A stretch of 64,000 nt of DNA, from sequence record LR597663; one strand, 5' to 3'. The translations under genes and the position numbers were made by a program. Every line of letters starts with the position of its first letter. Positions within the stretch are counted from its first letter, which is position 1. Positions 1-64,000 of this stretch are shown one piece after another. Below the pieces are notes generated by a model. That model made no database searches, was not told the DNA's origin, and worked only from the letters and a program-made list of their open reading frames with translations. Source of the stretch: Escherichia phage VpaE1_ev78.

Positions 1-57
1 TTGCATATGGCGAATTAATTGATACAGAGCCATCACTATTGTAATTAAAACTTACTG

Positions 58-291
58 TTAACATTTTTCAGTTCTCCTGCGATTTATAATTTTGCTGCAA
101 TAGAGAAACGAAGTAAACTCACTGGAAGAAACCATTAAGTGTTGTTCACTAGATTGAGCCATTGCCCTGAAATACATTCCAGTCAAAGCATCATAGTGAC
201 TATTCTTTCCAATTGAGGTTATATAGCCATGACTCTTTGCAGTTTGATATAAATCTATAATATCTGCGATTTCTAATTGGGAACTACACAT
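58..291 (-). CDS. hypothetical protein (77 aa)
   Basis: Minus-strand ORF with AAGAGGA Shine-Dalgarno about 6 nt upstream of ATG; divergent from the plus-strand early operon. Confidence 0.45.
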   Translation of the reverse strand: MCSSQLEIADIIDLYQTAKSHGYITSIGKNSHYDALTGMYFRAMAQSSEQHLMVSSSEFTSFLYCSKIINRRRTEKC

Positions 292-434
292 AGATAATCC
301 TCTTGTCTTCTGTAATTTTGAAAGAACAGGTACAGACCAATTTCAGAGGATGAATAGTAGATTAACTCTACCCTTTTTGATTCCTTACAGTGATTGGTAT
401 TCTTACCTTTCTTCGGTTTATTTGATTTTCTCAT
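273..434 (-). CDS. hypothetical small basic protein (about 53 aa from internal ATG)
   Basis: ORF 273..455 trimmed to ATG preceded by GGAGA RBS; Lys-rich N-terminus; overlaps start of downstream ORF. Confidence 0.3.
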   Translation of the reverse strand: MRKSNKPKKGKNTNHCKESKRVELIYYSSSEIGLYLFFQNYRRQEDYLCVVPN

Positions 435-529
435 TAAGTCTCCTTTGTAGAACAAGGCAGACCTACAGCTTTAAGTAAGATGGTACAGTAATCCATACAA
501 CAAGTCAAGAACTATTGCAAGTTAAAAAA

Positions 530-575
530 GTTGTTGACAAAGTACTTGACAAGGTGTAGGCTTATAAATACTTAG
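530..575 (+). promoter_or_regulatory. promoter-like element with tandem TTGACA hexamers (GTTGACAAAGTACTTGACAAGGTGT), A/T-rich -10 candidates downstream
   Basis: Two TTGACA boxes 12 nt apart followed by TATAAATA; near-identical copy at about 42018-42048. Confidence 0.45.
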
Positions 576-683
576 AAGATAACTTAAAAGGTTCCTCTAA
601 AAAGGCTATTTAAACAGATATCTTTCTGGATATCTATCTTTTATCTTAAAAGCCTTTTAAGAGGTCTTATAAGAGGCATACCA

Positions 684-1055
684 ATGAAAAACAGAACAAA
701 CAAAGGCCAGTTTAAAAAAGGCCAATCTGGAAACCCATCTGGAAGACCAAAAGGCTCTCGTAACAAAAGTTCACTTGTAAAAGCTCAACTGACCATTGAT
801 AATTCTGCTGAGTTTGCTGCAAAGTTGTTTGAAGCGATTGTTACAAGGGACGCTGCTAAGCTTGCAGAGTTCGGTTTGACGACTGACGATGTAAACCTGA
901 AGTCGATGATGGAAGCTGGTAAAACTATCATGACTCACTCAGCAGGTGAGATGAAAGCGATTGCAGCAGACACTAAGAAGACACCTGATAATGGTGGTCA
1001 GTCTCAGGCAGATAACAAACCAACGTTCTCTGCTGTAGCGACTCTCAAAAAATAA
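684..1055 (+). CDS. hypothetical protein with N-terminal KGQSGNPSGRPKG motif (DUF5681-like, recalled not searched)
   Basis: ATG with AAGAGG RBS; basic Gly/Pro motif at N-terminus, Ala/Lys-rich helical remainder. Confidence 0.65.
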   Translation: MKNRTNKGQFKKGQSGNPSGRPKGSRNKSSLVKAQLTIDNSAEFAAKLFEAIVTRDAAKLAEFGLTTDDVNLKSMMEAGKTIMTHSAGEMKAIAADTKKTPDNGGQSQADNKPTFSAVATLKK

Positions 1056-1067
1056 TTTTAAAAGGTG

Positions 1068-1097
1068 TTGACAGACTCTACAAAGTTGCTCTAAAGT
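1068..1097 (+). promoter_or_regulatory. sigma70-like promoter candidate (TTGACA, 18 nt spacer, TAAAGT)
   Basis: Consensus -35 hexamer read directly; -10 is a weaker match. Confidence 0.45.
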
Positions 1098-1136
1098 CTG
1101 TCACATCAAACAACAAATGAGAGAAGAGAGTAAAAT

Positions 1137-2552
1137 ATGAGCGAATTATTTAAACATGCGCACCTTCATGCAGGTCGAACTGAAAATGGTGCTGTAAACC
1201 ATACTTCATCAATGTCTGCTCTTGTGGACTTTTATAAAGCTGCTGGTTCAAGCCGTAGCAATGTAGAAGTCTTACCAGACCTGTTCTACAAAGCTTTGCG
1301 TGAGGATGTTGATGTTGCAGTTCGTATTTTGCTTCATATGCGAGATGTACGAGAAGGTATGGGTGAGCGTAAAGCCTTCAGAACTGTTTTGCTTCAAGCG
1401 ATTGAAGACAAAGTTTTAGAGCCTGTACAGGTTCTTCGCATTATGGATAAGATTGCAGAACTTGGTCGTTTTGATGACTTCAAAATCTTCGTAGGTACTC
1501 GTTTCGAGACAGATGCCTTCAAACATTTAGAAGCAGCATTACTAGACCCTGCAACAGCAGGTTTGGCAGCCAAGTGGCTACCACGAGTCAAACCACGTCA
1601 TAAGCAGTTTGTAAAACGTTTCTGCAAGTTTGCCAACTTGAGTGAGAAAGAGTACCGCACACTGTTGTCTGCACTATCTGATACAGTTGAGCAAAAAATC
1701 TCTGCTAATGAGTTTGGTAAGATTGACTACAGTAAGATTCCTTCTCTTGCTGCTGCACGTTACCAAAAGCTGTTTAACCGTAAAGATGGAGAGCGTTACA
1801 AAGCTTACATCGAGTCCTTATCAAAGGGTGAGGCTAAGATTAATGCTGGTGCTGTTTACCCATACGATGTGATTAAATCTGTCAAGCATGGTAATGCAGA
1901 TGTTGCTAATGAGCAGTGGAAAGCACTACCAAACTGGATGGCAGAAGGTGAAAACATCTTATGTATGACTGATGTTTCAAGCTCAATGTCTTGGGTGAAT
2001 TTTGGCTCCATTACTGCTCTTGATATTGGTGTATCACTTGCCTTGTATGTAGCAGAACGCAATACAGGTTGCTTTAAGGATGAGTTGATGGTTTATTCAA
2101 CAAACCCTCACTTCATCGAACTGAGTGGTGATTTACGAAACCGTCATCGTCAGGTGATGCGACACGTTGAATATGGCTCAACCAACTTACAAGCAGCTTT
2201 TGACCGCATTCTTGAGATAGGTAAGAGAAACAACTTGACTCAGGAAGATATGCCAAGTAAGCTTATCATCTTCTCCGATATGGAGTTCAATCAGGTTGAT
2301 GGAGCTAACGGTCGTACAAACTTTGAAGCAATTCAGAGCAAGTACAAGAAAGCTGGATATGAGATGCCACAACTGGTATTCTGGTACTTAGCAAACCGTA
2401 ATGGTACTTGCGAAGTGTCTGTTAAGGATAACGGTGTAGCAATGGTATCTGGTTTCTCTCCAGCCACTTTAAAAGCTCTGCTTGGTGGTGAGAAGTTTGA
2501 CCCAATCAGCGTAATGCTCAAAGCAGTAATGATTGACCGCTATATCTGGTAA
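1137..2552 (+). CDS. vWA-domain protein with MIDAS motif and N-terminal helical domain (DUF2828-like / Ro60-like architecture)
   Basis: C-terminal half contains DxSxS (TDVSSSM), a conserved Thr (GSTNL) and Asp (FSDMEF) typical of vWA MIDAS; N-terminal 260 aa predicted helical; RBS GAGAAGAGAG upstream. Confidence 0.75.
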   Translation: MSELFKHAHLHAGRTENGAVNHTSSMSALVDFYKAAGSSRSNVEVLPDLFYKALREDVDVAVRILLHMRDVREGMGERKAFRTVLLQAIEDKVLEPVQVLRIMDKIAELGRFDDFKIFVGTRFETDAFKHLEAALLDPATAGLAAKWLPRVKPRHKQFVKRFCKFANLSEKEYRTLLSALSDTVEQKISANEFGKIDYSKIPSLAAARYQKLFNRKDGERYKAYIESLSKGEAKINAGAVYPYDVIKSVKHGNADVANEQWKALPNWMAEGENILCMTDVSSSMSWVNFGSITALDIGVSLALYVAERNTGCFKDELMVYSTNPHFIELSGDLRNRHRQVMRHVEYGSTNLQAAFDRILEIGKRNNLTQEDMPSKLIIFSDMEFNQVDGANGRTNFEAIQSKYKKAGYEMPQLVFWYLANRNGTCEVSVKDNGVAMVSGFSPATLKALLGGEKFDPISVMLKAVMIDRYIW

Positions 2553-2569
2553 AAAGTTTTAAAAAGGGT

Positions 2570-2598
2570 ATTGACAATGTGTTTAATACCCTTTAATA
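2570..2598 (+). promoter_or_regulatory. sigma70-like promoter (TTGACA, 17 nt, TAATAT); -35 sits inside inverted repeat AAGGGTATT / AATACCCTT
   Basis: Hexamers and spacing read directly from sequence. Confidence 0.55.
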
Positions 2599-2661
2599 TG
2601 TTCTACATAGAAACGAAATGAGAGCTTTTCTAAGATACTGAAAAATATTTTAAAAAAGTTC

Positions 2662-2691
2662 TTGACAATCACTAAAAAATAATGTTAAAGT
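2662..2691 (+). promoter_or_regulatory. sigma70-like promoter upstream of tRNA array (TTGACA, 17-18 nt, TTAAAG/TAAAGT)
   Basis: Consensus -35, approximate -10, about 25 nt upstream of first tRNA. Confidence 0.5.
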
Positions 2692-2716
2692 GGTTACATA
2701 GAGTTTGAAAAGTTTA

Positions 2717-2794
2717 TCTCTGTTTAGCTCAGCTTGGTAGAGCGTTCCGTTTGGGGCGGTAAGGCCGGAGGTTCAAGTCCTCCAACAGAGACCA
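2717..2794 (+). tRNA. tRNA-Pro (anticodon TGG)
   Basis: Hand-folded cloverleaf: 7-bp acceptor CTCTGTT/AACAGAG, D-loop AGCTTGGTAG, T-arm GGAGG-TTCAAGT-CCTCC, anticodon loop TTTGGGG, CCA encoded. Confidence 0.7.
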
Positions 2795-2801
2795 AATTAA
2801 T

Positions 2802-2879
2802 GTTCCAGTAGACAAAATGGTAAAGTCACCACTCTTTCAAAGTGGATATCTGAGGGTTCAAATCCCTTCTGGAACGCCA
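2802..2879 (+). tRNA. tRNA-Glu (anticodon TTC)
   Basis: Acceptor GTTCCAG/CTGGAAC, anticodon arm CCACT-CTTTCAA-AGTGG, T-loop TTCAAAT, CCA encoded. Confidence 0.7.
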
Positions 2880-2885
2880 GTTTTG

Positions 2886-2910
2886 ACAGAAGACCAATTG
2901 CAGCAAACTT
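2886..2910 (+). repeat. tRNA-spacer motif ACAGAAGACC-N5-CAGCAA, copy 1; followed about 60 nt later by GGTCTGG
   Basis: Motif recurs at about 3053, 3449 and 3535, partial copy near 6168. Confidence 0.6.
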
Positions 2911-2970
2911 AATCTTATTCATCTGAAGGTAAATCGGACAAAGAAGAGATTTGGTCTGGTCATTAAGAAT

Positions 2971-3047
2971 TGCGGGTATAGAGAAAGGGCGTCTCACATG
3001 TCTCATTAGCATGGTATCGGCAGGTTCGACTCCTGCACCCGCCTCCA
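2971..3047 (+). tRNA. tRNA with CAT anticodon (Met / initiator / Ile-lysidine type undetermined)
   Basis: T-arm GCAGG-TTCGACT-CCTGC, acceptor with 1:72 mismatch, anticodon stem built on palindromic CATG; position 37 appears to be T, which is atypical. Confidence 0.5.
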
Positions 3048-3052
3048 AATTT

Positions 3053-3077
3053 ACAGAAGACCGTTTACAGCAATATT
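3053..3077 (+). repeat. tRNA-spacer motif ACAGAAGACC-N5-CAGCAA, copy 2
   Basis: TTACAGAAGACCGTTTACAGCAA; GGTCTGG about 58 nt downstream. Confidence 0.6.
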
Positions 3078-3131
3078 TATTAAATTTTTAGCGGAAAAAA
3101 TTGAAAGATACGGTCTGGTAACACTAAACAT

Positions 3132-3208
3132 GGTTAGGAAGCACATAAGGTATGTGCGGTCGCCTGTTAAGCGAATGGCACAGGGTTCGAATCCCTGACT
3201 AACCGCCA
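3132..3208 (+). tRNA. tRNA-Asn (anticodon GTT)
   Basis: Acceptor GGTTAGG/ACTAACC, anticodon loop CTGTTAA, T-arm CAGGG-TTCGAAT-CCCTG, CCA encoded. Confidence 0.7.
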
Positions 3209-3217
3209 AATTTAAAT

Positions 3218-3305
3218 GTGTCGTTATCCCGTAGATGGTAGCGGTGGGGACTGTAAATCCCTTGTCATTGAGACTCGGTAGGTTCGACTCCTACACGGCA
3301 CACCA
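3218..3305 (+). tRNA. tRNA-Tyr (anticodon GTA), long variable arm
   Basis: 88 nt; acceptor GTGTCGT/ACGGCAC, anticodon arm GGGGA-CTGTAAA-TCCCT, T-loop TTCGACT. Confidence 0.7.
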
Positions 3306-3310
3306 ATAAA

Positions 3311-3388
3311 GGTTATGTAGTTTAATTTGGTTAAAATACTCCCCTGTCACGGGAGATGATGAGGGTTCAAATCCCTTCGTAACCGCCA
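3311..3388 (+). tRNA. tRNA-Asp (anticodon GTC)
   Basis: Acceptor GGTTATG/CGTAACC, anticodon arm CTCCC-CTGTCAC-GGGAG, T-loop TTCAAAT. Confidence 0.7.
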
Positions 3389-3448
3389 ATTTTGAGAGGG
3401 CTATTTAGCCCCTCCCTTAAAGAGTTCTTACGAGTATTCTTTAAAGGA

Positions 3449-3472
3449 GCAGAAGACCAAATACAGCAAGTT
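3449..3472 (+). repeat. tRNA-spacer motif, copy 3 (GCAGAAGACCAAATACAGCAA)
   Basis: Same motif family; GGTCTGG about 67 nt downstream. Confidence 0.55.
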
Positions 3473-3534
3473 ATTTAAAATTTCAAGCCAATTTAATTTT
3501 GAAAAATTTAAAACTTGGTCTGGCTCAACAAATT

Positions 3535-3560
3535 TACAGAAGACCGTTTACAGCAAAACT
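3535..3560 (+). repeat. tRNA-spacer motif, copy 4 (TTACAGAAGACCGTTTACAGCAA)
   Basis: Identical core to copy 2. Confidence 0.6.
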
Positions 3561-3591
3561 TAACAATCTATTTCTCCGGTAAAGAAAAGGC

Positions 3592-3626
3592 GAAGGTTCG
3601 ATTCCTTCACTCGGCAGATGTCGAGT
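3592..3626 (+). ncRNA. tRNA-like minihelix: canonical T-arm (GAAGG-TTCGATT-CCTTC) directly followed by a 7-bp acceptor-like hairpin (ACTCGGC-AGAT-GTCGAGT); no D or anticodon arm found
   Basis: T-loop consensus present but no complementary 5-prime acceptor strand within 120 nt upstream; complementary strand lies immediately downstream. Confidence 0.4.
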
Positions 3627-3668
3627 TGGTGTAATGGTAGTACTTAAGATGATAAACAACGGTCTGGT

Positions 3669-3688
3669 AATTATCTTTGTAGATAAGT
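3669..3688 (+). repeat. hairpin element TTATCT-TTGT-AGATAA preceded by GGTCTGG
   Basis: Second copy with inverted loop (TTATCT-ACAA-AGATAA) at about 3795-3810; the two flank roughly 105 nt. Confidence 0.55.
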
Positions 3689-3792
3689 TATTAAGCTTAC
3701 CTGTGAGTATGCGACCACAAAGGGTGAAAGGGTAAATTCTAGATTTAAACCCAAAAAGGCACATCGCTACAGACCTTAAGCAAGTCTGGGTA

Positions 3793-3812
3793 GCTTATCT
3801 ACAAAGATAATT
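3793..3812 (+). repeat. hairpin element TTATCT-ACAA-AGATAA, second copy, preceded by GTCTGGG
   Basis: Reverse complement of the copy at 3669-3688. Confidence 0.55.
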
Positions 3813-3816
3813 TAAT

Positions 3817-3892
3817 GGAAGTGTAGCAGAATGGTGATGCGGCAGACTTTTAATCTGACAGGCGATGGGTTCGAATCCCTCCACTTCTACCA
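3817..3892 (+). tRNA. tRNA-Lys (anticodon TTT)
   Basis: Acceptor GGAAGTG/CACTTCT, anticodon loop CTTTTAA, T-loop TTCGAAT; two outer T-stem mismatches. Confidence 0.6.
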
Positions 3893-3896
3893 ATAT

Positions 3897-3973
3897 GGTT
3901 CAGTCGCAGATAAGGTAATGCAAGGGTCTCATAAGCCCTATGAATGTGGGTTCGATTCCCATCTGAACCTCCA
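3897..3973 (+). tRNA. tRNA-Met (anticodon CAT)
   Basis: Acceptor GGTTCAG/CTGAACC, anticodon arm AGGGT-CTCATAA-GCCCT, T-loop TTCGATT, CCA encoded. Confidence 0.65.
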
Positions 3974-3974
3974 A

Positions 3975-4050
3975 GCTGGTATAGTTAAGAAGGTTATAAC
4001 ACTCCCCTGATAAGGGAACATCGGTGGTTCGATTCCACCTACCAGTACCA
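3975..4050 (+). tRNA. tRNA-Ile (anticodon GAT)
   Basis: Acceptor GCTGGTA/TACCAGT, anticodon loop CTGATAA, T-arm GGTGG-TTCGATT-CCACC. Confidence 0.65.
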
Positions 4051-4065
4051 ATTTCAATAAAGTTG

Positions 4066-4094
4066 TTGACATTGAGATGTGACTACTTTATAGT
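4066..4094 (+). promoter_or_regulatory. sigma70-like promoter (TTGACA, 17 nt, TATAGT)
   Basis: Near-consensus hexamers with 17-nt spacer inside the tRNA array. Confidence 0.6.
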
Positions 4095-4298
4095 AACCTT
4101 AGTTTTCGTTGCGTAGCGTCTATTTTGCAAATTTAAAATAAATGCAAACGACAATGTTTTTCTGGCAGTAGCTTGATAGGCTAAACACCAGTGAGGTCTT
4201 CCAATCCCTCATCAAAGAATTTGGCGTACTCGCCCACGGTATGATTAATAAGGTGGGCATCTTTAAGGGCTTTCTAAGAGAGTCTTTAAAGATAATTA

Positions 4299-4380
4299 CG
4301 GGGCGTATCTCAGCGGTCTTCTAAACCGCCGTTAACCGAGTAAGTGGAGTATGCGGGTTCGAGTCCTGCCGCCTCGACCA
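4299..4380 (+). tRNA. atypical tRNA-like gene (82 nt): acceptor and T-arm canonical, anticodon-like hairpin with loop CTTCTAA (TCT, Arg-like), no recognisable D-arm, 23-nt extra region
   Basis: Acceptor CGGGGCG/CGCCTCG, T-arm GCGGG-TTCGAGT-CCTGC, CCA encoded; the only strong internal hairpin is GCGGT-CTTCTAA-ACCGC right after positions 8-9. Confidence 0.45.
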
Positions 4381-4394
4381 ATTTTGGAGAAATC

Positions 4395-4742
4395 ATGAAA
4401 ACTTGTATTAGGTGCAAACTTAGCAAGGATGAAAATGATTTCTACATGAAAGATGGTAGGAGAACTCATTCATACTGTAAAAAGTGTGTTAATGAGCAAA
4501 CCATAGAAAGACAAAGAGCACTTAAACTCTCAGCTATTGAGTACAAAGGTGGGGTTTGTCACGATTGTGGTAAAAAGTATCATCCAGCAGTGTATGACTT
4601 CCATCATTTGAATCCTTCAGAGAAAGATTTTAACATTGGTCATAGGAAAAGCCTTAAGTTCTCTCAAGAACTAAAAGATGAACTTGACAAATGTGTTTTG
4701 CTATGTTCAAATTGCCATAGGGTAAGACATGCAAAGTATTAG
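4395..4742 (+). CDS. HNH homing endonuclease
   Basis: Motif DFHHLNPSEKDF...CVLLCSNCHRVRH; ORF-track start lies inside the upstream tRNA, so trimmed to ATG at 4395 (RBS GGAGA). Confidence 0.8.
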   Translation: MKTCIRCKLSKDENDFYMKDGRRTHSYCKKCVNEQTIERQRALKLSAIEYKGGVCHDCGKKYHPAVYDFHHLNPSEKDFNIGHRKSLKFSQELKDELDKCVLLCSNCHRVRHAKY

Positions 4743-4885
4743 TTAGCAGATTACTTAGACGACCTAAGCGGGTCTTCCTGTAGGGAGGTGGTCTGTATCT
4801 CATGTTTTCCAGAACATGTAAATAATCTGAGAAGAAGCTTGACAGTGTTGAGATAACAGGGTAAGCTTCGAATTATAGTTTTAAT

Positions 4886-4956
4886 AGGGGTGAGCTATGG
4901 CAGCAATAGAGTCTCCAAAATTCTTGATTAGAGTTCGAATCTCTACACCCCTGCCA
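4886..4956 (+). tRNA. tRNA-Trp (anticodon CCA), short with reduced D-arm
   Basis: Acceptor AGGGGTG/CACCCCT, anticodon arm AGAGT-CTCCAAA-ATTCT, T-arm TAGAG-TTCGAAT-CTCTA; about 71 nt. Confidence 0.55.
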
Positions 4957-4970
4957 GAACAGGTGCTTGT

Positions 4971-5375
4971 ATGAAACTTTGTAGAAAATGTTCTCAAGAA
5001 AAGCCTTTAAGCTGCTTTCATAAAAGAGGTAATGGCTATCAGTCTGCTTGCAAAGATTGTAAAGCTAAGTACTCAGCAAAGAGATACAAAGAAGACCCTA
5101 CTTATAAAGCAAAAAGAAAAGTTAGGGCAAAATATGACAAAAAGAGGAACAGAGAGTTCCTTAGTAGATATAAAAAGTTTTGCAAATGCAGAATATGTGG
5201 CGAATCTGAGCCAGTAGCTTTGGATTTTCATCACTTAGACCCTAAAGAGAAAGATTTTGCTCCAAGCAATCTTAAAACTTACTCTAGGGGCACTATTAAG
5301 CGTGAAGTCCGTAAGTGTGTTGTGCTTTGTTCAAACTGTCATAGGAAAGTTCATGAAGGACTGTTAAGTATTTAA
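4971..5375 (+). CDS. HNH homing endonuclease (paralogue of 4395..4742)
   Basis: Motif DFHHLDPKEKDF...CVVLCSNCHRKVH; RBS AGGTG. Confidence 0.8.
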   Translation: MKLCRKCSQEKPLSCFHKRGNGYQSACKDCKAKYSAKRYKEDPTYKAKRKVRAKYDKKRNREFLSRYKKFCKCRICGESEPVALDFHHLDPKEKDFAPSNLKTYSRGTIKREVRKCVVLCSNCHRKVHEGLLSI

Positions 5376-5388
5376 CAGTCTTATTAGG

Positions 5389-5476
5389 GGTAGGTAGCGG
5401 CTAATGGTAGCCAAACTGTCTTGAAAACAGTTGCCACTGTAGAGATACGGTGAGGGTTCGACTCCTTTACTTACCG
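5389..5476 (+). tRNA. tRNA-Ser (anticodon TGA), long variable arm
   Basis: Acceptor GGTAGGT/ACTTACC, anticodon arm ACTGT-CTTGAAA-ACAGT, T-loop TTCGACT; CCA not encoded. Confidence 0.65.
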
Positions 5477-5633
5477 CCTAATAAGATTTAAAGCCAAGCT
5501 TCATTCGGATGTTGCTTTGGTATCCCGCGTGTATTGTTGTACACACTGATAAAGCACCTAGTAGGTGTCACGGAGAAGAGATAATATCAAGCTCTCCAAA
5601 GGTTCTAGTCACCGGATTAAACAAGACTATGCA

Positions 5634-5654
5634 AAGACCTTTTTAGGTCTTTTT
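5634..5654 (+). terminator. possible intrinsic terminator or processing hairpin (AAGACC-TTTTTA-GGTCTT plus TTTT)
   Basis: Short hairpin followed by T-run inside the tRNA array. Confidence 0.3.
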
Positions 5655-5733
5655 AGAGGGCTTCTAAGGTTATTACAGCTTGTTGTGGAACCTTGTTGCT
5701 TAGGTTCTTAGAAGTTCTCTAAAAAGATTTAAT

Positions 5734-5811
5734 GGGAGATTGACGGTAATTGGTAAACCTATCTCGCTTAGAACGAGATGTTTGAGGGTTCGAATCCCTT
5801 GTCTCCTACCA
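5734..5811 (+). tRNA. tRNA with TAG anticodon (nominally Leu) but type-I short variable arm
   Basis: Acceptor GGGAGAT/GTCTCCT, anticodon arm TCTCG-CTTAGAA-CGAGA, T-arm GAGGG-TTCGAAT-CCCTT; variable region about 5 nt. Confidence 0.55.
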
Positions 5812-5818
5812 AATTAAT

Positions 5819-5894
5819 GCAGGTGTAGCAAAATGGTTATGCGGCTGACTCTTAATCAGTAAGACGATGGGTTCAATTCCCTCCACCTGTACCA
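5819..5894 (+). tRNA. tRNA-Lys (anticodon CTT)
   Basis: Acceptor GCAGGTG/CACCTGT, anticodon loop CTCTTAA, T-loop TTCAATT; similar to the 3817 tRNA. Confidence 0.6.
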
Positions 5895-5899
5895 AAAAT

Positions 5900-5975
5900 G
5901 GGGTCATAGTTTATATGGTTAAAATTCGAGTTTTGCAAACTTGGGAACTGAGTTCAATTCTCAGTGACTCCACCA
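5900..5975 (+). tRNA. tRNA-Ala (anticodon TGC)
   Basis: Acceptor GGGGTCA/TGACTCC, anticodon arm CGAGT-TTTGCAA-ACTTG, T-arm CTGAG-TTCAATT-CTCAG. Confidence 0.65.
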
Positions 5976-5981
5976 ATTAGT

Positions 5982-6056
5982 GCATCCATAGTTTAAACGG
6001 GAAAATTACAGTCTTCCAAACTGAGGTTGAGGGTTCGATTCCCTCTGGATGCTCCA
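5982..6056 (+). tRNA. tRNA-Gly (anticodon TCC)
   Basis: Acceptor GCATCCA/TGGATGC, anticodon loop CTTCCAA, T-arm GAGGG-TTCGATT-CCCTC. Confidence 0.65.
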
Positions 6057-6063
6057 AATTAAT

Positions 6064-6139
6064 GCTCCTATCGTATAATTGGCTATTACGGTTGCCTTGT
6101 AAGTAACTTATCAGGGTTCGAATCCTTGTGGGAGCACCA
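6064..6139 (+). tRNA. tRNA-Thr (anticodon TGT)
   Basis: Acceptor GCTCCTA/TGGGAGC, anticodon arm GTTGC-CTTGTAA-GTAAC, T-loop TTCGAAT. Confidence 0.65.
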
Positions 6140-6236
6140 ATTTAGAGGTCAAGTGAAAGACCGCTTTGAGTCAACTGAAGACCGTAACAAATTCCACGGA
6201 GTTGAGTTAGCGGCACAACTCCAGACCTCTTCTCAC

Positions 6237-6311
6237 ACTCGCTTAGTTTATATGGTAAAACACCACCCTTACAAGATGAAGAAAAAGGTTCAAGTCCTTT
6301 AGTGAGTACCA
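6237..6311 (+). tRNA. tRNA, probably Val (anticodon TAC); weak anticodon stem
   Basis: Acceptor ACTCGCT/AGTGAGT, T-arm AAAGG-TTCAAGT-CCTTT, anticodon loop CTTACAA with two stem mismatches. Confidence 0.45.
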
Positions 6312-6312
6312 T

Positions 6313-6390
6313 GTTCCAGTATCCCAATTGGCAGAGGATGCAAGCTCAAACCTTGTACTAGTGATGGTTCGAATCCATCTTGGAACACCA
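6313..6390 (+). tRNA. tRNA with CAA anticodon (nominally Leu) but type-I short variable arm
   Basis: Acceptor GTTCCAG/TTGGAAC, anticodon arm GCAAG-CTCAAAC-CTTGT, T-arm GATGG-TTCGAAT-CCATC. Confidence 0.5.
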
Positions 6391-6395
6391 ATTTT

Positions 6396-6471
6396 GCAGG
6401 ATTAGTTCAAATGGATAGAGCAACAGTCTACGAAGCTGTTAATAGGGGTTCAAATCCCTTATCCTGCGCCA
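6396..6471 (+). tRNA. tRNA-Arg (anticodon ACG)
   Basis: Acceptor GCAGGAT/ATCCTGC, anticodon arm ACAGT-CTACGAA-GCTGT, T-loop TTCAAAT. Confidence 0.65.
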
Positions 6472-6490
6472 ATTTAAAGAGGCTATTTAG

Positions 6491-7048
6491 ATGAGATATT
6501 TGAAGTATGCTTCATGGATTTTCTTAGCTTTGTTAGAACCATTTGCAGCAATCTTAGCAGTTATCTTAGCACCTTTTGTAGTTCCATTCTACAGTGAGAA
6601 GAAAGGACACTTACCTTTCGGGTTCAGATGGATGGAGACATATGACAACCCAATTGATGGTGATGAAGGTCACGTTAAAAGATGGGCTAATATTAGATGG
6701 ATTGGTAAACTAGGTGTCTACATGCAAAGAGTCGGATGGCTCTGGAGAAACAAAGCTTATAACTTCTCTTACCATGTGTTAGGAAGAGATGTAAAAGATG
6801 TTACTAAGTGGAAAGGTAATATCAACGTAAGTTCTAACCCTGAAGATAATCAGACAGGTTATCTCCTAATGTGGAACAGTAATGCTTGGGGATTATTCGC
6901 TTTTACCCCATCAATTAAAATCTTTGGTAAACAGTTTTACTGGAGAATTTATATTGGGTGGAAGCTAAAAAGTGTTGTCCCAGAAGAAAGAGCATTCTCA
7001 AGGGAAAGAGTTATGTTGGCATTCTTTATTCATCCACTAAGAAAGTAA
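6491..7048 (+). CDS. Trp-rich membrane protein of unknown function (185 aa) inside the tRNA array
   Basis: RBS AAAGAGG; hydrophobic N-terminal segment WIFLALLEPFAAILAVILAPFVVPF; many Trp residues. Confidence 0.65.
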   Translation: MRYLKYASWIFLALLEPFAAILAVILAPFVVPFYSEKKGHLPFGFRWMETYDNPIDGDEGHVKRWANIRWIGKLGVYMQRVGWLWRNKAYNFSYHVLGRDVKDVTKWKGNINVSSNPEDNQTGYLLMWNSNAWGLFAFTPSIKIFGKQFYWRIYIGWKLKSVVPEERAFSRERVMLAFFIHPLRK

Positions 7049-7056
7049 AGATTTAA

Positions 7057-7132
7057 AGGGGATTAGTTTACAAGGTTAAAACCTCGGTCTTTGAAATCGA
7101 AGAAGTTGGTTCAATTCCAACATCCCCCGCCA
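7057..7132 (+). tRNA. tRNA-Gln (anticodon TTG)
   Basis: Acceptor AGGGGAT/ATCCCCC with 1:72 mismatch, anticodon loop CTTTGAA, T-arm GTTGG-TTCAATT-CCAAC. Confidence 0.6.
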
Positions 7133-7134
7133 AT

Positions 7135-7213
7135 GCTCCATTACTCCAATTGGCAGAGAGGCCAGACTTAAAATCTGTGTTATGTATCGGTTCGAATCCG
7201 ATATGGAGTACCA
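7135..7213 (+). tRNA. tRNA with TAA anticodon (nominally Leu) but type-I variable arm (about 7 nt)
   Basis: Acceptor GCTCCAT/ATGGAGT, anticodon loop CTTAAAA, T-arm ATCGG-TTCGAAT-CCGAT. Confidence 0.5.
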
Positions 7214-7218
7214 AATTT

Positions 7219-7294
7219 AGCGGTATAGCATAACTGGCAATGCAGCAGCCTCTGAAGCTGTCCTATTAAGGTTCAAATCCTTATGCCGCTGCCA
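7219..7294 (+). tRNA. tRNA-Gln (anticodon CTG)
   Basis: Acceptor AGCGGTA/TGCCGCT, anticodon arm GCAGC-CTCTGAA-GCTGT, T-arm TAAGG-TTCAAAT-CCTTA. Confidence 0.6.
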
Positions 7295-7325
7295 CTTCTA
7301 AGGATTCTTACGAGAGTCCTTAAAT

Positions 7326-7401
7326 GTGGCCTTATCATAAATGGTAATGACCCATGCTGTGAACATGGTCTATACGGGTTCAAATCCCGTAGGTCACCCC
7401 A
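7326..7401 (+). tRNA. tRNA-His (anticodon GTG)
   Basis: Acceptor GTGGCCT/AGGTCAC, perfect anticodon arm CCATG-CTGTGAA-CATGG, T-arm ACGGG-TTCAAAT-CCCGT. Confidence 0.7.
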
Positions 7402-7406
7402 ATTTA

Positions 7407-7481
7407 TAGTCCAAGTAGCTTATATGGTTAAAGCGCGTGTCTGAAAAACATGAGAAGAGGGTTCAAATCCCACTGGACTAC
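7407..7481 (+). tRNA. tRNA-Phe (anticodon GAA)
   Basis: Acceptor TAGTCCA/TGGACTA, anticodon arm CGTGT-CTGAAAA-ACATG, T-loop TTCAAAT; CCA not fully encoded. Confidence 0.6.
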
Positions 7482-7499
7482 CAATTTCAAAGGTGCTTA

Positions 7500-8234
7500 A
7501 TGAAAGAGATGACAGAACAAGGTAAGGAGATTTTTAATCTCTTAAAAACCGGTAAAGGGTTCTCTAACCCACTTATTACTGGTGCAGCAGTTCTCGGTGG
7601 AACCGTAGCTGCTTCTACATCACTTGTAAGCTCTATTAGTTCTGTAACAGACCCTACAATGAAGGAGAAACTTGTTGCTGCTGGACTTACAACAGTCCTT
7701 CTAAACAGCTTTACAACAAGCCTTACAAGCACTACAGCAACTACTAAAACTCTGACAGACTACGGTCAAAAGTCTATTGATGAGTTTTCATCACGTATGC
7801 AGGTAGCAAAGGGGTATTCCAATGTTATGGGTGCAGCAGGAGAACAAGTTGGTTGTACACCATTCAGTGGTATCATGGGTGTTGCTACAGAGTATGGTCA
7901 AAAAGCTATTGACATGATGAACAGTACACTAGATAGTGTTAATGGTGTGTTAAGTGACTTGCAAGATGCTATTGATAAGGGTCTTGATACTGTTTCTGAT
8001 TTAGCTAATCAGGCTGTTAGTAAGATTAATGAAGGTATTTCAAAGATTACAGCTTATGCAGATGAAGTTGTGCAGATGATTGAAGAAGAAGCTGCCCTTA
8101 TTGCAGAGTACCTTAAAACGAATATCAATGGGTTCTTAGCAGGTATCTTACCAGACTGGTTTGATGATGCCTGTAAAACTGGTGTGATTGACACTATTGC
8201 AACACCAGAAATGAAGAGCGCATTACAGAAATAA
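7500..8234 (+). CDS. hypothetical Ser/Thr/Ala-rich protein (244 aa) inside the tRNA array
   Basis: ORF-track start overlaps tRNA-Phe; trimmed to in-frame ATG at 7500; low-complexity T/S/A/G-rich middle. Confidence 0.5.
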   Translation: MKEMTEQGKEIFNLLKTGKGFSNPLITGAAVLGGTVAASTSLVSSISSVTDPTMKEKLVAAGLTTVLLNSFTTSLTSTTATTKTLTDYGQKSIDEFSSRMQVAKGYSNVMGAAGEQVGCTPFSGIMGVATEYGQKAIDMMNSTLDSVNGVLSDLQDAIDKGLDTVSDLANQAVSKINEGISKITAYADEVVQMIEEEAALIAEYLKTNINGFLAGILPDWFDDACKTGVIDTIATPEMKSALQK

Positions 8235-8236
8235 AT

Positions 8237-8329
8237 GGAAGATTAACCCTAAAAGGTAAGGGAGCAGTTTGCTAAACTGCCAGTAGCTGAGAAATCGGTG
8301 TACCAGTTCAAGTCTGGTATCTTCCTCCA
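8237..8329 (+). tRNA. tRNA-Ser (anticodon GCT), long variable arm
   Basis: 93 nt; acceptor GGAAGAT/ATCTTCC, anticodon arm GCAGT-TTGCTAA-ACTGC, T-arm ACCAG-TTCAAGT-CTGGT; starts 3 nt after upstream stop. Confidence 0.7.
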
Positions 8330-8333
8330 ATTT

Positions 8334-8409
8334 GAATCCGTGACAGAAATGGCTATGTGCCTGTCTGCAAAACAGGTTTATAAGGGTTCGAGTCCCTTCG
8401 GATTCTCCA
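8334..8409 (+). tRNA. tRNA-Cys (anticodon GCA)
   Basis: Acceptor GAATCCG/CGGATTC, anticodon arm CCTGT-CTGCAAA-ACAGG, T-arm AAGGG-TTCGAGT-CCCTT. Confidence 0.7.
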
Positions 8410-8446
8410 AGTTATTTTACTCTCTCTCAATTAAAATAATAATAAT

Positions 8447-8516
8447 GCCCTGCTATAAGTATTCTTCCTTTCGCTACCGAAGAGTATTTTTAGACAGGGC
8501 TTTTTTACAGAGTTAT
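8447..8516 (+). terminator. intrinsic terminator closing the tRNA array (long imperfect hairpin GCCCTG...CAGGGC plus TTTTTT)
   Basis: Stem arms with internal sub-stem, followed by six T. Confidence 0.55.
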
Positions 8517-8571
8517 ACTTTATAAGAAGGCTTATACAGTATGTCTCTGACGTACATTGTGGTTTCTCCTT

Positions 8572-8595
8572 GACGGTCTCTGTGCCGTCTTTTTT
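8572..8595 (+). terminator. intrinsic terminator (GACGG-TCTCTGTG-CCGTC plus TTTTTT)
   Basis: GC-rich 5-bp stem and T-run immediately upstream of structural module. Confidence 0.6.
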
Positions 8596-8631
8596 AAGGA
8601 GAAACATGGTTAATTATTTGGAGAAAACATA

Positions 8632-8832
8632 ATGAGTGAGACCGTTTATAAAGAACTTTATGAAGCTAATAAGAAGCTAGAATTTATGCAGAATACTATC
8701 ATGGCAATTGCAGACAGATTGTCTGTAGCAACAGGTATTGATATTAAAGAAGCATCTATGGATGCACTTCTTGATGCTGTTGATGCAAAGTTCGAAGTTA
8801 AGAAAGAAGAGACTGCTACAGACTCTGAATAA
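8632..8832 (+). CDS. hypothetical small acidic protein (66 aa), possible terminase-associated
   Basis: RBS GGAG; directly upstream of terminase large subunit; assignment positional only. Confidence 0.45.
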   Translation: MSETVYKELYEANKKLEFMQNTIMAIADRLSVATGIDIKEASMDALLDAVDAKFEVKKEETATDSE

Positions 8833-8853
8833 TTCTATTTGCGGAGGCGCTTA

Positions 8854-10455
8854 ATGGACTTAAATGCTGTTAAGCAGAAGCGAGTGGAAGATGTTAGGAA
8901 AGTCCTAGCTGGAGAGTTGGGGCTTTCTGATGAAGTAAAAGAAATTATCAAATCATTCGGTAAAGACCCCTCTAAATTCCTTCCAACTCAAATTCTGACT
9001 TTATTAAGATACACACCAGACCAAGTTCGCCTTATCTTTAAATTGATGACTGATAAGAACTATGTAGCCCCTCAACCGGGTTCTCAAGAGGTCTTTTTAA
9101 ATACTAATGCTGACTTGGTTCTTTATGGTGGTGCTGCTGGTGCTGGTAAAACTGCTGCATTGTTAATGGACTCTTTAAGATTTATTGAAGACCCTAACTA
9201 TAATGCTGTATATTTCCGTCGAAATACAACACAGTTACAAGGTGGTTTATGGCCTGCTGCAAAGAAACTATTTGGTAAGTTTGGTGGGATTCCTCACGAG
9301 CAGAAGATGACTATCACATTCCCTTCTGGGGCAACTATCAAGTTTACCTACCTAGAACTTGAAAAGCACGCTGAAGGTCATCAGGGTATTGAATACTCAG
9401 CTATTTACTTTGACGAAGGTACACACTTCTCTGCTTCACAGATTTCATACCTACAAACCCGTCTACGTTCTGGTGCTGAAGGCGATTCATACATGAAGAT
9501 TTCCATGAACCCAGACAGAGACCATTTTATTTATGATTGGGTAGAACCATTCTTAGATGAAGAAGGTTATCCAGACCCTGAAAAGTGTGGTCGTATTCGT
9601 TGGTATGTAATGAATGATGGTGTGATGGTTTCTGATTGGGAGAGAGACAAGATTCTTGAAATGTTCCCTCTTGAGATTCCTCAAACATACACCTTTATCT
9701 CTGGTACGATTGATGATAACCCAATCCTTGACTTCTTAGAGCCTAAGTACCGTGGTAAGTTGGAAAACAACACCCCTGTAAACGTTGCAAGACTTCGTTT
9801 CGGTAACTGGAAGGCTCGTGCAGAAGGTTCAAACTATTGGCAAAGACAATGGTGTGAAATTGTTGATTCACTCCCAGAAGATGTATTTGATGTTAGAGCA
9901 TGGGACTTAGCAGCAACTTTACCATCTGAGATTAACCCTAATCCAGACTGGACAGCAGGTGTTAAGATGGGTAAATCTAAAAAAGACGGTTGCTATTATA
10001 TCATTGATGTAGTAAGATTTAGAGATAGACCCTCTGGAGTCGAAACACAAATTAATTTGACTGCTGAAAGTGACGGTAAGCGAACTGGTATTTTTATCCC
10101 TCAAGACCCAGGCGCTGCTGGTAAATCCTACGCAACATCCCTCATCAGGAAACTTGCCGAGAAAGGCTATCGTGCAAGAGCTAAACCAACAAATAAAGAT
10201 AAAGTTACCCGATTTGCGGGGTTTTCTGCTGCTTCTGAAGCTGGACTTGTAAAAGTCTTGAGAGGTAGTTGGAACGAAGCTTACTTCCAAGAACTTGAAG
10301 GCTTTTGTGGTGATGGTAAAACTAAAGATGACCAAGTGGATGCTACCAGTGATGCTTTCAACAGTCTTAACGAAGTTAAATTATTCAAGCCACCATCAAT
10401 GGGTGCTCACACAGACTTAGTGAGAGGAAACCCATATGAGGGGCTTAGACGTTGA
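8854..10455 (+). CDS. terminase large subunit
   Basis: Walker A LYGGAAGAGKTAAL, Walker B-like IYFDEGTH, C-terminal nuclease-like region; start trimmed to ATG with GGAGG RBS. Confidence 0.85.
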   Translation: MDLNAVKQKRVEDVRKVLAGELGLSDEVKEIIKSFGKDPSKFLPTQILTLLRYTPDQVRLIFKLMTDKNYVAPQPGSQEVFLNTNADLVLYGGAAGAGKTAALLMDSLRFIEDPNYNAVYFRRNTTQLQGGLWPAAKKLFGKFGGIPHEQKMTITFPSGATIKFTYLELEKHAEGHQGIEYSAIYFDEGTHFSASQISYLQTRLRSGAEGDSYMKISMNPDRDHFIYDWVEPFLDEEGYPDPEKCGRIRWYVMNDGVMVSDWERDKILEMFPLEIPQTYTFISGTIDDNPILDFLEPKYRGKLENNTPVNVARLRFGNWKARAEGSNYWQRQWCEIVDSLPEDVFDVRAWDLAATLPSEINPNPDWTAGVKMGKSKKDGCYYIIDVVRFRDRPSGVETQINLTAESDGKRTGIFIPQDPGAAGKSYATSLIRKLAEKGYRARAKPTNKDKVTRFAGFSAASEAGLVKVLRGSWNEAYFQELEGFCGDGKTKDDQVDATSDAFNSLNEVKLFKPPSMGAHTDLVRGNPYEGLRR

Positions 10456-10471
10456 TAGCTAGGTGAGAAGA

Positions 10472-11938
10472 ATGGCAGATATTACAGAAACACAAGAAAG
10501 CTTACCACCATTTAGAATGGGTGAAGTAGGTTCTTTGGGTCTGAAGGTTAAGAATGGAAGAATCTATGAAGAACCTCGTCAGGCACTAAGGTTCCCTGAA
10601 AGTATTAAAACTTTCCAATTAATGATGCGTGACCCTGCTGTAGCAGCATCTGTAAATATTATTAAGATGTTTGTCAGAAAAGTCAACTGGAGATTCGTAC
10701 CTCCAAAGGGAAAAGAGCAAGACCCTAAAATGCTTGAAAGAGCAGACTTCTTTAATTCTTTAATGGATGACATGGAGCATGATTGGGCAGATTTTATTAA
10801 CTCTGTAATGTCATTCTGCACTTATGGGTTCTGTGTTAACGAAAAGGTTTATAAGAAACGTCAGGGTAAAAAAGGAAAGTACCAGTCGAAATTTGATGAT
10901 GGTCTAATTGGGTGGGCTAAATTACCAATTAGAAACCAATCAACACTTGATAAGTGGTATTTTGACGAAGACTTTAGAAAAGTTACTGGTGTTAGGCAGA
11001 ATCTGAGAAATGTTTCACATATTGCTGGAGCAATTAATCTCGGAGAAAGACCACTAACAAGAAAACTTCCACGAGCTAAATTCATGCTGTTTAAGTATGA
11101 CGATGAATATGGAAACCCAGAAGGTCGCTCACCATTACTTAATGCTTATGTACCGTGGAAGTATAAAGTTCAGATTGAAGAGTACGAAGCTGTTGGTGTC
11201 TCAAGAGATTTAGTAGGTATGCCAAAGATTGGTTTACCACCAGATTATCTGGATGAAAATGCAGAACCTGAAAAGAAAGCTTTCGTACAATACTGCAAAA
11301 CTGTTGTTAACGATATGATTGCTAATGATAGAGCGGGTTTAATCTGGCCTAGATATATCGACCCAGAAACTAAAGAGGATATTTTCGAGTTCTCATTAGT
11401 TTCTAGACAGGGTGCTAAAGCATACGATACAGGTTCTATTATTGACAGATATTCCAAGCAGATTATGATGGCATTTATGTCAGATGTTCTTGCTATGGGT
11501 CAGTCAAAATACGGTTCATTCTCTCTTGCAGATTCTAAGACAAGCTTACTAGCGATGTCAGTAGATATTCTGCTTAAGCAAATTAAGAACGTAATTAACC
11601 GTGACTTAGTTGCACAGACTTATGCTCTTAATATGTGGGATGATGAAGAACATGTACAAATCACATATGATGATATCGAAACTCCAGACCTTGAAGCAAT
11701 TGGTTCTTATATTCAGAAGACTGTTGCAGTAGGTGCTTTGGAAGTTGACAAAGAGCTATCTAACAAGCTTAGAGAGCATATTGGTCTTCCTCCTGCTGAT
11801 GAATCTCAGCCAGTATCTGAAAAGCTTTCTCCAAATAGTCAAAGCCGCTCAGGAGATGGTTATAAGACCGCTGGAGAAGGTACTGCAAAGACACCTTCAG
11901 CAAAAGACCCAAGCACAGCAAATAAGGCAAATAAATAA
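10472..11938 (+). CDS. portal protein (putative)
   Basis: About 490 aa ORF immediately after terminase; acidic/Gly-rich C-terminus; start trimmed to ATG after AGGTGAGAAG. Confidence 0.6.
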   Translation: MADITETQESLPPFRMGEVGSLGLKVKNGRIYEEPRQALRFPESIKTFQLMMRDPAVAASVNIIKMFVRKVNWRFVPPKGKEQDPKMLERADFFNSLMDDMEHDWADFINSVMSFCTYGFCVNEKVYKKRQGKKGKYQSKFDDGLIGWAKLPIRNQSTLDKWYFDEDFRKVTGVRQNLRNVSHIAGAINLGERPLTRKLPRAKFMLFKYDDEYGNPEGRSPLLNAYVPWKYKVQIEEYEAVGVSRDLVGMPKIGLPPDYLDENAEPEKKAFVQYCKTVVNDMIANDRAGLIWPRYIDPETKEDIFEFSLVSRQGAKAYDTGSIIDRYSKQIMMAFMSDVLAMGQSKYGSFSLADSKTSLLAMSVDILLKQIKNVINRDLVAQTYALNMWDDEEHVQITYDDIETPDLEAIGSYIQKTVAVGALEVDKELSNKLREHIGLPPADESQPVSEKLSPNSQSRSGDGYKTAGEGTAKTPSAKDPSTANKANK

Positions 11939-12438
11939 TGGCTGAAGTTATCTCTATTTCAAATGCTACACGAGTGCATTCGTATAGGGGTGTCCTTATC
12001 ATCACTGATAAGTTATCTGTAGAGGCTGGCTCAAGGGTCAGCCTTTCAGGTTATGTTAGTGATGGTGGAATCTCTGACGTTTTCACTATTTGCAGGTTAC
12101 TTGATGCACCAATGAGTGGAAAACCGTTTATTTCAGGAAATTGTAGTGAAATTGTTAAAATTCCATTTGACAGTTCATGCCTTTTGGGTGTAAAGTTATA
12201 TAACTGCGAGAATAAACGTATCAATGTTAATAGCATTGAAGCCGCTTTCATTACCCTCGATACTGCATTTCAATCTCCAATGACAGTTAATAAAGAAACA
12301 AACAGACTTGAATACATTTTTTCACAAAATGATTACAAAGTACTTGTCAAAGGTAAAGTATATGATATGATTGTAAATGTGGTAGATGAATCTGGTAACC
12401 ATTCAACAGTCCTTAAACAAAAAGTAAGGTTTAATTAA
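11938..12438 (+). CDS. hypothetical protein (166 aa)
   Basis: ORF coupled TAATG to portal stop. Confidence 0.5.
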   Translation: MAEVISISNATRVHSYRGVLIITDKLSVEAGSRVSLSGYVSDGGISDVFTICRLLDAPMSGKPFISGNCSEIVKIPFDSSCLLGVKLYNCENKRINVNSIEAAFITLDTAFQSPMTVNKETNRLEYIFSQNDYKVLVKGKVYDMIVNVVDESGNHSTVLKQKVRFN

Positions 12439-12770
12439 TGGGAACATTAACTATTGATGGTAAGAATAAAATCCTCGCCACGCTAACCCCAACGACTATT
12501 ATTTTACACAATGTAGACCCAACGGCAGACCCTACAGCAAATAAGGTTACTCAGCCAGTGGCTATTTATTTTTCTGAACCGGATAATGGCTTAATTGCCT
12601 CAGAAGACACAGTTAATATTACTGTCCCAGCTTCTGCAACGGTCTCACACTATAGCTTGTGGGATGCTAACGATAAATGCGTGGCAACTGGTGCTCTTAG
12701 CAAACCTCAATTCTTTGCTGAAGAAGGTATCTATGTTATCTCTTCAGTCTCTGTAGATTTAAACAAATAG
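12438..12770 (+). CDS. hypothetical protein (110 aa)
   Basis: Translationally coupled ORF in head module. Confidence 0.5.
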   Translation: MGTLTIDGKNKILATLTPTTIILHNVDPTADPTANKVTQPVAIYFSEPDNGLIASEDTVNITVPASATVSHYSLWDANDKCVATGALSKPQFFAEEGIYVISSVSVDLNK

Positions 12771-12781
12771 GGTGAGTAAAA

Positions 12782-14128
12782 ATGAGTTCGAATATCTTCA
12801 GACTTGCTGATAGATTATTCAACCAACCTTTACTAGCCACTGAATCATTAGCTCACTCAGCAGCAACTTATGTGAATAACAGATTGCTGGGTGATGTCCA
12901 AGCAGCAGTAAACTTTGATAAACCTAAAGGTGAAGCAAGAAGTCTTTTAAAAGTAAAAGATGATATTGCTATTATCCCTATTATGGGTGGCTTAACCCAT
13001 CGTATGACATTCATTGATGCAATGTGCACAGGTGGTTTAAGTTCTTATGAAGGTTTACGCAGAGGCTTTGACGAAGCTTTAGCAGATGAGTCAATTAAGA
13101 CTATTGTTCTGCACATTGATTCTGGTGGTGGTGAAGCTTCAGGTTGCTTTGAATTAGCACGTCACATTATGGCTTCAAGAGGCCAAAAGAAAATTATTGC
13201 TTATGTAGATGAGTTCGCTTGTTCCGCTGCATATGCTCTTGCATCTTCTGCTGAAGAAATTATTGCATCACCAGATGCAGATGTTGGTTCTATTGGTGTA
13301 ATCATGGTTCATCAGGAATTAACTAAGGCATTTGAAAAGAATGGCGTAACAATTAACGTCATCAAAGCTGGTGAGTTTAAAGGTATGGGTTCACCATTCC
13401 AAGCACTTTCAGAAGAAAGCAAAGAAAGACTTCAAAAGAGAATTAATGATACCTACGCAACCTTTACAGGTTTTGTAGCTGAATCTCGTAATCTCTCTGA
13501 AGAAGCTGTAAAGAATACTGAGGCGAATGTTTATTCTGCTCAGGAAGCTCTTGAACTTGGTTTAATTAATTCAATCATGTCTCAAGATGATTTCTTAAAT
13601 TACTTACAAGGTTCTGAAGAGGCTCCTGTAAGTTTAAACGTTAACAATTCAGGTGAAGAAATGACTGAACAAGAAAAGCAAGAACTAGAAGCTTTGCGTC
13701 TTCAGGTTGCTCAAATGAAAGCTAAAGAACAGGAAGCTGCTTTGTCAGATTTGACTAATAAGATTTCTGCTTCTGCTGAAGCTTTTGGGTTTGATGCAAA
13801 AGAAGCTGCAACGACTATTTTAGGTGCTGGTCTTGACAACCCTCTGAGTGTTCTGTTTATGAATGCTATGGAAGGTGCTAACCAGAAACTTAATGAAACT
13901 ATCGCGTCCCATGCTTCTGCAATGGAAGAAAAAGAATCAGAAATTACCAAGCTGAAAGAAACTGCTGGTGCTGTTCTTGAACATTCCAACGCTATGGAAG
14001 AAATGGGTAATGACGGCGAAGCTGATTTGGTTGAAGAAGAAAAAGAACCAGCTAAGAATGCTTCCGAAGACACCGCTGAACAACGCAAACTGGCTCTCCA
14101 GAATGCTCTAAAATCTCTTATCAAATAA
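12782..14128 (+). CDS. prohead protease (S49/ClpP-like) fused to scaffold-like coiled-coil C-terminus
   Basis: S49-type motifs HIDSGGGEASG and FACSAAYALASSAEEIIASPDADVGSIGV; C-terminal Glu/Ala/Lys-rich coiled coil; arrangement like lambda gpC. Confidence 0.8.
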   Translation: MSSNIFRLADRLFNQPLLATESLAHSAATYVNNRLLGDVQAAVNFDKPKGEARSLLKVKDDIAIIPIMGGLTHRMTFIDAMCTGGLSSYEGLRRGFDEALADESIKTIVLHIDSGGGEASGCFELARHIMASRGQKKIIAYVDEFACSAAYALASSAEEIIASPDADVGSIGVIMVHQELTKAFEKNGVTINVIKAGEFKGMGSPFQALSEESKERLQKRINDTYATFTGFVAESRNLSEEAVKNTEANVYSAQEALELGLINSIMSQDDFLNYLQGSEEAPVSLNVNNSGEEMTEQEKQELEALRLQVAQMKAKEQEAALSDLTNKISASAEAFGFDAKEAATTILGAGLDNPLSVLFMNAMEGANQKLNETIASHASAMEEKESEITKLKETAGAVLEHSNAMEEMGNDGEADLVEEEKEPAKNASEDTAEQRKLALQNALKSLIK

Positions 14129-14139
14129 GGAACACAATA

Positions 14140-14517
14140 ATGGCATATCAAGGTTTTACTAAGTTAGGTAACAGAGAACCTCTGAATGATATCATTCTTT
14201 GGGAACAGATTACCCCAACAGGTCACTCTCGTAAAGAGTACACTCCAGTTGCTTCAACAGAATACCGTGTAGGTGAAGTTCTGAAAGCAGACGGTACTAA
14301 AGTTGCAGCAGGGGAAGAAGCTCAGGCTGACTCTGTATGTATCGTTAACTTCTACGCAGACTCACAACTGTCTTATCATGGTCAGTTGAAAGTTGTTGGT
14401 ATTTACCGTGACGCAGAACTAAAAGACCTGCTTACTCTTGAATCAGGTGTTGATGCTGATGCAGTCAAGACAGCTCTGGCTGCTAAAGGTATTGATTTCG
14501 TACCAACTGGCCTGTAA
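14140..14517 (+). CDS. putative head decoration protein (gpD-like position)
   Basis: 125-aa ORF between protease and major capsid gene; positional inference. Confidence 0.4.
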   Translation: MAYQGFTKLGNREPLNDIILWEQITPTGHSRKEYTPVASTEYRVGEVLKADGTKVAAGEEAQADSVCIVNFYADSQLSYHGQLKVVGIYRDAELKDLLTLESGVDADAVKTALAAKGIDFVPTGL

Positions 14518-14550
14518 TAACAATAATAAGACATTCTGGAGAATTTTACA

Positions 14551-15657
14551 ATGTTGACTAATTCTGAAAAAAGCAGATTTTTCCTTGCTGACCTGACTGG
14601 TGAAGTCCAGTCTATCCCAAACACTTATGGGTATATTTCCAACTTAGGTCTATTCCGTTCAGCACCAATCACCCAAACTACTTTCCTTATGGACTTGACT
14701 GATTGGGATGTTAGCTTGCTTGATGCGGTAGACCGTGATAGCCGTAAAGCAGAGACTAGCGCACCTGAGCGTGTTCGTCAAATCAGCTTCCCAATGATGT
14801 ACTTCAAAGAAGTTGAAAGCATTACTCCTGATGAGATTCAGGGTGTACGTCAGCCAGGCACTGCAAACGAACTGACTACTGAAGCTGTAGTACGTGCTAA
14901 GAAGCTGATGAAGATTCGTACCAAGTTCGATATTACTCGTGAGTTCCTGTTTATGCAAGCTCTGAAGGGTAAAGTTGTTGATGCTCGTGGTACTCTGTAC
15001 GCTGACCTGTACAAGCAGTTCGACGTTGAGAAGAAGACTATTTACTTCGACCTTGACAATCCTAATGCTGATATCGACGCTTCTATTGAAGAACTGCGTA
15101 TGCACATGGAAGATGAAGCTAAGACTGGCACTGTAATCAACGGTGAAGAGATTCACGTAGTTGTTGACCGTGTATTCTTCAGCAAACTGGTTAAGCATCC
15201 TAAGATTCGTGATGCTTATCTTGCACAGCAGACTCCACTGGCTTGGCAACAGATTACTGGTTCTCTGAGAACTGGTGGTGCTGACGGCGTTCAGGCTCAT
15301 ATGAATACTTTCTACTACGGTGGTGTTAAGTTTGTCCAGTACAACGGTAAGTTCAAAGACAAGCGTGGTAAGGTTCACACTCTGGTTAGCATTGACAGCG
15401 TAGCAGACACTGTTGGTGTTGGTCATGCTTTCCCTAACGTAGCTATGCTGGGTGAAGCTAACAACATCTTCGAAGTTGCATATGGTCCATGTCCTAAGAT
15501 GGGTTACGCAAATACACTTGGTCAGGAACTGTACGTATTCGAATACGAAAAAGACCGTGACGAAGGTATTGACTTCGAAGCTCACTCTTACATGCTGCCA
15601 TACTGTACTCGTCCTCAGTTGCTGGTAGATGTTCGCGCTGACGCTAAAGGCGAATGA
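14551..15657 (+). CDS. major capsid protein (lambda gpE-like family)
   Basis: 368 aa; position after protease and decoration gene; codon usage shifted toward highly expressed pattern (CTG, CGT, GGT, ACT). Confidence 0.75.
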   Translation: MLTNSEKSRFFLADLTGEVQSIPNTYGYISNLGLFRSAPITQTTFLMDLTDWDVSLLDAVDRDSRKAETSAPERVRQISFPMMYFKEVESITPDEIQGVRQPGTANELTTEAVVRAKKLMKIRTKFDITREFLFMQALKGKVVDARGTLYADLYKQFDVEKKTIYFDLDNPNADIDASIEELRMHMEDEAKTGTVINGEEIHVVVDRVFFSKLVKHPKIRDAYLAQQTPLAWQQITGSLRTGGADGVQAHMNTFYYGGVKFVQYNGKFKDKRGKVHTLVSIDSVADTVGVGHAFPNVAMLGEANNIFEVAYGPCPKMGYANTLGQELYVFEYEKDRDEGIDFEAHSYMLPYCTRPQLLVDVRADAKGE

Positions 15658-15678
15658 TATTCTTAAGGAGGGTTATGA

Positions 15679-16128
15679 ATGTGTTATACAGGCGACCCAG
15701 CCAATAACCCTCTTGATAGAGTAAGAATCCTCTGCACAGACACCAATAATGATGAAATTCTTATTGAACAGTCTGTGCTAGAGTGGTTCTATCTAGAATC
15801 TGGAAAGGATGAAAAGAAAGCAGCCATCAAAGCTCTTAAATATTTACTCTTTCAAGTAGCCAAGATGGGAGATGAGAAGGTTGGTGGTGTTTATTTACGT
15901 AACTCTTCCAGATTCAAATCTCTGAAAGCTGTTTATGACGACCTTGTTAAAAGCTCTGTTTCAGGACTACCCTATGCAGGTGGTATTAATCAGTGTGACA
16001 TTGATATGCGTCGTCAGAATCCTTGCTCTGTCAAGAAATACACAGAATATGGTGATGCTGCCAGATACGAAGGCAGAGATTACTGCAACCGTGTTAATGG
16101 CGTATTTATTATCGAGCGAGATGAATAA
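15679..16128 (+). CDS. head completion / head-tail connector protein (putative)
   Basis: RBS AAGGAGGG; position after capsid gene. Confidence 0.45.
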   Translation: MCYTGDPANNPLDRVRILCTDTNNDEILIEQSVLEWFYLESGKDEKKAAIKALKYLLFQVAKMGDEKVGGVYLRNSSRFKSLKAVYDDLVKSSVSGLPYAGGINQCDIDMRRQNPCSVKKYTEYGDAARYEGRDYCNRVNGVFIIERDE

Positions 16129-16610
16129 TGGTTAAAAGGGTTATTCACCCCGCTAGAGCAAAATTAGTCGGGGCTATGAAGAACTTGCAAACGGCTAATG
16201 CTCAAGTTGGGTATTTTCAAGAACAAGGTCAACATAGCTCTGGTTTTTCTTATCCTGCTTTAATGTATTTACAAGAAGTTATTGGGGTTCCTTCAGCTTC
16301 TGGTAAAGTATATCGTAGGTTGTTTGAAATCACTATGATGCTAAACAGACAGACCTTGTTAGAGCAGACTAAGAAGAATCTATATAAGCAACTTAGCAGT
16401 CTCAACACAGACCCTTCAAATACCTTAGAAGCATTTGCAAAGAATGCTCAAAAGGCAATTAAAAGGGGTTTTGGTAATTCTGCTATCCTCCCTCCTAACG
16501 CACCTTCCACAGTCAAGAAAAAAGGCTTTAATGCACCTCTTGTTGAGACAGGTGACTTAAGAGATAACCTTGCTTATAAAATTTCTACTAAGAAGGGTAT
16601 TAAGAAATGA
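16128..16610 (+). CDS. head-tail joining protein (putative)
   Basis: Coupled ORF (ATGA overlap) in connector region. Confidence 0.45.
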   Translation: MVKRVIHPARAKLVGAMKNLQTANAQVGYFQEQGQHSSGFSYPALMYLQEVIGVPSASGKVYRRLFEITMMLNRQTLLEQTKKNLYKQLSSLNTDPSNTLEAFAKNAQKAIKRGFGNSAILPPNAPSTVKKKGFNAPLVETGDLRDNLAYKISTKKGIKK

Positions 16611-17008
16611 GACTCTTAAACAGACACAGCTTTGTAGTAAAGCGTAAAGTCTCTGAAGACGGTTATTATAATGATGATGGTGATTGGGTAGCTTCACAAG
16701 ATATTGTAGAGGTTAACTGTAAAGGTAATATCCAGCCATATATCAAAGGTTCTGTAAAGAATGGTACACAGATTGCTTTACCGGAAGGTATTAGACTAAC
16801 CGATACAAGAATCCTGTATACTACATATAAACTTAGAACTTCAGATGATGTAGAGTGGAATGAGTCTGATATTGTTATGATTGATGGTCATGAGTATGAA
16901 GTATTTATGACTATGGATTGGTCACAGCAATTAGCCCATACATCCCATTATGAATATATCATTATTAGAAGGGATAAAATGAATGCAGTTAGAAACAGCA
17001 GAACTTGA
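16607..17008 (+). CDS. tail completion protein (putative)
   Basis: Coupled ORF. Confidence 0.4.
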   Translation: MRLLNRHSFVVKRKVSEDGYYNDDGDWVASQDIVEVNCKGNIQPYIKGSVKNGTQIALPEGIRLTDTRILYTTYKLRTSDDVEWNESDIVMIDGHEYEVFMTMDWSQQLAHTSHYEYIIIRRDKMNAVRNSRT

Positions 17009-17582
17009 AAAAGGTCTAGTTAGAACCTTAGTGGATGTTATTGGTCACAGATTAGCTCGTGATAAAAATAATAGACCAAACGTAATTAGAGCTTACCCTT
17101 CTGATAACTCAAATGACAAAGGTTTAAAACCTGACCAGCCATTTATTACCGTATATTGTCAAGATGCTGCAACACCTTATGGTTGGGTTCTTGATAAGTT
17201 TGTTGAAGATGATGTAGTTTGTTACAGAATCGCTTTTCAGATTCCTGTATTGATTACGGTAAATGGTAAAGGTGCTCACAGTATTATGCTTGAGCTTAAA
17301 CAAAGATTAGAGATGAGTTCAGTCAGAGATTTAATCCTTGAAGAAACAGGAGCTACAGTATTAGACACTGGAGCAATCCCTAACGATTACACTTATCTCA
17401 ATACAGATTTCGAAAATTCTGCGCCTCTTGTTGTAACTCTTGTAAAAAACTCAGTCCTGAAAGATGAACGTGGAAGTATTATTGAGCGTGTCATTGTTGA
17501 TGGTGAGTTGGTTTATGAAGAAGGGCAAGAGCCACCAGAATATACTATCCATCTAGATGTAGACTCCAAAGGGGTAAAATAA
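16983..17582 (+). CDS. tail terminator / sheath stabiliser (putative)
   Basis: ORF immediately upstream of sheath gene. Confidence 0.4.
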   Translation: MQLETAELEKGLVRTLVDVIGHRLARDKNNRPNVIRAYPSDNSNDKGLKPDQPFITVYCQDAATPYGWVLDKFVEDDVVCYRIAFQIPVLITVNGKGAHSIMLELKQRLEMSSVRDLILEETGATVLDTGAIPNDYTYLNTDFENSAPLVVTLVKNSVLKDERGSIIERVIVDGELVYEEGQEPPEYTIHLDVDSKGVK

Positions 17583-18935
17583 ATGTGGAATCCAATTGTT
17601 AATGTAGGTATTACATTGAACACCGCAGGAACTACAAGAGAAGGTTTTGGTTTGCCACTATTCTTAGCTTCAACAGATAACTTTGAAGAAAGAGTGCGTG
17701 GTTATACTTCCTTAACTGAAGTTGCTGAAGATTTCGATGAGAATACTGCTGCATATAAGGCTGCTAAACAACTTTGGAGTCAGACTCCTAAAGTAACTCA
17801 GCTTTATATTGGTAGACGCGCTATGCAGTACACTGTATCAATTCCTGATGAGGTTACTGAGAGCACGGACTACTCAATTACTGTAGCTGTCGGTGGGGGA
17901 ATGTCACAACCATTCCAGTACACCTCACAAGGTGAAGATACTGCCGAGAATGTATTACAACAGTTTAAAACACAGATTGAAGCTGACCAATCAATTAAAG
18001 ATAAAGTTTCAGTCAATGTTACTGGTAGCAACGGTTCTGCCACAATGGTCATCTCCAAAGCTGGTGACAATGATTTCGTGAAGGTAACCACTACAGCACA
18101 AACTGTGTCTATTGCAAGCACAACTGCTGATACAGCGTCAACTGCTCTGGCAGCTATTGAAGCTTATTCTACCGACTGGTATTTCATTGCAGCAGAAGGC
18201 AGAACTCAACAGTTTGTTTTGGCAATGGCTTCTGAGATTCAGGCTCGTAAGAAAATCTTCTTCACAGCTAACTCTGATGTAGCAGCACTGCAAGGTACAG
18301 AATTAAATAGTGCAAATGATGTTCCAGCACAGCTTGCTAAGAGTATGTATACTCGCACAGTTTGCTTGTGGCATCACACAGCGGCAGAAGATTATCCAGA
18401 GATGGCATATATTGCTTATGGCGCTCCATACGATGCAGGGTCAATTGCTTGGGGTAATGCTCAGTTGACTGGTGTAGCTGCTTCTTTACAGCCAGCTAAT
18501 AAGAGACCTCTGACAAGCATTCAGAAGTCAGCTTTAGATGTACGTCACTGTAACTTTATCGACCTTGATGGTGGTGTTCCAGTGGTTCGTAGAGGGATTA
18601 CTTCTGGTGGGGAATGGATTGATATCGTCCGTGGTGTTGACTGGTTAGAATCAGACCTGAAAACTTCTCTGAGAGACTTGCTAATTAACCAGAAGGGTGG
18701 TAAGATTACTTATGATGATACTGGTATTACCCGTATTCGTCAAGTCATTGAAACCTCTCTACAAAGAGCAGTCAACAGAAACTTCCTGTCATCTTACACA
18801 GTTAATGTTCCTAAAGCCTCTCAAGTTGCTTTGGCAGACAAGAAAGCTCGTATCCTGAAAGATGTTACCTTCGCAGGTATCTTAGCAGGGGCTATCTTGG
18901 ATGTTGACTTGAAAGGTACAGTGGCTTACGAATAA
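17583..18935 (+). CDS. tail sheath protein (putative)
   Basis: 450 aa; followed by 148-aa tube candidate, chaperone pair and tape measure in canonical contractile-tail order. Confidence 0.55.
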   Translation: MWNPIVNVGITLNTAGTTREGFGLPLFLASTDNFEERVRGYTSLTEVAEDFDENTAAYKAAKQLWSQTPKVTQLYIGRRAMQYTVSIPDEVTESTDYSITVAVGGGMSQPFQYTSQGEDTAENVLQQFKTQIEADQSIKDKVSVNVTGSNGSATMVISKAGDNDFVKVTTTAQTVSIASTTADTASTALAAIEAYSTDWYFIAAEGRTQQFVLAMASEIQARKKIFFTANSDVAALQGTELNSANDVPAQLAKSMYTRTVCLWHHTAAEDYPEMAYIAYGAPYDAGSIAWGNAQLTGVAASLQPANKRPLTSIQKSALDVRHCNFIDLDGGVPVVRRGITSGGEWIDIVRGVDWLESDLKTSLRDLLINQKGGKITYDDTGITRIRQVIETSLQRAVNRNFLSSYTVNVPKASQVALADKKARILKDVTFAGILAGAILDVDLKGTVAYE

Positions 18936-18950
18936 TAGAGGTAAATTGGA

Positions 18951-19397
18951 ATGGCTATGTATCAGCAATATTCCCCTAAAGACGTTGTATGTAGCTGGAA
19001 TGGTATTGCCATTGAAGGCTTTGCCCCAGACTCATTTTTACGTCTACAGAGAACATCACCACTTATCACACCAGTTGTAGGTGCAGGTGGTCAGGTTGCT
19101 CTGACAAGAAATGCAGACAAGACAGGTACTATTGAGATTGAGCTAATGCAGACTTCTCTCTCTAACCAGATGCTTTCTGCAATTCAAGCTAAACAAGACA
19201 ACATGGAACTTGAAGAAGATATCTCTTCTAACTTCGTAATCTACGACCCATCAGGCTCTGTTCTGGCAACTGGTATTAATGCTTGGTTGCAGGAATTACC
19301 ACAGATTGAACTTGGGCGTGACCAGAACTCTAAAACTTGGATTTTTGGTTGTGAGAAGCTAGACTACACTTCTACAATTCCAGCGTCAAGTGTTTAA
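18951..19397 (+). CDS. tail tube protein (putative)
   Basis: 148 aa ORF after sheath; strong terminator immediately downstream. Confidence 0.5.
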   Translation: MAMYQQYSPKDVVCSWNGIAIEGFAPDSFLRLQRTSPLITPVVGAGGQVALTRNADKTGTIEIELMQTSLSNQMLSAIQAKQDNMELEEDISSNFVIYDPSGSVLATGINAWLQELPQIELGRDQNSKTWIFGCEKLDYTSTIPASSV

Positions 19398-19410
19398 TAA
19401 ATCCTATAAG

Positions 19411-19442
19411 GGGGAGACTTTAAAAGGTCTTCCCCTTTTTTG
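19411..19442 (+). terminator. intrinsic terminator (GGGGAGAC...GTCTTCCCC plus TTTTTT)
   Basis: GC-rich hairpin and T-run after tube gene. Confidence 0.7.
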
Positions 19443-19470
19443 TTTCTTTTAAAAGTATTAAGGAATCACA

Positions 19471-19869
19471 ATGAAAACAGAATCTAAAGTAATTAATGGT
19501 AAGAAAGTAAATATCGTTCTGCTTGGGGCAAGAGATGGGATTAAGATGTCTATGAAGCTGGGTAAAATTGTTGTTCCAACATTTGCACAGATGCTGTCAA
19601 GTCTGACTGACAAGGGTAAGAAAGAAGCTCCAATGGTTCCATTTAAAGAACTTGTTGAAGCTTGTTTTGACAGAATTGAAGAAATTAACCTTGAAGAAAT
19701 GGCTACCCTGTTATTTCAAGGGGCAACTGTTGATGACTTCCCACTTAATATTGATACATACTTCCAAGCAAACTATGGTGAATTTATTGATTACTTAGCA
19801 TTTGCGCTGGAGGCAAACTTCGGAAGTTTTTTCGAAGCAAGCATTTTCAAAAGCCTAACTTCTCAGTAA
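19471..19869 (+). CDS. tail assembly chaperone (G-like)
   Basis: Position between tube and tape measure; contains slippery heptamer near 3-prime end. Confidence 0.55.
   Translation: MKTESKVINGKKVNIVLLGARDGIKMSMKLGKIVVPTFAQMLSSLTDKGKKEAPMVPFKELVEACFDRIEEINLEEMATLLFQGATVDDFPLNIDTYFQANYGEFIDYLAFALEANFGSFFEASIFKSLTSQ
19827..19833 (+). other. -1 programmed ribosomal frameshift site T_TTT_TTC (slippery heptamer)
   Basis: Heptamer in zero frame of 19471..19869 (codons AGT TTT TTC); the -1 frame is open from 19833 into ORF 19872..20111. Confidence 0.55.
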
Positions 19870-19871
19870 AC

Positions 19872-20110
19872 ATGGGTAACACTCTACAGACACCACTGAC
19901 TGATGCTGCTGTAGAGGCAACCTATGAAGAAGCAGACGAGATGAAATTTGTGCTTGCTATTTATGGTATGGAAGGGTGTAAAGAAACACTTGACCAACTC
20001 TTTGCTATGACATTCTCTGATTTATTATCATTGAGACAATTTCTTGAAATTCAGAGGTCGTATAAAGAGGAAATTGCTTACAACGAACTTAGAAGAGCAG
20101 GAAAAATGTA

Positions 20111-20111
<1 letters not shown>
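19872..20111 (+). CDS. tail assembly chaperone frameshift extension (GT-like C-terminal part)
   Basis: ORF in -1 frame relative to upstream chaperone, open across the junction. Confidence 0.5.
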
Positions 20112-28109
<7,998 letters not shown>

Positions 28110-28111
28110 TA

Positions 28112-29299
28112 ATGGCGGTAGGTGAAATTCAAATTAGTGCCTTGCCTCAAGCAGCCTTACCAATTGACCTTAGTGATATCTTCCATCTTAAGCAGGGTAT
28201 TGAGGATAAGAGATGTACTCTTGAGCAATTACTTGCTCCACACTCAAGCCTAAGAAATAACCCTCATGGTGTTACTAAAACACAAATTGGTTTAGATAAC
28301 GTTATCAATGCTCTTCAGTTAGTTGCTGCAAATAACTTATCAGACGTTACTAATGTAGCTCAGGCAAGAGCAAATCTACAGATTATGTCTTCAGAAGAGG
28401 TTAATAATCTTGTTCAACAGCATATTCAGGACAAGAGCAACCCACATAATACAACTAAGGCACAGGTAGGGTTGAGTAATGTTCAGAACTGGACAACATC
28501 TAACCTTTATAATGAAGATGCAGATAAGTATGCTACAGCAAGAGCAGTAAATAACTTGTACAAGGCTGTTCAGGCTTCCTATCCAGTAGGTACTATCCAT
28601 CTTTCCATGAACTCTGCAAACCCTTCTACATATTTAATTTGTGGAGGAACTTGGGAGTTAGTTTCAAAAGGTAGAGCATTGGTTGGTTATGACTCTGACA
28701 CAAGACCAGCAGGTTCTGTATTTGGTGCTTCAACTGTCACTTTGTCAGTTAATAACATGCCTCAACACTCTCACTCTGTGTCTCTTAGTGGTGGTGGTCA
28801 TACTCATAATGCAACGGTGTCAATTTCAACTTTTGATTATGGAACTAAGACTACCAATTCTTTTGACTATGGAACAAAGACTACTAACACAACAGGTAAC
28901 CACAACCATGTTGGTAGTGGGTCAACAAGTACTGCTGGTGCTCACAACCACAGATTGACACATGAAGCAGGCGGTGGCCTATCGGAAAGACCTGCAATGG
29001 TTTGGTCTACAAGAAATGACCAATCGTGGTACTCAGCAGATGCTGTCTGTGAAGTCGCTGGTGCACATACCCACTCTTTCAGTGTTACCACCAACACAAC
29101 TGGTAACCACAACCATACAGTAGGTATTGGTGCTCACAGCCACACAGTTGGTATTGGTTCGCATACACATAATGGTACTGTAACAGTTTCTTCTTCTGAA
29201 CATACGCATAGCGGGAACACTAATAGTGTTGGTGGAGGACAAGCTTTCAACATTGAGCAGCCATCCTTCGTACTGTATGTATGGCAGAGAACAGCTTAA
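28112..29299 (+). CDS. tail fibre protein with C-terminal reiterated HxH motifs
   Basis: Repeats GGHTHNATVS, FDYGTKTTN x2, GNHNHVG, GAHNHRL, GAHTHSF, GNHNHTVGIGAHSHTVGIGSHTHNG; C-terminus ends in the motif W..RTA, shared with the next fibre. Confidence 0.7.
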   Translation: MAVGEIQISALPQAALPIDLSDIFHLKQGIEDKRCTLEQLLAPHSSLRNNPHGVTKTQIGLDNVINALQLVAANNLSDVTNVAQARANLQIMSSEEVNNLVQQHIQDKSNPHNTTKAQVGLSNVQNWTTSNLYNEDADKYATARAVNNLYKAVQASYPVGTIHLSMNSANPSTYLICGGTWELVSKGRALVGYDSDTRPAGSVFGASTVTLSVNNMPQHSHSVSLSGGGHTHNATVSISTFDYGTKTTNSFDYGTKTTNTTGNHNHVGSGSTSTAGAHNHRLTHEAGGGLSERPAMVWSTRNDQSWYSADAVCEVAGAHTHSFSVTTNTTGNHNHTVGIGAHSHTVGIGSHTHNGTVTVSSSEHTHSGNTNSVGGGQAFNIEQPSFVLYVWQRTA

Positions 29300-29308
29300 T
29301 TTCTTTAC

Positions 29309-29330
29309 AGGGGCTTTATAGCCCCTTTTA
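29309..29330 (+). terminator. weak intrinsic terminator (AGGGGCT-TTATA-AGCCCCT plus TTTT)
   Basis: Hairpin between the two fibre genes. Confidence 0.45.
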
Positions 29331-29345
29331 AGAGGAAAATTTATA

Positions 29346-31694
29346 ATGGCAGACTACAAATTGAGTGAATTAAACTCAATCGACACAATCCGTTCAGATG
29401 ACCTTCTTCATGTCAGAGTTAAAAAGAGACCTGAAATGCTGGGTGATGAAGACCGTCGAATGACCTATCAAGACTTCTTAGCATCTTTTAAGCTTGAGAG
29501 ATTTGTTCAGATTGCTGGTAGCACTATGACAGGTGACTTAGGGATTGTTAAGTTACTTTATGGTGGTAAGGTAGTATTTAACCCAACAGGCTCTTCTGAG
29601 ATTAATATTGGGGATGTTTTAAAGACTTTTAAAATCAACGCAAATGGCCTTAAACTGACTATTGCAGACACTTCAAGGTCGGCAACTGTTTATCATACTC
29701 TGAATAAGCCAAGCCCTAATGAACTTGGGATGAGAACTAATGAAGAGAATGATGCAAGGTATGCAAGACTAGCTATCACAAACACATTCTCTGGAACTCA
29801 AAATATTCAAGGTGATGCTAACTTACTTCGCCTTAGAAACCAAAATGCAAATAATGCACAATATATCGAAGGTGTAAACCTAGATGGCTCGGCTAGATGG
29901 TGGGTTGGTATTGGTAGTAATGGCTCTGACGAAGTAAAGCTGTACAATAACAAATACAACTCAGCCTTGACTGTTGCAAGTAATGTCTCTGTTAATAAGT
30001 CTTTAGCAATCACTGGTCAAGTTCAACCTTCTGACTTCTCTAACTTAGATGCTAGATACTTTACTCAGACAGTAGCTAATCAGAGATTTGCACAGTTAGC
30101 TGCGAATAACAATTTCACTGGCACTAACACGTTTAGCAGAAACCTACGTATTATCAGTGACGGTGCTGCTTTAAGGTTGAAAAATGCAACAACTAGCTCA
30201 CTATACATTCAGGGTGTTGACTCTCAGAACACTAACAGGTGGTATGTAGGGAACGGGGATAACACAGCCTCTGTGCTGCTAAACAACTATGTACACGGTT
30301 CAAATATCAGGCTTGATAATGGCTATATCTCAGTCAACCAGAACTTCAGAATCACTGGTCAAGTTCAACCTTCGGATTGGACTAATATTGACTCTAGATA
30401 TATTCCGGCAGCAACTTTGAGTAACCTACCTAAGCTTAATGTTGCTAACACATTTGTGAATGTGCAAACTATTGTATCAAATAATGAAGGCGTAGTATTA
30501 AGAAACTTAACACAGGGGCAGCCACAATATATCCGTGGTGTTGATACCCAGAATGTATCTAGTTGGTGGGTAGGTGTGGGTGGCACAAATTCTACTGATG
30601 TGGCATTAAACAACAGCTACTCTGGGACTCAAATTACTCTTATGCCTTCAGCGATTAAGGCTAATAAGAACCTAACCATTACTGGTCAAGTTCAACCTTC
30701 TGATTGGTCTAACTTAGATGCTAGATATTTTGTTAAAACTCAGTTATTAAACCAATCCTTAATGACTGTTTCTGTAGATAACCTTGAAAACCCTTCAGGT
30801 TTTAATCTTGGATATTCAGGTTTTGTCAGAAACAATCAGGTTGCTAGTGGACTGAGAGAATTGGCAATTCATGTTGCTCACTCTAATAAGACTGCTGCAC
30901 ATGCAAGAGGAATCTCTTTTGTGTATGGCTCAAATGGACTGGCAACATTTACCTATGCCTATGACAAAAATGGTGACTATGCCGGAGAGGCACAGCTTTA
31001 CACAACTGATTTTAAACCAACCCCTTCAGATATCGGTGCATACACTAAAGCTGAAACTGACCAGAAGATTGCACAGGCAGTAAGTGACTCTACAGACCTT
31101 AATAAAATCTATCCAGTAGGTATTGTAACGTGGTTTAACAGTAATGTTGACCCTAATACAGCGTTGCCTGGGTTAACTTGGACGTACCTTAACAATGGTG
31201 TTGGTAGAACTATCAGGATTGCAGCAGCAAACGGTTCAGATGTTGCTACAACAGGTGGTTCAGATTCTGTGACGCTAGCTGTTGGTAACTTACCATCACA
31301 CACCCATAGTTTCTCTGCTACCACTTCATCTTTTGATTATGGTACGAAGAACACTAATAGTACTGGTGCACATACCCATTCAGTTAGTGGTACTGCTGCA
31401 TCTGCTGGGCAACACGCACACAGAATTTCACAGGGTGACAACGCTAACGTTTCATCAGGTAGAGTCGCATCTTCAAACTCTGCTCAGACCCATGTTGGTT
31501 GGACTGAAAATGATGGTGTTCACACCCACTCAGTTAGTGGTACTGCTGCATCTGCTGGTGGACATGCTCACTCTGTAGGTATTGGTGCTCATAGCCACAC
31601 AGTTAGTGGTAACACTGGTGGTACAGGTTCTGGTTCAGCATTTAGTGTTACTAACCAGTTCTACAAGTTAATGGCTTGGGTAAGAACTGCTTAA
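29346..31694 (+). CDS. large tail fibre protein with three internal repeat modules and C-terminal HxH region
   Basis: Three copies of ITGQVQPSD(F/W)(S/T)N(L/I)D(A/S)RY module; C-terminal FDYGTKNTN, GAHTHSV, GQHAHR, GGHAHSVGIGAHSHTV; ends with the motif W.RTA. Confidence 0.75.
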   Translation: MADYKLSELNSIDTIRSDDLLHVRVKKRPEMLGDEDRRMTYQDFLASFKLERFVQIAGSTMTGDLGIVKLLYGGKVVFNPTGSSEINIGDVLKTFKINANGLKLTIADTSRSATVYHTLNKPSPNELGMRTNEENDARYARLAITNTFSGTQNIQGDANLLRLRNQNANNAQYIEGVNLDGSARWWVGIGSNGSDEVKLYNNKYNSALTVASNVSVNKSLAITGQVQPSDFSNLDARYFTQTVANQRFAQLAANNNFTGTNTFSRNLRIISDGAALRLKNATTSSLYIQGVDSQNTNRWYVGNGDNTASVLLNNYVHGSNIRLDNGYISVNQNFRITGQVQPSDWTNIDSRYIPAATLSNLPKLNVANTFVNVQTIVSNNEGVVLRNLTQGQPQYIRGVDTQNVSSWWVGVGGTNSTDVALNNSYSGTQITLMPSAIKANKNLTITGQVQPSDWSNLDARYFVKTQLLNQSLMTVSVDNLENPSGFNLGYSGFVRNNQVASGLRELAIHVAHSNKTAAHARGISFVYGSNGLATFTYAYDKNGDYAGEAQLYTTDFKPTPSDIGAYTKAETDQKIAQAVSDSTDLNKIYPVGIVTWFNSNVDPNTALPGLTWTYLNNGVGRTIRIAAANGSDVATTGGSDSVTLAVGNLPSHTHSFSATTSSFDYGTKNTNSTGAHTHSVSGTAASAGQHAHRISQGDNANVSSGRVASSNSAQTHVGWTENDGVHTHSVSGTAASAGGHAHSVGIGAHSHTVSGNTGGTGSGSAFSVTNQFYKLMAWVRTA
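30011..30730 (+). repeat. three direct repeats of about 50 nt (ACTGGTCAAGTTCAACCTTC...) spaced roughly 330 bp apart inside the fibre gene
   Basis: Near-identical nucleotide segments at about 30011, 30353 and 30680. Confidence 0.7.
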
Positions 31695-31773
31695 TCCCTT
31701 GTTGACTGATTGTTAAGATGGTGTTAATATTCTTTATGGGTATTCTCACCATCTTGGCTGATGAGGTGATTAA

Positions 31774-31968
31774 ATGCCTACAATCCTAGCAATTCTTCTA
31801 AAAAATCTAGGTAGCTTCTTCTGGAAACTCATTTTATCCCTTCTAAGTGAATACATGATTGAGAAAGTGTTCTTTAAGCTTGCAAGATACCTTGCGAGTA
31901 AAACAGACACGCCTATTGATGATGAGTTCGTAGATAACTTAGAAAAAGCTTTTAAGGGGGAGAAATAA
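31774..31968 (+). CDS. small membrane protein (holin-like candidate)
   Basis: 64 aa with hydrophobic N-terminal segment and charged C-terminus; follows tail fibres. Confidence 0.4.
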   Translation: MPTILAILLKNLGSFFWKLILSLLSEYMIEKVFFKLARYLASKTDTPIDDEFVDNLEKAFKGEK

Positions 31969-32340
31969 ATGAAGTGGCTAGAGGAAGCTTTTAAAAATAA
32001 TATTGGTGCAATTGTAGTTGGTATTTTTAGTGTTATTGGGATGTATACCACTATGCAAGTTTCAAGTGGTAAGCAAGAAGTGTCTGTCACAACAAAGTTA
32101 CAGCAGCTAGATAATTATTCCAAAAGTAACTATTCAGCTATTCGTGATTTACAGTCTGACATGAGACTGATTCAGCTAGGGATGGAGAACCAGAAAGTTC
32201 AGTTAGAGAATGTTAAGGGTGAAAACGCAAAACTTACCAAAACTCTTGATAAATTCTCTGACAGTGTGAACAATCTGGCTCAATCAGTATCAGCCCTCCA
32301 AGCTATTACTGAAAAGAACACAAAGAATACTGAAAAATAA
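31969..32340 (+). CDS. membrane-anchored coiled-coil protein (123 aa)
   Basis: N-terminal TM IGAIVVGIFSVIGMY followed by coiled coil; last gene before convergent terminator. Confidence 0.45.
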   Translation: MKWLEEAFKNNIGAIVVGIFSVIGMYTTMQVSSGKQEVSVTTKLQQLDNYSKSNYSAIRDLQSDMRLIQLGMENQKVQLENVKGENAKLTKTLDKFSDSVNNLAQSVSALQAITEKNTKNTEK

Positions 32341-32347
32341 AGTTTAA

Positions 32348-32374
32348 GGCTCCTTTTTACGGGAGCCTTTTTTG
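32348..32374. terminator. intrinsic terminator at convergence point (GGCTCC-TTTTTA-CGGGAGCC plus TTTTTT)
   Basis: GC hairpin and T-run between plus structural operon and minus-strand thyA. Confidence 0.7.
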
Positions 32375-32376
32375 TT

Positions 32377-33276
32377 TTACTTACCTACTGACAGAGGTGC
32401 TTCAATCTTCCCTGCATGTTGGTAGTTGTTAATTCCACCAATAAAGTCACTTGCAGTAAGATGTTTTAAGTCACTTAAAGTGTTAAGCTGTACACCAATC
32501 TCAAAAGTAGGTGCATGAAACTCTTCATTGTTCATCAGTTCATAGACCTGCTTCATATGGTTATGATAAATCTGAGTATCTCCAAAGACACCTATCAAGT
32601 ATCGTGGAGTGTATCCAGTCATCTTGCAAAGAACTTCCAGAATAAAACCATAAGATGCAATGTTAAACGGAAGTCCTAAAAAGGTGTCTACAGAACGTTG
32701 ATACCATTGTAAGTCAACTTCACCTTCGTTAGTGATATAAATCTGAAACAGAACATGACAAGGTGCTAAAGCCATTGAGTTAGCTGCAATATCTGCTGCA
32801 TTCCAAGCATTAACAAGCATGTAACGGTCTGTGATATCACCTTTCATCTTCGTTACTAAGGTCTCTAACTGGTCTACAACACAACCATTATGACCTTCAA
32901 AGTTTCTCCACTGAACCCCGTAGATTCTCCCACCTGCATCCTCTAACCAATCTTGTTCAGAAGAATAGTTAGAGCTTAACCAGCGTTTAAAATCATCTGA
33001 CCAGATAGTCCAGCGTTCCCCATCATTTTCACCCCAAGTACGGTAACGAAGTTCACCAAGCTTATTCTCACCGTTCAGGAACCATAAAGCTTCCCCAATA
33101 ACTTGCCTTGTAAACACCTGTTTAGATGTTAAGAGTGGGAAACCAGTACGCATATCAAAACGAAACTGTGGTGGAGCAAATGCAGAGATAACATCTCCAG
33201 TTCTTGTAGTACGCAGTTCACCAACGGATAAAACATGGTTCAGGATATTTTTGTAACTTGTATCTGCTTGTGACAT
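32377..33276 (-). CDS. thyA: thymidylate synthase
   Basis: Motifs MALAPCH..FQ.Y, QRS.D and GLPFNIASY match the ThyA active-site region. Confidence 0.85.
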   Translation of the reverse strand: MSQADTSYKNILNHVLSVGELRTTRTGDVISAFAPPQFRFDMRTGFPLLTSKQVFTRQVIGEALWFLNGENKLGELRYRTWGENDGERWTIWSDDFKRWLSSNYSSEQDWLEDAGGRIYGVQWRNFEGHNGCVVDQLETLVTKMKGDITDRYMLVNAWNAADIAANSMALAPCHVLFQIYITNEGEVDLQWYQRSVDTFLGLPFNIASYGFILEVLCKMTGYTPRYLIGVFGDTQIYHNHMKQVYELMNNEEFHAPTFEIGVQLNTLSDLKHLTASDFIGGINNYQHAGKIEAPLSVGK

Positions 33277-33277
33277 A

Positions 33278-33823
33278 TCAAAAGTGTCCTTTTACTTGTG
33301 GAACATAAATTTCAAAGGTTGCTTTACCATCCTCTGATGGTTTTGACTGTACCTTTGTAAATACACGGTTATCATACAGCTTCTCAAAGAAGTTTTCAAA
33401 AGGTAAATACACAGTGGCCTCTTCAGTAACTTTATGGAAAACTGTATGGAAAACTACACCAGCATACGGCAAAGCATTGACAAGAACACCTGCACCACCA
33501 ATTACAAAGACATCTTCATCAATAGAGCTATCAAGATACTTCAAAAATGCTCCAAAGGATTCTTTACTGGCCTTAGCATACATTACATCATCTTTGTCAA
33601 AGTCTATACCCAAATATGGAACAGAGTTCGTTAAGACGAGGTTTGTACGTTCTGGTAATGGTTTGCTACCCAGAGTCTTAAAAGTCTCATTACCCATTAC
33701 TACTAAGTTATCTTTAGTGAGTCTCTTAAACTCTTGCATATCCTGTTTATGTCGAGGCCACGGCATACCAGTTGGAGTACCAAACTCCCCATTTTCACCA
33801 CTTGCAAAGATTAATTTAATCAT
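33278..33823 (-). CDS. folA: dihydrofolate reductase
   Basis: N-terminal MIKLIFASGENGEFG...GMPWP and LVVMGNETF resemble DHFR; adjacent to thyA. Confidence 0.75.
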   Translation of the reverse strand: MIKLIFASGENGEFGTPTGMPWPRHKQDMQEFKRLTKDNLVVMGNETFKTLGSKPLPERTNLVLTNSVPYLGIDFDKDDVMYAKASKESFGAFLKYLDSSIDEDVFVIGGAGVLVNALPYAGVVFHTVFHKVTEEATVYLPFENFFEKLYDNRVFTKVQSKPSEDGKATFEIYVPQVKGHF

Positions 33824-34080
33824 TTTGTAAATCCTTTCTTAATGAACCAGTTGATAACACTCTTCACAGCTTTACTACGATGGTAGATAAAATGTGGAGA
33901 GGGTTGGTATGAACCATAAGCCCAGAAAGCGATAATTTCATTACACCCTGTGCATCGGGTACTTTCTTCAGCAATATGACCGTTGACTATTTCACTTACC
34001 TCACCTTGTAAGTCTGTACACCCGCAATGTGGACAACGGATAGGTGTTCCATCAGACTCATAGCAGTGTTCAATTTTCAT
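33820..34080 (-). CDS. small zinc-ribbon protein (CPHCGC...CTGCN)
   Basis: Two CxxC pairs; 86 aa. Confidence 0.5.
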   Translation of the reverse strand: MKIEHCYESDGTPIRCPHCGCTDLQGEVSEIVNGHIAEESTRCTGCNEIIAFWAYGSYQPSPHFIYHRSKAVKSVINWFIKKGFTK

Positions 34081-34596
34081 CTATTTAACCTCAAAAACTG
34101 GTTCAAGAACCAATATAAAGTCTACACAGTCATCTTCTTCATCCAGAATACCATCAAAGTTCTTAGGTACAAAGTCGAAGAGGCTCATAGAATATCGGTC
34201 AGAAGTAACCCTGATAGTGTTCCCTATATTCTCTACAGTTAATATTGTACGGCTTTCTGTTACCTCACTTAGAAGATTACTCACAAAGTCATCTAAGAAG
34301 TGTTTCATCAGTGACTTGAAGCCTTTAGGGTAATCTGTACCAGAGTATGTTTCAATCTGAGGAACAAGCTTAACATTTATACTAGTCTTTGTTAAGAACG
34401 TTTTAGAGAACATGCTATCAGGTAGCTTACAAACAGTCTTTCCAGTACCTTCATGTTCAATCTCAACAAAACCAGCTTCGTCGCCACATGTAACTATTTT
34501 AAAAGATGCTTCATTCTCATACTGTGAAGCCATAAACTTTTTAAGCATCTCTTTAAGGAAATCTGCATGAGCATCTTGTAAGTAGATATCAATCAT
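34081..34596 (-). CDS. hypothetical protein (171 aa)
   Basis: Coupled ORF in minus-strand cluster; no recognisable motif. Confidence 0.5.
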   Translation of the reverse strand: MIDIYLQDAHADFLKEMLKKFMASQYENEASFKIVTCGDEAGFVEIEHEGTGKTVCKLPDSMFSKTFLTKTSINVKLVPQIETYSGTDYPKGFKSLMKHFLDDFVSNLLSEVTESRTILTVENIGNTIRVTSDRYSMSLFDFVPKNFDGILDEEDDCVDFILVLEPVFEVK

Positions 34597-34609
34597 AGTT
34601 AATCACCTA

Positions 34610-34969
34610 TTATGGGAACAAACATTTAATGTCATCGTTTTTGAAAACGAAGCTTGTGTAGTTGTGACCGTCAACATCCAGCCAAACAGCTTGAACATCT
34701 ACACCATCAAGATTGTGGTAAAGCTCTTTGATGAAGTGGTCTTTCACAATCTGGCTGCTAGTTGTCTCCAGCTTAATGTTTGAGATTGCTGAACCTACAG
34801 CCATATAACCCATGACACGTTTCTTCTCAGTGTGCTTAATCTTACCATCTTTGTAAGCCATAATGAGATTGGAAAGAATCTTCACACCATAATACTTTTC
34901 AAGGTGAGTAGGTGCACCATAAAAGCCTAATGCAAAGTTTTCAGAGTGGATAATGTTTTCACGTTTCAT
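34610..34969 (-). CDS. hypothetical protein (119 aa)
   Basis: ORF in minus-strand cluster. Confidence 0.5.
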   Translation of the reverse strand: MKRENIIHSENFALGFYGAPTHLEKYYGVKILSNLIMAYKDGKIKHTEKKRVMGYMAVGSAISNIKLETTSSQIVKDHFIKELYHNLDGVDVQAVWLDVDGHNYTSFVFKNDDIKCLFP

Positions 34970-34970
34970 A

Positions 34971-35300
34971 TTAATCTGCCAGCCTTAAATTAAAATTAAC
35001 ACCAAATTTTTCGCATACTTCCAACATATACTCAAGGGAGACATTACCAGTGAGGTGGATTATGTTGGATACGCGAGCCTGAGAGATACCACAAATTTTA
35101 GCAACTTGCTCTTGAGAAAGACCTCTGGATTTAATCTCTCTCTTAAAACGATGTGCAACGAAATCTCTCATTTCGTCTACATCCATTGGACAAATATAAC
35201 TCTCCATTTCAGCCTCTCTGTCAGCCTCCCAATCATCTTGTGGAGCATAAGGGTCAAAAACCTCATTCATCTTTCTTCTTCCGTTTTCGTGAAGTGTCAA
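34971..35300 (-). CDS. helix-turn-helix DNA-binding protein (XRE/Cro-like)
   Basis: C-terminal HTH-like segment LSQEQVAKICGISQARVSNIIH. Confidence 0.55.
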   Translation of the reverse strand: MTLHENGRRKMNEVFDPYAPQDDWEADREAEMESYICPMDVDEMRDFVAHRFKREIKSRGLSQEQVAKICGISQARVSNIIHLTGNVSLEYMLEVCEKFGVNFNLRLAD

Positions 35301-35475
35301 TCAATGAATCTATGTTTGTAGCCCTAACCTTTTCACGTTCATCGTTAAGATAATCATCAAGAGCCTTTTCAATCTGTGAATCATCTTGACAGATAACTGT
35401 AAAGACTGTAAAGCCGTCTGTATCATCAATTATCTTACCATAACCGCTTCTGGGATGTAACTTTTTAAGAGCCAT
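35263..35475 (-). CDS. hypothetical small protein (70 aa)
   Basis: ORF overlapping neighbour; Lys-rich C-terminus. Confidence 0.3.
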   Translation of the reverse strand: MALKKLHPRSGYGKIIDDTDGFTVFTVICQDDSQIEKALDDYLNDEREKVRATNIDSLIDTSRKRKKKDE

Positions 35476-35476
35476 A

Positions 35477-35860
35477 TCAAATACCTGTGCAGCTTCTGTT
35501 TTCTAAGAAATACTCAACACCATACATAGCTTTTTGCATCAAATCTTCTTTAAACTGGATACGATGATTGAGCATAGCCTGTACATCAATATCATCAGGG
35601 TGCTTCTCTTTAATATTTGCAGATTGCAGGAAATACTCTGCAAGAACACGATACTGATAGTCAGTTACCTTATCAGTCATCTCTGTTAAAGACTCTTCAG
35701 AGATTGGTTTAAGTAGCTCACCATTAGCCAGAGCAACACCTTTAACAATCTGGCAAGTGTCTTCTGGAACTCCTGATAAATCCACATTTGGAAGTTCTGT
35801 TGCATTGACTGGTAAATTCATTGACATAACCATTGCAGCAGCTAATAAAATCTTTTTCAT
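35477..35860 (-). CDS. secreted protein with signal peptide (127 aa)
   Basis: N-terminal MKKILLAAAMVMSMNLPVNA signal-peptide-like sequence. Confidence 0.55.
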   Translation of the reverse strand: MKKILLAAAMVMSMNLPVNATELPNVDLSGVPEDTCQIVKGVALANGELLKPISEESLTEMTDKVTDYQYRVLAEYFLQSANIKEKHPDDIDVQAMLNHRIQFKEDLMQKAMYGVEYFLENRSCTGI

Positions 35861-36132
35861 AATGACCTCAAAGTTATATTAAATTTTGTATTACATTGAG
35901 TATAAAAATAAGCTATAACACCTGACTTGTCAACAGATTTTATAGCTTATTTGGCAGATTTTTTATAAGGCTACTGCCATCCTTCCATACCAGACCACAC
36001 CATGCCAAACCAGACTTCACATCACCTTACCGTGCAATACATTACTTAAAAACCCTCTTAAAAGACTCTTAAGTTATGCTGGTGAGTACCTGTTGGTTTA
36101 TGCTGCTCAGTATACTCACCAAATTTTCTATG

Positions 36133-36321
36133 TCAACAGCTTTCTAATAAAGTTTTATGAAGATTTTGCTTAACAACCCGCCTCACATGCCTGTGCTCTT
36201 TCTTAATAAAGAGTGACCTCTTCTTGACAGAGCGCCTATTCTTGTAGGTATCACTAGGATACTTATCATGAACCGGACAACAGCTACCCGGATTTGTAAA
36301 CTTGATAATCTCTCTTTTCAC
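36133..36321 (-). CDS. hypothetical small basic protein (62 aa)
   Basis: ORF coupled to ligase gene. Confidence 0.35.
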   Translation of the reverse strand: MKREIIKFTNPGSCCPVHDKYPSDTYKNRRSVKKRSLFIKKEHRHVRRVVKQNLHKTLLESC

Positions 36322-37424
36322 TATTCATAATCCCTAATAACTAGCCCAACAGGGAACTGTAAAGAACCCTTACGAGTCATCTTCTGGAACTGAACCGTTA
36401 AAGGCTTCCCGATAAACTCTTCAGGATGTTCAGCAAGATACTGTTTCTTCTCATGAGTAGTCTTCCATGAGACATCTACAAAGACGTTAGGAAGAGTCTC
36501 TACAACGAACTTGCCATGACCGCGTTTATCGGTCTTTACACCAGTCACTTTAAACTCTTCAGTGTGCATCTTCTTGTGTTTAATCAAGAAGTAAGAACGG
36601 TGACAACACTCATAGAAGGAGTCTTCAGAGATTGAACGGTACATTGCACCTTCAAACTTAGCTTCAACCCACTTATCATGAGCTTCATCAAACTCTTCCC
36701 AAGAATTTACACGACGAGATTTGACAGGAACAACTTTACAGCCATCTCTGAAGTCATTCAATGGTGAAGTCTCAATAATATCTCTACGCTCAGGCCACGT
36801 CTTAGTGCTGTCACAAATATCATACCAGTAAAACTTGAGTAGGCGACGGTCAGGATTGTCTTCATTTTTAATCATAGAGACAATATCTTCTAAATCCCAC
36901 CCATGAGCATAAATCTCACCATCAAACTCATCAACATCTTTGTGGAGCCTTAACATTGCCATAATGTCAGGTATTAGCTCAGTAGGGATTTTATAAACAG
37001 TATTCTCACGAGAGTATGCTGTAAATACACTACCAATGCTTAAGTGTCTTGAAATTCTACAACGGACACCATCAAGTTTTGGTTGAGCATCAGCAGGAAA
37101 TATCAAATACTTTGCATGACTAACCTTTGCAGCATCATGAGCAAGCTGTACACCTACCTTCTCAGTATTCTGTGCAGACTCTTTTGTGTAAGCATAACCT
37201 TTGCGGTCAACTTGCTTTTTATACTTAGCAGCAACTTCAAAGAGGGCTTGCTGTTCAGCGTTACGCTCATTCTTTTTACCGATGTTTTTAGGTTCTGCTG
37301 TATACTCTTCAAACATCATCTTGCCATTTTCTTTACCGTAGGTTGTAATAACTTTGTCACCTACAGCAACGCATGACCAGACGTTGAAGGAACCATCTTT
37401 ATTTTGTTTGTACAGAATTGTCAT
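36321..37424 (-). CDS. ATP-dependent DNA ligase (nucleotidyltransferase motif I KxDGxR)
   Basis: Motif PKLDGVRC; start trimmed to ATG preceded by AGAGG RBS (MTILYKQ...). Confidence 0.7.
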   Translation of the reverse strand: MTILYKQNKDGSFNVWSCVAVGDKVITTYGKENGKMMFEEYTAEPKNIGKKNERNAEQQALFEVAAKYKKQVDRKGYAYTKESAQNTEKVGVQLAHDAAKVSHAKYLIFPADAQPKLDGVRCRISRHLSIGSVFTAYSRENTVYKIPTELIPDIMAMLRLHKDVDEFDGEIYAHGWDLEDIVSMIKNEDNPDRRLLKFYWYDICDSTKTWPERRDIIETSPLNDFRDGCKVVPVKSRRVNSWEEFDEAHDKWVEAKFEGAMYRSISEDSFYECCHRSYFLIKHKKMHTEEFKVTGVKTDKRGHGKFVVETLPNVFVDVSWKTTHEKKQYLAEHPEEFIGKPLTVQFQKMTRKGSLQFPVGLVIRDYE

Positions 37425-37617
37425 TTTTAACCTCTGAGTGATACCAAGTCTTGCAAGCATTACATGCGTAAAGCTCTAAGTCATTTTTATCTGGTTTATG
37501 GAAACAGTTTGACCCACAACGACACCGGAATAGTTTACCATCAACACGAAGAATGAATGTTTCAAGCTCACCATCTTCTGTAAGAACTGCGTTCTTAAAT
37601 TTATCTTCTACAGTCAT
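37399..37617 (-). CDS. small zinc-finger protein (72 aa)
   Basis: CRCGSNC...CNAC cysteine pairs. Confidence 0.45.
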   Translation of the reverse strand: MTVEDKFKNAVLTEDGELETFILRVDGKLFRCRCGSNCFHKPDKNDLELYACNACKTWYHSEVKNDNSVQTK

Positions 37618-37919
37618 TTTCTCTTACCGCCAATCTCTACGTCAATAACTTGAACATCACCAGCAACATCAAACTTATGAATGATGCTTTCCACAGTGTA
37701 AGTCCAACCATCAATGCGAACCAGCTCACCTTCTCGTGGAACTATTGGATTACGTTGAGCTACGGTTGTAGTGGAGTGAACAACATCATAACAGTAGATA
37801 TAGTTTACTAGGACTTCCATCGTGAAAACCTCACTCAATAACCGTAGTATGTGATTGCCCATTTTTGCCATAGCTATAAGATGTTGTTGTTTGAGAGTTT
37901 GGGCATCTGACAACAACAA
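37614..37919 (-). CDS. hypothetical protein (101 aa)
   Basis: Coupled ORF. Confidence 0.4.
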   Translation of the reverse strand: MLLSDAQTLKQQHLIAMAKMGNHILRLLSEVFTMEVLVNYIYCYDVVHSTTTVAQRNPIVPREGELVRIDGWTYTVESIIHKFDVAGDVQVIDVEIGGKRK

Positions 37920-38067
37920 TATCTCTACTTATAGCATCACCATGTAACTTGTATACTCTGCAATCTTGCATCTCTGGTGGGAGGCTGTAAGAAGCATTTT
38001 TATCTTCATAAGAAGGGTTGCAGCCAGATAGAAAAATAACACCAAGCGCAATTACTGCTTTCCACAT
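37831..38067 (-). CDS. putative lipoprotein (lipobox LSGC)
   Basis: Signal peptide MWKAVIALGVIFLSGC after trimming to internal ATG. Confidence 0.45.
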   Translation of the reverse strand: MWKAVIALGVIFLSGCNPSYEDKNASYSLPPEMQDCRVYKLHGDAISRDIVVVRCPNSQTTTSYSYGKNGQSHTTVIE

Positions 38068-38080
38068 AACACTTCTCCTA

Positions 38081-38323
38081 TTACTGTTCACGATGTTCTA
38101 CTTCTCTGTATGTACGTCGGTAGTTTATGATAAGAGGTGCTAATTCATTGCTTTTAACATTTGAACGTAACAGTTGCCAATCAAAACCTTTACCGACTCT
38201 TCCATACAAACTAAATAATTTTACTTTGCGTTTCATTTTGGTATACCAATACTCAGAGGTCAATATTAATACGTTCGCCCTTAAGGACTCCTGTACGGTC
38301 TCTTGCAATCTTGCCGTCAACAA
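38081..38323 (-). CDS. hypothetical protein (80 aa)
   Basis: ORF in minus-strand cluster. Confidence 0.35.
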   Translation of the reverse strand: MLTARLQETVQESLRANVLILTSEYWYTKMKRKVKLFSLYGRVGKGFDWQLLRSNVKSNELAPLIINYRRTYREVEHREQ

Positions 38324-38480
38324 TAAGGATATGTGCAGCCCTTAAAGAGTCACCATTAAAAGCTTTTACGAACTTACTAGGCATCACTACAATGGACATC
38401 TCCTGAATCAACTCTGGAGTATAGCAATTGTCGTGAAGTTGCTGAATAACGTCTGCAAGTGTCATTTTTGATGTCTCCAA
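38253..38480 (-). CDS. hypothetical protein (75 aa)
   Basis: ORF in minus-strand cluster; overlaps neighbour. Confidence 0.35.
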   Translation of the reverse strand: METSKMTLADVIQQLHDNCYTPELIQEMSIVVMPSKFVKAFNGDSLRAAHILIVDGKIARDRTGVLKGERINIDL

Positions 38481-38671
38481 TACTCAATGTCAATAAGTTC
38501 TTGTGCAATGCTTTTCAGATTACCTTTCAAGAAAACCTTCTCAGAACCTGAAATAGATGAATTGTCAATTAACCTGTTCATCCTCTCAAACAACTTCTGC
38601 TTACGATTCTTGATAGTCTCCTTTGAAGCACCTTTCATCATTGCTGCATGGGTTCTTCCACGATGGCTCAT
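38462..38671 (-). CDS. hypothetical basic protein (69 aa)
   Basis: ORF in minus-strand cluster. Confidence 0.35.
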   Translation of the reverse strand: MSHRGRTHAAMMKGASKETIKNRKQKLFERMNRLIDNSSISGSEKVFLKGNLKSIAQELIDIEYWRHQK

Positions 38672-38722
38672 AAGCCCTCCTATATAAGATATAGTATAAG
38701 GTACTCTTCCCTGAGCACCTTG

Positions 38723-39250
38723 TCAACTTAGTTTTGCAAACTCTCCGTGGAGTTTAGTAGCAGCTTCACAGTAAGCTTTATGGGCTTCTTCAGGTGTGTC
38801 ATAGTATCCTAATGACATCTTTTTACCTTTATAGCTTATTTGCGCAACCCACCTACCAGACTTCTTCTTCAGGCTTACACCCTTATAGCCTGATTTATTG
38901 GTGGATAGTTTGCTTTTATTCCAAGCACTTTGGTAGTCATCTGCTTCTCTTAAGTTTGCAATCCTGTTATCAAGGGAGTCCCCGTTAATATGGTCAATAA
39001 CACCTTTCGGTAACCTGCCATACACGTACAGCCATGCGAGTCTGTGCGCTTTATGTGCTTTCTTGTCAAAATAGATAGTAATCTGCTTATGACCAGTTGA
39101 GTCAATCTGAATGCTCCCCGCTACCTGTCCTGCGTGCTGACTATTAAAAACTTTAACAGCCTTTGAGTCACCCTCTCTACGAAGCCAAGTAAAGACCCCT
39201 GTTTCGGGGTCATAGTGTAGTAGTTCCTTTAAACGTTCTTGTGTAATCAT
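38723..39250 (-). CDS. HNH homing endonuclease with AP2 DNA-binding domain
   Basis: HNH-like GVIDHINGDSLDNRIANL followed by AP2-like GYKGVS...GRWVAQISYKGKKMSLGYYDTPEEAHKAY. Confidence 0.75.
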   Translation of the reverse strand: MITQERLKELLHYDPETGVFTWLRREGDSKAVKVFNSQHAGQVAGSIQIDSTGHKQITIYFDKKAHKAHRLAWLYVYGRLPKGVIDHINGDSLDNRIANLREADDYQSAWNKSKLSTNKSGYKGVSLKKKSGRWVAQISYKGKKMSLGYYDTPEEAHKAYCEAATKLHGEFAKLS

Positions 39251-39260
39251 TTTGTCACCA

Positions 39261-41960
39261 TTAATGCACTTCCAACCACGATTTACCAACCTTACCAGTA
39301 CCAGTTACCAGTGTTTCACTCTTTAGTCCTAAGTTCTTAGAGGCTTGCCCGTAATACCAATCAGTGACAGCTTTCACCTCTGCCGTCATACTTTCTGGGC
39401 ATTCCCAACTCGTCTCGTCGTGATAGGAGCACAATAAACGAGCACCTATAGCTGGTTTGCGACCGTTCAACTTCATCAAACCTTCGTCAATCATACGACG
39501 GCAAGCAAGGTTAATTGCCTCGTTCTGAATCTGACTTTCCGAACCCATGAGCAAATAATTCAATAGCTTATGCGGAGATTTACACCACAACCAAGCTCCA
39601 GCAACCTTTACAAAACCCCCTTTAGAGATTGCAGCAGTCTTACCAAACACCTCTTCAAGTGCCTTTTTAGTTGCTTTGTAGTCAGCTTCCAAGTCATCTA
39701 GTAGCTTCTTAATTTTAGGCAAACGAATAAAGTAAGTTTGTTTAGTCAGTGCACCTTCCTGAGTAGTTGCAGCTTTAATCGTCTTAGCAAACTTCTCATC
39801 CCCTGCACCGAACAGCAGTGCATAGATACCATTCTTAGCTTTCTTACGGCCTTTGCTAATCTCATGAAGAAGGTTCTCATCCTGAGTAGCTCGACAAGTC
39901 AAGATGTCCTGCTCATCATTCAAGCTAAAGTAAATACTGTTCAGTGTATGTGCATCAGTCCCTGAATAGACAACGTACAGGTCATTCTCAGAGTCATAGC
40001 GAAGGTACTTATCAATCTCTGGGTTGAGGTACTCATCAAAATGTTTGCAGTAATAGCGTCCATCTTCTTGACGAATGAACTCAATCTCTTCTTTACCTTG
40101 CGTTACCGCTTTGGTGAAGTCTTTATCGCCCATAAAGTTACAAAGAAGAACTAGCTGGGCTGAGTTCATATCTACAGAGACAACGTTAGTACCTTCCTCA
40201 CAAATCCACACTGCCCTCATTGGTTCTCCATAGACAGCAGCACCAGACGGTACGTTTACAATACCATACTGTGTCATACGTCCAGTTGAAGTACCAAACA
40301 CCATTGCACCAGCACTAAGGCGACCATCAGGACGAATCTGGTTCAACCAACCTTTTTCATCATCCTTTGAGTTCTCAATAGTTCTGCGTCTGTGCATCAA
40401 AGTATAGTACTTAGCAATCTTCTGTCCAAGCTCACCTTCAATCGTATCATAAGATGATTCCGTAAGTTTTGGTGAAGTACGGATTAAGCAAGGTTCAAGC
40501 AAATCTGTGTACTTCTTCACAGACCAGTTATGCTCGATGTACTGGACGCCTTCATGCTCGACATAACTCAAACCACACCGTTCAACCATCTCCTGCCACT
40601 TAGGATGCTTTGTAATCATCTTTTTGTTGTCTTTGAAACGACAAACTTTGACAGGGCGACCATCTGAGTCTTTCTTGTAGTTCCAGTCATCTGGAATCCA
40701 ACCAACTGATTTCAAGTAGTCTTTAACAACTGCTACCTGAGTCATACGAGAAACTTCAAACTCAATTGGTGTATATGGTGCATCAATCAATCCTGTGTAG
40801 CGACTTGAATCCAGTTCAAAGTGGTTAACAACATGGCTGTTATAGTACTTCACAGTCTTAACTGTCTTCACTGGCTTCCAGTCTTTGCATTTCTTACCAA
40901 TCTTTGCATTCAACTCGTTGCAAATTGCACGAGCATCCTTCATTGCTACAAAACCTTCCTTGTACTCTTCACCAGTTACAGAGTTGGTTGGTGTATAGCA
41001 ATTTCTCTTTTCAATGTTAAAAATCTTTGTAGTTGGCTTACCAAATGGCTTGATTTCATATGTCTGCATCTCACCGTTACGTACCTGCTGACGGTACTTC
41101 GTCTTAGGGTACTTGGTAATTCTCTTCAGTCCATCTGCATGACCGAACGCTTCAACATACTCATTCCAAGCTTTTGCAAACTCTTCTCCAGTAACTTTAC
41201 CTTTAGTCTTAATAGTTGGAGGAAGATGTGGTTCAACTTCTGAAGCAAGCTCATTAGTCAACTTGTCAAGTTCCTTCACATGGAACTCCATAAGCTCTTT
41301 ATCAGCTTTCCAACCATTGATAGCTTGTTGACTCATCCAGAAAGATGTTTCTTTAGCTCGCATATAGGTTTCATAAGTGTCTATACCACACTTCTTTAAC
41401 TTCAGGTATTCATTATCCAGTGCACGTTTAGTTTTGGCGTTAATACGGATATCTTCTACAACACGAGTGAAGATTTCTGCATTCCACACACCCCAATGTT
41501 CAATCTCTGGTTTACGTACACCAACACGAGCACCCCATGCTGCCAAGCCATGAGCACCTTTATAGCCTTTTGGAGTTGGTCTATCCATCCACTGAACACG
41601 AGATTGGATAAGAGAATCCTGAAAGAAATTACTCCACGGCTTACACTTTGGATTATCAAAGTTCCATAAATCAGGTGCAATGTGATTGAAAACCCACCAG
41701 TCATAACCCAGACCATTATGGATGCAAAGTCGTTTCGCCTTTAATGCAAACTCAATACCTTCACGCAAACCACCCTTAATGTACTTGGTGTACTTGTGAC
41801 CGAGGATAGGCTCATCTGTAAAAACCCATACAGGTGGCTCTTCATCATCAGATTTATAGTCTGCGAAAGCCATTACGTGCACTTTAGTGAACTCAAGGAG
41901 TAAACCATCAGTTTCTGTATCACCAACTAAATGTAAGTTTTTAAAATCTACGTTTTCCAT
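39261..41960 (-). CDS. family A DNA polymerase with 3-5 exonuclease domain
   Basis: Exo I motif GDTETDG, motif B-like KNGIYALLFGAG, motif C CSYHDE; start trimmed to ATG after GAGGGAG RBS. Confidence 0.85.
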   Translation of the reverse strand: MENVDFKNLHLVGDTETDGLLLEFTKVHVMAFADYKSDDEEPPVWVFTDEPILGHKYTKYIKGGLREGIEFALKAKRLCIHNGLGYDWWVFNHIAPDLWNFDNPKCKPWSNFFQDSLIQSRVQWMDRPTPKGYKGAHGLAAWGARVGVRKPEIEHWGVWNAEIFTRVVEDIRINAKTKRALDNEYLKLKKCGIDTYETYMRAKETSFWMSQQAINGWKADKELMEFHVKELDKLTNELASEVEPHLPPTIKTKGKVTGEEFAKAWNEYVEAFGHADGLKRITKYPKTKYRQQVRNGEMQTYEIKPFGKPTTKIFNIEKRNCYTPTNSVTGEEYKEGFVAMKDARAICNELNAKIGKKCKDWKPVKTVKTVKYYNSHVVNHFELDSSRYTGLIDAPYTPIEFEVSRMTQVAVVKDYLKSVGWIPDDWNYKKDSDGRPVKVCRFKDNKKMITKHPKWQEMVERCGLSYVEHEGVQYIEHNWSVKKYTDLLEPCLIRTSPKLTESSYDTIEGELGQKIAKYYTLMHRRRTIENSKDDEKGWLNQIRPDGRLSAGAMVFGTSTGRMTQYGIVNVPSGAAVYGEPMRAVWICEEGTNVVSVDMNSAQLVLLCNFMGDKDFTKAVTQGKEEIEFIRQEDGRYYCKHFDEYLNPEIDKYLRYDSENDLYVVYSGTDAHTLNSIYFSLNDEQDILTCRATQDENLLHEISKGRKKAKNGIYALLFGAGDEKFAKTIKAATTQEGALTKQTYFIRLPKIKKLLDDLEADYKATKKALEEVFGKTAAISKGGFVKVAGAWLWCKSPHKLLNYLLMGSESQIQNEAINLACRRMIDEGLMKLNGRKPAIGARLLCSYHDETSWECPESMTAEVKAVTDWYYGQASKNLGLKSETLVTGTGKVGKSWLEVH

Positions 41961-42017
41961 TTTTACTCCCTCTAAAATCATTAACCTCATACATTACTGC
42001 AAAAAATTATAAAAAGC

Positions 42018-42048
42018 AAGTTGACAATGTACTTGACAAGGTGTTAAT
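42018..42048 (+). promoter_or_regulatory. promoter-like element GTTGACAATGTACTTGACAAGGTGT (second copy of element at about 530)
   Basis: 27 of 28 nt identical to the copy near 531-556; sits in AT-rich divergent intergenic region. Confidence 0.5.
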
Positions 42049-42217
42049 CTTTGCGAAGTGGGTTTTTACTTAAAAGGTTACTTAACAGTTTAACTATACA
42101 GATACTTTAAAACTCTTAAAAGATTATTTAATAGCTTTTAAAAAGCTTTAAAGTATAACGTATAGAATACGTTAAGATAAAAGATTAGAACTTAATAGTT
42201 ACTTAAAAGAGGCTTAC

Positions 42218-42640
42218 ATGCAGAAAATGTTTGTTCACCCAGACATAGCTGACTTTGTTAGAGCTTTGCAGAAGTTGGAAGAACTTGACATTGCTGCTCA
42301 ACGGGAATATGCTCACCATCACAGGAGAATGGTTGATATACAACATGAAATAGAGTTGTCTGAAAACTATGAAGATGACTTAAAATGCTCTGTATTTGAG
42401 CATATGAAAGATGTTGCTACAGCTAGACGTAAAGCTAAAGACACAGTTGCTTTACTAGATTCTCTTAAAAAGAGGTTGCAAAGTGGTACAGACCTGTGTA
42501 ATCTAGCGTCACTGATTAACGATGTTGAAACTTCTTGGGATAGGCACTATTATCCACGTTCTGAAAAGACACTTGACTTTTCTTCATCAGAAAACTTAAA
42601 ATGTTCTAGAAAGAAACTTAACCAACTGAGAGAGAAATAA
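42218..42640 (+). CDS. hypothetical early protein (140 aa)
   Basis: RBS AAAGAGG; first gene after divergent control region. Confidence 0.55.
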   Translation: MQKMFVHPDIADFVRALQKLEELDIAAQREYAHHHRRMVDIQHEIELSENYEDDLKCSVFEHMKDVATARRKAKDTVALLDSLKKRLQSGTDLCNLASLINDVETSWDRHYYPRSEKTLDFSSSENLKCSRKKLNQLREK

Positions 42641-42641
42641 T

Positions 42642-43454
42642 ATGAATATCGATGTAGAAAAGATGCTTGAAGAAAAAGGTATTGACGAAGCATTTTTAAT
42701 CAATGCCGTAGAAAGCATGGCTATGATTCTTCGTGGGAACAACTACACAGAACAGTTTATGCCTGCAAGCTACAACTTGCCTGAAGACAAGTCTGATAAC
42801 GGTGCTTTTGCAGAACAGGTCAACATGATGCTTTGTGACAAAAAACTTGCTTTAGCATCTATTGTTGTAGGTGTCGATGCTCTTGCAGAGTTCATTTTTT
42901 ATGAGATGCAGAAAAATGACTATATTGCCATGACCTCTGAAGAAAAAGACTCACTACTGCTCTTAGATAATAATGAGCTAATTGACCTGTTAATTTCGTC
43001 AACGAGTGCTGTTATGGCTGCTCTTGAGAAGCGAATGGAAGAGAAGCTGTCACGATATGAAAAGCTTGATTGGGGTGTAGAGGAATTAAACCCACGAATC
43101 AAAGAGATTATCCAGCAAACCAAAGATTCTTTGGAAGAAGCTGTAAAAAATGATTCTGTAGCTGACATAGAACCACTTCAGGTGAAAGTTGCATTGATGA
43201 TTCCAGCCATCTCTACGATGATGAATATCGTTGCACTAATCCAGCTTTCACAGATGATGGGCACAAGCATTGAGTTCATTGAGAGTATGACTGGTGGTGT
43301 GAGTATGCAAGCAATCAATGATGTTCTGGTGAGCATTGGTGCTTCAATCATTGAAGAGAAGCTGCGCATTAACTTTGGTGATGATTTTGTGAAGCAAATC
43401 TCAGCTATGGCTGAAAAAGAGTATTCACAGGCTAATACTGACCAACTGCACTAA
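42642..43454 (+). CDS. hypothetical protein (270 aa)
   Basis: Coupled ORF; acidic and helical; no recognised motif. Confidence 0.55.
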   Translation: MNIDVEKMLEEKGIDEAFLINAVESMAMILRGNNYTEQFMPASYNLPEDKSDNGAFAEQVNMMLCDKKLALASIVVGVDALAEFIFYEMQKNDYIAMTSEEKDSLLLLDNNELIDLLISSTSAVMAALEKRMEEKLSRYEKLDWGVEELNPRIKEIIQQTKDSLEEAVKNDSVADIEPLQVKVALMIPAISTMMNIVALIQLSQMMGTSIEFIESMTGGVSMQAINDVLVSIGASIIEEKLRINFGDDFVKQISAMAEKEYSQANTDQLH

Positions 43455-43471
43455 GTCTTTATAAATCTTAC

Positions 43472-43497
43472 AAGCCTCCTTAGTTGGGGGCTTTTTA
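43472..43497 (+). terminator. intrinsic terminator (AAGCCTCC...GGGGGCTT plus TTTT)
   Basis: Hairpin and T-run after 43454. Confidence 0.6.
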
Positions 43498-43515
43498 GTA
43501 ATTAATGGAGATAAA

Positions 43516-44259
43516 ATGAGTAATATTATAGCATTTACTGGAAAGGCGCGTTCTGGAAAAGACACCTCATGTTCTATTGTGAAGAACATCTTAGAGGATG
43601 AGCACGGCTACAATGTTGCAGTAATGGCCTTTGCAGACAACCTTAAACTATCTGCATCAAAGATATTTGACTTGACTTGGAATGACCTGTACGGTGAAAC
43701 TAAAGAGACTCCGCAGGTATTTGACTTATCATATCATGAACTGATGTTTAAAGTTACGGAAGCTATGGAGTTCACCTTCAGGGATGAACGTTACCATATG
43801 GACTTCAAGCTTATGTCAGAGTTAACCGGACGATTAATCATGGAGCTTAAGAAGGTTGCTAAACCGACTCTATTGACACGTCTGGGGTTTAGTAAAAAGT
43901 ATAAATTCTCATCAAGACAAATTCAACAGATTTGGGGTACTGAAGTTGTCCGTAAAGTAATGGGCGACAAGTTCTGGTCTAAAGACCTTGAAAAAAGAAT
44001 GGTTAGATTCCATGAAATGTGCTCACTTAGAAATCAATATGGTTTTGTCTTAATCAGTGATTTAAGATTTGACTCTGAAGCTGAATGGCTGAGTAGATTT
44101 GCACACCAAACTATTGAAGTAAAAAGAGACAATGTGGACAAAGTTTCATCACATGTTTCAGAAAATGGGATTTCTACAAAATATGAGCGTGACATTATTC
44201 ATAATAATGGTACTCTTGCAGACCTTGAGAACAAGCTAAGAGCCATCATTAAAGTTTGA
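43516..44259 (+). CDS. deoxynucleoside monophosphate kinase (T4 gp1-like)
   Basis: P-loop FTGKARSGKDT at N-terminus; length and layout match phage dNMP kinases. Confidence 0.7.
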   Translation: MSNIIAFTGKARSGKDTSCSIVKNILEDEHGYNVAVMAFADNLKLSASKIFDLTWNDLYGETKETPQVFDLSYHELMFKVTEAMEFTFRDERYHMDFKLMSELTGRLIMELKKVAKPTLLTRLGFSKKYKFSSRQIQQIWGTEVVRKVMGDKFWSKDLEKRMVRFHEMCSLRNQYGFVLISDLRFDSEAEWLSRFAHQTIEVKRDNVDKVSSHVSENGISTKYERDIIHNNGTLADLENKLRAIIKV

Positions 44260-44468
44260 AAGAGATAATGAAGATGAGAGTAAAAGACAATTTTAAAGTT
44301 ATTGACCACCGTTTAGTGGAACTCTCATCTCTTTCCAATGAGGTAATGATTGAACGTCTTAAGAGAGTTGAATCACGAAGGAAAGAGATTGCAGATGAAA
44401 TTCATGAACTGGACAAGATTGAAAATGGATTGAAGGCAGAACTACAACGAAGAGGTGCTAATGTCTAA
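44256..44468 (+). CDS. hypothetical coiled-coil protein (70 aa)
   Basis: Coupled ORF. Confidence 0.4.
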   Translation: MKEIMKMRVKDNFKVIDHRLVELSSLSNEVMIERLKRVESRRKEIADEIHELDKIENGLKAELQRRGANV

Positions 44469-46446
44469 AGGTCGTAAATTGAAAGAGGCTGGTCAGTTTG
44501 TTGGTCATTGCGCATGTCCACGTTGTGGTTCATCAGATGCTGGTTCAATCTATCACCATGACGATGATTCTTATTCAATGACTTGCTTTAGTTGTAACAA
44601 AGGTTTCCCAGAGTGGGATTTTGATAAAGGACAAATCGTGAGCACTTATTCTACTGGTTCAGACAATAAAAACCGTACTTTCCGTGGAATGGATTTAGAC
44701 GATGTGAAAGAAAACCTTGAAGCAATGGACTTAAAGGACAGGAAGATTCCTGCAAAAGTTCTTGAGCGTTTGGGTATCAAGGTTGACATTGACAGTGACG
44801 GTGAAATTGATGCGCATTTCTATCCAACTTACAAACGTAATGAAGATGGTAAGCTAGAGCACGTCGGTTACCGTGTACGTCATCGTTATCCAGAAGACCA
44901 TCCAAAAGAACACCTACGAGGTAAGCTAAAAGACTTCTCAGGTGGTGTTGGAGACATTAAAGGTGAACTGGCAATGTTCGGTTCATGGATTGCTCCAGAA
45001 GGTGGTAACCGTCTATTCATCTGGGAAGGTGAGATGGAATGTGCGACAGCAATCTATATGACTTCTCTTGCGATTAAGGACAAGTCTCGTCGTAAGAATT
45101 ACTGTCACGTATCTGTTCCATCAGGTGCAAACATCAAGTCTATCAAAGATAACTATCAGTACATTACATCCTTTGATGAAATTTACTTGTGCTTTGATAA
45201 CGATGAAGCAGGTGCTAAAGCCACTAAAGAGGCTGCTGGTATCCTACCTATTGAGAAGGTTCGTTTATTCCAGTACCCAGAGGGTGTAAAAGACCTTAAC
45301 GAATGGTGGACAAAGTTCTATAAAGAAAAAGATACAGTTCTGGAAGGATTTAAGCAGCGTATCTACAATGCACCTCGTTACTGCCCTGCTGGTATCAAGA
45401 ACTTCGCAGATGGTTTTGAGGCAATGAAGAATCGTGGTCAGATTCCATTGATTCCTTTCCCAGAATCTTTCGGAGATTTGAACAGACTGACTTATGGTGG
45501 TTACGGTTTAGGTGAGATTACAACTCTGGCAGCACCATCTTCAGTGGGTAAATCTGCATACACTCGTGAAATGATTTATACTGCTTGGAAAGATACCGAT
45601 TACAATATTGGTGTAATTCCTGTAGAAGATACCTATGAAGAGTTGATGGAGATGCTCTGTGCAATCCACCTGAGCAAGCAGATTTCTGAGATTCCTTATG
45701 ACGAACGTGATTGGGATGAATTGAAGAAGGCACACGCAGAACTGTCTAAAGGTCGTCGTATCCACATCGTTGACCATCAAGGGGCAATTGACCAAGATAA
45801 CTTGCTGGAGTTTGTTGACTATCTTGTTAACAGCTTAGACTGTAAGATTATTATTCTCGACCCTATTACGTTGGCTCTGTCACGTTCAGATACGGATGAA
45901 GAGGAAGTTTTATCTGAGCTATTGCGTCGTTGCAAACGCTACCAGTATGCACAGGTGAACGTCTGTCACGTTCGTAAGAGTGCAGGTGGTCAGAAGGCTA
46001 ACTCCGAAGGTGGAGATATCTCTGAAGAGGATATTAAAGGTTCTGGTGCGTATTTCCAGATTTCTATGAACAACATTCTGTTAATGCGTAACAAGGTTGA
46101 CCCAGACCCTGTTAAGAAAAACTTGACAAAAATCAAGTTAACTAAATGCCGTCGTCACGGTAAGTCAACAGGTATTGCTGGTCATACTTGGTACAATCCA
46201 GATACAGGACGTCTCATTAAAGCCTCTGGTTGTGGAGTTGACATTGATGGTGCAGCAGAAAATATTCGCCAACAGTTTGGTATTGGTGAAGCTGAAGACC
46301 ATTACGATGACTCTTTGCCACATTATGAGGATGAAGTGTTTGACCGTGAGACTGGTGAAGTCTATACTGAAGAGCAGCGTCAAAGCTCAACGATTCCACC
46401 TGTATTAAGTGAGGATGCAGATGACTGCCCGTTCGAAACTGAGTGA
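44461..46446 (+). CDS. DNA primase-helicase (T7 gp4-like)
   Basis: Zinc ribbon CACPRCG...CFSCN, TOPRIM WEGEME...DNDEAG, DnaB-type Walker A APSSVGKSA and Walker B IIILDP; start trimmed to ATG after AGAGGTG. Confidence 0.85.
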   Translation: MSKGRKLKEAGQFVGHCACPRCGSSDAGSIYHHDDDSYSMTCFSCNKGFPEWDFDKGQIVSTYSTGSDNKNRTFRGMDLDDVKENLEAMDLKDRKIPAKVLERLGIKVDIDSDGEIDAHFYPTYKRNEDGKLEHVGYRVRHRYPEDHPKEHLRGKLKDFSGGVGDIKGELAMFGSWIAPEGGNRLFIWEGEMECATAIYMTSLAIKDKSRRKNYCHVSVPSGANIKSIKDNYQYITSFDEIYLCFDNDEAGAKATKEAAGILPIEKVRLFQYPEGVKDLNEWWTKFYKEKDTVLEGFKQRIYNAPRYCPAGIKNFADGFEAMKNRGQIPLIPFPESFGDLNRLTYGGYGLGEITTLAAPSSVGKSAYTREMIYTAWKDTDYNIGVIPVEDTYEELMEMLCAIHLSKQISEIPYDERDWDELKKAHAELSKGRRIHIVDHQGAIDQDNLLEFVDYLVNSLDCKIIILDPITLALSRSDTDEEEVLSELLRRCKRYQYAQVNVCHVRKSAGGQKANSEGGDISEEDIKGSGAYFQISMNNILLMRNKVDPDPVKKNLTKIKLTKCRRHGKSTGIAGHTWYNPDTGRLIKASGCGVDIDGAAENIRQQFGIGEAEDHYDDSLPHYEDEVFDRETGEVYTEEQRQSSTIPPVLSEDADDCPFETE

Positions 46447-46702
46447 TAGCTATAAAAGAGAGGGGTTCACACCCTTCTTTGAAGAAAAAAGTTTAAATAA
46501 ATTTCATGAAGAGTGTTTGACAAAGATTGATAGGTTCTATAGAATGCTCCACATGAAATGCGATGGAGAAGTTGAAATAGAACAACAGTTCCATCAAAGT
46601 ATGATTACAGTCATCATTACACTGCCTCAGCATAATATTGGTTGGCTGTTTATAATGAAAGAAAATGTGTTTGAATATCAAGTATATCGGAGAATATCAT
46701 GA
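46409..46702 (+). CDS. hypothetical protein (overlaps primase 3-prime end)
   Basis: ORF-track ORF; true start uncertain. Confidence 0.25.
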   Translation: MRMQMTARSKLSDSYKREGFTPFFEEKSLNKFHEECLTKIDRFYRMLHMKCDGEVEIEQQFHQSMITVIITLPQHNIGWLFIMKENVFEYQVYRRIS

Positions 46703-46848
46703 AACACTCTAAAGCATTTGAAAAAGTTTTTGGGGATTCCTTAAAAGCCACTGCTGGAAAACCAGCAAAATACTATGAAGAAAAACGTGTAAGAACTGGA
46801 AAAACTGCACGTAAAGCAGCTTCTAAAGATAAGCACAACTTCCAGTAA
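46699..46848 (+). CDS. hypothetical small Lys-rich protein (about 49 aa)
   Basis: ATGA-coupled small ORF not in ORF track (below size cutoff); read manually. Confidence 0.3.
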   Translation: MKHSKAFEKVFGDSLKATAGKPAKYYEEKRVRTGKTARKAASKDKHNFQ

Positions 46849-46855
46849 TTAGTAT

Positions 46856-46884
46856 TTGACAATAGAGTATCAACAAATTAGAAT
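46856..46884 (+). promoter_or_regulatory. sigma70-like promoter (TTGACA, 17 nt, TAGAAT)
   Basis: Near-consensus hexamers about 35 nt upstream of SSB-like gene. Confidence 0.55.
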
Positions 46885-46920
46885 TGGTACTCTTCATAAA
46901 TTGAGATAGAGGTTTAAATA

Positions 46921-47778
46921 ATGTCTAAAGTTGTTAAAATGAAAGCTCCGGTAGAGAAGTACAACGGTACTGAACGTCAAACTCTGCGTTACCTGCTGAA
47001 AGATGTCTGGTTTTATTACCTGAACACTTCACCACGTCCGGGTAAAGGTAAATCTATTGACAAGAAATTCCCAGGAAAAGATTGTAACTACAGCGTATCA
47101 ATTCTGGCAGAAGACGGTAACAAACTCTTTAAAGAGTTTACTAAGTCTAAGAAGAACCCAGAGGGTTGGGATAAAGTTACTACTGAAGCAGTTGATGCAG
47201 ATGACTTCGAAGAGAAGTTTGGCTGCAAACCACCATTTGAAGCAGACACTTACTACATCTTGAAAGTAAGTCGTGCAGCAGCTTATAAAGATGGTGCTGT
47301 ATGGACAGCTAAACAGTCATTCCCTGTAATGCTGATTGAAGAAGTGAATGGTAAGCGTGTAGCTGTTAAGCAGCCGATGAAGAAAATCAAAGCTCAAGCA
47401 TCTGATAAACATGAAGATGACAAGAACTATGATGTAATTCATCCAGATATCGCAGTTGGTAACGGTTCTTTTGGTAGTGTGATTCTTTCTACTCACTTCT
47501 ACACTTTTGAGAACAATGTTCTGACAAAACCTATTCAGGAACAGTTTATCATCGATACCCTTGTACCTTACACTGGTGGTAACGGTGCTAATGGTGAACC
47601 TGAACTGGATGAAGATGAACTGGCTATGCTTGGTCTTGATGGTGTCGAAGATAACGGTGAAATCACTGAAGAAGACGCAACAGACCATAAATCTTCGAAT
47701 GATTCTGATGATGGTGATGATGAAGATTTGCCAGACCCAGATGACGAAGAAGATGAAGACTTCGATACAGAAGACTAA
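46921..47778 (+). CDS. single-stranded DNA-binding protein (T7 gp2.5-like, putative)
   Basis: Highly acidic C-terminal tail with aromatic residue (DDEEDEDFDTED); strong RBS; own promoter and terminator. Confidence 0.5.
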   Translation: MSKVVKMKAPVEKYNGTERQTLRYLLKDVWFYYLNTSPRPGKGKSIDKKFPGKDCNYSVSILAEDGNKLFKEFTKSKKNPEGWDKVTTEAVDADDFEEKFGCKPPFEADTYYILKVSRAAAYKDGAVWTAKQSFPVMLIEEVNGKRVAVKQPMKKIKAQASDKHEDDKNYDVIHPDIAVGNGSFGSVILSTHFYTFENNVLTKPIQEQFIIDTLVPYTGGNGANGEPELDEDELAMLGLDGVEDNGEITEEDATDHKSSNDSDDGDDEDLPDPDDEEDEDFDTED

Positions 47779-47796
47779 TCTCTAAAAGTTACTTTA

Positions 47797-47824
47797 AAGC
47801 CCTGTACTTAGTATGGGGCTTTTT
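47797..47824 (+). terminator. intrinsic terminator (AAGCCC...GGGGCTT plus TTTT)
   Basis: Hairpin and T-run after 47778. Confidence 0.6.
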
Positions 47825-47840
47825 CATATGGAGAGCCATA

Positions 47841-48881
47841 ATGGAGAAGTACACATTAACAAAACTTCCCGATTCAGTTACACATGTTTTTATTGACTCT
47901 GACAGCATTGCCTATAAAGGTGCTTGTGTAGTTGAGAAAGCAAAATATAAATACGTCAATAAACTCACAGCAGAAGAATCTGAACCATTTGACAATGCGA
48001 AAGATGCTGCAAGATGGTTAGCAGACCAGAGAATCCTTGTGGAAGAACTTGGCCTGACATTTGATGAAGATGAATGGGAAAGACAGACTTGGAAAGAAGC
48101 TAAGAGTGAAAAAGAAGCTATCATGGCTACTCAACAGGTGCTTCAGGAATGGCTTAAGATTGTTGGTAAAGAAAGAACTTGGGTAGGTTATTTAACAGAG
48201 AAAGGTGTGCATAAACATAAAGACATTAAAGGTCTTGAGCACCAATATCAAGGTAACCGTAAAGATGCTGTCACACCAACACACTTAGTCGCTTGTCGTG
48301 AATACCTTCTGTCAAGACCAGAGTTCAAACTCTTAAAGGGAGGATTCGAAGCCGATTCAATCGTAATTGCTAAAGCTGAAAAGATGGGTAAGAAAGCTGC
48401 TCTTATGAGTATTGACAAAGACCTTCGACAAGCTGAAGGAACTTATTGTATTGATATGACTTATGAAAAATCACCACTAATTTTTATTGCTGATAATAAT
48501 GTTGGTGATATCTGGGATTGTCCTATCAAATCAAAACCAAAAGCTGCAAAAACAGTTGGTGTAGGTTTTAAATTCTTGTGTTATCAGGCTGTTGCTGGAG
48601 ACAATGCAGACAACTACTTCGGCCTAAAAGGGGCTGGTAAAGTAGCTGTGATGAATGCTTTAGATGGTAAAGAGACCTACAAAGAGTGTCTTGATGCTAT
48701 CTATGAACTTTATGCTAAAAAAGACTCTTATACCTATGTGTCATGGGATGGACAGACTGTTACCAAAACACCATTAGAGTTAATGGAACAGCATTTCTGG
48801 ATAGCGTATCAAGAGAGAAATCCAAAAGATAATTTCTCTTTTAAGAAATATAATTGGGAGCCGTGTATGAATGAAGATTAA
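47841..48881 (+). CDS. 5-3 exonuclease / flap endonuclease (T4 RNase H-like)
   Basis: N-terminal acidic cluster HVFIDSDSIAY and H3TH-like AGDNADNYFGLKGAG. Confidence 0.65.
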   Translation: MEKYTLTKLPDSVTHVFIDSDSIAYKGACVVEKAKYKYVNKLTAEESEPFDNAKDAARWLADQRILVEELGLTFDEDEWERQTWKEAKSEKEAIMATQQVLQEWLKIVGKERTWVGYLTEKGVHKHKDIKGLEHQYQGNRKDAVTPTHLVACREYLLSRPEFKLLKGGFEADSIVIAKAEKMGKKAALMSIDKDLRQAEGTYCIDMTYEKSPLIFIADNNVGDIWDCPIKSKPKAAKTVGVGFKFLCYQAVAGDNADNYFGLKGAGKVAVMNALDGKETYKECLDAIYELYAKKDSYTYVSWDGQTVTKTPLELMEQHFWIAYQERNPKDNFSFKKYNWEPCMNED

Positions 48882-49368
48882 AGGATTTGGCAATTGCCCT
48901 ACCTATGGTCATTGGGTATCTTTATGTGGGGAAGTTGACCCCACTAAACATTTTGGCTTTGTCTATTTAGTACACTGTAAGAAGACTGGACAATATTATA
49001 TTGGAAAGAAACAGCTTAACAGTGTGACCAAAAGAAAAGTTGCTGGGAAGACTCGGAAGAAGGTAGTCACTAAGGAAAGTGATTGGATGACTTACGAAAC
49101 CTCTTCTGAGTATATTAAAAAAGATATTGAGAGCTTTGGAAAAGAATTTTTTGACTTTTACATTATTCAGACCTACTACACAAAAGGTGGCCTAGTCTAT
49201 GGTGAAGCAAACCTTCAACATAAATTCGATGTAATGACAAAAAGGATTGACTCGAAGCTCAGACTCTTCTACAATGCCAATATTGCAGCAATTAAGTTTA
49301 TTACTAAAGAAACTTATGAAGATGCTGAAAAAAGAATCCATAAGGTAATGAAAGCAAATTGTGCTTGA
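48871..49368 (+). CDS. hypothetical protein, possible GIY-YIG-like nuclease
   Basis: Weak motif FVYLVHCKKTGQYYIGKK; low confidence. Confidence 0.3.
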   Translation: MKIKGFGNCPTYGHWVSLCGEVDPTKHFGFVYLVHCKKTGQYYIGKKQLNSVTKRKVAGKTRKKVVTKESDWMTYETSSEYIKKDIESFGKEFFDFYIIQTYYTKGGLVYGEANLQHKFDVMTKRIDSKLRLFYNANIAAIKFITKETYEDAEKRIHKVMKANCA

Positions 49369-49389
49369 TAACTATTGAGAGAGAATAAA

Positions 49390-49620
49390 ATGTTTAACAA
49401 AAGCAAAGCTGTGAGTCATGTAGCAAAAGTTGACAGCAAGATTGAAGAACTTGAGCGCATCCTTGCAAATGCTAGAGAGTCAATAATCAAAGAAGTTGAA
49501 GCTGTTGAATCTCAAATGCAGCACCTAATGCTTAAACGTCAAGAGCTACGTGAGCATCTAGAATATATTGAAACACGAGAGCTAAAAGTTAACAGATTTT
49601 TAAGGAGTCCAAATGTTTAA
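49390..49620 (+). CDS. hypothetical coiled-coil protein (76 aa)
   Basis: Trimmed to ATG after GAGAGAG RBS. Confidence 0.4.
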   Translation: MFNKSKAVSHVAKVDSKIEELERILANARESIIKEVEAVESQMQHLMLKRQELREHLEYIETRELKVNRFLRSPNV

Positions 49621-50368
49621 CTCAAGAGAAGCAGTAAAAAACTGGAATCTTCGTTGTGGAAACACTCAAAAGCAACCTTACAGTGATGAGTATTGGGAAT
49701 CTTTAAAATCCCAGTCTCTGTGTATGCTGGAAGAAGCAAAAGAGCTTGTAAAAGCAATTGAAGAGAAAGACCCCATTGAGACACTGGATGCTCAGGCAGA
49801 TTTGCAATATGTTCTTGACGGTTTGATTTACCTGTCACAACATGACCATAACGGTGCTATGAAAGCTGTTTGCCGTAATAATGACCTGAAGTACACAGAT
49901 GACTATGAAGAAGCTTTAAAACGTCTTGCAGATATTGAGAAGCGTACTGGTCAAGAGTGTATTATCAGAATGTCAGTAGTTGATGGTAAAGAGTGGTATG
50001 CCATTGTTCGTGCAGCAGATGGGAAGATTATGAAGCAATCGAATCTCCCTAAAGTACAGCTTGGTGAATACATTGTAGAACTTGAAAGCCAAGAACTTTT
50101 TGTGGTAGTATCTGAGACATGCGTTATCTGCAAAGGTATTGTAGGTAGCTTAAAGGATTTGGGTGTAGATGGTTTTGTAGAAGTTAATCCAATTACCTCT
50201 AAAGCAGATAAAGACTTCTGTAAAGAGAATGGACTATGGATTGCAGATATTGTCTATTATGATGGTGAGCAGTTCCATGTAACCTCATACCCGAAACTGA
50301 ATTATGATGCTAATAACCTGAAGTGCTGGTTAAAAGGGGTTGGTTATAATGGATTCACAGAACATTAA
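49613..50368 (+). CDS. MazG-like nucleotide pyrophosphohydrolase domain fused to unknown C-terminal domain (putative)
   Basis: N-terminal helical region with EE..E....EE.D and LDAQADL acidic pattern; inference only. Confidence 0.35.
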   Translation: MFNSREAVKNWNLRCGNTQKQPYSDEYWESLKSQSLCMLEEAKELVKAIEEKDPIETLDAQADLQYVLDGLIYLSQHDHNGAMKAVCRNNDLKYTDDYEEALKRLADIEKRTGQECIIRMSVVDGKEWYAIVRAADGKIMKQSNLPKVQLGEYIVELESQELFVVVSETCVICKGIVGSLKDLGVDGFVEVNPITSKADKDFCKENGLWIADIVYYDGEQFHVTSYPKLNYDANNLKCWLKGVGYNGFTEH

Positions 50369-50672
50369 TAAAGAGGGTGTGGCTCAGAAGAGCCACTTCT
50401 CAAACTACAATATTTCTATGACGGTGTTCATGAATGACCCGTTACTAGAAAAATATGGTGAGACTCCAGATACACTTCTGGACAATGAACAAGTTTTAAA
50501 AGCAGTCCTGTACAAATATGGGATTGATATTGAGAAAGAATATTCCTTTGAAATCTGCCAACACAGGAATACTTTCGGTAAAGTTGTGATGGCTCCACTC
50601 TTTATGGGTGTAGAAAGGACTGACTATGGTTGGTTATATCTAAAAAGAAACTTGGAGAAATACCGTGTCTAA
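50340..50672 (+). CDS. hypothetical protein (110 aa)
   Basis: ORF in early block. Confidence 0.4.
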   Translation: MVIMDSQNINKEGVAQKSHFSNYNISMTVFMNDPLLEKYGETPDTLLDNEQVLKAVLYKYGIDIEKEYSFEICQHRNTFGKVVMAPLFMGVERTDYGWLYLKRNLEKYRV

Positions 50673-51003
50673 AGCAAAAAAGCTATCTTATGATGATATT
50701 GTCTCAGGTGCTAAGTTAGGCGTTGACAGCCTCGGACAAGATGTTAAGCACGGGGACACAGTTATGTACTGTGATGACCGAAGAGGTAGAAGTGCAATCT
50801 TGTTTGGAAGAATTGTTTGCAAGATGCGAGGCAATTACGTTGTTGCAGACATGGATGTGAACGTTACACAAAAACTTGAAACACTTATGGATGATAATAC
50901 ATCATCATGGTTCTCCCTGAACTGTATGCACACTTCTTCAGTCACAAAAGTAAGTGATAAGTTTTACGATATGTGGCAGAATGAGCAAATTTTCAAGATT
51001 TAA
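50665..51003 (+). CDS. hypothetical protein (112 aa)
   Basis: ORF followed by strong terminator. Confidence 0.45.
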   Translation: MSKAKKLSYDDIVSGAKLGVDSLGQDVKHGDTVMYCDDRRGRSAILFGRIVCKMRGNYVVADMDVNVTQKLETLMDDNTSSWFSLNCMHTSSVTKVSDKFYDMWQNEQIFKI

Positions 51004-51007
51004 ACTA

Positions 51008-51031
51008 GGGAGCCTCTTCGGAGGCTCTTTT
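51008..51031 (+). terminator. intrinsic terminator (GGGAGCCTC-TTCG-GAGGCTC plus TTTT)
   Basis: GC hairpin with TTCG tetraloop and T-run. Confidence 0.7.
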
Positions 51032-51049
51032 CATCTGTAGGATTCAAAA

Positions 51050-53284
51050 ATGATTAAGACAATTAAAAAATCAAACGGTACAGTAGTAAGCTTTGACCCA
51101 GAAAGATTGAATAAGTGGGCATCATGGGCAGATAAACGTGGAATTATCTGGTCAGAAGTCACTATGGAAGCTATGAAACGTGTCTATGAGGGTTGCACTA
51201 CAAAAGAGATGCACCAAGCCATGATTGATGTTTGTGTTGATAAACAAACTCAAGAGTACTCAGATATGGCTGGACGACTGCTTTTGGGTATTATCTACAA
51301 AGAAGCATTTGGAGGCTTTACTAAGGTTCCTACGCTGGTTACCTTCGTTAAAAATATGGAGAGAGCAGGACTTTGGGAGAAGATGGACTACTCACAGGAA
51401 GAGCTTGAATACCTGCAAGGTTACATTGTGCACTCAAAAGATATCTCTTACGGTTATGCAGTCTTGAAACAGTTCAGAGACAAGTATGGTATCCGTGATA
51501 TTAAAACGGGAAGACTTTTTGAGTCACCACAATTTATGTTCATGGGTATGGCTATGAAAGCCTTTGAGAAGCAACCAAAGCACCGTAGACTGCAAGATGT
51601 TATCAAGCTGTACACTTACCTATCTGACCTGAAGATTAACGCTCCTACGCCCTATTTAAACGGGTTAAGAGCAACTAAATCAGGTTATGCGTCATGCTGT
51701 TTGATTAAGGCAAATGATACTGCTGAGTCTCTTGGTATTGCTGCAAAGGTTGCTTATGATATGACCACAAAGCAAGCTGGTATTGGTATGCTGATGGAGA
51801 CACGTACTATTGGTGATGGTATCCGTCAAAATACGATTGAGCACATGGGTAAACTACCTTATTACAAGCTTGTACGTTCATCTGTAGAGGCAAACAAACA
51901 GAAGAGTCGTGGCGGTTCAGCTAATAACTTCTACACTGCTCTAGACCCGCAGATTGAAGATTTACTGCGTTTGAAGCACCCTACAACGGTTCCTTCTAAA
52001 CGTATTAATGAGATGGACTATTCATTCGGCACAAACGATTATTTCTGGCAGTGTGTTCAGTATGATACAGATTGGTTGCTATTCTCTTACAAAGATGCAC
52101 CAAAACTCTATGACATGTTCTACACAGCATCTGCTGATGAGTTTGCTATGGCAGTTGGTCATGCAGTACATTCAGGTGTTAAGCACAGACGAGTCAAGGC
52201 TCGTGAAATTGCTAAGCTGTTTATTCAACAGCGTTATGCTACAGGTCGTGTGTATCCATTCTTCACTAACAATGCAAACACACATACACCATTTAAAGAA
52301 CCATTGAAGATGTCAAATCTTTGTATGGAAATTGTATTGCCAGTGTATGGTTTTGAGAAAGAGACAGACCTTTACAGAGACGATGCTGTGAAAGAGGATG
52401 GTGAGGTGGCTCTTTGCTTCCTAGCTAGTTTGGTTGCAGGGAGAATTTCAGAAGATGAATACGCTGACGTTGCTTATTATGCTCTTGCAATGGTTGACTC
52501 CGTTATTGACCTTATGGATTATCCGTATCCGTCGATGCGTAACCATGTTCAGAAGCGTCGTTCTGTTGGGATTGGCCTTACAAATGTGGCTCATTACCTT
52601 GCGAAGAACTACGTGAACTACTCTTCACGAGCAGGTAAAACGAAGCTTCATGAACTTGCAGAGATGCACTCTTACTATCTACATGAAGCCTCTCTGAGAC
52701 TTGCTAAAGAGCGTGGAGTTCCAGAGTACATGAAGTTCACTAAGTATCCTGAAGGCTGGGTTCCTCCAAAGACAGCTAACAAGAAGATTGATGAAAAGCA
52801 TGATGCAAAACTACGATATGATTGGGATGACTTAGCACAACGTATCAAAGAAAATGGTGGAATCCGAAACTCTGTATTAGAGGCTTACATGCCTAATGAG
52901 AGTTCTTCACTAGCAACTAATACGACAAATGGCTTGTACCCAATTCGTGACTTTATTTTAACTAAAAAGTCTGCAACTGGTAACGTGCTGTTTATTGTTC
53001 CAGATTATGAAGAGTTGAAGTATGTATATGAAATTGCTTGGGGTATTGACACCTTTGACCTGATTGATTGTTATGCAATTGTTCAAAAGTTCACTGGTCA
53101 AGCTATCTCTTCAGATTTCTATGTTGACTACGCAAAAGCTAAGAAGGTATCATTGGCTCAAGCTTTGAAGTACATGATTTATGCCAACTCGGTAGGTATG
53201 AAAACCATGTACTACCTTAACAGTCGCATTGGTGTAGGTAAATCTGCACTGCAAGATGCTTATTGCGAGGGTTGTGGTGTTTAG
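51050..53284 (+). CDS. nrdA: ribonucleotide reductase class I alpha subunit
   Basis: N-terminal ATP-cone-like region, active-site SNLCMEI motif, C-terminal Cys pair CEGCG. Confidence 0.9.
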   Translation: MIKTIKKSNGTVVSFDPERLNKWASWADKRGIIWSEVTMEAMKRVYEGCTTKEMHQAMIDVCVDKQTQEYSDMAGRLLLGIIYKEAFGGFTKVPTLVTFVKNMERAGLWEKMDYSQEELEYLQGYIVHSKDISYGYAVLKQFRDKYGIRDIKTGRLFESPQFMFMGMAMKAFEKQPKHRRLQDVIKLYTYLSDLKINAPTPYLNGLRATKSGYASCCLIKANDTAESLGIAAKVAYDMTTKQAGIGMLMETRTIGDGIRQNTIEHMGKLPYYKLVRSSVEANKQKSRGGSANNFYTALDPQIEDLLRLKHPTTVPSKRINEMDYSFGTNDYFWQCVQYDTDWLLFSYKDAPKLYDMFYTASADEFAMAVGHAVHSGVKHRRVKAREIAKLFIQQRYATGRVYPFFTNNANTHTPFKEPLKMSNLCMEIVLPVYGFEKETDLYRDDAVKEDGEVALCFLASLVAGRISEDEYADVAYYALAMVDSVIDLMDYPYPSMRNHVQKRRSVGIGLTNVAHYLAKNYVNYSSRAGKTKLHELAEMHSYYLHEASLRLAKERGVPEYMKFTKYPEGWVPPKTANKKIDEKHDAKLRYDWDDLAQRIKENGGIRNSVLEAYMPNESSSLATNTTNGLYPIRDFILTKKSATGNVLFIVPDYEELKYVYEIAWGIDTFDLIDCYAIVQKFTGQAISSDFYVDYAKAKKVSLAQALKYMIYANSVGMKTMYYLNSRIGVGKSALQDAYCEGCGV

Positions 53285-53339
53285 TTTTAACAACTACGAG
53301 GGTCGTAAAAGACCCTCTAAAAATAACTTTGGAGAGACC

Positions 53340-53597
53340 ATGAAAGATTTAATAGAAAAACATGAACGACCAATATACTTGCTCTACAAACCCCGCAAAA
53401 CATTGTACTATGTGAGCAGCACAGGTATCATGATAAAGCAGAATGATGACTTATGGGTCACTGGAGCCTCTTACATCTCTACAGCAGATGGTAAAATCTA
53501 CGCAAGACCTTATGAGATGTTTAACAAAGAGAATTGGGAAGTTTTAGACAGAAAACAAGCCTTAGAAATGATAAAGAAAGGAGAAATCACGCTATGA
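53340..53597 (+). CDS. hypothetical protein (85 aa) between nrdA and nrdB
   Basis: Trimmed to ATG after GGAGAG RBS; hairpin GAGGGTC-GTAAAA-GACCCTC just upstream. Confidence 0.4.
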   Translation: MKDLIEKHERPIYLLYKPRKTLYYVSSTGIMIKQNDDLWVTGASYISTADGKIYARPYEMFNKENWEVLDRKQALEMIKKGEITL

Positions 53598-54667
53598 TTA
53601 ACCAGCACCCAATCTTTTTAGGTGGTGAGAGAAAAACTTTTGACTCACTTAATAAACACTACCCAAAAATCTTTGAACTATATAAGCAACAAAAAGCACA
53701 AGATTGGTCAGAAGATGAGTTCCCTTTTGAACAATCACGTCTTGATTTTGAGAGTGTTCCAGCATCTATGTCAGGTGTAATGCTTGAGATTCTTAAGTGG
53801 CAATGGGAAGCAGACACCCAAGTTGCTAAGAGCTTGGCATTTGCCTTTGCACCTTTCATCTCTGATGACATTTATGCGACTGCAATTATGAAGCAGTCTG
53901 AGATTGAAAACCTACATGCTCTTACTTACTCAGAGATTGTAAGACAATGTATTAAAAACCCTGAAACAATCTTAGACGAAATTAACCAGAATGTTGCTGT
54001 GCAAGACCGATTAAAAACTGTGAATCGTGTTCTTGAAGAGTTACTGGATGAAGGGATAAACTACCGACTGAGTTATGTGCGTGATTCACTTCTGGACAAA
54101 GACCCTTTACACTTCCATAAAGTGATTCTGAAAGGGCTGTTTGCAGTGACTGCACTTGAAGGTATATCTTTTATGGCATCCTTTGCATGTACTTTTGCAC
54201 TTGATGCTCAAGATAAATTTCAGGGTATTGCTCAAGCTGTGCAGAAGATTATGCTTGATGAAATCCTTCACACTAAAATTGATATTGAAGTTTTAAAAGA
54301 AACTTTAAGAGATGATGAGTGGCAGAAAGCTTTTCAACAAATTCTTCCAGAGATTAAAGTAATCTTAGATGAAGTAGTTGAAAGTGAAGAGAAATGGTCG
54401 TATTATATCTTCTCCGAAGGACGTGCTGTAGTTGGCCTAAATACAAAGCTTCTTCATGAGTGGGTTTACTATAATGCTGCCCCACTGTATGATATGTTTG
54501 GCATTCCCAGAGATTTTGTAGCTCCTAAAGAACCACCTTTGAAGTATATGATTAAGAAGATGGAAATTGATAAAGAGCAGAATGCTAATCAGGAGCAACA
54601 GAACGGTGCGTACTTATTGAATACTGTTGTAGATGATTTGAATAGTGGATTTTTAGAGGTTCCTTAA
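53594..54667 (+). CDS. nrdB: ribonucleotide reductase class I beta subunit
   Basis: Start trimmed to MINQHP; di-iron and tyrosyl-radical subunit-like helices; coupled to nrdA region. Confidence 0.8.
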   Translation: MINQHPIFLGGERKTFDSLNKHYPKIFELYKQQKAQDWSEDEFPFEQSRLDFESVPASMSGVMLEILKWQWEADTQVAKSLAFAFAPFISDDIYATAIMKQSEIENLHALTYSEIVRQCIKNPETILDEINQNVAVQDRLKTVNRVLEELLDEGINYRLSYVRDSLLDKDPLHFHKVILKGLFAVTALEGISFMASFACTFALDAQDKFQGIAQAVQKIMLDEILHTKIDIEVLKETLRDDEWQKAFQQILPEIKVILDEVVESEEKWSYYIFSEGRAVVGLNTKLLHEWVYYNAAPLYDMFGIPRDFVAPKEPPLKYMIKKMEIDKEQNANQEQQNGAYLLNTVVDDLNSGFLEVP

Positions 54668-54909
54668 TGACTTATGTAATTTACTCCAAAACTGGATGCC
54701 CTCAGTGTGAGACTGCAAAGAATTTTGCAAAAGCTCGTGGTATTGACCATGTTGTGAGAATGTTAGGGCAGGATTATGAACTGTCAGACCTGATGGATAT
54801 TGCACAGATGCCAGTTCGTCAGATGCCATTCATCATGAAGACTGATGGTCAAAATCTAAAACCTGTTGGGACGCTACAGAATTTTATGGCAGAGGTGAAT
54901 AATGCTTAA
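54667..54909 (+). CDS. glutaredoxin-like protein (NrdH/NrdC-like)
   Basis: Active-site CPQC motif near N-terminus; 80 aa; adjacent to RNR genes. Confidence 0.7.
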   Translation: MTYVIYSKTGCPQCETAKNFAKARGIDHVVRMLGQDYELSDLMDIAQMPVRQMPFIMKTDGQNLKPVGTLQNFMAEVNNA

Positions 54910-55108
54910 ACGCCTTTGGGAAGGTTTGGTTGTTGATGCACCAGCCATTGTGATTGGTATGCTTATTGTTAACCTATTTACTGATTTTGAACAAGGTTCA
55001 TTGTTTGGAGCCATGTTACTATGGGTTATCTTTGAAATATTAGAGATACAGCTAGGTATCACTGAAAAACTAATAAAACTCTTTTCGAAGTTTTCTAAAA
55101 AGATTTAA
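54902..55108 (+). CDS. small membrane protein (68 aa)
   Basis: Two hydrophobic segments. Confidence 0.4.
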   Translation: MLKRLWEGLVVDAPAIVIGMLIVNLFTDFEQGSLFGAMLLWVIFEILEIQLGITEKLIKLFSKFSKKI

Positions 55109-55115
55109 AATGAAA

Positions 55116-55137
55116 GGGTCTCTTCGGAGACCTTTTT
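55116..55137 (+). terminator. intrinsic terminator (GGGTCTC-TTCG-GAGACC plus TTTTT)
   Basis: Hairpin with TTCG loop and T-run. Confidence 0.7.
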
Positions 55138-55156
55138 AGCATGTAAAGGGGCAATA

Positions 55157-57301
55157 ATGAACAAAGTACAGATTATTAAAAAGAATGGCTCACTCGAAGA
55201 ACCTGATATCAAAAAAGTTTTAGCAGCAGTAGCTAAGTCAGCTAACAGGGTTGGATATAAAGAACTTCCACCAGATGTTACCCAAGCTCTTGAGTCAGCA
55301 TTCATGAGGATTTTGGTAAAGTCCACTAAGCAGAATAATTTGCTTATCTCGGTAAATGATATTCACAGTATTGTTGAAGGTGCTTTGGCAGAAGTTAATC
55401 ACGAGATTTATGAGTCTTACTCAACATACAGAAATTACCGTAAAGAGGTTGCTCAAAATTGGGATGAACTCTACCAGAAGACTAAAGATACACTCTTCTT
55501 AGGTGACCGTGAAAATGCTAACTTTGACAGCAGTTTAATTTCTACGAAAGGTTCAATTATCCGTGGTTACCTGACTAAAGAAATCTTTAAACAGTACCAT
55601 TTAACACCAGAGGAACTTGAAGCCATTGAAAAAGGATTTATCTATATCCATGATTTAAGAGACCTAATTTTTGGTGGTATCAACTGTTGCCTGTTTGACA
55701 TTGGTAAAGTCCTGAAAGGTGGCTTTGAAATGTCTGGCATCGAATATTGTGAACCAAAGTCTGTACTGTCGGCCTTACAGGTTATAGGTGACGTAGTTCT
55801 TTCAGCAACTGCACAGCAATTTGGTGGTTTTACTTTAGCAGAGATTGATAAGGTACTTGTGCCGTATGCTAAGAAGTCTCTACGCTATCATGCTGAGAAA
55901 GCAGCATCTTATGGTATTCCTAAAGAACATTACCACAATTATGTCATGGAGCAGCTACAGATTGAACTGACTCAAGGTTTCCAGTCACTTGAAATGAAAC
56001 TAAACACTGTACCTTGTAGCCGTGGGGATTTTGCATTCACAACTTTGACATTCGGGCTACTTGACTCAGATATGTCCAATGAAGATAACCGACTGCAATA
56101 TATGATTGCAAGTACTCTCCTAGATGTTCGTATGAATGGACAAGGTAAGAGCAAGAAACCTGTTGTATTCCCTAAACTGGTTTATATTTATGACCAGAAG
56201 AGACATAATGAGAATATCTGTCAAGGCCACCTGTACAGTAAAGCTATAGAGTGTTGCTCTAAAGCGATGTATCCAGATTTCTTAAGTGTATCTGGTCATG
56301 GTGCTGTAGCAGAGGCTTTTGAGCGTTCTGGCAAGGTTATTTCGCCGATGGGTTGCCGAGCGTTCTTATCTCCGTATCTTAACGAGAATGGGGAAGAGTT
56401 CTACGTTGGTCGTGCTAACATTGGTGCTGTATCTTTGAACTTACCAATGATTTACCAGTATTCTAAAGAGAATGGTTTAGATTTCTGGAAAGAGCTTGAT
56501 AAGTACCTAGAGATGATTCGCAGCTTCCACAAGAAACGCTACGAAATGATTGCTAATATGCCAGCAAGTTCTAACCCTCTTGCATTCACACAAGGTGGTC
56601 TGTACAAAGGGACTAAGAAACCTACTGACAAGGTTGGTTGGGATATCGTGAAGTCCTTCACAGCTTCTTTTGGGGTTACTGCTCTTGATGAACTGTCTGT
56701 TCTTGCTGAAGGTAAACGACTTCATGAAGTTGGAAGATATAGTTTTGCATACGATGTTCTGGAATACATCAACATGAAAACTGAAGAGTTTAAGAACGAA
56801 GATGGCTTCTTGTATGCGGTATATGGCACTCCAGCAGAATCACTTTGTGGAACTCAGTTAAAACAGTTCAGAGATATGTTTGGCGTTATTAAAGGTGTCT
56901 CTGACAAGGAATACTTTACAAACAGTTTCCATATGAATGTTGCAGCAGACATCTCACCATTTGAGAAGCAGGACTTAGAAGAGCCATTCTTCCATATCTG
57001 TAGAGGTGGCAGAATCCAGTATGTAAGGGTAGCTAACCCAGAAAACTTAACAGCACTTAAAAGTTGTATTACCAGAGGGATGTTGAAGGGTTTTTATCAG
57101 GGACTTAACTTTGACTTAGCAATCTGTGAACATTGTGGTAACAGACCAAAGGCTGATGTTGAAGAATGTGAGGTTTGCCATTCACATGATATCTCTGTGA
57201 TTAACAGGGTGTGCGGGTATCTTGGGTGGACCAAGATTAAAGGTGAATCCCGAATGAACGATGCAAAAATCGCTGAGATTCGTGATAGAGTCTCTATGTA
57301 A
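55157..57301 (+). CDS. nrdD: anaerobic ribonucleotide reductase (class III)
   Basis: C-terminal zinc cluster CEHCG...CEVCH and glycyl-radical motif RVCGY. Confidence 0.85.
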   Translation: MNKVQIIKKNGSLEEPDIKKVLAAVAKSANRVGYKELPPDVTQALESAFMRILVKSTKQNNLLISVNDIHSIVEGALAEVNHEIYESYSTYRNYRKEVAQNWDELYQKTKDTLFLGDRENANFDSSLISTKGSIIRGYLTKEIFKQYHLTPEELEAIEKGFIYIHDLRDLIFGGINCCLFDIGKVLKGGFEMSGIEYCEPKSVLSALQVIGDVVLSATAQQFGGFTLAEIDKVLVPYAKKSLRYHAEKAASYGIPKEHYHNYVMEQLQIELTQGFQSLEMKLNTVPCSRGDFAFTTLTFGLLDSDMSNEDNRLQYMIASTLLDVRMNGQGKSKKPVVFPKLVYIYDQKRHNENICQGHLYSKAIECCSKAMYPDFLSVSGHGAVAEAFERSGKVISPMGCRAFLSPYLNENGEEFYVGRANIGAVSLNLPMIYQYSKENGLDFWKELDKYLEMIRSFHKKRYEMIANMPASSNPLAFTQGGLYKGTKKPTDKVGWDIVKSFTASFGVTALDELSVLAEGKRLHEVGRYSFAYDVLEYINMKTEEFKNEDGFLYAVYGTPAESLCGTQLKQFRDMFGVIKGVSDKEYFTNSFHMNVAADISPFEKQDLEEPFFHICRGGRIQYVRVANPENLTALKSCITRGMLKGFYQGLNFDLAICEHCGNRPKADVEECEVCHSHDISVINRVCGYLGWTKIKGESRMNDAKIAEIRDRVSM

Positions 57302-57310
57302 AACTTGACA

Positions 57311-57350
57311 AGGTGATGTGGGTCTTGATAGGCTTACATCACCTTTTTTA
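57311..57350 (+). terminator. intrinsic terminator (AGGTGATGT...ACATCACCT plus TTTTTT)
   Basis: 9-bp stem and T-run after nrdD. Confidence 0.7.
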
Positions 57351-57455
57351 TTGGATGTTAGATATGGCAGAGAGTATTATTGGGTTGTTCATAGGTTCTG
57401 TCTTACTAGGGTTCTTTTTAGGACTCTCTTATTGTGAATTGAAAGGTAAGTTAAA

Positions 57456-57656
57456 ATGTTTAAGATATCAAAAGCGTTGATATACATACTCCATATTCTA
57501 GTCTTCTTCTTTGGGGTTAGTGTTATGGTATGGGGTTTTTCAGACCCACAATGGGGTTTCTCATATCATGGTCAGATGGATTTATGGTCATGCTTCAAAC
57601 CATTTTTAGGGTTAGTCATAGCATTCAGTGCATTACCAACTAAGGTGAAATTATGA
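57456..57656 (+). CDS. small membrane protein (66 aa)
   Basis: Hydrophobic segments; between nrdD and nrdG. Confidence 0.4.
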   Translation: MFKISKALIYILHILVFFFGVSVMVWGFSDPQWGFSYHGQMDLWSCFKPFLGLVIAFSALPTKVKL

Positions 57657-58048
57657 TTAAGTTGAGCCAAAAACAGTTAGAGTGGATTAAAGATTATGCC
57701 TTAGAGTGTGGCTCTTGTGAAAAGAATCACGTAAGATACTCAACATTCCACACGGTCTTCACATTGTATATCGGCGACAATGTTCTAAGTGATTCTGTAG
57801 AAGATGGTGTAGCATTGCCTAATGAATTGCTTGACAAATTAGCTGTAGTCACTGGAACTTGGTCTGAAGAAGATGGTCACGAACTATCTGATGATGTTGT
57901 CTTCTACAGTCTTGAAAACATCATGAATCCAGAGTACATTATGCTAATGACTTGCGCACAAGATTGTGTACCATTACAAAACTTCATTAAAGAGCACTGT
58001 GAAGAATTTATTACTAAACAGGTTCCTTGTCAGGTGGTGTTTGAATGA
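57653..58048 (+). CDS. hypothetical Cys-rich acidic protein (131 aa)
   Basis: Coupled ORF. Confidence 0.45.
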   Translation: MIKLSQKQLEWIKDYALECGSCEKNHVRYSTFHTVFTLYIGDNVLSDSVEDGVALPNELLDKLAVVTGTWSEEDGHELSDDVVFYSLENIMNPEYIMLMTCAQDCVPLQNFIKEHCEEFITKQVPCQVVFE

Positions 58049-58344
58049 GTAAAACAATTCGAAGAAAAGGTTTAAAGAACGTTCATGGACTTTATGAGTG
58101 GAGAAATGAGGTACGTAACAGAGAAAATGCTTCAGATGTCTACTTCCATTCTGATATGATGTCCAGAAAAGGTGGCTCTTATGACTTTACAAGTCAGCCT
58201 TGTAGAGAGATTAAGAAGGCTACTAAACGTCTTACAAGAACACAAATAAGGCAGCTTTCTAAGACATCCTTCTTAGATGAAGACTTTGACATTGACAGTA
58301 AGTCTCCGAAGAAAGCTGCTAAGAACACTTATATGTATTGGTGA
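58045..58344 (+). CDS. hypothetical basic protein (99 aa)
   Basis: Coupled ORF. Confidence 0.45.
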   Translation: MSKTIRRKGLKNVHGLYEWRNEVRNRENASDVYFHSDMMSRKGGSYDFTSQPCREIKKATKRLTRTQIRQLSKTSFLDEDFDIDSKSPKKAAKNTYMYW

Positions 58345-58353
58345 GGTAACTAG

Positions 58354-58839
58354 ATGAATTACATGGAGATTCGACCATTTGACACAGCTAATGGTGAAGG
58401 GGTTCGTGTAAGCCTCTTCGTAGCTGGTTGTAAGCATCACTGTGAAGGCTGCTTTAATAAGGAATCTTGGAAGTTTAATGCTGGTAAAGAGTTCACTTAT
58501 GCAAACCTTTATGGCATCATTAAGTTAATGGATGATAATGCCATCAGTGGGCTGTCAATACTTGGTGGAGAACCTCTAGATGATAGAAATATTCAAGAGG
58601 TTACCAACATATGCAAACGTATTAAAACCGTTTACCCAGAAAAATCTATCTGGCTCTGGACAGGTTTTCAGTTACATGAAAAAATTCACCTTGATGTGAT
58701 GAAATATGTTGACGTGGTGATTGATGGTAAGTATGATTCATCTAAACCAACAGTTAAACCGTATCGTGGTTCAGATAACCAAAACCTCTGGAGAAAAGAG
58801 TACGGATGGCAAGGTGATTGTCAGTGGAGAGCAGAGTGA
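58354..58839 (+). CDS. nrdG: anaerobic RNR activating protein (radical SAM)
   Basis: Cys cluster CKHHCEGC near N-terminus; small size; adjacent to nrdD. Confidence 0.75.
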   Translation: MNYMEIRPFDTANGEGVRVSLFVAGCKHHCEGCFNKESWKFNAGKEFTYANLYGIIKLMDDNAISGLSILGGEPLDDRNIQEVTNICKRIKTVYPEKSIWLWTGFQLHEKIHLDVMKYVDVVIDGKYDSSKPTVKPYRGSDNQNLWRKEYGWQGDCQWRAE

Positions 58840-58935
58840 TTATTCTGGCAAATGGACTAAGGTATAACTCCAATTGGTATCACTGAAGAAGAACTTCATA
58901 AGTTCTGTATTAAACTTTAATGAGAGAGACTAAAA

Positions 58936-59202
58936 ATGGGAATTTTAGGTAATATGAAAGCTGGATTCTTGAAGGCACTGGAAAAAGCAGCAGCAATTGT
59001 TTCTATGACTGGAAAGCAGGTCGGTGTAGATGCTTCAGCGGTTGCACAGGTTCTTGCAAGCCAAATTGAACAGCAGCCTTACATCTACGTAGGACGTGGT
59101 AAAGGTGGTAAGAAACAAGCCCACCGCCAATCTGGTGCAGCAGCTATTAAACGAGCAGCTAAGAAAGCTCGTAACCGTAAACGTAACAAGAAGGTTAAAT
59201 AA
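58936..59202 (+). CDS. hypothetical protein with highly basic C-terminal tail (88 aa)
   Basis: C-terminus KRAAKKARNRKRNKKVK. Confidence 0.45.
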   Translation: MGILGNMKAGFLKALEKAAAIVSMTGKQVGVDASAVAQVLASQIEQQPYIYVGRGKGGKKQAHRQSGAAAIKRAAKKARNRKRNKKVK

Positions 59203-59204
59203 CC

Positions 59205-59525
59205 ATGAGCAAAGTTTATAACACTCGTAAATTACAGATTTTCGTACTGTGCCAGTTTATGGCTAAAGAATACAACTTCTACTATTGTGGTACAGGTTTT
59301 ATTAGCGATGATGATGGCTCATACCTCCCATTCAAAGAGGCTGTAAAACTCTTCAATGAAGAGAAAAGTTCTAAGAAAGATATTGAAAAGGTTAAGCTAA
59401 CCTACAGCAAGAAAGATAAGAAGATTATCTGCCTAGATAACTTTGTGAAAGTTACTGGAGAAGCAAAAGAGTTTATGGATGAGAGTGAGATTTCATTCAC
59501 AAGCATCTTGAAAGTAGCTCAGTAA
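59205..59525 (+). CDS. hypothetical protein (106 aa)
   Basis: Coupled ORF followed by terminator. Confidence 0.45.
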   Translation: MSKVYNTRKLQIFVLCQFMAKEYNFYYCGTGFISDDDGSYLPFKEAVKLFNEEKSSKKDIEKVKLTYSKKDKKIICLDNFVKVTGEAKEFMDESEISFTSILKVAQ

Positions 59526-59536
59526 ACAGATACTAT

Positions 59537-59563
59537 AAGGGGACTGTAAAGGTTCCCTTTTTA
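59537..59563 (+). terminator. intrinsic terminator (AAGGG...CCCTT plus TTTTT)
   Basis: Hairpin and T-run. Confidence 0.55.
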
Positions 59564-59576
59564 TTTTGGAGGTAAA

Positions 59577-60362
59577 ATGTATCTGTCAAACCTGAAACGT
59601 TCGGTTGCAATGTCAGTTCTAAGACTCAGCTTTGATGAGCGTCAAGAGTTTATAGACTCCCACAAATATGACCCTTCAAATTCTAATCACATGGTTCTTT
59701 GGAATCGTGATAACTTCCGTGAAAGAGCACTTGTCCGTTATTACCCACACTACACAATAGATAACCTGTATGAATGGTGTGTTGTGAAGAACACCATTGC
59801 AACACTGAACAATCTTTGCAGGTATACGGGTAAGCAAACATTTACATTAGGTCATCACAAACCTGTTACAAAAGGTGGTGAACATCACTGTGCAAACTGG
59901 TTTATCCAAACTAAAGCTGATAACCAGAAGCAAGGAGATAGCCTCCTAAGTATCCCTAAGATGACCTATGAAGAGCAAGAGAAATATATCAAAAATAATA
60001 TGCCAGATGTGCTTGACAACAACTATACAGATTTGGCAATATCTCTCCTGTTGAAGTTCGAGACAGTTTATAGGCAACTTATAATGGTTAAAGAAAAGTG
60101 GGAGATTTTACCATTAGTCAGTGAAGGAGGTAATGGTTGTGAAATGTACATGATACGTGGTCATGTTCCAGAGCCAATTGCACTTGAGATGGTAAACAAC
60201 TTTACAGATGGTTCTTACAAAGACTTAGGCGAACCAACTGTCAAGCAACAATGGGTTAAACCTGTACCAGACAGCACAGGTAACTGTAGTGTACTTTATC
60301 ACGTTGTAGACCCTGCAAAATGCAAATCTGCAATGGCAGTAACAAACGTAACTTTTGATTGA
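59577..60362 (+). CDS. hypothetical protein with HNH-like nuclease motif (261 aa)
   Basis: Segment LGHHKPVTKGGEHHCANWFIQTKADNQKQGD resembles HNH core. Confidence 0.45.
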   Translation: MYLSNLKRSVAMSVLRLSFDERQEFIDSHKYDPSNSNHMVLWNRDNFRERALVRYYPHYTIDNLYEWCVVKNTIATLNNLCRYTGKQTFTLGHHKPVTKGGEHHCANWFIQTKADNQKQGDSLLSIPKMTYEEQEKYIKNNMPDVLDNNYTDLAISLLLKFETVYRQLIMVKEKWEILPLVSEGGNGCEMYMIRGHVPEPIALEMVNNFTDGSYKDLGEPTVKQQWVKPVPDSTGNCSVLYHVVDPAKCKSAMAVTNVTFD

Positions 60363-60373
60363 GAGAGAAAACT

Positions 60374-61255
60374 ATGAAAACATCTATCCGTGTTACAGTT
60401 CATTCACCAACTAAAGGAACTCATGAAGAAGAGTTTAACATCATCCAATTTCCTTCTGGTGAGATTGGTGGACACTTTTCGCCAGAGTTTGTTGATTTCA
60501 CTGCTTATGCAGCATCATCCATCAACAATGTGATTATGATTGTAAAAGGTTATGATAAGGACACTTTGTTTGCTGTGGCACTTGCTAAAGAAGCAATTGA
60601 TGATTTAATTCCTCATGATTATGCTTTAAAGACTGTCATCTTTTACTACTTACCAAATGCACGTTATGACCGTCACATGTTTAAAGGCGACGCAGCAGCT
60701 TTAAAGGTTTTTGCTAAACAGGTAAATGCAATGGGATTTGGTGCAGTCTGTGCAGTTGACCCTCACAGTTACGTTCCAGATAACCTGTTTAACTGCTTCC
60801 AGAGTATTCCTCAAAAGGAGATTGCAGTCCACTATGCAAATGACCCACTGGTTGATTACTTAGTAGCCCCAGATGCAGGTGCTGCTAAGAAGGTTGCAGA
60901 GACTGCTAAAGAGGTGGATAAACCATACATCACAATGTCTAAAGTGCGTAACCTTAAGACTGGTGAAATTACTGGTATGCGAATCCTTGATGATGTTGAT
61001 TTGACAGATAAAACCGTCATGATTCTTGATGATATCTGTGATGGTGGTCGAACCTTCATAGAAGCAGCGAAACATCTTCGTGAAGCAGGTGCAAAACGTG
61101 TGGAACTCTATGTGACTCATGGTATCTTCTCTAAAGGCGTTGAAAACCTTCTTGACAATGGCATTGACCACATCTACACTACAAACTCTTTAGGGGAAGC
61201 TAAAGACCGTGGCTTAACACATTATGGTCAAGTTACTGTAGTAACCATTGATTAG
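60374..61255 (+). CDS. prs: ribose-phosphate pyrophosphokinase (PRPP synthetase)
   Basis: PRPP-binding motif VMILDDICDGGRT; start trimmed to ATG after GAGAGAGA RBS. Confidence 0.8.
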   Translation: MKTSIRVTVHSPTKGTHEEEFNIIQFPSGEIGGHFSPEFVDFTAYAASSINNVIMIVKGYDKDTLFAVALAKEAIDDLIPHDYALKTVIFYYLPNARYDRHMFKGDAAALKVFAKQVNAMGFGAVCAVDPHSYVPDNLFNCFQSIPQKEIAVHYANDPLVDYLVAPDAGAAKKVAETAKEVDKPYITMSKVRNLKTGEITGMRILDDVDLTDKTVMILDDICDGGRTFIEAAKHLREAGAKRVELYVTHGIFSKGVENLLDNGIDHIYTTNSLGEAKDRGLTHYGQVTVVTID

Positions 61256-61263
61256 GTAACAGT

Positions 61264-61755
61264 ATGAATAAGGGTTATTTTGAAAAATACCTAGTATATG
61301 AACCAGATACAGGTTTATTAATTTGGAGAGTAACCCTTTGCAGTACCGCTATTGCTGGTAATGTGGCTGGCACAAGGTCTAAGAAGGGTTATATCCAAGT
61401 CCAGATAAATAAGAAGAGGTACTATGCACATAATATTGCATGGATTATGTCTGGAGGTGAGATACCAAGTGGATATGAGATAGACCACATAGACCTTGAT
61501 AAAACTAATAATAAGTTGGAGAATTTAAGACTTAGCACAAAGTCACAAAATCAGAGGAATAGAGGTATACACAAGAATAATAAAACTGGTGTGAAGGGTG
61601 TAAGTTTTTGTAAACAAACAGGTCTTTACAAAGCAAGAGTCATGCTTTACTATAAAGAATACTTTTGTGGAAGATTTAAAACGGTAGAAGAAGCAAAAGA
61701 AGCTGTAATTAAAAAGCGAATAGAACTTCATGGTGAGTTTGCAAGACATAACTAA
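61264..61755 (+). CDS. HNH homing endonuclease with AP2 domain
   Basis: HNH-like YEIDHIDLDKTNNKLENLR followed by AP2-like GVKGVSF...GLYKARV; paralogue of 38723..39250. Confidence 0.75.
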   Translation: MNKGYFEKYLVYEPDTGLLIWRVTLCSTAIAGNVAGTRSKKGYIQVQINKKRYYAHNIAWIMSGGEIPSGYEIDHIDLDKTNNKLENLRLSTKSQNQRNRGIHKNNKTGVKGVSFCKQTGLYKARVMLYYKEYFCGRFKTVEEAKEAVIKKRIELHGEFARHN

Positions 61756-61769
61756 GAGAGAGATAAAAT

Positions 61770-63551
61770 ATGAGTAAGTCACTTTACGCAGTACCGGCAG
61801 GTCTTAATGCAGATGCTTACAAGGCATCACATATATATCAGTATCCAGATGCTACACAGTATCTTATGCTAAACCTGACACCACGTAGTGACAAATGGTT
61901 TAACAGCCCCTTAGCAATTGATGGTGTAGTAGCTTTTGGTATTCAACGTTTTGTTAAAGATTACTTGATAGACCACTGGAATGCCACCTTCTTTGAACGT
62001 GACAAAAAAGAAGCAATTGATGAAATCTTAGAAGTCATGAACGGTGTTCTGGGTAAAGATGCTATTGGTCGAGAACATTGGGAAGCACTTCACGACTTAG
62101 GTTATCTACCAGTTGAAGTATACGCTGTAGAAGAGGGTACAGTTGTCCCTATGCGTGTTCCAATGATTGTATTCCAGAACACTGTTTCAGGTTTCCATTG
62201 GGTAGCAGGGTATCTAGAAGATGCTTTCTCTGCTGAGATTTGGAAGGCTTGTACCATTGCAACTATTGCATTGCACTACAAACGTATCTGTAAGAAGTGG
62301 GCTGACCTTACTTGTGACAATGCATTACATTTACCTTATCAGTGCCATGACTTTGCTATGCGTGGTATGTCTGGCTTTACCGATGACGCATTTAACGCTG
62401 TAGGCCACTTAACCAGCTTTAAAGGGACTGATAGCTTCCCTGCTGTATATACAGCTAAACGCATCTATGGACAGTCTTACCCAATCTCTGATATTGGTAG
62501 CTCTGTACCAGCCACTGAGCACTCTGTAATGTGTGCAAACATTGCTTGGGAAGGTGGTAATGAGTTGATTGAAGAAGAAAGACGCTTTAAAGGTGAGTTA
62601 CAAACCTTCCGTCGTTTCTTAACAGAAACTTACCCAACTGGTATTGCAAGTGTTGTTTCAGACACTTATAACTTCTGGAGAACTGTGTCAGAAATTTTAC
62701 CAGCACTTCGTAAAGAAATTATGGAACGTGATGGCAAACTGGTAATTCGTCCTGACTCTGGAGACCCTGTACATATTGTCACAGGTTATAAAGCAATCCA
62801 CTTAGAATGTGCTAAAAAGGCTTATTACGAACACTTAAGCAAGCTTGAAGCCAGCGACACAATGTTGAATGCTGTTCTGAACATGAAGCTTGAAAACATC
62901 AATTATGGTATTGCTGGATGGCTACTGTCAGAAGGCTACGAAATGGTTGTTGACAGAGAAGACTTTGAAGTTGCTGATACAGTGCTGTTGAAAAACGCTT
63001 ATATGGTTGGTTCTGCAAACGTTGTAACACGTCCTGTAGCTGAGATTGATGGAGCTATTAAGACACTGTACAACATCTTTGGGGGAACTATTAACTCTAA
63101 AGGGTTTAAGGTACTGGATGAGCATATCGGACTTATCTATGGTGACTCTATCACGCTGGAACGTGCAAACGAAATCCTGAAGCGTCTGTATGAAATGGGT
63201 TTTGCAAGCTCTAACGTAGTGTTTGGCGTAGGTTCTTACACTTACCAGTACATGACTCGTGACACCTTTGCATTTGCTGTCAAAGCAACTCTTGCAAGCA
63301 TTGGTGGTAAAGAGATTATGCTTGCAAAAGACCCTAAAACAGATAGTGGTGTTAAGAAATCTGCCTTTGGTGGTGTAGCACCTATGTGGGATGGTGACAA
63401 GCTGAAAGCTATAGATGGCTATGGATTCCAGAGTTTTGCAGATGTACTTGACCACCCAGCTTGTGCCTTACGTTTAGTCTTTAGTGACTCTGAGCAGTTC
63501 GGTTACACAACTCTTGGGGATATTCGAAATAATATTGACAAGCAGCTTTAA
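61770..63551 (+). CDS. nadV: nicotinamide phosphoribosyltransferase
   Basis: 593 aa; N-terminal Y(K/A)(A/V)SHI-type region and overall length match NAMPT; adjacent to prs. Confidence 0.8.
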   Translation: MSKSLYAVPAGLNADAYKASHIYQYPDATQYLMLNLTPRSDKWFNSPLAIDGVVAFGIQRFVKDYLIDHWNATFFERDKKEAIDEILEVMNGVLGKDAIGREHWEALHDLGYLPVEVYAVEEGTVVPMRVPMIVFQNTVSGFHWVAGYLEDAFSAEIWKACTIATIALHYKRICKKWADLTCDNALHLPYQCHDFAMRGMSGFTDDAFNAVGHLTSFKGTDSFPAVYTAKRIYGQSYPISDIGSSVPATEHSVMCANIAWEGGNELIEEERRFKGELQTFRRFLTETYPTGIASVVSDTYNFWRTVSEILPALRKEIMERDGKLVIRPDSGDPVHIVTGYKAIHLECAKKAYYEHLSKLEASDTMLNAVLNMKLENINYGIAGWLLSEGYEMVVDREDFEVADTVLLKNAYMVGSANVVTRPVAEIDGAIKTLYNIFGGTINSKGFKVLDEHIGLIYGDSITLERANEILKRLYEMGFASSNVVFGVGSYTYQYMTRDTFAFAVKATLASIGGKEIMLAKDPKTDSGVKKSAFGGVAPMWDGDKLKAIDGYGFQSFADVLDHPACALRLVFSDSEQFGYTTLGDIRNNIDKQL

Positions 63552-63566
63552 AAGTATATGATAAGA

Positions 63567-63587
63567 GGCTCCTACGGGAGCCTTTTT
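63567..63587 (+). terminator. intrinsic terminator (GGCTCC-TAC-GGGAGCC plus TTTTT)
   Basis: Hairpin and T-run after nadV. Confidence 0.7.
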
Positions 63588-63604
63588 AATTTCTGGAGAA
63601 AACT

Positions 63605-63940
63605 ATGAAAATCAAAGAGATGAACATCAACATTGTCTTAGAAGAACGTTGGGAGAACATCAAGAAGCCTGAAGATGGTCATAAGTTCCTTAACAAAATC
63701 TTGGTAGCAGCTAAAGAAGAACTGACTGGCAAGATTGCAGCAGCAATCACAATAAAAGTCTGTGTAAAAGGTCTTCCAGACAACCACCAATTTGCGCTTG
63801 ACGAGTTTAAAGAAAGCTTCTACAATCCAAACAAACAGATGCTTGAAAGTAACTTTGCAGTGTCTACAAGTATCGTCCATGACAGAAGTTTTATCCTTTA
63901 CAAAAATATGAGAGGTGAGTCATGCAAGCATATTGGATAG
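63605..63940 (+). CDS. hypothetical protein (111 aa)
   Basis: ORF with RBS after terminator; no recognisable motif (no NMNAT signature). Confidence 0.5.
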   Translation: MKIKEMNINIVLEERWENIKKPEDGHKFLNKILVAAKEELTGKIAAAITIKVCVKGLPDNHQFALDEFKESFYNPNKQMLESNFAVSTSIVHDRSFILYKNMRGESCKHIG

Positions 63941-64000
63941 AAATTTTACTGTCACTTGGCAGTGTAGCAGTATTTGTTTACCTTATTTGCAAGTACTATG

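Follow-up and report, generated by a model that had tools for sequence, protein, structure and literature searches.

A Felixounavirus tail fibre pair with homology to the T4 gp37 tip and mosaic head and shaft cassettes

Felix O1 and VpaE1, which use the LPS core as a receptor, carry tail fibres with C-terminal similarity to T4 gp37 (PMC3185647, PMC4690856, PMC8594841), and mass spectrometry found Felix O1 gp77 in virions (PMC3185647). In phage Bas63, the short and long tail fibres (STF and LTF) have been described as having a gp37-like collar, needle, and head with HxH motifs; the densities of the fibres were of insufficient quality to model side chains (PMC12609058), and our PDB searches with STF and LTF found no deposited Bas63 fibre chains. 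The same study counted five beta-helix domains in the LTF and called the variability of its shaft units R1 and R2 unexpected, leaving it without explanation (PMC12609058). In T4 itself, the needle holds seven irons and its histidines are essential, and the collar (D10) is made of residues 811-881 plus 1010-1026 (PMC6957217). The gp37-like similarity of the tip is thus already known for Felixounavirus, having been published in 2010, in 2015, and, with cryo-EM, in 2025 (PMC3185647, PMC4690856, PMC12609058). For the DNA analysed here, the result is a routine annotation of two host-range genes with a needle type already described for the genus.

We analysed a stretch of 64,000 nucleotides (the window; Escherichia phage VpaE1_ev78, sequence record LR597663). 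Its DNA is 97.8% identical to that of Felixounavirus LF82P3 and XTG1, which identifies it as a Felixounavirus genome, that of a Felix O1-like myophage with E. coli as its host. Both open reading frames were found on the + strand where the preliminary description had placed them (Table 1) and, judged by homology and gene order, they are the STF and LTF genes of such a phage. The order (wedge2, wedge1, LTF platform, STF, LTF) and the sizes (wedge proteins of 489 and 285 aa, then the 100-aa platform protein and the two fibres) are those of Felix O1 ORF73-77 and Bas63 gp23-27, alongside the near-identity to Felixounavirus genomes. STF matches phrog_2097 (tail fiber; E 1.4e-136), and in both XTG1 and Felix O1 the gene at the syntenic position is annotated as a tail fiber. 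LTF matches phrog_4277 (tail fiber; 1279 bits) over its full length, and Escherichia phage VpaE1_ev78 has a "Phage tail fiber protein" of the same sequence (100% identity). The platform protein matches phrog_4141 and, over 100/100 aa, PDB chain 9NDY_S, "LTF platform protein (gp025)" (phmmer E 1.6e-65). It is essentially identical to Bas63 gp25 and, by analogy, is the probable attachment point of the long fibre on the baseplate. Between the fibre genes, the hairpin-containing segment 29297-29348 folds as RNA at -16.5 kcal/mol (z -3.2). In the fibre region, we found neither an overlapping Rfam family nor a credible gene on the opposite strand.

Table 1. Features of the fibre locus (positions in the window)
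Feature	Residues (aa)	Position	Strand	Remarks
LTF platform protein	100 aa	27807..28109	+	Bas63 gp25 orthologue; directly upstream of STF gene
STF gene	395 aa	28112..29299	+	orthologue of Felix O1 gp76, VpaE1 gp74, Bas63 gp26
STF N-terminal region	1-139	28112..28528	+	putative baseplate-binding and helical region
STF collar, first segment	140-218	28529..28765	+	Gp10_C fold
STF needle, descending strand	219-280	28766..28951	+	4 HxH, 2 FDYGTKTTN
STF head	281-316	28952..29059	+	putative receptor-contacting tip; hypervariable
STF needle, ascending strand	317-367	29060..29212	+	5 HxH
STF C-terminal segment	368-395	29213..29296	+	ends ..QAFNIEQPSFVLYVWQRTA; putative collar-completing return strand
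Hairpin GGGGCT-TTAT-AGCCCC, then TTTT		29310..29329	+	intergenic, STF/LTF
LTF gene	782 aa	29346..31694	+	orthologue of Felix O1 gp77, VpaE1 gp75, Bas63 gp27
LTF N-terminal region	1-121	29346..29708	+	putative baseplate-binding region; monomorphic
LTF shaft unit R1	122-232	29709..30041	+	gp37_trimer domain; variable cassette aa 143-222
LTF shaft unit R2	233-346	30042..30383	+	variable cassette aa 263-342; T7 gp17 pyramid domain-like
LTF shaft unit R3	347-455	30384..30710	+	conserved
LTF knob-like domain	456-560	30711..31025	+	between shaft and collar
LTF collar, first segment	561-650	31026..31295	+	
LTF needle, descending strand	651-692	31296..31421	+	3 HxH, 1 FDYGTKNTN
LTF head	693-725	31422..31520	+	putative hypervariable receptor-binding cassette
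LTF needle, ascending strand	726-753	31521..31604	+	3 HxH
LTF C-terminal segment	754-782	31605..31691	+	ends ..SAFSVTNQFYKLMAWVRTA; putative return to collar

Both fibre tips are homologous to the tip of T4 gp37 (PDB 2XGF), which was matched in phmmer searches by STF aa 146-367 (E 1.6e-26) and by LTF aa 647-761 (E 2e-17). HxH motifs stand at all seven of the T4 iron-binding HxH positions in STF and at six of the seven in LTF. A family profile, whose E-value is inflated by the T4-like sequences it includes, aligns to 2XGF residues 18-242, through the last residue and including the C-terminal R-x-A. These matches bear out the proposal that both proteins are tail fibres and that the iron-binding needle of gp37 is the homologue of their HxH ladders. 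The two tips are also paralogous: aligned with the collar and needle of STF, the LTF collar shows 36% identity (E 2e-25). STF contains nine HxH motifs (aa 219, 230, 264, 278, 319, 333, 342, 351, and 364), against 1.6 +/- 1.1 expected from composition-preserving shuffles (maximum of 6 in 2000); LTF contains six (aa 652, 676, 690, 726, 740, and 749), against 0.4 +/- 0.7 (maximum of 4). Every one of the strings quoted in the preliminary description (GAHTHS, GNHNHT, GAHSHTV, and GGHAHSV) is present. The FDYGTK(T/N)TN repeats that it gave to both proteins exist in STF, as FDYGTKTTN twice in tandem (aa 241 and 251), but LTF has a single FDYGTKNTN (aa 663). The proteins end in ..YVWQRTA (STF) and ..MAWVRTA (LTF), and the common W..RTA ending is real but is a family-wide trait of the collar fold, not peculiar to these genes (PMC6957217). 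It aligns with the T4 gp37 C terminus (..NIAFNYIVRLA) and weakly with that of T4 gp10 (..QPYITVYRWIR), and these alignments suggest that, across the family, the last strand comes back to the collar domain.

Conservation varied along the proteins. Among 69 STF relatives, the needle histidines were 71-100% conserved and the C-terminal segment, in which R393 never varied and conservation of W391 was at least 90%, had 0.80 identity. The most variable stretch was the head (identity to relatives, 0.25-0.28; entropy, 2.5-2.9 bits), which aligns with the head segment of T4 gp37 and whose DNA is only 38-48% identical to that of VpaE1, ULIM9, and ev035. The STF N-terminal region (identity, 0.67-0.86 in the same relatives) carries two NPHxxTKxQxGLxNVxN repeats (aa 50-66 and 110-126) and was modelled by AF2 as short strands followed by helices; from the cryo-EM description of Bas63, it probably binds the baseplate (PMC12609058). 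Among 120 LTF relatives, all six HxH motifs and the MAWVRTA end were kept in 120/120, the C-terminal segment was 100% conserved, and the N-terminal region formed one allele type (identity, 0.93-0.99). The first collar segment of LTF, also a single allele type, matches Gp10_C below the Pfam cut-off (E 5.6e-4). The knob-like domain matches gp37_C (PF12604) weakly, likewise below the cut-off (E 0.008); it has four allele types and is the site of a 61-aa insertion in two 855-aa relatives.

At the sequence level, HxH blocks flank the variable head on both sides; the AF2 monomer models (pLDDT, 66 and 62; needle and head, 40-65; STF head, below 50) are not confident enough to reveal the chain path in three dimensions. 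Foldseek searches with these models gave no significant match and did not retrieve 2XGF itself. Because the models are of low confidence and lack such a match, we derive the needle geometry from sequence homology only.

We consider it very probable that the two genes encode a fibre pair with metal-stapled trimer tips of the gp37 type, a fixed set of shaft units, and exchangeable cassettes. By homology, each fibre would be a homotrimer with its N terminus docked on the baseplate, the LTF on the platform protein encoded just upstream. The C-terminal chain would first build most of the collar domain (Gp10_C fold), descend the needle, form the small hypervariable head at its end, and ascend again, and the last strand, ..W.RTA, would close the collar domain. 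Within a trimer, each HxH motif would face the needle axis in all three chains and give one octahedral metal site of six histidines (holding iron in T4), with nine sites predicted in STF and six in LTF to staple the six-stranded needle. Receptor contact would fall to the head, with the LPS core used by Felix O1 and VpaE1 as the likeliest receptor. The 330-bp units, three in tandem, would be "gp37_trimer" shaft domains of fixed number, and host range would vary through homologous recombination between related phages that swaps the head, R1, and R2 whole.

The variation among LTF relatives points to allelic cassette exchange between related phages at the tip head, R1, and R2. The 120 relatives had 6 allele types of R1, 15 of R2, and 8 of the head (31-45 aa long), and all combinations occurred. 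R3, at 0.85-0.95 identity, had three allele types, with 110/120 relatives in one of them. R1 DNA is 43-55% identical to that of five relatives, whereas its flanks stay at 90-100%; conserved stretches border the R1 and R2 cassettes, among them an ITGQVQPSD linker immediately downstream of each. The LTF head DNA of the window is 35-56% identical to LF82P3 and XTG1 but 93-100% identical to ULIM9 and VpaE1_ev035. Along the gene, identity to LF82P3 is 100% for most of 29532-31270 and stays at 90-100% as far as position 31391, and the head block 31392-31570 is ULIM9/ev035-like. The left breakpoint falls between His-boxes 2 and 3, somewhere in 31369-31394, and the right one at about 31571, just past His-box 5. 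The head-cassette breakpoints are in or adjoin conserved GxHxH His-box coding DNA.

Other readings of the proteins fit these data poorly. It is very improbable that the 395-aa protein is a baseplate pin or lever of the T4 gp10/gp11 type instead of a receptor-binding fibre. Its gp10 similarity is limited to the collar (aa 144-220) and covers only the gp10 C-terminal domain (Pfam profile positions 3-119; gp10 residues about 440-520); the Pfam search did not find the full gp10 architecture or the gp10 N-terminal domains, the N-terminal 140 aa being unrelated. For STF aa 219-367, the alignment is instead with the needle and head of gp37; the hairpin-turn segment of STF is hypervariable, as expected of a receptor contact, and in Bas63 the orthologue was observed as a fibre of 430 A whose tip is gp37-like (PMC12609058). 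We give even less credence to the idea that the main role of the HxH ladders is not a structural one, and that they are either a low-complexity accident of Gly, Ser, Thr, and His or an iron bait offered to uptake systems of the host (the "Ferrojan horse" of marine phages). The HxH region is compositionally biased, and iron-carrying fibres are discussed for marine phages (PMC11705849), but the motif counts lie far above those of same-composition shuffles. Single histidines are kept in relatives only 40% identical overall and align one to one with the T4 ligands, and replacing the iron-binding H929 and H931 of T4 with alanine abolishes plaque formation (PMC6957217). The known Felixounavirus receptors are also LPS sugars, not siderophore transporters (PMC4690856, PMC8594841).

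A further alternative concerns how the LTF shaft varies. The preliminary description had reported three direct repeats in this gene, and these are real (29993, 30335, and 30662; spacing, 342 and 327 bp), with a core of about 70 nt that is 70-84% identical. The shaft matches Pfam PF20744 (gp37_trimer) over three stretches (total E 1.9e-78), and R2 aa 271-344 matches the T7 gp17 pyramid domain (PDB 4A0T; E 1.1e-6). Unequal crossing-over among the three 330-bp repeats would yield fibres that differ in unit number (2, 3, 4, or more) and thereby in host range, which we regard as highly unlikely. The longest exact word common to unit pairs (20-24 nt; ACTGGTCAAGTTCAACCTTC) would in principle permit rare illegitimate or short-homology recombination, and in T4, duplicating a small domain of the gp37 tip reportedly expands host range (Tetart 1996, cited in PMC6669636). 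The whole units, however, are only 52-54% identical in DNA (41-43% in protein), and a unit HMM that found three domains in the window LTF found exactly three, at the same positions, in 120/120 closest relatives. Among these relatives, LTF is 781-796 aa long, with outliers at 764 and 855 aa, and the length differences fall outside the units: the 12-aa classes owe theirs to the tip head, and the 855-aa outliers to the aa 463-560 domain. Colinearity extends to other genera of Ounavirinae (Sf17, SFPB, and Moogle), in which it spans 78-92% of the LTF query. No repeat-number variation was reported for AlphaFold 3 models of all Felixounavirus LTFs (PMC12609058). The Bas63 fibre is docked along the sheath, a position that in our view plausibly fixes its length. 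The constant unit number and the divergence of the units speak against the earlier suggestion that they are a substrate for host-range variation through changes in copy number; their sequences indicate ancient, diverged shaft domains. LTF aa 57-120 and 456-560 may be the remaining two of the five beta-helix domains counted in Bas63.

Under the preferred reading, cassette exchange on a fixed scaffold, R1 and R2 reassort as freely as the tip head, while R3, the N terminus, and the collar are monomorphic. The R1/R2 alleles are only 35-40% identical to each other, with near-invariant linkers around them. They could form a second, lateral specificity determinant that makes glycan contacts or is a target of host-defence sensing, a suggestion that we hold to be rather doubtful. 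In polymorphism, these two shaft domains equal the receptor-binding head. For phage engineers, the cassette map shows where fibre specificity can be swapped while sparing the conserved scaffold: in the head block (31392-31570), in cassette R1 (roughly 29772-30011), and in cassette R2 (roughly 30132-30371).

Bas63 gp26/gp27, Felix O1 gp76/gp77, and VpaE1 gp74/gp75 are the same genes, in the same position and with the same architecture, as the pair described here. Six HxH motifs are reported for the Bas63 LTF, equal to the LTF here, and seven for the Bas63 STF (PMC12609058), against nine in the STF here and in most relatives sampled. With the T4 gp37 tip (2XGF; D10 collar, D11 needle with head), the fibres have in common GxHxH at the iron-ligand positions, FDYGTK, a small variable head at the hairpin turn, and a C-terminal aromatic-x-x-R-x-A strand (PMC6957217). 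They differ in HxH number (seven in T4; two of the nine in STF are extra, collar-proximal, and without a T4 counterpart) and in their heads, which are unrelated in sequence to that of T4. The T4 fibre is a gp34-35-36-37 chain, whereas the fibres here would be single polypeptides attached directly to the baseplate. T4 also has dedicated folding chaperones, gp38 and gp57A; neither was identified here, the two small ORFs downstream of LTF that were searched giving no chaperone-family match. The collars of T4 gp10, gp11, and gp12 (PF21939, Gp10_C) have the same fold, with detectable sequence similarity (YPVGTI.., W..L..G..LVG), and gp10 ends in a C-terminal strand of the same kind; gp10 lacks a metal-binding needle, whereas the fibres here would insert a long needle-and-head hairpin before the last collar strand. 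All three 110-aa LTF units belong to the family of the T4 gp34/gp37 shaft repeats (PF20744) and differ from the T4 and T7 gp17 shafts in being three tandem copies of fixed number, with R1 and R2 as allelic hypervariable cassettes. T-even adhesins are said to shuffle modularly at the His boxes of gp37 and the glycine-rich motifs of gp38 (Tetart 1996 and 1998 and Trojet 2011, cited in PMC12032242 and PMC6669636). Here, as in that shuffling, hypervariable segments lie between short conserved coding motifs that carry the breakpoints. What differs is that the process is seen in Ounavirinae and affects shaft domains too, and the LTF of the window joins an LF82P3/XTG1-type shaft to a ULIM9/VpaE1_ev035-type head.

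The 395- and 782-aa ORFs are the short and long tail fibre genes (STF and LTF), an ordinary gene pair that the preliminary description had correctly recognised. This identity follows from the agreement of synteny, sizes and a platform-protein match with Felixounavirus. Felixounavirus LF82P3 and XTG1 share 97.8% DNA identity with the window, and nearly all of the 239 phage records that match it are Escherichia or Salmonella Felix O1-like phages. Upstream (5') of the fibre ORFs lie two wedge-protein genes (489 aa, Baseplate_J, and 285 aa) and a gene whose 100-aa product matches PDB chain 9NDY_S (the Bas63 phage "LTF platform protein gp025"; E = 1.6e-65). Both the order and the sizes of the genes agree with ORF73-77 of Felix O1 and with the annotated XTG1 record. 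The fibre orthologues are gp76/gp77 in Felix O1, gp74/gp75 in VpaE1 and gp26/gp27 in Bas63. The LTF is 100% identical to an Escherichia phage VpaE1_ev78 tail fibre protein.

Coordinates of the tail fibre genes and of features in and around them
Feature	Position	Strand	Details
tRNA cluster	2718-8409	+	26 genes, including His-GTG (ARAGORN)
STF ORF	28112-29299	+	395 aa
NPHxxTKxQ(I/V)GLxNVxN pair	28259-28309, 28439-28489	+	STF aa 50-66, 110-126
Intergenic hairpin	29310-29329	+	GGGGCT-TTAT-AGCCCC, then TTTT
LTF ORF	29346-31694	+	782 aa
LTF direct repeats	29993, 30335, 30662	+	spacing 342 and 327 bp
69-nt direct repeat	31353-31421, 31503-31571	+	80% identical
Two small ORFs	within 31774-32369		64 and 123 aa
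Terminator-like hairpin	32346-32369		bidirectional

Several other elements were observed around the genes. For the tRNA cluster, 22 genes have been reported in the Felix O1 genome (PMC3185647). The hairpin in the 46-nt STF-LTF gap (-16.5 kcal/mol; z = -3.2) lies directly 5' of the LTF Shine-Dalgarno sequence and may act as a partial terminator or stabilise the mRNA; an Rfam search of the fibre region returned no RNA family. The two small ORFs 3' of the LTF gene, the longer with a hydrophobic N-terminal segment, fall into PHROG families without a known function, apart from a weak match to an Rz-like spanin (E = 0.009). After the terminator-like hairpin the coding strand turns to minus (td, frd). 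The GenBank record of XTG1, a close relative (KT184316.1), annotates a "cos site" within the LTF gene (8871-8880) and, in the tail module, "StbAB binding" repeats and a "transposon-related" hypothetical protein; these labels look like over-annotation.

Both fibres end in a tip homologous to the receptor-binding tip of T4 gp37 (PDB entry 2XGF), so the main reading of the preliminary description was right. STF aa 146-367 and LTF aa 647-761 match 2XGF with E values of 1.6e-26 and 2e-17, and HxH motifs occupy 7/7 of the T4 HxH positions in STF and 6/7 in LTF. The two additional motifs of STF (aa 219-221 and 364-366), which T4 lacks, sit where the needle meets the collar, each on a different strand. 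The STF and LTF tips are paralogous to each other (36% identity; E = 2e-25). In T4, residues 811-881 and the C-terminal 1010-1026 make up the collar D10, and the histidines that bind the seven iron atoms of the needle are required for function (PMC6957217). AlphaFold2 single-chain models of STF and LTF (pLDDT of 66 and 62) were confident in the collar only, with needle and head uncertain, and a structure search with them gave no significant PDB match other than gp10 and gp11. These models speak neither for nor against the needle, which exists only as an intertwined trimer.

The HxH ladders described earlier were borne out, with nine motifs in STF and six in LTF against 1.6 and 0.4 in composition-matched shuffles. 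The accompanying FDYGTK(T/N)TN repeat holds for STF, where FDYGTKTTN occurs twice in tandem, and not for LTF, where FDYGTKNTN occurs once. Both proteins do share the proposed W..RTA ending (..YVWQRTA in STF and ..MAWVRTA in LTF). This ending is a family-wide structural feature rather than a special link between STF and LTF, since T4-type tips finish in ..IAFNYIVRLA, other relatives in [YM]x[WV]xR[TVIL][AS] and T4 gp10 in ..QPYITVYRWIR.., and the family profile places the fibre endings on the last residues of 2XGF. From these alignments, it would be the counterpart of the C-terminal strand of T4-type tips. The C-terminal 34 aa alone had no significant match in the PDB; a collar construct with the needle excised matched gp10, with the similarity of its C-terminal stretch to the gp10 end below significance. 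A separate motif pair in the N-terminal part of STF (NPHxxTKxQ) probably corresponds to the "triple alpha-helix and turn" elements of the Bas63 fibres.

Among 69 STF relatives, the needle histidines are 71 to 100% conserved, and the most variable stretch is the hairpin turn at aa 281-315 (identity of ~0.25). The number of HxH motifs per STF relative is 6, 7, 8, 9, 10 or 11, nine being the common Felixounavirus state; the six motifs and the MAWVRTA end of LTF are found in 120/120 relatives. A parity rule, by which needle rungs are added pairwise, was rejected given these STF counts and the unequal numbers on the descending and ascending strands. In STF variants with seven motifs (P0027, P0029 and P0035), other sequence replaces the two head-proximal descending motifs, and in P0029 and P0035 it holds an extra FDYGTK-like unit (YDYGNR/NYGNK). 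Because of these replacements, differing sequence seems able to fill these needle positions.

The three LTF shaft units (R1 to R3) had been described as 330-bp-spaced direct repeats and a substrate for recombination-driven host-range variation. Three copies exist, with similarity limited to a ~70-nt core (longest exact shared word, 20 to 24 nt); whole units are 52 to 54% identical in DNA and 41 to 43% in protein. They are Pfam gp37_trimer domains (E = 1.9e-78), and R2 shows additional similarity to the pyramid domain of T7 gp17. Variation in copy number proved wrong: all 120 LTF relatives have three units, and more distant Ounavirinae LTFs are colinear. LTF lengths are 781 to 796 aa, the 12-aa gap between length classes sitting in the head; in the outliers of 855 aa, the difference is in the domain at aa 463-560. 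That the repeat number does not vary was also concluded in the Bas63 paper, from AlphaFold 3 models of Felixounavirus LTFs (PMC12609058).

Variation in LTF instead takes the form of a cassette mosaic. We found 6 allele types for R1 (aa 143-222), 15 for R2 (aa 263-342) and 8 for the head (aa 693-725); the N-terminus and collar have one type each. Shaft domains R1 and R2 match the receptor-binding head in their degree of polymorphism. The types are mixed in many combinations, and several pairs of common types show all four possible ones. Compared with LF82P3, LTF DNA is 100% identical over most of 29532-31270, 90 to 100% from there to 31391 and 35 to 56% over 31392-31570, where ULIM9 and VpaE1_ev035 are 93 to 100% identical. 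The left head breakpoint lies within 31369-31394, between the second and third His-boxes (GxHxH-coding needle motifs), and the right one at ~31571, directly past the fifth. This pattern is modular shuffling at conserved motifs, a process proposed long ago for the adhesins of T-even phages (Tetart 1998, cited in PMC12032242). A 69-nt direct repeat codes for the His-box pairs flanking the head (..GAHTHSVSGTAASAGQHAH and ..GVHTHSVSGTAASAGGHAH); against LF82P3 and XTG1, the left breakpoint falls in or beside these repeats and the right one where the second copy ends. A literature search on "His box" returned no result. A nearly unique head allele (best match of 77% when 120 LTFs were aligned by fast MAFFT, which misaligned the head) was discarded after codon-level comparison gave 92 to 97% identity to ULIM9/VpaE1_ev035, and a possible positive-selection signal fell with it. 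In three Felixounavirus LTF relatives, the head cassette is almost the same as that of T4 gp37 (YIEAWNGTGVGGN..SNTNAAGN), which indicates that Ounavirinae and T-even phages have exchanged cassettes.

Beyond the observed T4-tip homology, conserved ligand positions, hypervariable head and cassette mosaic, the T4 structure and Bas63 cryo-EM suggest that both fibres would be trimeric, with a six-stranded needle holding nine axial metal sites in STF and six in LTF, and that the head would contact the receptor. The biology of Felix O1, VpaE1 and Bas63 points to the LPS core as the likely receptor (PMC4690856, PMC8594841).

The gp37-type tip of these fibres is already known, as a resemblance of the C-termini to gp37 was noted in the 2010 Felix O1 genome paper (PMC3185647) and in 2015 for VpaE1 (PMC4690856), and Bas63 cryo-EM in 2025 described the collar-needle-head architecture and HxH motifs in both fibres (PMC12609058). 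Seven HxH motifs were reported for the Bas63 STF (PMC12609058), whereas the VpaE1_ev78 STF has nine.

Follow-up and report, generated by a model that had tools for sequence, protein, structure and literature searches.

Phages Felix O1 (NC_005282) and Bas63 (MZ501086) carry small genes around a DNA ligase gene, bounded by frd (DHFR) on one side and the HNH/polymerase genes on the other. In Felix O1, the sole phage with expression data, end-point and semi-quantitative RT-PCR showed maximal transcription of ORFs 83, 84, 87, 88, 89, 90 and 93 at 25 min; DHFR peaked at 10 min, and the HNH gene was the only one to peak at 5 min (PMC3185647). In Bas63, gene 40 is dispensable under several defence systems and toxic only in the presence of hhe; the requirement for gene 32 is weaker in DH10B than in three other E. 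coli strains, and the gene was labelled "Lar"-like by the authors of the knockout screen. The validated counter-defence genes of that phage are 77, 79, 80, 84, 85 and 130 (bioRxiv 10.1101/2024.10.10.617714). Here the corresponding locus of Escherichia phage VpaE1_ev78 (LR597663) is described, within a 64,000-nt stretch referred to as the window.

Organization of the block

The source phage is a Felixounavirus, 94.5% identical to Bas63. Positions 33820-38671 hold 13 small genes of 51-171 aa and an ATP-dependent DNA ligase gene, all on the minus strand, as assessed from the ORF list, inspection of start codons and ribosome binding sites (RBS), and the annotation of relatives. The original prediction of about 14 ORFs is correct when the ligase gene is included; its size range, 60-170 aa, was too narrow. 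The small genes are designated g1 to g7 and g9 to g14, and coordinates refer to the minus strand unless stated otherwise. They are tightly packed, with stops overlapping starts and Shine-Dalgarno motifs present. GC skew is negative across 32-42 kb of the window, as expected for minus-strand coding. The leftward unit runs polymerase, HNH, g14 to g9, ligase, g7, promoters P1 and P2, g6 to g1, DHFR and ThyA. A bidirectional intrinsic terminator detected by a terminator scan (32346-32369, either strand) closes it after thyA; the hairpin is t79/t80 in the Felix O1 list (PMC3185647). The block had been placed between DHFR and DNA polymerase, which holds at the DHFR side. At the other side the immediate flank is a free-standing HNH-AP2 homing endonuclease gene (38723-39250; Pfam HNH_3 1.1e-15, AP2 1.6e-13), located between g14 and the polymerase gene and missing from Moogle and LinBro. 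A 272-nt non-coding gap (35861-36132), which the original prediction did not mention, lies inside the block.

The block is equivalent to Felix O1 ORF82-94 and shows identity and synteny with 259 phage records. Felix O1 and Bas63 (bas63_0032-0045) have the same genes in the same order and strand, with 84-100% aa identity for most ORFs, about 70% for divergent alleles (Felix O1 g12), and the P1/P2 gap in common. The window differs from them in having g7, which is missing from Felix O1 and replaced in Bas63 by a 48-aa hydrophobic ORF. Its gap lacks the pair of 146-aa and 195-aa ORFs found in many relatives. The block is a known, well-conserved Felix O1-like region around the ligase gene, annotated in hundreds of genomes.

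The small ORFs are genuine genes

In comparisons with five Felixounavirus relatives, all 13 small ORFs had dN/dS values of 0.009-0.185 with a synonymous excess in each; DHFR and ligase gave 0.11 and 0.08. Each small ORF also matched a PHROG family end to end. The original prediction was to fall if the ORFs lacked conservation or coding signal; instead, purifying selection was seen on every one of them. It might be argued that many are spurious, being random frames or degenerating remnants within AT-rich phage DNA, given that several span just 51-70 aa, g7 has a GTG start codon, the RBS of g12 is weak, and GenBank records disagree on the annotated starts. This explanation is already contradicted, and we regard it as extremely improbable: each ORF has an excess of synonymous over non-synonymous change like that of DHFR and ligase, the PHROG matches span the full length, homologues with 30-40% identity occur in other genera and families, and RT-PCR products exist in Felix O1. 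Thus, the 13 small ORFs are translationally packed protein genes under purifying selection.

As had been claimed, enzymatic motifs are confined to the ligase. Searches of Pfam, NCBIfam and PADLOC gave no enzymatic or other curated domain in the small ORFs, except for the helix-turn-helix (HTH) of g4. Gene content differs among relatives at three slots. The conserved core consists of g3, g4, g5, g10 and g14; g1, g2, g6, g7, g9, g11, g12 and g13 are fast-evolving or swappable, and the g1 and g9 alleles assort independently.

Conserved and variable genes around the ligase

The ligase (36321-37424; 367 aa; Felix O1 ORF88) starts at an ATG preceded by GAGG and matches Pfam DNA_ligase_A_M (28.3 bits; cut-off, 26.2) together with an OB domain. 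Among the core genes, g3 (34610-34969; 119 aa) is conserved across Ounavirinae including Kolesnikvirus, with full-length homologues of 36% aa identity in Erwinia phage Prophecy and SeKF_13. Its homologue adjoins the ligase gene in Kolesnikvirus. The dN/dS of g3 is 0.026, it has 7 relatives among 1.84 billion representative proteins, and no match was found in Pfam or PDB. The first gene of the small-ORF run, g14 (38462-38671; 69 aa, basic, pI 10.3; phrog_5180), is likewise conserved across Ounavirinae, with 53-57% aa identity in Kolesnikvirus and a dN/dS of 0.058. For these two subfamily-wide genes near ligase and polymerase, core replication-associated roles fit better than arms-race factors, and their products may be conserved partners of the replication machinery. 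The 70-aa g5 protein (35263-35475; phrog_4473) has a basic C-terminal tail, RKRKKKDE; its gene overlaps the g4 start by 8 nt, has a dN/dS of 0.022, and shows aa identities of 97-100% in Felixounavirus and 53-63% in Moogle and SUSP2. The start of g10 (37614-37820; 68 aa) was set at 37820 because the phrog_4427 profile covers residues 1-68 of 68; a GAGG RBS precedes it and dN/dS is 0.053.

The variable genes include g2 (34081-34596; phrog_4422), whose 171-aa acidic product (pI 4.6, net charge -13) evolves fast. Its aa identity in Suspvirus and Mooglevirus is just 36-41%, compared with 87% for the ligase, and two to three other ORFs occupy its position in Moogle and SUSP2; its AF2 model (pLDDT 51) is unusable. 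The start of g7 (36133-36321; 62 aa, pI 10.3, GTG start; phrog_5428, E 1.2e-29) overlaps the ligase stop. This gene is kept in LinBro and SUSP2, and in ASO1A, as in Bas63, its slot holds the unrelated hydrophobic ORF. The 51-aa form of g12 (38081-38236; basic, pI 10.4) matches phrog_2381, whose alignment begins at residue 10 of the longer form; the gene is missing from SUSP2 and Moogle and has a dN/dS of 0.125. The value for g13 (38253-38465; 70 aa; phrog_4230) is 0.156. A weak NCBIfam match of g13 to WaaK was not repeated with the Moogle homologue.

A candidate regulator and an invariant promoter element

The predicted XRE-like protein is g4 (34971-35270; 99 aa), which matches Pfam HTH_3 above the gathering score (39.7 bits against a cut-off of 23, E 4.9e-10), HTH_37, and phrog_1373, "transcriptional regulator". 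With a dN/dS of 0.009 it is under very strong constraint. PADLOC returned Control_protein (5e-5).

The non-coding gap carries two sigma70-like promoters. P1 (36109-36136; TTGACA-16-TATACT, 11/12) overlaps the g7 stop and was the best match of a 12-kb scan. It is conserved in Felix O1, Bas63, ASO1A and LinBro, with 93-96% nt identity including SUSP2. The promoter scan also located P2 (35933-35905; TTGACA-17-TATTTT), which lies in a non-coding block of about 97 nt (35895-35990). This block contains inverted repeat I1, a 19-bp hairpin that surrounds the P2 -35 box and leads into a U-run, as well as a GGCAG-N16-CTGCC dyad; the RNA hairpin has a predicted energy of -17.8 kcal/mol (z -3.8). The block is free of substitutions in Felixounavirus, SUSP2, Moogle and SflM004, and invariant across three genera, while both flanks diverge. 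Of 230 phage records, 172 match it at 99% identity or more, and almost every record listed has it at one place only. Between P1 and P2 lie variable GGT-rich direct repeats of about 10 nt each (35978-36040; D1), which are expanded in Bas63, vary among relatives and are annotated as repeat_region in phage bumzen.

T4-type phages have hyperplastic regions and PeSL (promoter-early stem-loop) cassettes. The present block resembles these in its small ORFs of unknown function and variable content, and in a sigma70-like promoter with stem-loop whose conservation greatly exceeds that of the flanking genes, with sharp identity breaks at its edges. In contrast to PeSL, the P2 element is nearly always single-copy per genome rather than a dispersed repeat family, and the block lies inside a replication operon.

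The P2 block and g4 are both kept across the genera and both missing in Kolesnikvirus. We consider g4 a candidate regulator of P2, most likely binding the palindromic block at the -35 box; the proposed link draws on position, symmetry and co-occurrence, the last of which is common to g1, g2, g5 and g6 too. The nearest solved relatives of its HTH domain are the XRE antitoxins PezA, HigA and HipB and the restriction-modification controllers C.BclI and C.AhdI, and g4, like these, is encoded downstream of a promoter overlapping a palindrome. It differs from them in an acidic N-terminal extension of 40 residues and in having no adjacent toxin or restriction-modification partner. We propose that g4 may be an XRE-type repressor that binds the invariant block at P2, the promoter driving the sub-operon that contains g4; such binding would time or autoregulate g6 to thyA.

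Two predicted exported proteins

The signal-peptide protein and the lipoprotein noted earlier are both borne out. The fast-evolving g6 (35477-35860; 127 aa) has an n-h-c signal peptide with cleavage at VNA|T and is predicted to be periplasmic. The signal peptide is followed by a confidently modelled three-helix bundle, a generic fold and therefore uninformative on a partner; C36 and C124 are invariant. The 78-aa lipoprotein precursor g11 (37831-38067; phrog_902) has a lipobox, LSG|C, that is invariant in remote homologues, with Asn at +2. Alignment of remote members revealed two further invariant Cys residues and a VVxCPN..TT.Y..GK motif. By tblastn the family is present in 584 phage records, of which 295 are Vibrio phages and others are Acinetobacter phages, Vequintavirinae and jumbo phages, and in other phages too it is found among the small ORFs of replication modules. 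No sequence match of g11 to any PDB chain was obtained.

Phage T5 Llp and lambdoid Cor are small lipoproteins that block the receptor of the phage itself. The analogy to g11 is functional: it is of similar size with extra Cys, and belongs to a lytic phage and a non-structural gene cluster. Unlike Llp and Cor, the g11 family spans Vibrio, Acinetobacter, Pectobacterium and enterobacterial phages, for which a common receptor is unlikely; Felix O1-type phages are reported to use LPS (PMC8300805). The helical bundle of g6 and the outer-membrane-sorted g11 would act in the envelope, most plausibly in shielding the infected cell from superinfection or from envelope-directed interference.

Zinc-binding candidates and host defence

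Two Cys4 zinc ribbons had been predicted. The description fits g1 (33820-34080; 86 aa; phrog_2993, E 3.6e-41; Felix O1 ORF82, Bas63 gene 32), which has CxxC...CxxC (C16/C19, C43/C46) followed by a FWAYGSYxP motif. Homologues from Krischvirus, Proteus, Pseudomonas and Klebsiella phages all keep C16, C19, C43, C46, Y55, G56 and P60. The g1 stop and the DHFR start overlap, dN/dS is 0.12, and the allele present is not that of Bas63, to which it is 85% identical. It fits g9 (37399-37617; 72 aa; phrog_5768; Felix O1 ORF89, Bas63 gene 40) less well, for this Cys/His-rich protein has CxCx3CxH...CxxC, so that a classical CxxC is absent from the first knuckle. The 3' end of g9 overlaps the ligase start. 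Relatives carry two allelic types, 97% and 72% identical, and the Bas63 homologue is 97% identical (aa).

The likeness of g1 to the Lar/RalR family of the E. coli Rac prophage (TIGR03655, PF14354) is its CPxCGC...CxGC zinc-ribbon spacing. The family thresholds do not support the assignment: g1 scored 18-20 bits, well under the cut-off of 39.6, no match for the protein of the window was returned by Pfam, and hhalign with RalR gave a probability of 11% over 32 columns. Matches of remote g1 homologues to unrelated zinc-ribbon families are just as weak, and g1 differs from Lar/RalR in its FWAYGSYxP motif and a 30-residue C-terminal extension. It may be a fitness factor of zinc-ribbon type, neutralising a barrier particular to certain host strains. 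The Bas63 homologue of g9 is a trigger of the hhe defence; it is recognised by a defence system instead of inhibiting one, and g9 would be a zinc-binding protein sensed by some defence systems (hhe).

Discussion

The region is best read as the accessory-gene part of a leftward replication and nucleotide-metabolism transcription unit, with the roles proposed above for g1, g3, g4, g6, g9, g11 and g14; we give this reading a probability of about 60%. The original prediction had seen an early island of host-takeover and anti-defence factors. In its strict form, a dedicated island of mostly immune and macromolecular-synthesis inhibitors expressed immediately after infection, we consider this unlikely. 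The small non-enzymatic ORFs with variable slots, the fast evolution of g1, g2, g6 and g9, and sigma70-type promoters that need no phage factor speak for it, as do the host-conditional, reportedly Lar-like Bas63 gene 32 and a g1 homologue directly downstream of a DNA methyltransferase gene in Krischvirus ECD7. The anti-defence proposal stands insofar as the Bas63 homologues of g1 and g9 are tied to host defences. However, every validated Bas63 counter maps outside this block (the gene numbering was checked against it), and g9 is a trigger. PADLOC gave no match beyond the g4 HTH, the Lar threshold was not reached, and g3, g4, g5, g10 and g14 are very strongly constrained rather than variable. 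The timing in Felix O1 also disagrees with early expression: ORFs 83, 84, 87, 88, 89, 90 and 93 are g2, g3, g6, ligase, g9, g10 and g13, so that the peak of these homologues falls at 25 min and not at 5 min.

Somewhat less likely still is that the small proteins serve chiefly as accessory subunits or regulators of the enzymes encoded next to them, namely DHFR/ThyA of dNTP synthesis, ligase and polymerase, comparable to the T4 replication and dNTP-synthetase partners, with no role in host conflict. The position inside a replication/nucleotide operon, translational coupling (overlaps of g1 with DHFR, g9 with the ligase start and g7 with the ligase stop), the adjacency of g3 to ligase and retention of g14 in Kolesnikvirus, and the presence of g11 relatives in replication modules of unrelated phages are in favour. 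Yet g6 and g11 are predicted to be exported and as such cannot partner cytoplasmic enzymes; relatives with the same enzymes lack g1, g2, g7, g9, g11 and g12 or have other genes in their place; and the phenotype of Bas63 gene 32 varies with the host strain.

Under the preferred reading of an accessory-gene region, the small proteins would be binders and regulators acting in early-to-middle infection and not one system. A few of them are probably involved with host defences or the cell envelope. The block is ordinary for a large lytic phage, an accessory region of mostly uncharacterised genes.

Gene content and coding capacity of the block

A 6-kb stretch around the block was matched by 259 phage records. 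The greater part of the stretch is covered in 170 of them, nearly always at 90-95% identity. Almost all of the matching records are Felix O1-like myoviruses (Felixounavirus, Ounavirinae), the top match being Escherichia phage JohannRWettstein (Bas63) at 94.5% identity. The window also carries tRNA genes, tail-fibre genes and the nucleotide-metabolism set typical of the Felix O1-like group. GC skew is negative from about 32 to 42 kb, in line with one leftward-coding block.

Genes were called from the ORF list and candidate starts with Shine-Dalgarno sequences, together with PHROG profile coverage and the annotation of relatives. The proposed minus-strand run of small ORFs including a ligase was confirmed at 33820-38671 as 13 small genes and the ligase, minus strand throughout. 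The gene order is g1 to g6, a 272-nt gap (35861-36132), g7, the ligase and g9 to g14; past g14 comes an HNH-AP2 homing endonuclease, followed by the family-A polymerase. Throughout the block, successive stop and start codons overlap or lie almost side by side: the stop of g1 runs into the DHFR start, that of the ligase into the GTG of g7, and the overlap between g9 and the ligase start is 26 nt. Felix O1 ORF82-ORF94 are colinear with the block.

When the ORFs were compared with those of five Felixounavirus relatives, synonymous differences far outnumbered non-synonymous ones in every case, with dN/dS values of 0.009-0.185 for all ORFs (DHFR, 0.11; ligase, 0.08). Suspvirus and Mooglevirus hold most of the ORFs at 32-79% amino acid identity, and g3 (34610-34969) and g14 (38462-38671) are detectable as far as Kolesnikvirus. 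With a synonymous excess in every ORF and homologues in other genera, the genes are both conserved and coding.

Curated domains (Pfam, NCBIfam, PADLOC, PHROGs) were found in three products only, namely the ligase, the HNH-AP2 endonuclease and the helix-turn-helix (HTH) protein g4. The ligase (36321-37424) is identified as an ATP-dependent DNA ligase by its adenylation domain, DNA_ligase_A_M, at 28.3 bits (cut-off 26.2), DNA_ligase_OB_2 scoring 24.3 bits, slightly below its cut-off of 28. PHROG families were assigned to all 13 small proteins, 12 of them labelled 'unknown function' and g4 'transcriptional regulator'. The claim that enzymatic motifs are absent outside the ligase thus holds in these databases.

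Mosaic organization of the block

Gene content varies at three places. The interval between g1 (33820-34080) and g3 contains g2 (34081-34596) in the window and two or three other ORFs in Moogle and SUSP2. The slot just downstream of the ligase (equivalents compared in relatives' loci L001, L003 and L011) is occupied by the 62-aa basic g7 (36133-36321) in the window, LinBro and SUSP2. Bas63 and ASO1A have a 48-aa ORF there, hydrophobic, membrane-like and unrelated to g7, and in Felix O1 the slot is empty. In many relatives the gap separating g6 from the ligase contains a conserved pair of 146-aa and 195-aa ORFs, on the downstream side of g7 in phages that have g7 (L002:3971-5001, L004:4064-5094, L005:4368-5398, L006:4558-5588); the window is without the pair. 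No Pfam domain was found in the extra ORFs of the relatives' variable slots, including this pair. Both g11 and g12 are missing in SUSP2. For g1 and g9 there are two alleles each, assorting independently among relatives. From the three variable slots and the independent alleles, the block is therefore mosaic, a pattern usual for accessory regions of large lytic phages.

In LinBro (L010:6416-7854) the polymerase gene is annotated in two pieces with an endonuclease VII-like ORF between them, and in several relatives the ligase is listed as two or three CDSs. These split genes suggest mobile-element insertions; both genes are intact in the window.

Among the other small proteins, g2 is acidic and fast-evolving, and its AlphaFold2 model, at a pLDDT of 51 (5-sequence alignment), was too poor to be of use. 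g3 is almost without relatives beyond the subfamily: a deep search gave 7 matches, 2 of which were discarded as repeat-protein artefacts matching a VWxDxDGxNYT motif. Mimicry of the LPS GlcNAc transferase WaaK was considered for g13 (38253-38465), a reading with some appeal since Felix O1 is said to use LPS (PMC8300805). The match, at 18-20 bits, recurs only in homologues 87-93% identical and is gone in the 36%-identical Moogle homologue; it was treated as chance.

Predicted export of g6 and g11

The signal-peptide protein noticed earlier is g6 (35477-35860). Its N-terminus, MKK / ILLAAAMVMSM / NLPVNA|TE, read by rule, comprises a basic n-region, a hydrophobic core and a small-x-small cleavage site. 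All 22 homologues keep the signal peptide, and C36 and C124 are invariant at an overall identity of only about 31-41%. AlphaFold2 modelled g6 as a three-helix bundle (pLDDT 85.9, 22-homologue alignment) with residues 1-17 unstructured, and structure searches with this model returned generic bundles and nothing else. g6 is thus predicted to be a Sec-exported periplasmic protein.

The predicted lipoprotein, g11 (37831-38067), carries a canonical lipobox, L-S-G-C16, by the criterion [LVI][ASTVI][GAS]C closing the signal-peptide h-region. Homologues from Acinetobacter, Pectobacterium and Vibrio phages all retain G15 and C16, and the proposal of a lipoprotein is borne out to this extent. The family was unexpectedly broad: 584 phage records, 295 of them from Vibrio phages, the others including Acinetobacter Obolenskvirus, Vequintavirinae and jumbo phages, with Pectobacterium and enterobacteria also among the hosts. 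The lipobox, two further Cys residues and a VVxCPN..TT.Y..GK motif are the invariant features. In all three unrelated phages inspected (L016:2950-3192, L019:2501-2743, L020:2471-2740) the homologue lies amid small ORFs, with replication genes adjacent in two of the three.

A role of g11 as an o-spanin was rejected on gene context. Neither neighbour, g10 (37614-37820) or g12 (38081-38236), has a transmembrane segment, and hence there is no adjoining i-spanin gene. The i- and o-spanin of Bas63 are annotated as genes 89 and 90, distant from the block. The Moogle record labels the g11 homologue 'hypothetical protein', and the Moogle genome announcement describes spanins scattered around the genome. 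A Llp-like identity was dropped after a PDB sequence search of g11 gave no match.

Elsewhere in the window, a 30-aa TTG-initiated ORF with an LLGC lipobox (32018-32110, plus strand) is embedded out of frame in ORF 31969-32340, which encodes 123 aa with a transmembrane segment and a coiled coil and is called 'holin' in relatives' annotation. The nested arrangement resembles an embedded spanin pair; the Bas63 spanins, however, are annotated elsewhere.

No demonstrable Lar membership of the g1 zinc ribbon

Across 8 sequences with identity down to 29%, neither CxxC pair of g1 (C16, C19, C43 and C46) varies, which upholds its assignment as a Cys4 zinc ribbon. The homologues come from Krischvirus (T4-like), Proteus, Pseudomonas and Klebsiella phages, and the motif FWAYGSYxP is specific to the family. 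Gene 32 of Bas63, the g1 homologue (85% amino acid identity), was required less in DH10B than in BW25113, MG1655 and S17-1, the three strains in which its fitness is lower (bioRxiv 10.1101/2024.10.10.617714). According to the authors, the phenotype does not fit type I systems; they ascribe to the gene '90% homology to Lar' and suggest that it acts against type IV restriction (bioRxiv 10.1101/2024.10.10.617714).

This published label, along with NCBIfam matches, made Lar membership a candidate reading. Against family cut-offs of 39.6 bits (TIGR03655) and 28.6 bits (PF14354), TIGR03655 gave 18.6 bits with g1 and 14.5-19.7 bits in those homologues that matched at all, never reaching the threshold; PF14354 did not match g1 and gave 13.7 bits, below the cut-off, with the SUSP2 homologue. 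Alignment of g1 with Lar/RalR of the E. coli Rac prophage reached an hhalign probability of 11.2% over 32 columns, covering the zinc knuckles only. In BLASTP the two proteins share 24% identity across 37 residues, and their C-terminal parts could not be aligned. Remote g1 homologues match TFIIB, LysW, Elf1 and other zinc ribbons equally weakly. Lar membership was rejected since no homologue scores above threshold, the values being about half the family cut-offs. g1 is not, by sequence, a demonstrable member of the Lar family; it may still act like an anti-restriction protein.

In Krischvirus ECD7 the g1 homologue (gp187, 109 aa; L012:1797-2797) overlaps the stop of a DNA methyltransferase gene, near alt. 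From this context a functional link of the zinc-ribbon family to DNA modification is possible.

g9, host defence and timing of expression

In g9 (37399-37617), C32-x-C34-x3-C38-x-H40 and C52-x2-C55 are conserved in 7 homologues. The first knuckle is CxCx3C, not CxxC, and is therefore atypical; of the second Cys4 zinc ribbon proposed for the block, the Cys/His-rich character stands and the classical first knuckle does not. The genome-wide knockout study of Bas63, PhageMaP, bears on this gene (bioRxiv 10.1101/2024.10.10.617714); its gene numbers correspond to GenBank locus tags, as checked on genes 65, 79, 80, 84, 85, 123, 124 and 130. Gene 40, the g9 homologue (97% amino acid identity), was needed less in the presence of several defence systems, and on expression it proved toxic to hhe-carrying cells only (bioRxiv 10.1101/2024.10.10.617714). 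From this restricted toxicity, the g9 homologue is a trigger of hhe. All of the validated counter-defence genes of Bas63 (77, 79, 80, 84, 85 and 130) lie outside the block (bioRxiv 10.1101/2024.10.10.617714).

Genes 96-80 of Felix O1 were described by Whichard et al. as one transcription region (PMC3185647). By RT-PCR, expression peaked at 5 min for ORF95, at 10 min for ORF81 and at 25 min for ORFs 80, 83, 84, 87, 88, 89, 90, 93 and 96 (PMC3185647). These data support the view that the block is transcribed, not the immediate-early label. The original prediction is thus partly supported and retains its small non-enzymatic proteins. Its early expression is at odds with the 25-min peak of most Felix O1 homologues, and its anti-defence factors with the location of every validated Bas63 counter elsewhere and with g9, whose homologue is a trigger.

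An invariant promoter-hairpin element and its putative regulator

g4 (34971-35270) matched Pfam HTH_3 over residues 43-93 at 39.7 bits (gathering score 23) and HTH_37 at 28.2 (cut-off 27), in agreement with the XRE-like HTH protein anticipated in the block. Its nearest kin are antitoxin and restriction-modification controller HTH proteins; a PDB match to 8vd6 'CAP REPEAT' was set aside, this being a designed four-repeat protein with an inflated summed score. The protein is 98-100% identical within the genus (dN/dS 0.009).

The 272-nt gap contains two promoters, both kept in relatives: P1 (36109-36136; TTGACA-16-TATACT), the best sigma70-type match of a 12-kb scan, and P2 (35933-35905; TTGACA-17-TATTTT), from which g4 is predicted by position to be transcribed. 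A bidirectional terminator is located after thyA. P2 lies within a 19-bp hairpin followed by a U-run (-17.8 kcal/mol, z -3.8), and the element could therefore end upstream transcription and also restart it. Candidate operators for g4 are a 19-nt inverted repeat around the P2 -35 box and a GGCAG-N16-CTGCC dyad.

The surrounding ~97 nt of non-coding sequence (35895-35990, minus strand) have zero substitutions in the aligned Felixounavirus, Suspvirus, Mooglevirus and SflM004 loci. Both flanks diverge sharply: the GGT-rich repeats and, opposite them, the g6 leader and coding sequence. In the phage collection, a 129-nt query matched 238 places in 230 records, at a single place in nearly every record among the matches listed; in 172 of the records identity was at least 99%. 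In contrast, neighbouring genes show ~20% synonymous-site differences within the genus, and g6 is only 32-41% identical between genera. Both g4 and the element are missing from Kolesnikvirus. The two are a candidate operator-regulator pair.

A replication origin, a small RNA terminator and a recombination linker are the alternatives for the element. Between P1 and P2, at 35978-36108, are GGT-rich repeats of ~10 nt whose number varies among relatives, with a strong expansion in Bas63. An RNA starting at P1 and ending at the hairpin would measure ~210 nt (fold z -2.7), and this region could be iteron-like or an sRNA; an Rfam search of the gap gave no match. With the mobile promoter/stem-loop (PeSL) cassette the element shares an early-type promoter fused to a stem-loop and better conservation than the flanking genes, but PeSL occurs as many dispersed copies per genome, whereas the element is nearly always single among the matches listed. 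A 13-mer of the hairpin arm has one further occurrence within the window, inside the HNH gene.

The hairpin-arm 15-mer CAAATAAGCTATAAA (35938-35952) recurs exactly at 38829-38843 in the homing-endonuclease coding sequence, where it could be chance or a recombination scar. The TGGTGAGTA motif, enriched window-wide, was rejected as a regulon signal, as it lies mostly in coding sequence and shows no promoter pattern. A second promoter with its -35 box in a hairpin was seen at 2571-2610 (GGGTATTGACAATGTGTTTAATACCC then TTTAATAT), a sequence which appears in Felix O1 as terminators t42/t43 (PMC3185647); fused terminator-promoter elements therefore seem recurrent in this phage group. At 2718-8406 (plus strand), 24 tRNA genes are interspersed with sigma70-like promoters which share the context AAAGTTGTTGACA with P1.

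Significance of the block

The block is a known, conserved and mosaic accessory part of the replication/nucleotide-metabolism operon of Felix O1-like phages. The small proteins encoded there are genuine and non-enzymatic, and include one regulator, two proteins predicted to be exported to the envelope, one host-conditional and one defence-sensed protein, with mechanisms that we infer. Nothing here is new in kind, since annotations of these ORFs exist for hundreds of genomes and knockouts for a close relative, and the block as it stands would not surprise phage genomicists.

We consider it rather unlikely, at about one chance in four, that two undescribed things are present jointly, the element and g4 as a cis-acting control point and g1 and g11 as founders of new functional families. 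The control point could be an autoregulated middle-phase switch, a GGT-repeat-adjacent origin or a terminator of the ~210-nt P1 RNA. g1 could be a zinc ribbon with no relation to Lar and serve to overcome a barrier particular to the host strain, and g11 a lipoprotein of hundreds of lytic phages with a receptor-independent envelope target.

Felix O1-type phages are widely used in Salmonella and E. coli typing, biocontrol and therapy, and about a tenth of their genes lie in such blocks without assigned function. The analysis is of use as triage, having shown genuine ORFs in a mosaic block. For experiments, the best candidates are g1, whose homologue is host-conditional in Bas63, g9 (hhe-sensed), the predicted exported proteins g6 and g11, and g4 with the invariant promoter. 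Two items most merit follow-up, the invariant promoter-hairpin block together with the HTH protein g4 and the widespread g11 lipoprotein family. Should the element be the switch or the origin in this group, the engineering of Felix O1-type phages would benefit; a common envelope target for the g11 family, if true, would have relevance well beyond the genus.

Follow-up and report, generated by a model that had tools for sequence, protein, structure and literature searches.

A putative divergent control region of Felix O1-like phages with conserved promoter-like cores, phased words and a covarying dyad

Introduction

In phage lambda, OR is a divergent promoter-operator region that lies between PRM and PR and carries three tandem operators. 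The primary origin of phage T7 consists of a promoter followed by an A+T-rich stretch. At the T4 origins oriF and oriG a promoter is likewise followed by easily unwound DNA, and the unwinding element is sequence independent (PMC3016281). A third kind of arrangement is represented by the sites of ArcA-P, 10-bp direct repeats with the core TGTTA that lie 11 bp apart, centre to centre (PMC4173790).

Felix O1-like phages, classical tools for typing Salmonella, are often considered for therapy and biocontrol. In the 2010 genome paper the early promoters, the temporal control and the origin of Felix O1 were stated to be unknown (PMC3185647). Whichard et al. (2010) assumed that divergent early promoters lie in the gap between genes 96 and 97 but did not find a promoter-like sequence there, and their RT-PCR detected transcription of ORFs 96, 101 and 105 within 5 min (PMC3185647). 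That paper does not describe the double TTGACA, the repeated words or the dyad that are the subject of the present analysis. Here we give coordinates for two candidate early promoters, a 24-nt box shared with a second junction, a conserved word array and a covarying dyad.

Results

The window analysed, a 64-kb stretch of the Escherichia phage VpaE1_ev78 record LR597663, is that of a Felix O1-like myovirus of the genus Felixounavirus, to judge from its 97 to 99% identity to many records. The interval between the genes corresponding to Felix O1 genes 96 and 97 is a noncoding gap of 257 bp with 74% A+T (41961-42217), from which the DNA polymerase gene is read leftward and an operon rightward. A preliminary description had located a control region at 41991-42217; the noncoding gap extends 30 bp further to the left. 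The left ORF encodes a family-A DNA polymerase (Pfam DNA_pol_A, and annotated likewise in MK295205), the start of which is most likely the ATG at 41960, behind a GAGGGAG sequence. Because one-base indels occur among strains in 41974-41990, that part is noncoding. The rightward genes encode, in order, a 140-amino-acid homologue of gp97, a 270-amino-acid protein, a dNMP kinase and a Toprim+DnaB primase-helicase. The gap thus separates the leftward polymerase gene from the rightward primase-helicase operon, the placement originally proposed, and RT-PCR in Felix O1 places the transcription of both neighbouring units in the early period (PMC3185647). The coordinates of the features discussed below are collected in Table 1.

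Table 1. Features in and around the gap, with coordinates in the window
Feature	Position	Strand	Remarks
Sister region at the other divergent junction	534-683	+	Same 24-nt box at 534-557; upstream of a DUF5681 gene
Cro/C1-type HTH regulator	34971-35300	-	Pfam HTH_3, 5e-10; PHROG 1373, "transcriptional regulator"
DNA polymerase ATG start	41958-41960	-	Same start annotated in MK295205
RBS GAGGGAG of the DNA polymerase gene	41966-41972	-	Invariant in 21 sequences of 3 genera
Candidate leftward -10, TAATGT (TAGGGT in Mooglevirus)	41991-41996	-	Predicted
Candidate leftward -35, TTGCTT	42014-42019	-	Predicted; 17 bp from the -10, 1 bp from the rightward -35
Double-TTGACA box TTGACAATGTACTTGACAAGGTGT, 24 nt	42021-42044	+	Both TTGACA invariant in 3 genera, at both sites
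Candidate rightward -35, first TTGACA	42021-42026	+	Invariant in 21/21 sequences
Candidate rightward extended -10, TG-T-TAATCT	42042-42050	+	Predicted; 18 bp after the first TTGACA
Main word array	42069-42153	+	Word excess, conservation, phase
Words of the main array	CTTAAAAG 42069, CTTAACAG 42081, CTATACAG 42094, CTTAAAAG 42115, CTTTTAAAAAG 42135, CTTTAAAG 42146	+	
Direct repeat TAAAAGATTA	42117-42126 and 42178-42187	+	Mostly invariant columns
Palindrome AGCTTTT-A-AAAAGCT	42133-42147		Best read as word CTTTTAAAAAG plus neighbours
Inverted repeat TAACGTAT-AGA-ATACGTTA, 8-3-8	42156-42174		7-bp conserved core; candidate operator or hairpin
Last two words	42191-42212 (CTTAATAG 42191, CTTAAAAG 42202)	+	
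Felix O1 gp97 homologue, 140 aa, first rightward gene	42218-42640	+	PHROG 4039, "unknown function"

The 2.5 kb around the gap were matched by 258 phage records, nearly all of them Felix O1-like myoviruses of E. coli, Salmonella, Shigella and Citrobacter; among them, Escherichia phage EcoM2 (Felixounavirus) was 99.5% identical over an 801-base piece. Sixty of the 258 records were sampled, and none annotates any feature in the gap. The gp97 homologue, which has no match in Pfam and no sequence match in the PDB, belongs to a family restricted to the Ounavirinae. Its predicted model is a long helical hairpin (pLDDT 72.5), and a fold search with it returned only generic coiled-coil and helical-hairpin matches.

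Two neighbouring genes deserve a remark of their own. The 270-amino-acid protein (42642-43454, PHROG 4251) is called a "minor tail protein" in many records although it sits in the early replication operon, with gp97 on one side and the dNMP kinase on the other; since it has no Pfam match, the label looks like a propagated misannotation. The minus-strand gene at 38723-39289, which encodes an HNH endonuclease carrying an AP2 DNA-binding domain, shares 29 bases with the 3' end of the polymerase gene; the enzyme is likely to be a free-standing homing endonuclease. In Erwinia phage phiEa104 an HNH gene lies on the other side of the polymerase gene, between it and the control region.

To measure conservation, the gaps of 21 phages of three genera (Felixounavirus, Suspvirus and Mooglevirus) were aligned. 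Identity between genera was 0.81 to 0.86 over the gap and 0.83 to 0.93 over the promoter core, against 0.53 to 0.65 at third codon positions of the flanking genes, and the gap is thus more conserved than synonymous sites by 20 to 30 points. Within the genus, the gap was at least 99% identical in 152 of the 258 records, whereas the best match over the surrounding 2.5 kb reached 97.4%. These comparisons indicate that purifying selection acts strongly on nearly all of the gap, with the repeated words described below as its conserved units. The right part of the gap, about 160 bp, is not a neutral spacer.

The tandem TTGACA that had drawn attention to the region is present, its second copy at 42033-42038, and the pattern occurs twice in the window, where 0.11 occurrences are expected. 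A block, AAAAAGCAAGTTGACAA, that contains the -35 candidates of both strands is invariant in all 21 sequences. The 24-nt box around the double TTGACA has the consensus TTGACAAnGyACTTGACAAGGTGT and is found in exactly two copies per genome, both pointing rightward; the next best match has seven mismatches. Scanning viral contigs with a 16-mer of the box gave mostly chance matches and zero new relatives.

With the first TTGACA as its -35, the candidate rightward promoter would have an extended -10 whose pattern, TG.TA.TCT, is invariant, the hexamer being TAGTCT in some genera. TAATCT matches TATAAT at three of six positions, keeping T1, A2 and T6, and has a TG one base upstream; a transcript is predicted to start near 42056-42057. 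On the other strand, the candidate leftward -10 lies about 24 nt before the polymerase start codon. It is weak, with a three-of-six match to the consensus, and its T, A, G and T positions are invariant whereas the adjoining bases vary. Variation across the 21 sequences affects the sequence of the spacers but neither their length nor the promoter hexamers. More distant relatives have comparable arrangements: Hafnia phage Zyzzx has TTGACA-17-TATTGT rightward and TTGCAA-17-TACTAT leftward, and Erwinia phage phiEa104 has TTGACA-18-TACATT rightward. For these two phages BLAST aligned only the coding part of the polymerase gene, and their gaps lie outside the alignment.

Within the gap, a standard promoter scan of 41800-42400 called a single weak promoter-like sequence, which is on the minus strand; the rightward -10 escaped the scan because that hexamer matches at only three of six positions. 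The same interval contained no G+C-rich hairpin with a T run behind it, as an intrinsic terminator or attenuator would have, and the literature that we searched held no transcript maps or 5'-end data for Felix O1-like phages. Two other candidates were discarded. A minus-strand TATAAT at 42011-42006 is not conserved outside Felixounavirus and lacks a properly spaced -35 as a polymerase promoter, and a Pho-box-like double TGTCA on the minus strand has a 12-bp spacing (10 in Hafnia), a geometry that does not fit. A plain sigma-70 model assigns no role to the second TTGACA, although it is invariant. The designation of the gap as a divergent control region is supported by the early expression of both units (PMC3185647), the strong purifying selection and the conserved promoter-like cores on both strands.

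The second copy of the 24-nt box lies at the other divergent junction of the genome. It corresponds to the Felix O1 promoter "P41", TTGACA-N15-TATAGG (PMC3185647). The box is present in the 96-97 gap too, followed by a weaker -10, and no comparable promoter was reported there (PMC3185647). Because the box recurs just once, and at a divergent junction, the two rightward units are probably switched together. The sister region resembles the gap further in having an A+T-rich stretch with the words CTTAGAAG, CTTAAAAG, CTTTTAAG and CTTATAAG, nearly invariant across the three genera; only two other 100-bp stretches of the window are less stable.

Several other elements were observed around the sister region. 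It holds the perfect palindromes AGATATC-N6-GATATCT (616-635) and CTTAAAAG-C-CTTTTAAG (645-661), and within 292-683 a conserved TTGACT-17-TACCAT lies on the minus strand, to the left of the box. A 471-amino-acid protein encoded at 1137-2552 is annotated "RNA-binding protein" in EcoM2, and its only Pfam matches are DUF2828 and DUF7788. Directly downstream of it are 24 tRNA genes (2718-8406).

The repeated words that had also been noted proved to be the strongest part of the first observation, and the palindromes the weakest. The gap contains three copies of CTTAAAAG (0.055 expected), five of CTTAA[ACT]AG (0.09 expected) and seven of CT-N4-AG (1.3 expected), a 5- to 50-fold excess over the expectation from local composition, with P values of 0.00035 or less. 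From about 42057 to the RBS, nine words of the form CT-(A/T-rich 4-7)-AG are in phase at 11.0 bp (Rayleigh R of 0.88 at this period, P about 0.01). These are multiple copies of one word, beyond chance and regularly spaced, as in iteron-type or binding arrays. The final CTTAAAAG overlaps the RBS AAGAGG (42207-42212) of the first rightward gene. In the last words the inner letters differ between genera (CTTAATAG, CTTAACAG, CTATAAAG) while the outer CT..AG is kept, and over 42060-42202, excluding the dyad at 42156-42174, invariant columns make up 88% of the words versus 64% of the linkers (P = 0.002). No 8-mer of the genome is more strongly enriched in intergenic DNA than CTTAAAAG, which has 20 of its 37 copies in the 11% that is noncoding. 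In the homologous gaps of Hafnia phage Zyzzx and Erwinia phage phiEa104, words of this family again exceed expectation, with counts of 12 (2.1 expected) and 5 (1.0 expected). Both copies of the direct repeat TAAAAGATTA are complementary to TAATCTTT at 42045-42052. A lambda boxA-like CTCTTAA was set aside since it is not conserved.

Two palindromes had been singled out in the preliminary description, and both exist, at coordinates that needed correction by 2 to 5 bases: AGCTTTT-A-AAAAGCT is not at 42128-42142 but at the position given in Table 1, and AACGTAT-AGA-ATACGTT is at 42157-42173 rather than 42159-42175 and extends to the 8-bp arms TAACGTAT and ATACGTTA. Among 5,000 dinucleotide shuffles of the 257 bp, 14% had an arm of at least 8 and 8.6% had two palindromes with arms of at least 7, so that the palindromes taken by themselves are not beyond chance. 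Their conservation differs. The symmetry of AGCTTTT-A-AAAAGCT is lost without compensation in Suspvirus (AAG) and in the sequences L023 and L030 (CCTTTT), and as an RNA hairpin it equals shuffles (z = -0.15); we therefore rejected it as a selected hairpin or operator. TAACGTAT-AGA-ATACGTTA, on the other hand, is kept in all 21 sequences, with 7 of 7 pairs of its core intact in each, a degree of pairing unmatched by 500 shuffles. Two of its pairs have changed on both sides (U-A in 15 sequences and A-U in 6; C-G in 14 and U-A in 7), compensatory changes that may represent only two evolutionary events. Of the two palindromes, then, only the CG-containing one behaves as a selected dyad. Its exact copy is unique in the window, other matches carrying two to three mismatches.

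It is against this background that we judged the possibility that the gap holds nothing specific, being an A+T-rich spacer whose palindromes and words arise from composition. The 9 to 14% of region shuffles that contain such palindromes and the uncompensated decay of AGCTTTT-A-AAAAGCT are what such a spacer would produce. The conservation of the gap, the excess of words, their occurrence in distant relatives and the covariation of the dyad all contradict it, and we regard it as very improbable.

The phage encodes a small Cro/C1-type HTH regulator, the real start of which is likely the methionine of MNEVF. It was found in 258 records of the Felixounavirus, Suspvirus and Mooglevirus type (260 with two unrelated Zymomonas matches), and the records that carry it and those that carry the gap give the same organism tally. 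In the Erwinia and Hafnia relatives the regulator was not detected, and the gaps of both also lack the dyad. The dyad, whose symmetry is kept in evolution and is of the size expected of a Cro/CI-type operator (about 14 to 19 bp), thus has the same phyletic spread as an HTH_3 protein of the phage. It does not overlap a promoter core, and several related sites were not found in the window. The TAGAAT in its centre lacks a properly spaced -35. A position about 109 bp downstream of the predicted rightward start and a single occurrence are both unusual for an operator of this type. Since the words persist in the Hafnia and Erwinia phages, where the HTH protein was not detected, that protein is not their reader. 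An operator cluster, as first suggested, is plausible from these comparisons: the words are conserved, nonrandom and phased, one palindrome covaries, and an HTH regulator is encoded by the very phages that carry this palindrome.

The same dyad could instead act in RNA. The 160 nt would then be a 5' leader in which the dyad hairpin and the sense-strand words are recognized by an RNA-binding protein or a ribonuclease, with control of mRNA stability or of gp97 translation as the outcome. The double-sided changes, which preserve pairing in 21 of 21 sequences, are what a hairpin would show, and the recognition helix of the HTH protein, SQ(A/S)RVSNI, does not covary with the dyad variants, a result that protein coevolution explains no better than a hairpin would, and perhaps less well. 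All five CTTAA[ACT]AG are on the sense strand, with none antisense, and the last word abuts the RBS. The hairpin itself is weak, at -5.8, -4.9 and -3.5 kcal/mol in its three variants, as a whole the leader shows no more structure than shuffled sequence (z = -1.5), and the minimum free energy fold omits the local hairpin. Rfam has no match for the gap: searched at E values up to 1, the region gave only a chance snoRNA match (E = 0.42) outside the gap, and at the gathering score the whole window gave only tRNAs. The 11-bp phasing, and a period in common with a noncoding array elsewhere in the genome, point to double-stranded DNA, and transcription of the stretch depends on a promoter that is itself putative. 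Control at the level of RNA, whether of stability or of translation, seems unlikely to us, though it is the most probable of the alternatives. Another hairpin-based function was rejected. The virion polymerase of phage N4 uses a hairpin promoter with a 7-bp stem and a 3-nt loop. No such polymerase is known in the Felix O1-like phages (PMC3185647).

The gap had also been suggested as a replication origin, with cumulative GC skew as the check. The minimum of the cumulative skew does fall at the gap, yet it lends the suggestion no support, since the skew follows gene orientation: over the full genome its sign flips at every change of gene orientation. In EcoM2 the coding-strand skew is 0.09 to 0.14 in all four transcription units, while at third codon positions it is about 0 (-0.02 to +0.07), with no difference between units that would be co-oriented with and head-on to forks from the gap (P = 0.85). 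The skew thus arises at first and second codon positions and is uninformative on replication; the V shapes of the cumulative curves in these genomes reflect gene orientation, and GC skew is unusable for placing their origin. DnaA boxes (TTWTNCACA with at most one mismatch) are absent from 41961-42217 and below chance in the window as a whole.

Duplex stability gives a different picture. Neither the 64-kb window nor the 88-kb genome of the close relative EcoM2 has a duplex less stable than 42062-42211 at 100 or 150 bp, and in the window this holds at 60 bp as well; the stretch lies about 4.5 standard deviations from the mean. This A+T-rich, easily unwound stretch begins just after the promoter-like core, and the gap lies between the genes for a family-A polymerase and a Toprim+DnaB primase-helicase. 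A persistent R-loop of the early transcript in this easily melted DNA could prime leading-strand synthesis by the T7-like polymerase and primase-helicase, in the manner of T4 oriF and oriG and of the T7 primary origin. Such a transcription-primed origin can coexist with a promoter function of the gap. Beyond the silent skew and the missing DnaA boxes, it is opposed by the conservation of specific words, which a pure melting role does not explain, by the twin architecture at the second junction, where the genes that follow are tRNA and structural genes, and by the presence in another part of the genome of an 11-bp repeat array that is denser and contains DNA second only to this stretch in low stability. 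On balance we find an origin here rather doubtful.

That array is a 1,661-bp noncoding stretch of EcoM2 (PQ818761.1, 41468-43128; locus L031) at a convergent gene junction outside the window. One of its strands has 30 TGTTA where 3 are expected, its 11-bp autocorrelation reaches z = 23 to 28, and it contains nine CTTAAAAG, counting both strands. The TGTTA core and the 11-bp spacing match the ArcA-P direct repeat (PMC4173790), and the gap has the same 11-bp period and contains some of the same words. Conservation of the array extends over 276 records and across the subfamily, and none of the 14 records listed carries an annotation for it. It may lie in a terminal repeat, because some records start or end there and ZX4221 holds two copies. 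In a further region of EcoM2, the early small-gene region at 35.7 to 40.3 kb, intergenic modules are repeated and 8-mers such as CCCACTAA, GAATCTCC and AAATCCTA are strongly enriched; these modules are probably repeated promoter/terminator units, corresponding to the 57-bp and 39-bp direct repeats of the 2010 paper.

Discussion

We propose, with a probability of roughly 0.6, that the gap is the main early divergent transcription-control region of these phages, built of back-to-back sigma-70 promoters, phased words and a dyad operator. Its left third would hold two host sigma-70 promoter cores with their -35 elements 1 bp apart, as sequence and conservation suggest. The leftward promoter, TTGCTT-17 bp-TAATGT, would drive the DNA polymerase gene, and the rightward one, TTGACA-18 bp with TG-T-TAATCT, the operon of gp97, dNMP kinase and primase-helicase. 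The next 160 bp or so would present nine phased words and one symmetry-keeping dyad to regulators. We envisage the words as a binding array on one face of the helix for a factor that is found throughout the subfamily and is not the HTH protein, and the dyad as the operator of the phage Cro/C1-type HTH regulator. Acting downstream of the start, the word factor and the HTH regulator could set the level or timing of early rightward transcription. If the words are such a binding array, they would represent a regulator-DNA system conserved across a whole phage subfamily.

A more speculative extension, which we think improbable but worth stating, gives the double-TTGACA promoter and the 160-bp array two purposes, as an early switch and as a transcription-primed origin for the T7-like replisome, bound by an Ounavirinae-wide factor that also coats the 1.66-kb array. 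If true, this would be an origin type not described for this phage group.

How does the gap compare with the known systems? Like lambda OR and other Cro/CI-type phage regions, it is a short gap between divergent early genes, with candidate host promoters on both strands, a dyad-symmetric site of about 17 to 19 bp and a small phage-encoded HTH_3 protein. Unlike OR, it belongs to a virulent phage, its single dyad lies about 109 bp beyond the predicted start and not over a -35 or -10, and most of it is a word array that has no counterpart in lambda; an operator role here is putative.

The resemblance to OmpR/PhoB-family arrays such as those of ArcA-P lies in short words on one helical face, 11 bp apart and partly downstream of the start. 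The gap words differ in having CT where ArcA needs GT (CTTAAAAG versus TGTTAAAA), for which reason we rejected ArcA as their reader, and the gap holds only two TGTTA, one per strand.

As to the T4 origins oriF and oriG, the gap differs from them in that its promoter would be of a host sigma-70 type, in having conserved words in place of T4's sequence-independent element, and in having a twin at a junction without replication genes. The replisome of the Felix O1-like phage, with its family-A polymerase and Toprim+DnaB primase-helicase, is T7-like. What the gap has in common with oriF and oriG is a promoter-like core placed directly before the most easily melted DNA of the genome, with replication genes adjoining.

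Follow-up and report, generated by a model that had tools for sequence, protein, structure and literature searches.

The locus at positions 60374-63551 of a 64,000-nucleotide stretch of Escherichia phage VpaE1_ev78 (LR597663; hereafter the window) is, with a probability that we put at roughly 0.92, the NARP1 anti-defence operon of a Felixounavirus, carrying a selfish homing-endonuclease gene in its intergenic spacer. Three intact ORFs were found at this locus, all on the plus strand and separated by spacers of 8 and 14 nt, encoding a Prs-like protein, a protein with HNH_3 and AP2-like regions and a NAMPT-like protein:

60374..61255, +, adps, Prs-like gene, predicted ADP-ribose pyrophosphokinase of NARP1 (79% identity to Bas63 gp79)
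61264..61755, +, free-standing gene for a predicted HNH_3 plus AP2-like homing endonuclease (HNH_3 2.7e-19, phrog_99 4.5e-68)
61770..63551, +, namat, predicted nicotinamide ADP-ribose transferase of NARP1, Nampt fold (578/593 residues identical to Bas63 gp80)

The ORFs and their profile matches bore out the positions and gene families given in the original prediction. The phage is a Felixounavirus, sharing 95-97% nucleotide identity with many Felixounavirus genomes, and its adps/namat pair is the already described NARP1, which leaves the current understanding of this pathway unchanged. The pair lies at the end of a nucleotide-metabolism module, with nrdA/B/D/G, thymidylate synthase and dNMP kinase genes as neighbours.

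Adps and Namat as a NARP1 pair

NARP1 was found in genes 79-80 of Bas63 (Escherichia phage JohannRWettstein), the deletion of which sensitised the phage to SIR2-HerA; ADPR-PP accumulated in Bas63-infected cells, and SIR2-HerA was still overcome by Bas63 in a host without pncC and nadR (Osterman et al., bioRxiv 10.1101/2024.02.11.579819). The Adps and Namat homologues from SPbetaL1 have been assayed biochemically, with Namat crystal structures 9W5W and 9W5X (NAR 2026, PMC12774641). In vitro, ADPR and ATP were converted to ADPR-PP, and ADPR-PP and nicotinamide to NAD+; SPbetaL1 Adps made ADPR-PP and not the canonical Prs product. These in vitro data come from homologues that share 35% (Adps) and 46% (Namat) identity with the window proteins.

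The Bas63 operon is of the same genus as that of the window and shares its genomic position, gene order and ribosome-binding sites, with the synteny nrdG, small ORFs, adps and namat common to both. Bas63 Namat is 97% identical to the window protein and likewise 593 aa long, and the two have their clamp residues and inserts in common. Bas63 Adps is also of equal length (293 aa) with 232/293 residues identical (79%), but it has another 5' allele; identity to this genetically validated allele is 97% over aa 181-293 and only 68% over the N-terminal part of window Adps (aa 1-180).

The adps ORF spans 60359/60374-61255; its ATG at 60374, preceded by the ribosome-binding site GAGAGAGA, is the annotated start in relatives. 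Profile searches placed the Prs-like protein in phrog_619 (E 7.8e-97), with Pfam matches to Pribosyltran (5.9e-12) and Pribosyl_synth (2.8e-9). Prs-family Adps enzymes are usually annotated as ribose-phosphate pyrophosphokinase. BLASTP scores of window Adps were 99.8 bits with the assayed SPbetaL1 Adps and 61.6 bits with E. coli Prs; the protein stayed below every NCBIfam Prs equivalog cut-off and, at 119.1 bits for a threshold of 113, barely passed the broad TIGR01251 subfamily model. Its K190 (MSKVRN) aligned with the essential flexible-loop K162 of SPbetaL1 Adps (GHKQRN), which corresponds to K197 of B. subtilis Prs, and the two Adps proteins thus have the same essential Lys. The PDB sequence matches contained canonical Prs entries only (best 71.5 bits) and no Adps structure. 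A Namat neighbour is present for 97% of Adps-clade genes, and window adps likewise has a Namat gene in its immediate vicinity. Were the Prs-like enzyme instead to supply PRPP for nucleotide synthesis, with no role in immunity, its place at the end of a nucleotide-metabolism module would be accounted for, but the strict pairing with Namat and the defence-specific phenotype of the Bas63 deletion would both be left unexplained, and the protein lies under the Prs equivalog thresholds. We regard such a role as highly improbable.

The NAMPT-like ORF matched phrog_448 (1.8e-201) and the Pfam families NAPRTase (6.1e-35) and NAMPT_N (9.5e-6) in profile searches, and its best PDB sequence matches were the SPbetaL1 Namat structures 9W5W/9W5X (E 6.6e-129). 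An AF2 model, for which the SPbetaL1 sequence was left out of the alignment, reached a pLDDT of 93; its top Foldseek match was 9w5x with a TM of 0.95, and the whole-chain fold search returned Nampt and Namat folds only. Taking as reference the catalytic core of SPbetaL1 Namat (D13, Y15, F189, R192, D215, the catalytic His, R306, D308, G360 and D361), we found D15, Y17, F195, R198, D221, H251, R327, D329, G458 and D459 kept in the window protein, with T496, R497 and D498 also conserved. All checked catalytic residues are present, which speaks against the catalytically dead nadV homologue that the original prediction had named as evidence against itself.

Two segments bear on the substrate of this enzyme:

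61887..61898, +, selectivity-clamp loop (SCL) S40-D41-K42-W43, identical to Bas63 and fitting the published rule
63231..63263, +, selectivity-clamp helix (SCH) motif G488-S-Y-T-Y-Q-Y-M-T-R-D498, matching the adenine-clamp signature published for Namat

The SCH motif GSYTYQYMTRD of the window corresponds to GSFTYQYNTRD in SPbetaL1, whereas the counterparts in the true Nampt controls are GAQTYQRNTRD (HdNadV) and GGALLQKVDRD (Xcc Nampt); two aromatic residues of the motif are absent from true Nampt enzymes. For the SCL, the published rule requires Arg, Lys or Tyr as the third residue and, if this is Lys or Tyr, a fourth residue that stacks on adenine. Bas63 is the published Lys-type example; adenine stacking is assigned to Arg40 in SPbetaL1 and would fall to K42-W43 in the window. 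A preference for ADPR-PP over PRPP with NAD+ as the direct product has been demonstrated for the SPbetaL1 enzyme only, and we infer from these shared residues the same preference for window Namat.

From orthology and motif conservation, the chemistry demonstrated for the homologues would then operate at the window locus as follows. An NAD+-depleting defence (SIR2-HerA/Nezha, type I Thoeris, DSR1/2 or similar) would cleave NAD+ to ADP-ribose and nicotinamide; Adps (60374-61255) would pyrophosphorylate ADP-ribose to ADPR-PP at the expense of ATP; and Namat (61770-63551) would join ADPR-PP and nicotinamide to give NAD+ in a single step. NMN would not be an intermediate, and neither a phage nor a host NMNAT would be necessary, which would make counter-defence by this phage independent of host NMN salvage. 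A minor NMN route may run alongside this main one, because Namat keeps some PRPP-to-NMN activity in vitro.

The original prediction had likewise assigned to the pair the rebuilding of NAD+ against NAD+-depleting immunity, which stands in view of its orthology to the Bas63 operon. It had, however, described a PRPP synthetase feeding NAMPT to make NMN, to be completed by an NMNAT elsewhere in the phage or by the host. In such a canonical salvage, PRPP and nicotinamide would yield NMN, which a host or unseen phage NMNAT (NadR, NadD or NatV-like) would convert, as in NARP2. The Pfam and NCBIfam names favour this scheme, but the Pfam-based PRPP/NMN annotation was tested and rejected with the Bas63 orthologues, which work in a host without pncC and nadR (Osterman et al., bioRxiv 10.1101/2024.02.11.579819). 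SPbetaL1 Adps gave ADPR-PP and no canonical Prs product, and window Namat has the adenine clamp that true Nampt enzymes lack. Moreover, in the published tree the Nampt-clade phage genes co-occur with Nmnat (94%) and the Namat-clade genes with Adps. Neither the ORFs neighbouring the locus nor a set of 24 non-structural ORFs of the window gave a Pfam match (E <= 0.01) to an NMNAT, Nudix, Macro or RyR domain, the window being 64 kb of a phage genome that extends for another ~23 kb; none is listed in the complete Bas63 genome annotation either. The search for an NMNAT or Nudix gene, proposed with the original prediction, yielded no candidate in these sequences. As the original prediction had noted, an NMNAT signature is absent from the last ORF (63605-63940), which matches phrog_4262, a family without assigned function. 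We therefore consider canonical salvage very unlikely. NARP2 of KVP40 (NadV-NatV, a Nampt plus a bifunctional Nmnat-Nudix) likewise uses a Nampt-fold phage enzyme to restore NAD+ against depleting defences; it differs in using PRPP, passing through NMN and requiring Nmnat, whereas in the window Nmnat was not found, the partner is Adps and an adenine clamp of the Namat type marks the transferase.

A predicted homing endonuclease gene between adps and namat

The start of namat lies 515 nt 3' of adps, and the HNH cassette alone is in between. The HNH_3 match of the middle ORF extends across the full 46-position profile. Its AP2 match is under the Pfam cut-off (20.6 vs 33.3 bits), the C-terminal AP2-like region by itself giving 5.4e-4; a paralogue at 38723-39289(-), which adjoins the DNA polymerase gene and shows full-length homology (E 5.5e-25), matches AP2 at E 1.9e-13, supporting the AP2-like assignment. 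No PDB relative of the HNH protein was found at E <= 0.01.

The gene occurs in 61-63 of ~248 namat-bearing related phage records, always at the same site; some three in four operons that are nearly identical apart from it, the functional one of Bas63 among them, lack it. A ~500-nt cassette (61256-61755) stands in place of a 30-nt hairpin spacer, and the exact empty site is found in HNH-less phages; the adps-namat spacer of Bas63 measures 45 nt and contains a hairpin (GGGGCTTGAAAGCCCC, then a T-run). Salmonella phage FelixO1 (AF320576; ORF301-ORF305-ORF308) has all three genes in the order seen in the window, HNH lying between adps and namat, and its HNH gene is ~90% identical to that of the window at the nucleotide level.

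Presence of the gene is linked to the adjacent part of namat:

61770..61872, +, 5' namat tract whose haplotype goes with HNH presence, putatively co-converted and serving as an immunity allele

Genomes with and without HNH differ in this tract by ~22 substitutions per 100 nt. In a sample of 60 related and hence non-independent records, all 16 with HNH were at least 93% identical to the window tract, and none of the 37 with tract identity below 90% carried HNH. FelixO1 has the same HNH-linked haplotype as the window. Bas63 has the other one, with 7 of the 15 amino-acid differences between the two Namat proteins within the first 34 residues. In Mooglevirus and Suspvirus, the HNH gene together with the tract is 87-98% identical and the flanks are ~75% identical, with a sharp fall from 95% to 75% at 61871. 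HNH-less genomes with a mostly HNH-type haplotype also exist (RPN213, REP8). We also considered whether the dimorphic adps 5' allele tracks HNH and rejected this, since FelixO1 has HNH with a Bas63-type allele, and heid and Alf5 have the window-type allele and no HNH.

These data point to a mobile free-standing homing endonuclease gene outside the NARP1 pathway, with endonuclease activity as a prediction, in agreement with the original prediction, which is backed by the HNH_3 match, the AP2-bearing paralogue and the patchy presence. The likely target is the alternative 5' namat haplotype in HNH-less phages: the enzyme would cut this allele, and repair would then copy the HNH cassette in, together with ~100 nt of flanking namat. 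Judged from the population patterns, such cutting and copying are probable.

The free-standing Seg and Mob homing endonucleases of T-even phages reside in intergenic spacers between conserved genes, are patchy among close relatives and have flanking polymorphisms consistent with co-conversion and self-immunity. The HNH-AP2 gene of the window, known here from sequence, resembles them in spacer location, patchy distribution and flanking polymorphism. Vibrio phage Gary and mycobacteriophage DyoEdafos are known to carry accessory genes beside adps and namat or inserted between them, and the middle gene could on this precedent be a functional third NARP1 component. However, the extended operons NARP1-AP and RyDEP-extended NARP1 contain a Macro-domain ADPR-1P phosphatase (Adpp) or a RyR-domain glycosidase (RyDEP), whereas the sole extra gene of the window encodes HNH_3 plus AP2-like regions with no Macro or RyR signal. 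Its paralogue beside the DNA polymerase gene, its absence from about three quarters of near-identical operons, among them the working one of Bas63, and a co-conversion signature typical of homing also speak against a pathway role, which we judge hardly credible. The selfish element is the preferred reading.

Transcription boundaries and the Namat insert

The following features were found in the flanks:

59537..59559, +, terminator-like hairpin, upstream boundary of the transcription unit (9-bp stem plus T-run, -14.1 kcal/mol)
59577..60362, +, upstream ORF, 261 aa (phrog_3500 plus phrog_4726)
63535-63562, strong promoter-like site for the next gene (11/12 matches), directly before the hairpin that follows
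63563..63586, +, terminator-like hairpin after namat (10-bp stem plus T-run, -16.6 kcal/mol)

In phage ASO1A, a rho-independent terminator is annotated at the place equivalent to the upstream hairpin and a promoter at that equivalent to 63535-63562. A weak promoter-like site (59508-59536) abuts the upstream hairpin. In relatives, the upstream ORF is represented by two ORFs, one of 171 aa with a degenerate HNH-like motif and one of 92 aa, which have become one in the window through the loss of 1 nt from a G-run near 60072; it was lost along with adps/namat in a natural deletion of phage ESCO45. This ORF shares the transcription unit with adps/namat, which does not imply membership of the NARP1 pathway. 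Joint termination of adps, HNH and namat, as originally predicted, is plausible because a hairpin directly follows the namat stop and none was found between the three genes in the window; the hairpins were seen as described, and the shared transcript end is the predicted part.

Compared with SPbetaL1 Namat, the window enzyme has extra segments of ~15 aa and ~77 aa, the longer being:

62787..63050, +, ~77-aa insert relative to SPbetaL1 Namat (aa ~340-427), an alignment gap

It is placed between the RPDSGDP and IYGDS active-site strands and is predicted as a small alpha/beta subdomain (pLDDT ~94-96 in the full-length AF2 model; 59.9 in a single-sequence AF2 model of the insert alone). A Pfam scan of the insert alone returned only a chance-level match to DUF4528 (E 0.031). 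The insert is conserved in an Ounavirinae-like Namat clade of ~590-610 aa, and other lineages have different inserts at the same site. An intein or intron was considered and rejected, the segment being in frame, ~77 aa long, conserved at the protein level across a diverse clade and folded within the enzyme.

We think it unlikely that the insert adds a function absent from the SPbetaL1 enzyme and that, at the same time, the HNH cassette does more than hitch-hike. If so, the insert might serve in Adps docking or substrate channelling, in regulation or in escape from a host counter-measure. The cassette has removed the intercistronic hairpin and may therefore shift the ratio at which Adps and Namat are expressed; it may also propel one 5' namat allele through Felixounavirus populations in sweeps, a selfish element then shaping an anti-defence gene.

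Implications for annotation and phage biology

For annotation, phage pairs of Prs and NAMPT genes that carry the motif GS-aromatic-x-aromatic-x-aromatic-x-TRD and are found without NMNAT are to be taken as NARP1 (Adps plus Namat), an anti-defence system directed at NAD+-depleting immunity, rather than as an NMN salvage route with a step missing. Felixounaviruses are widely used in phage therapy. By inference, the window phage would be expected to evade SIR2-HerA/Nezha, type I Thoeris, DSR and similar systems, and to be vulnerable to aRES-type defences producing ADPR-1''-phosphate, because no Adpp phosphatase was found in the window ORFs scanned.

The adps-HNH-namat locus

Three closely packed ORFs on the + strand were found at 60374-63551, confirming by their coordinates and profile matches the locus as the original prediction had placed it. 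Judged by the profile matches, the family assignment of all three ORFs is beyond doubt.

Features of the locus (profile-search E-values; Namat inserts relative to the SPbetaL1 homologue)
59537-59559: terminator-like hairpin before the transcription unit
60374-61255, +: Prs-like ORF (adps), 293 aa from ATG 60374; phrog_619, E 7.8e-97
61264-61755, +: HNH ORF, 163 aa; HNH_3, 2.7e-19
61770-63551, +: NAMPT-like ORF (namat), 593 aa; phrog_448, 1.8e-201
62541-62585: 15-aa Namat insert, aa 258-272 (alignment)
62787-63050: ~77-aa Namat insert, aa ~340-427, between the RPDSGDP and IYGDS active-site strands
63563-63586: terminator-like hairpin after namat

The adps start at ATG 60374 is preceded by a GAGAGAGA ribosome-binding site and is also the annotated start in relatives, making an in-frame TTG at 60359 less likely. 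Annotations in the ASO1A phage record agree with both hairpins at the unit ends. At 59508-59559 and 63535-63586, a sigma-70-like promoter match stops exactly at the start of the GC-rich hairpin and T-run, a promoter-then-hairpin layout likewise annotated in ASO1A; such hairpins could both end upstream transcription and make up the 5' end of the transcript that follows.

Dozens of Felixounavirus genomes, LF110P4, VpaE1 and Mushroom among them, share 95-97% identity with the 4.5-kb region that holds the locus. The genes neighbouring adps and namat are the same in the window and in Bas63 (Escherichia phage JohannRWettstein), and the remaining window content, including tRNA-region ORFs, the structural module, DNA polymerase and nrd genes, is as expected for a Felixounavirus.

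Assignment of the two enzymes to NARP1

The discovery of NARP1, a phage pathway rebuilding NAD+ through Adps (ADP-ribose pyrophosphokinase) and Namat (nicotinamide ADP-ribose transferase), began with genes 79-80 of the Felixounavirus Bas63, for which the Pfam-based chemistry (PRPP to NMN) was the authors' initial assumption and was later refuted by them (bioRxiv 10.1101/2024.02.11.579819). Deletion of the Bas63 operon caused ~20-fold sensitisation to SIR2-HerA and deeper NAD+ depletion, wild-type Bas63 still overcame SIR2-HerA in a host without pncC and nadR, and ADPR-pyrophosphate (ADPR-PP) was detected in Bas63-infected cells (bioRxiv 10.1101/2024.02.11.579819). Purified SPbetaL1 Adps converts ADPR and ATP to ADPR-PP, from which purified SPbetaL1 Namat forms NAD+ with nicotinamide (bioRxiv 10.1101/2024.02.11.579819). 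The original prediction had read the window pair as a PRPP synthetase supplying a NAMPT, a misannotation refuted for the Bas63 and SPbetaL1 homologues by the pncC/nadR-free host and by ADPR-PP; its functional intuition, that the pair counters NAD+ depletion, was right.

Namat and Nampt are set apart by a two-part adenine 'selectivity clamp', whose loop has Arg, Lys or Tyr at its third position, with Bas63 as the example of the Lys type (2026 structural paper, PMC12774641). In the window Namat, the clamp motif reads GSYTYQYMTRD (aa 488-498) and the clamp loop S40-D41-K42-W43, of the Lys type as in Bas63, while true Nampt enzymes in the same alignment read GAQTYQRNTRD (H. ducreyi NadV, 9KE8) and GGALLQKVDRD (Xanthomonas). 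The protein is identical to Bas63 gp80 at 578 of 593 positions with zero gaps, and 7 of the 15 differences lie within the first 34 residues, around the invariant D15, Y17 and H21. The residues that contact nicotinamide, ribose and phosphate are all conserved, which speaks against the catalytically dead nadV (active-site residues missing) that would have refuted the original prediction. An AlphaFold2 model of the window Namat (42 homologues in the alignment; pLDDT 93) has its best structural match in the crystal structures of SPbetaL1 Namat (TM 0.95), with HdNadV and human NAMPT behind. By its sequence, the gene at 61770-63551 is assigned as Namat, not Nampt.

The larger of the two Namat inserts is kept, down to 46% identity, across an Ounavirinae-like clade of ~590-610-aa proteins reaching Yersinia, Pectobacterium and Salmonella SB18-type phages; at the same insertion point, the inserts of other Namat lineages are unrelated to it. 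The model shows it, with high confidence, as a small alpha/beta subdomain. A Pfam scan of this insert gave no match, and a word search of PMC12774641 found no mention of it. Homologues of ~496 aa were also observed in Klebsiella, Cronobacter, Phytobacter, Kosakonia and Erwinia chromosomes (46-48% identity; Namat-type motif GS[YF]TYQYNTRD), which fits the report of bacterial NARP1 homologues in PMC12774641.

The window Adps is identical to Bas63 gp79 at 232 of 293 positions (79%) with zero gaps, and keeps the essential lysine of the flexible loop (K190, corresponding to K162 of SPbetaL1). BLASTP rated SPbetaL1 Adps (99.8 bits) above E. coli Prs (61.6 bits) as its match, and it reached none of the NCBIfam Prs equivalog thresholds. 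These scores and the 79% identity to Bas63 gp79 point to placement in the Adps clade. Felixounaviruses have two forms of the 5' part of adps (60374-60915, ~540 nt, codons 1-180): identity of the window protein to Bas63 and FelixO1 is 68% over aa 1-180 and 97% over aa 181-293. No correlation of the 5' allele with HNH presence was seen in the genomes compared. Genetic validation is limited to the Bas63-type adps allele.

The original prediction, having seen no NMNAT signature in the last ORF, had suggested that the pathway may be completed outside the window or by the host. NARP1 makes NAD+ directly and needs no NMNAT. The search likewise gave none: no Pfam match to CTP_transf_like, Nudix, Macro or RyR was obtained in the neighbouring ORFs and 24 non-structural window ORFs (a scan covering the window, with ~23 kb of the phage genome lying outside), and the complete Bas63 annotation lists no NMNAT or Nudix, Macro or RyR gene. 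A 251-aa ORF at 49613-50368 (+) with the domain of a MazG/PRA-PH-like nucleotide pyrophosphohydrolase (E 5.1e-6) is not an NMNAT; it is another nucleotide-modifying enzyme of the module. Since the Macro-domain phosphatase Adpp is absent, the operon is plain NARP1, not the Adpp-containing NARP1-AP, and by analogy it is not expected to protect the phage against aRES, a producer of ADPR-1''-phosphate.

The HNH gene and signs of homing

The HNH-AP2 homing endonuclease predicted between the two genes was borne out by the HNH_3 match (2.7e-19) and, for the AP2-like part, through a paralogue. The AP2 match of the ORF alone is sub-threshold (20.6 vs 33.3 bits); the call is supported because the ORF is homologous over its full length (E 5.5e-25) to a second HNH-AP2 gene at 38723-39289 (-), which has its own AP2 match (1.9e-13) and abuts the DNA polymerase gene. 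A further homing-endonuclease-like gene, a SegE-type GIY-YIG ORF (E 9.4e-28), lies at 48871-49368 (+).

Functional inserts are known in the NARP1 operons of Vibrio phage Gary (Adpp) and mycobacteriophage DyoEdafos (RyDEP, a RyR-domain glycosidase), and the HNH ORF was therefore tested as such an insert. This was rejected on its domains (HNH_3 plus AP2-like), the paralogue elsewhere, and its patchy presence, including absence from the experimentally functional Bas63 operon. The gene occurs in only 61-63 of ~248 phage records carrying this namat, in each directly upstream of namat; the FelixO1 operon carries it and the functional Bas63 operon does not. In the HNH-less Bas63, heid, Alf5, RPN213 and REP8, the adps stop is followed by a 30-nt element with a 6-bp GC hairpin and T-run (-11.5 to -12.6 kcal/mol in HNH-less genomes), and then by the namat GAGAGAGA ribosome-binding site, common to HNH-less and HNH+ genomes. 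In HNH+ genomes, a ~500-nt cassette stands exactly in place of this element.

The first ~100 nt of namat (61770-61872) occur as two haplotypes differing at ~22 positions, haplotype A in all HNH+ genomes examined and haplotype B in classic HNH-less genomes. When 60 of the 247 records were sampled at even spacing, all HNH+ records (16/16) were at least 93% identical to the window tract, and the HNH gene was absent from all 37 records with less than 90% identity. Seven HNH-less records fell at 90-94% identity, two of which, RPN213 and REP8, retain the spacer with its hairpin and the first ~20 nt of haplotype B, with haplotype A from about nt 30 of namat on (1254-1431 of the RPN213 segment, L014, and 1256-1431 of the REP8 segment, L015). 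These two look like endonuclease-resistant or partly co-converted empty alleles and are candidates for such. Moogle and phiSUSP1, from two other genera, have an HNH gene and tract that together are 87-98% identical to the window, while their adps and namat flanks average ~75%, the identity falling abruptly at 61871. The simplest reading, drawn from related, non-independent genomes, is a free-standing homing endonuclease that would cut haplotype B near namat codons 12-34, the HNH gene being copied in along with a short co-conversion tract of namat.

Variation around the operon and its place among known NARP1 loci

Near 60072 (60065-60080), within the ORF at 59577-60362, a G-run is 1 nt shorter in the window (GG) than in relatives (GGG). 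The deletion joins two ORFs, which overlap by 8 nt in relatives and are separate in all five genomes compared (Bas63, heid, Alf5, pinkbiff and FelixO1), into a single 261-aa ORF. The unfused ORFs upstream of adps are 171 aa (phrog_3500, with a degenerate HNH-like motif) and 92 aa (phrog_4726). Either a sequencing error in the homopolymer or genuine variation could account for the fusion. In addition, nrdD (55157-57301) is a single uninterrupted 714-aa ORF in the window and is annotated in Bas63 as two joined pieces enclosing a putative homing-endonuclease ORF (Bas63 segment 1-1771); this difference is a further mobile-element presence/absence polymorphism.

AF320576, the FelixO1 genome record, already showed the HNH-split arrangement when it was deposited. 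The PRPP-to-NMN reading, and with it the idea of looking for an NMNAT, stems from a misannotation already corrected in the literature. The locus is real and, by its sequence, looks functional; it is a textbook NARP1 operon in the genus in which NARP1 was discovered. In the Ounavirinae phage ESCO45 (OM386661.1), a natural deletion (site at 4003-4214 of its segment, L006) has removed both small upstream ORFs, adps, and namat except its last 168 nt, making ESCO45 a ready-made NARP1-minus relative.
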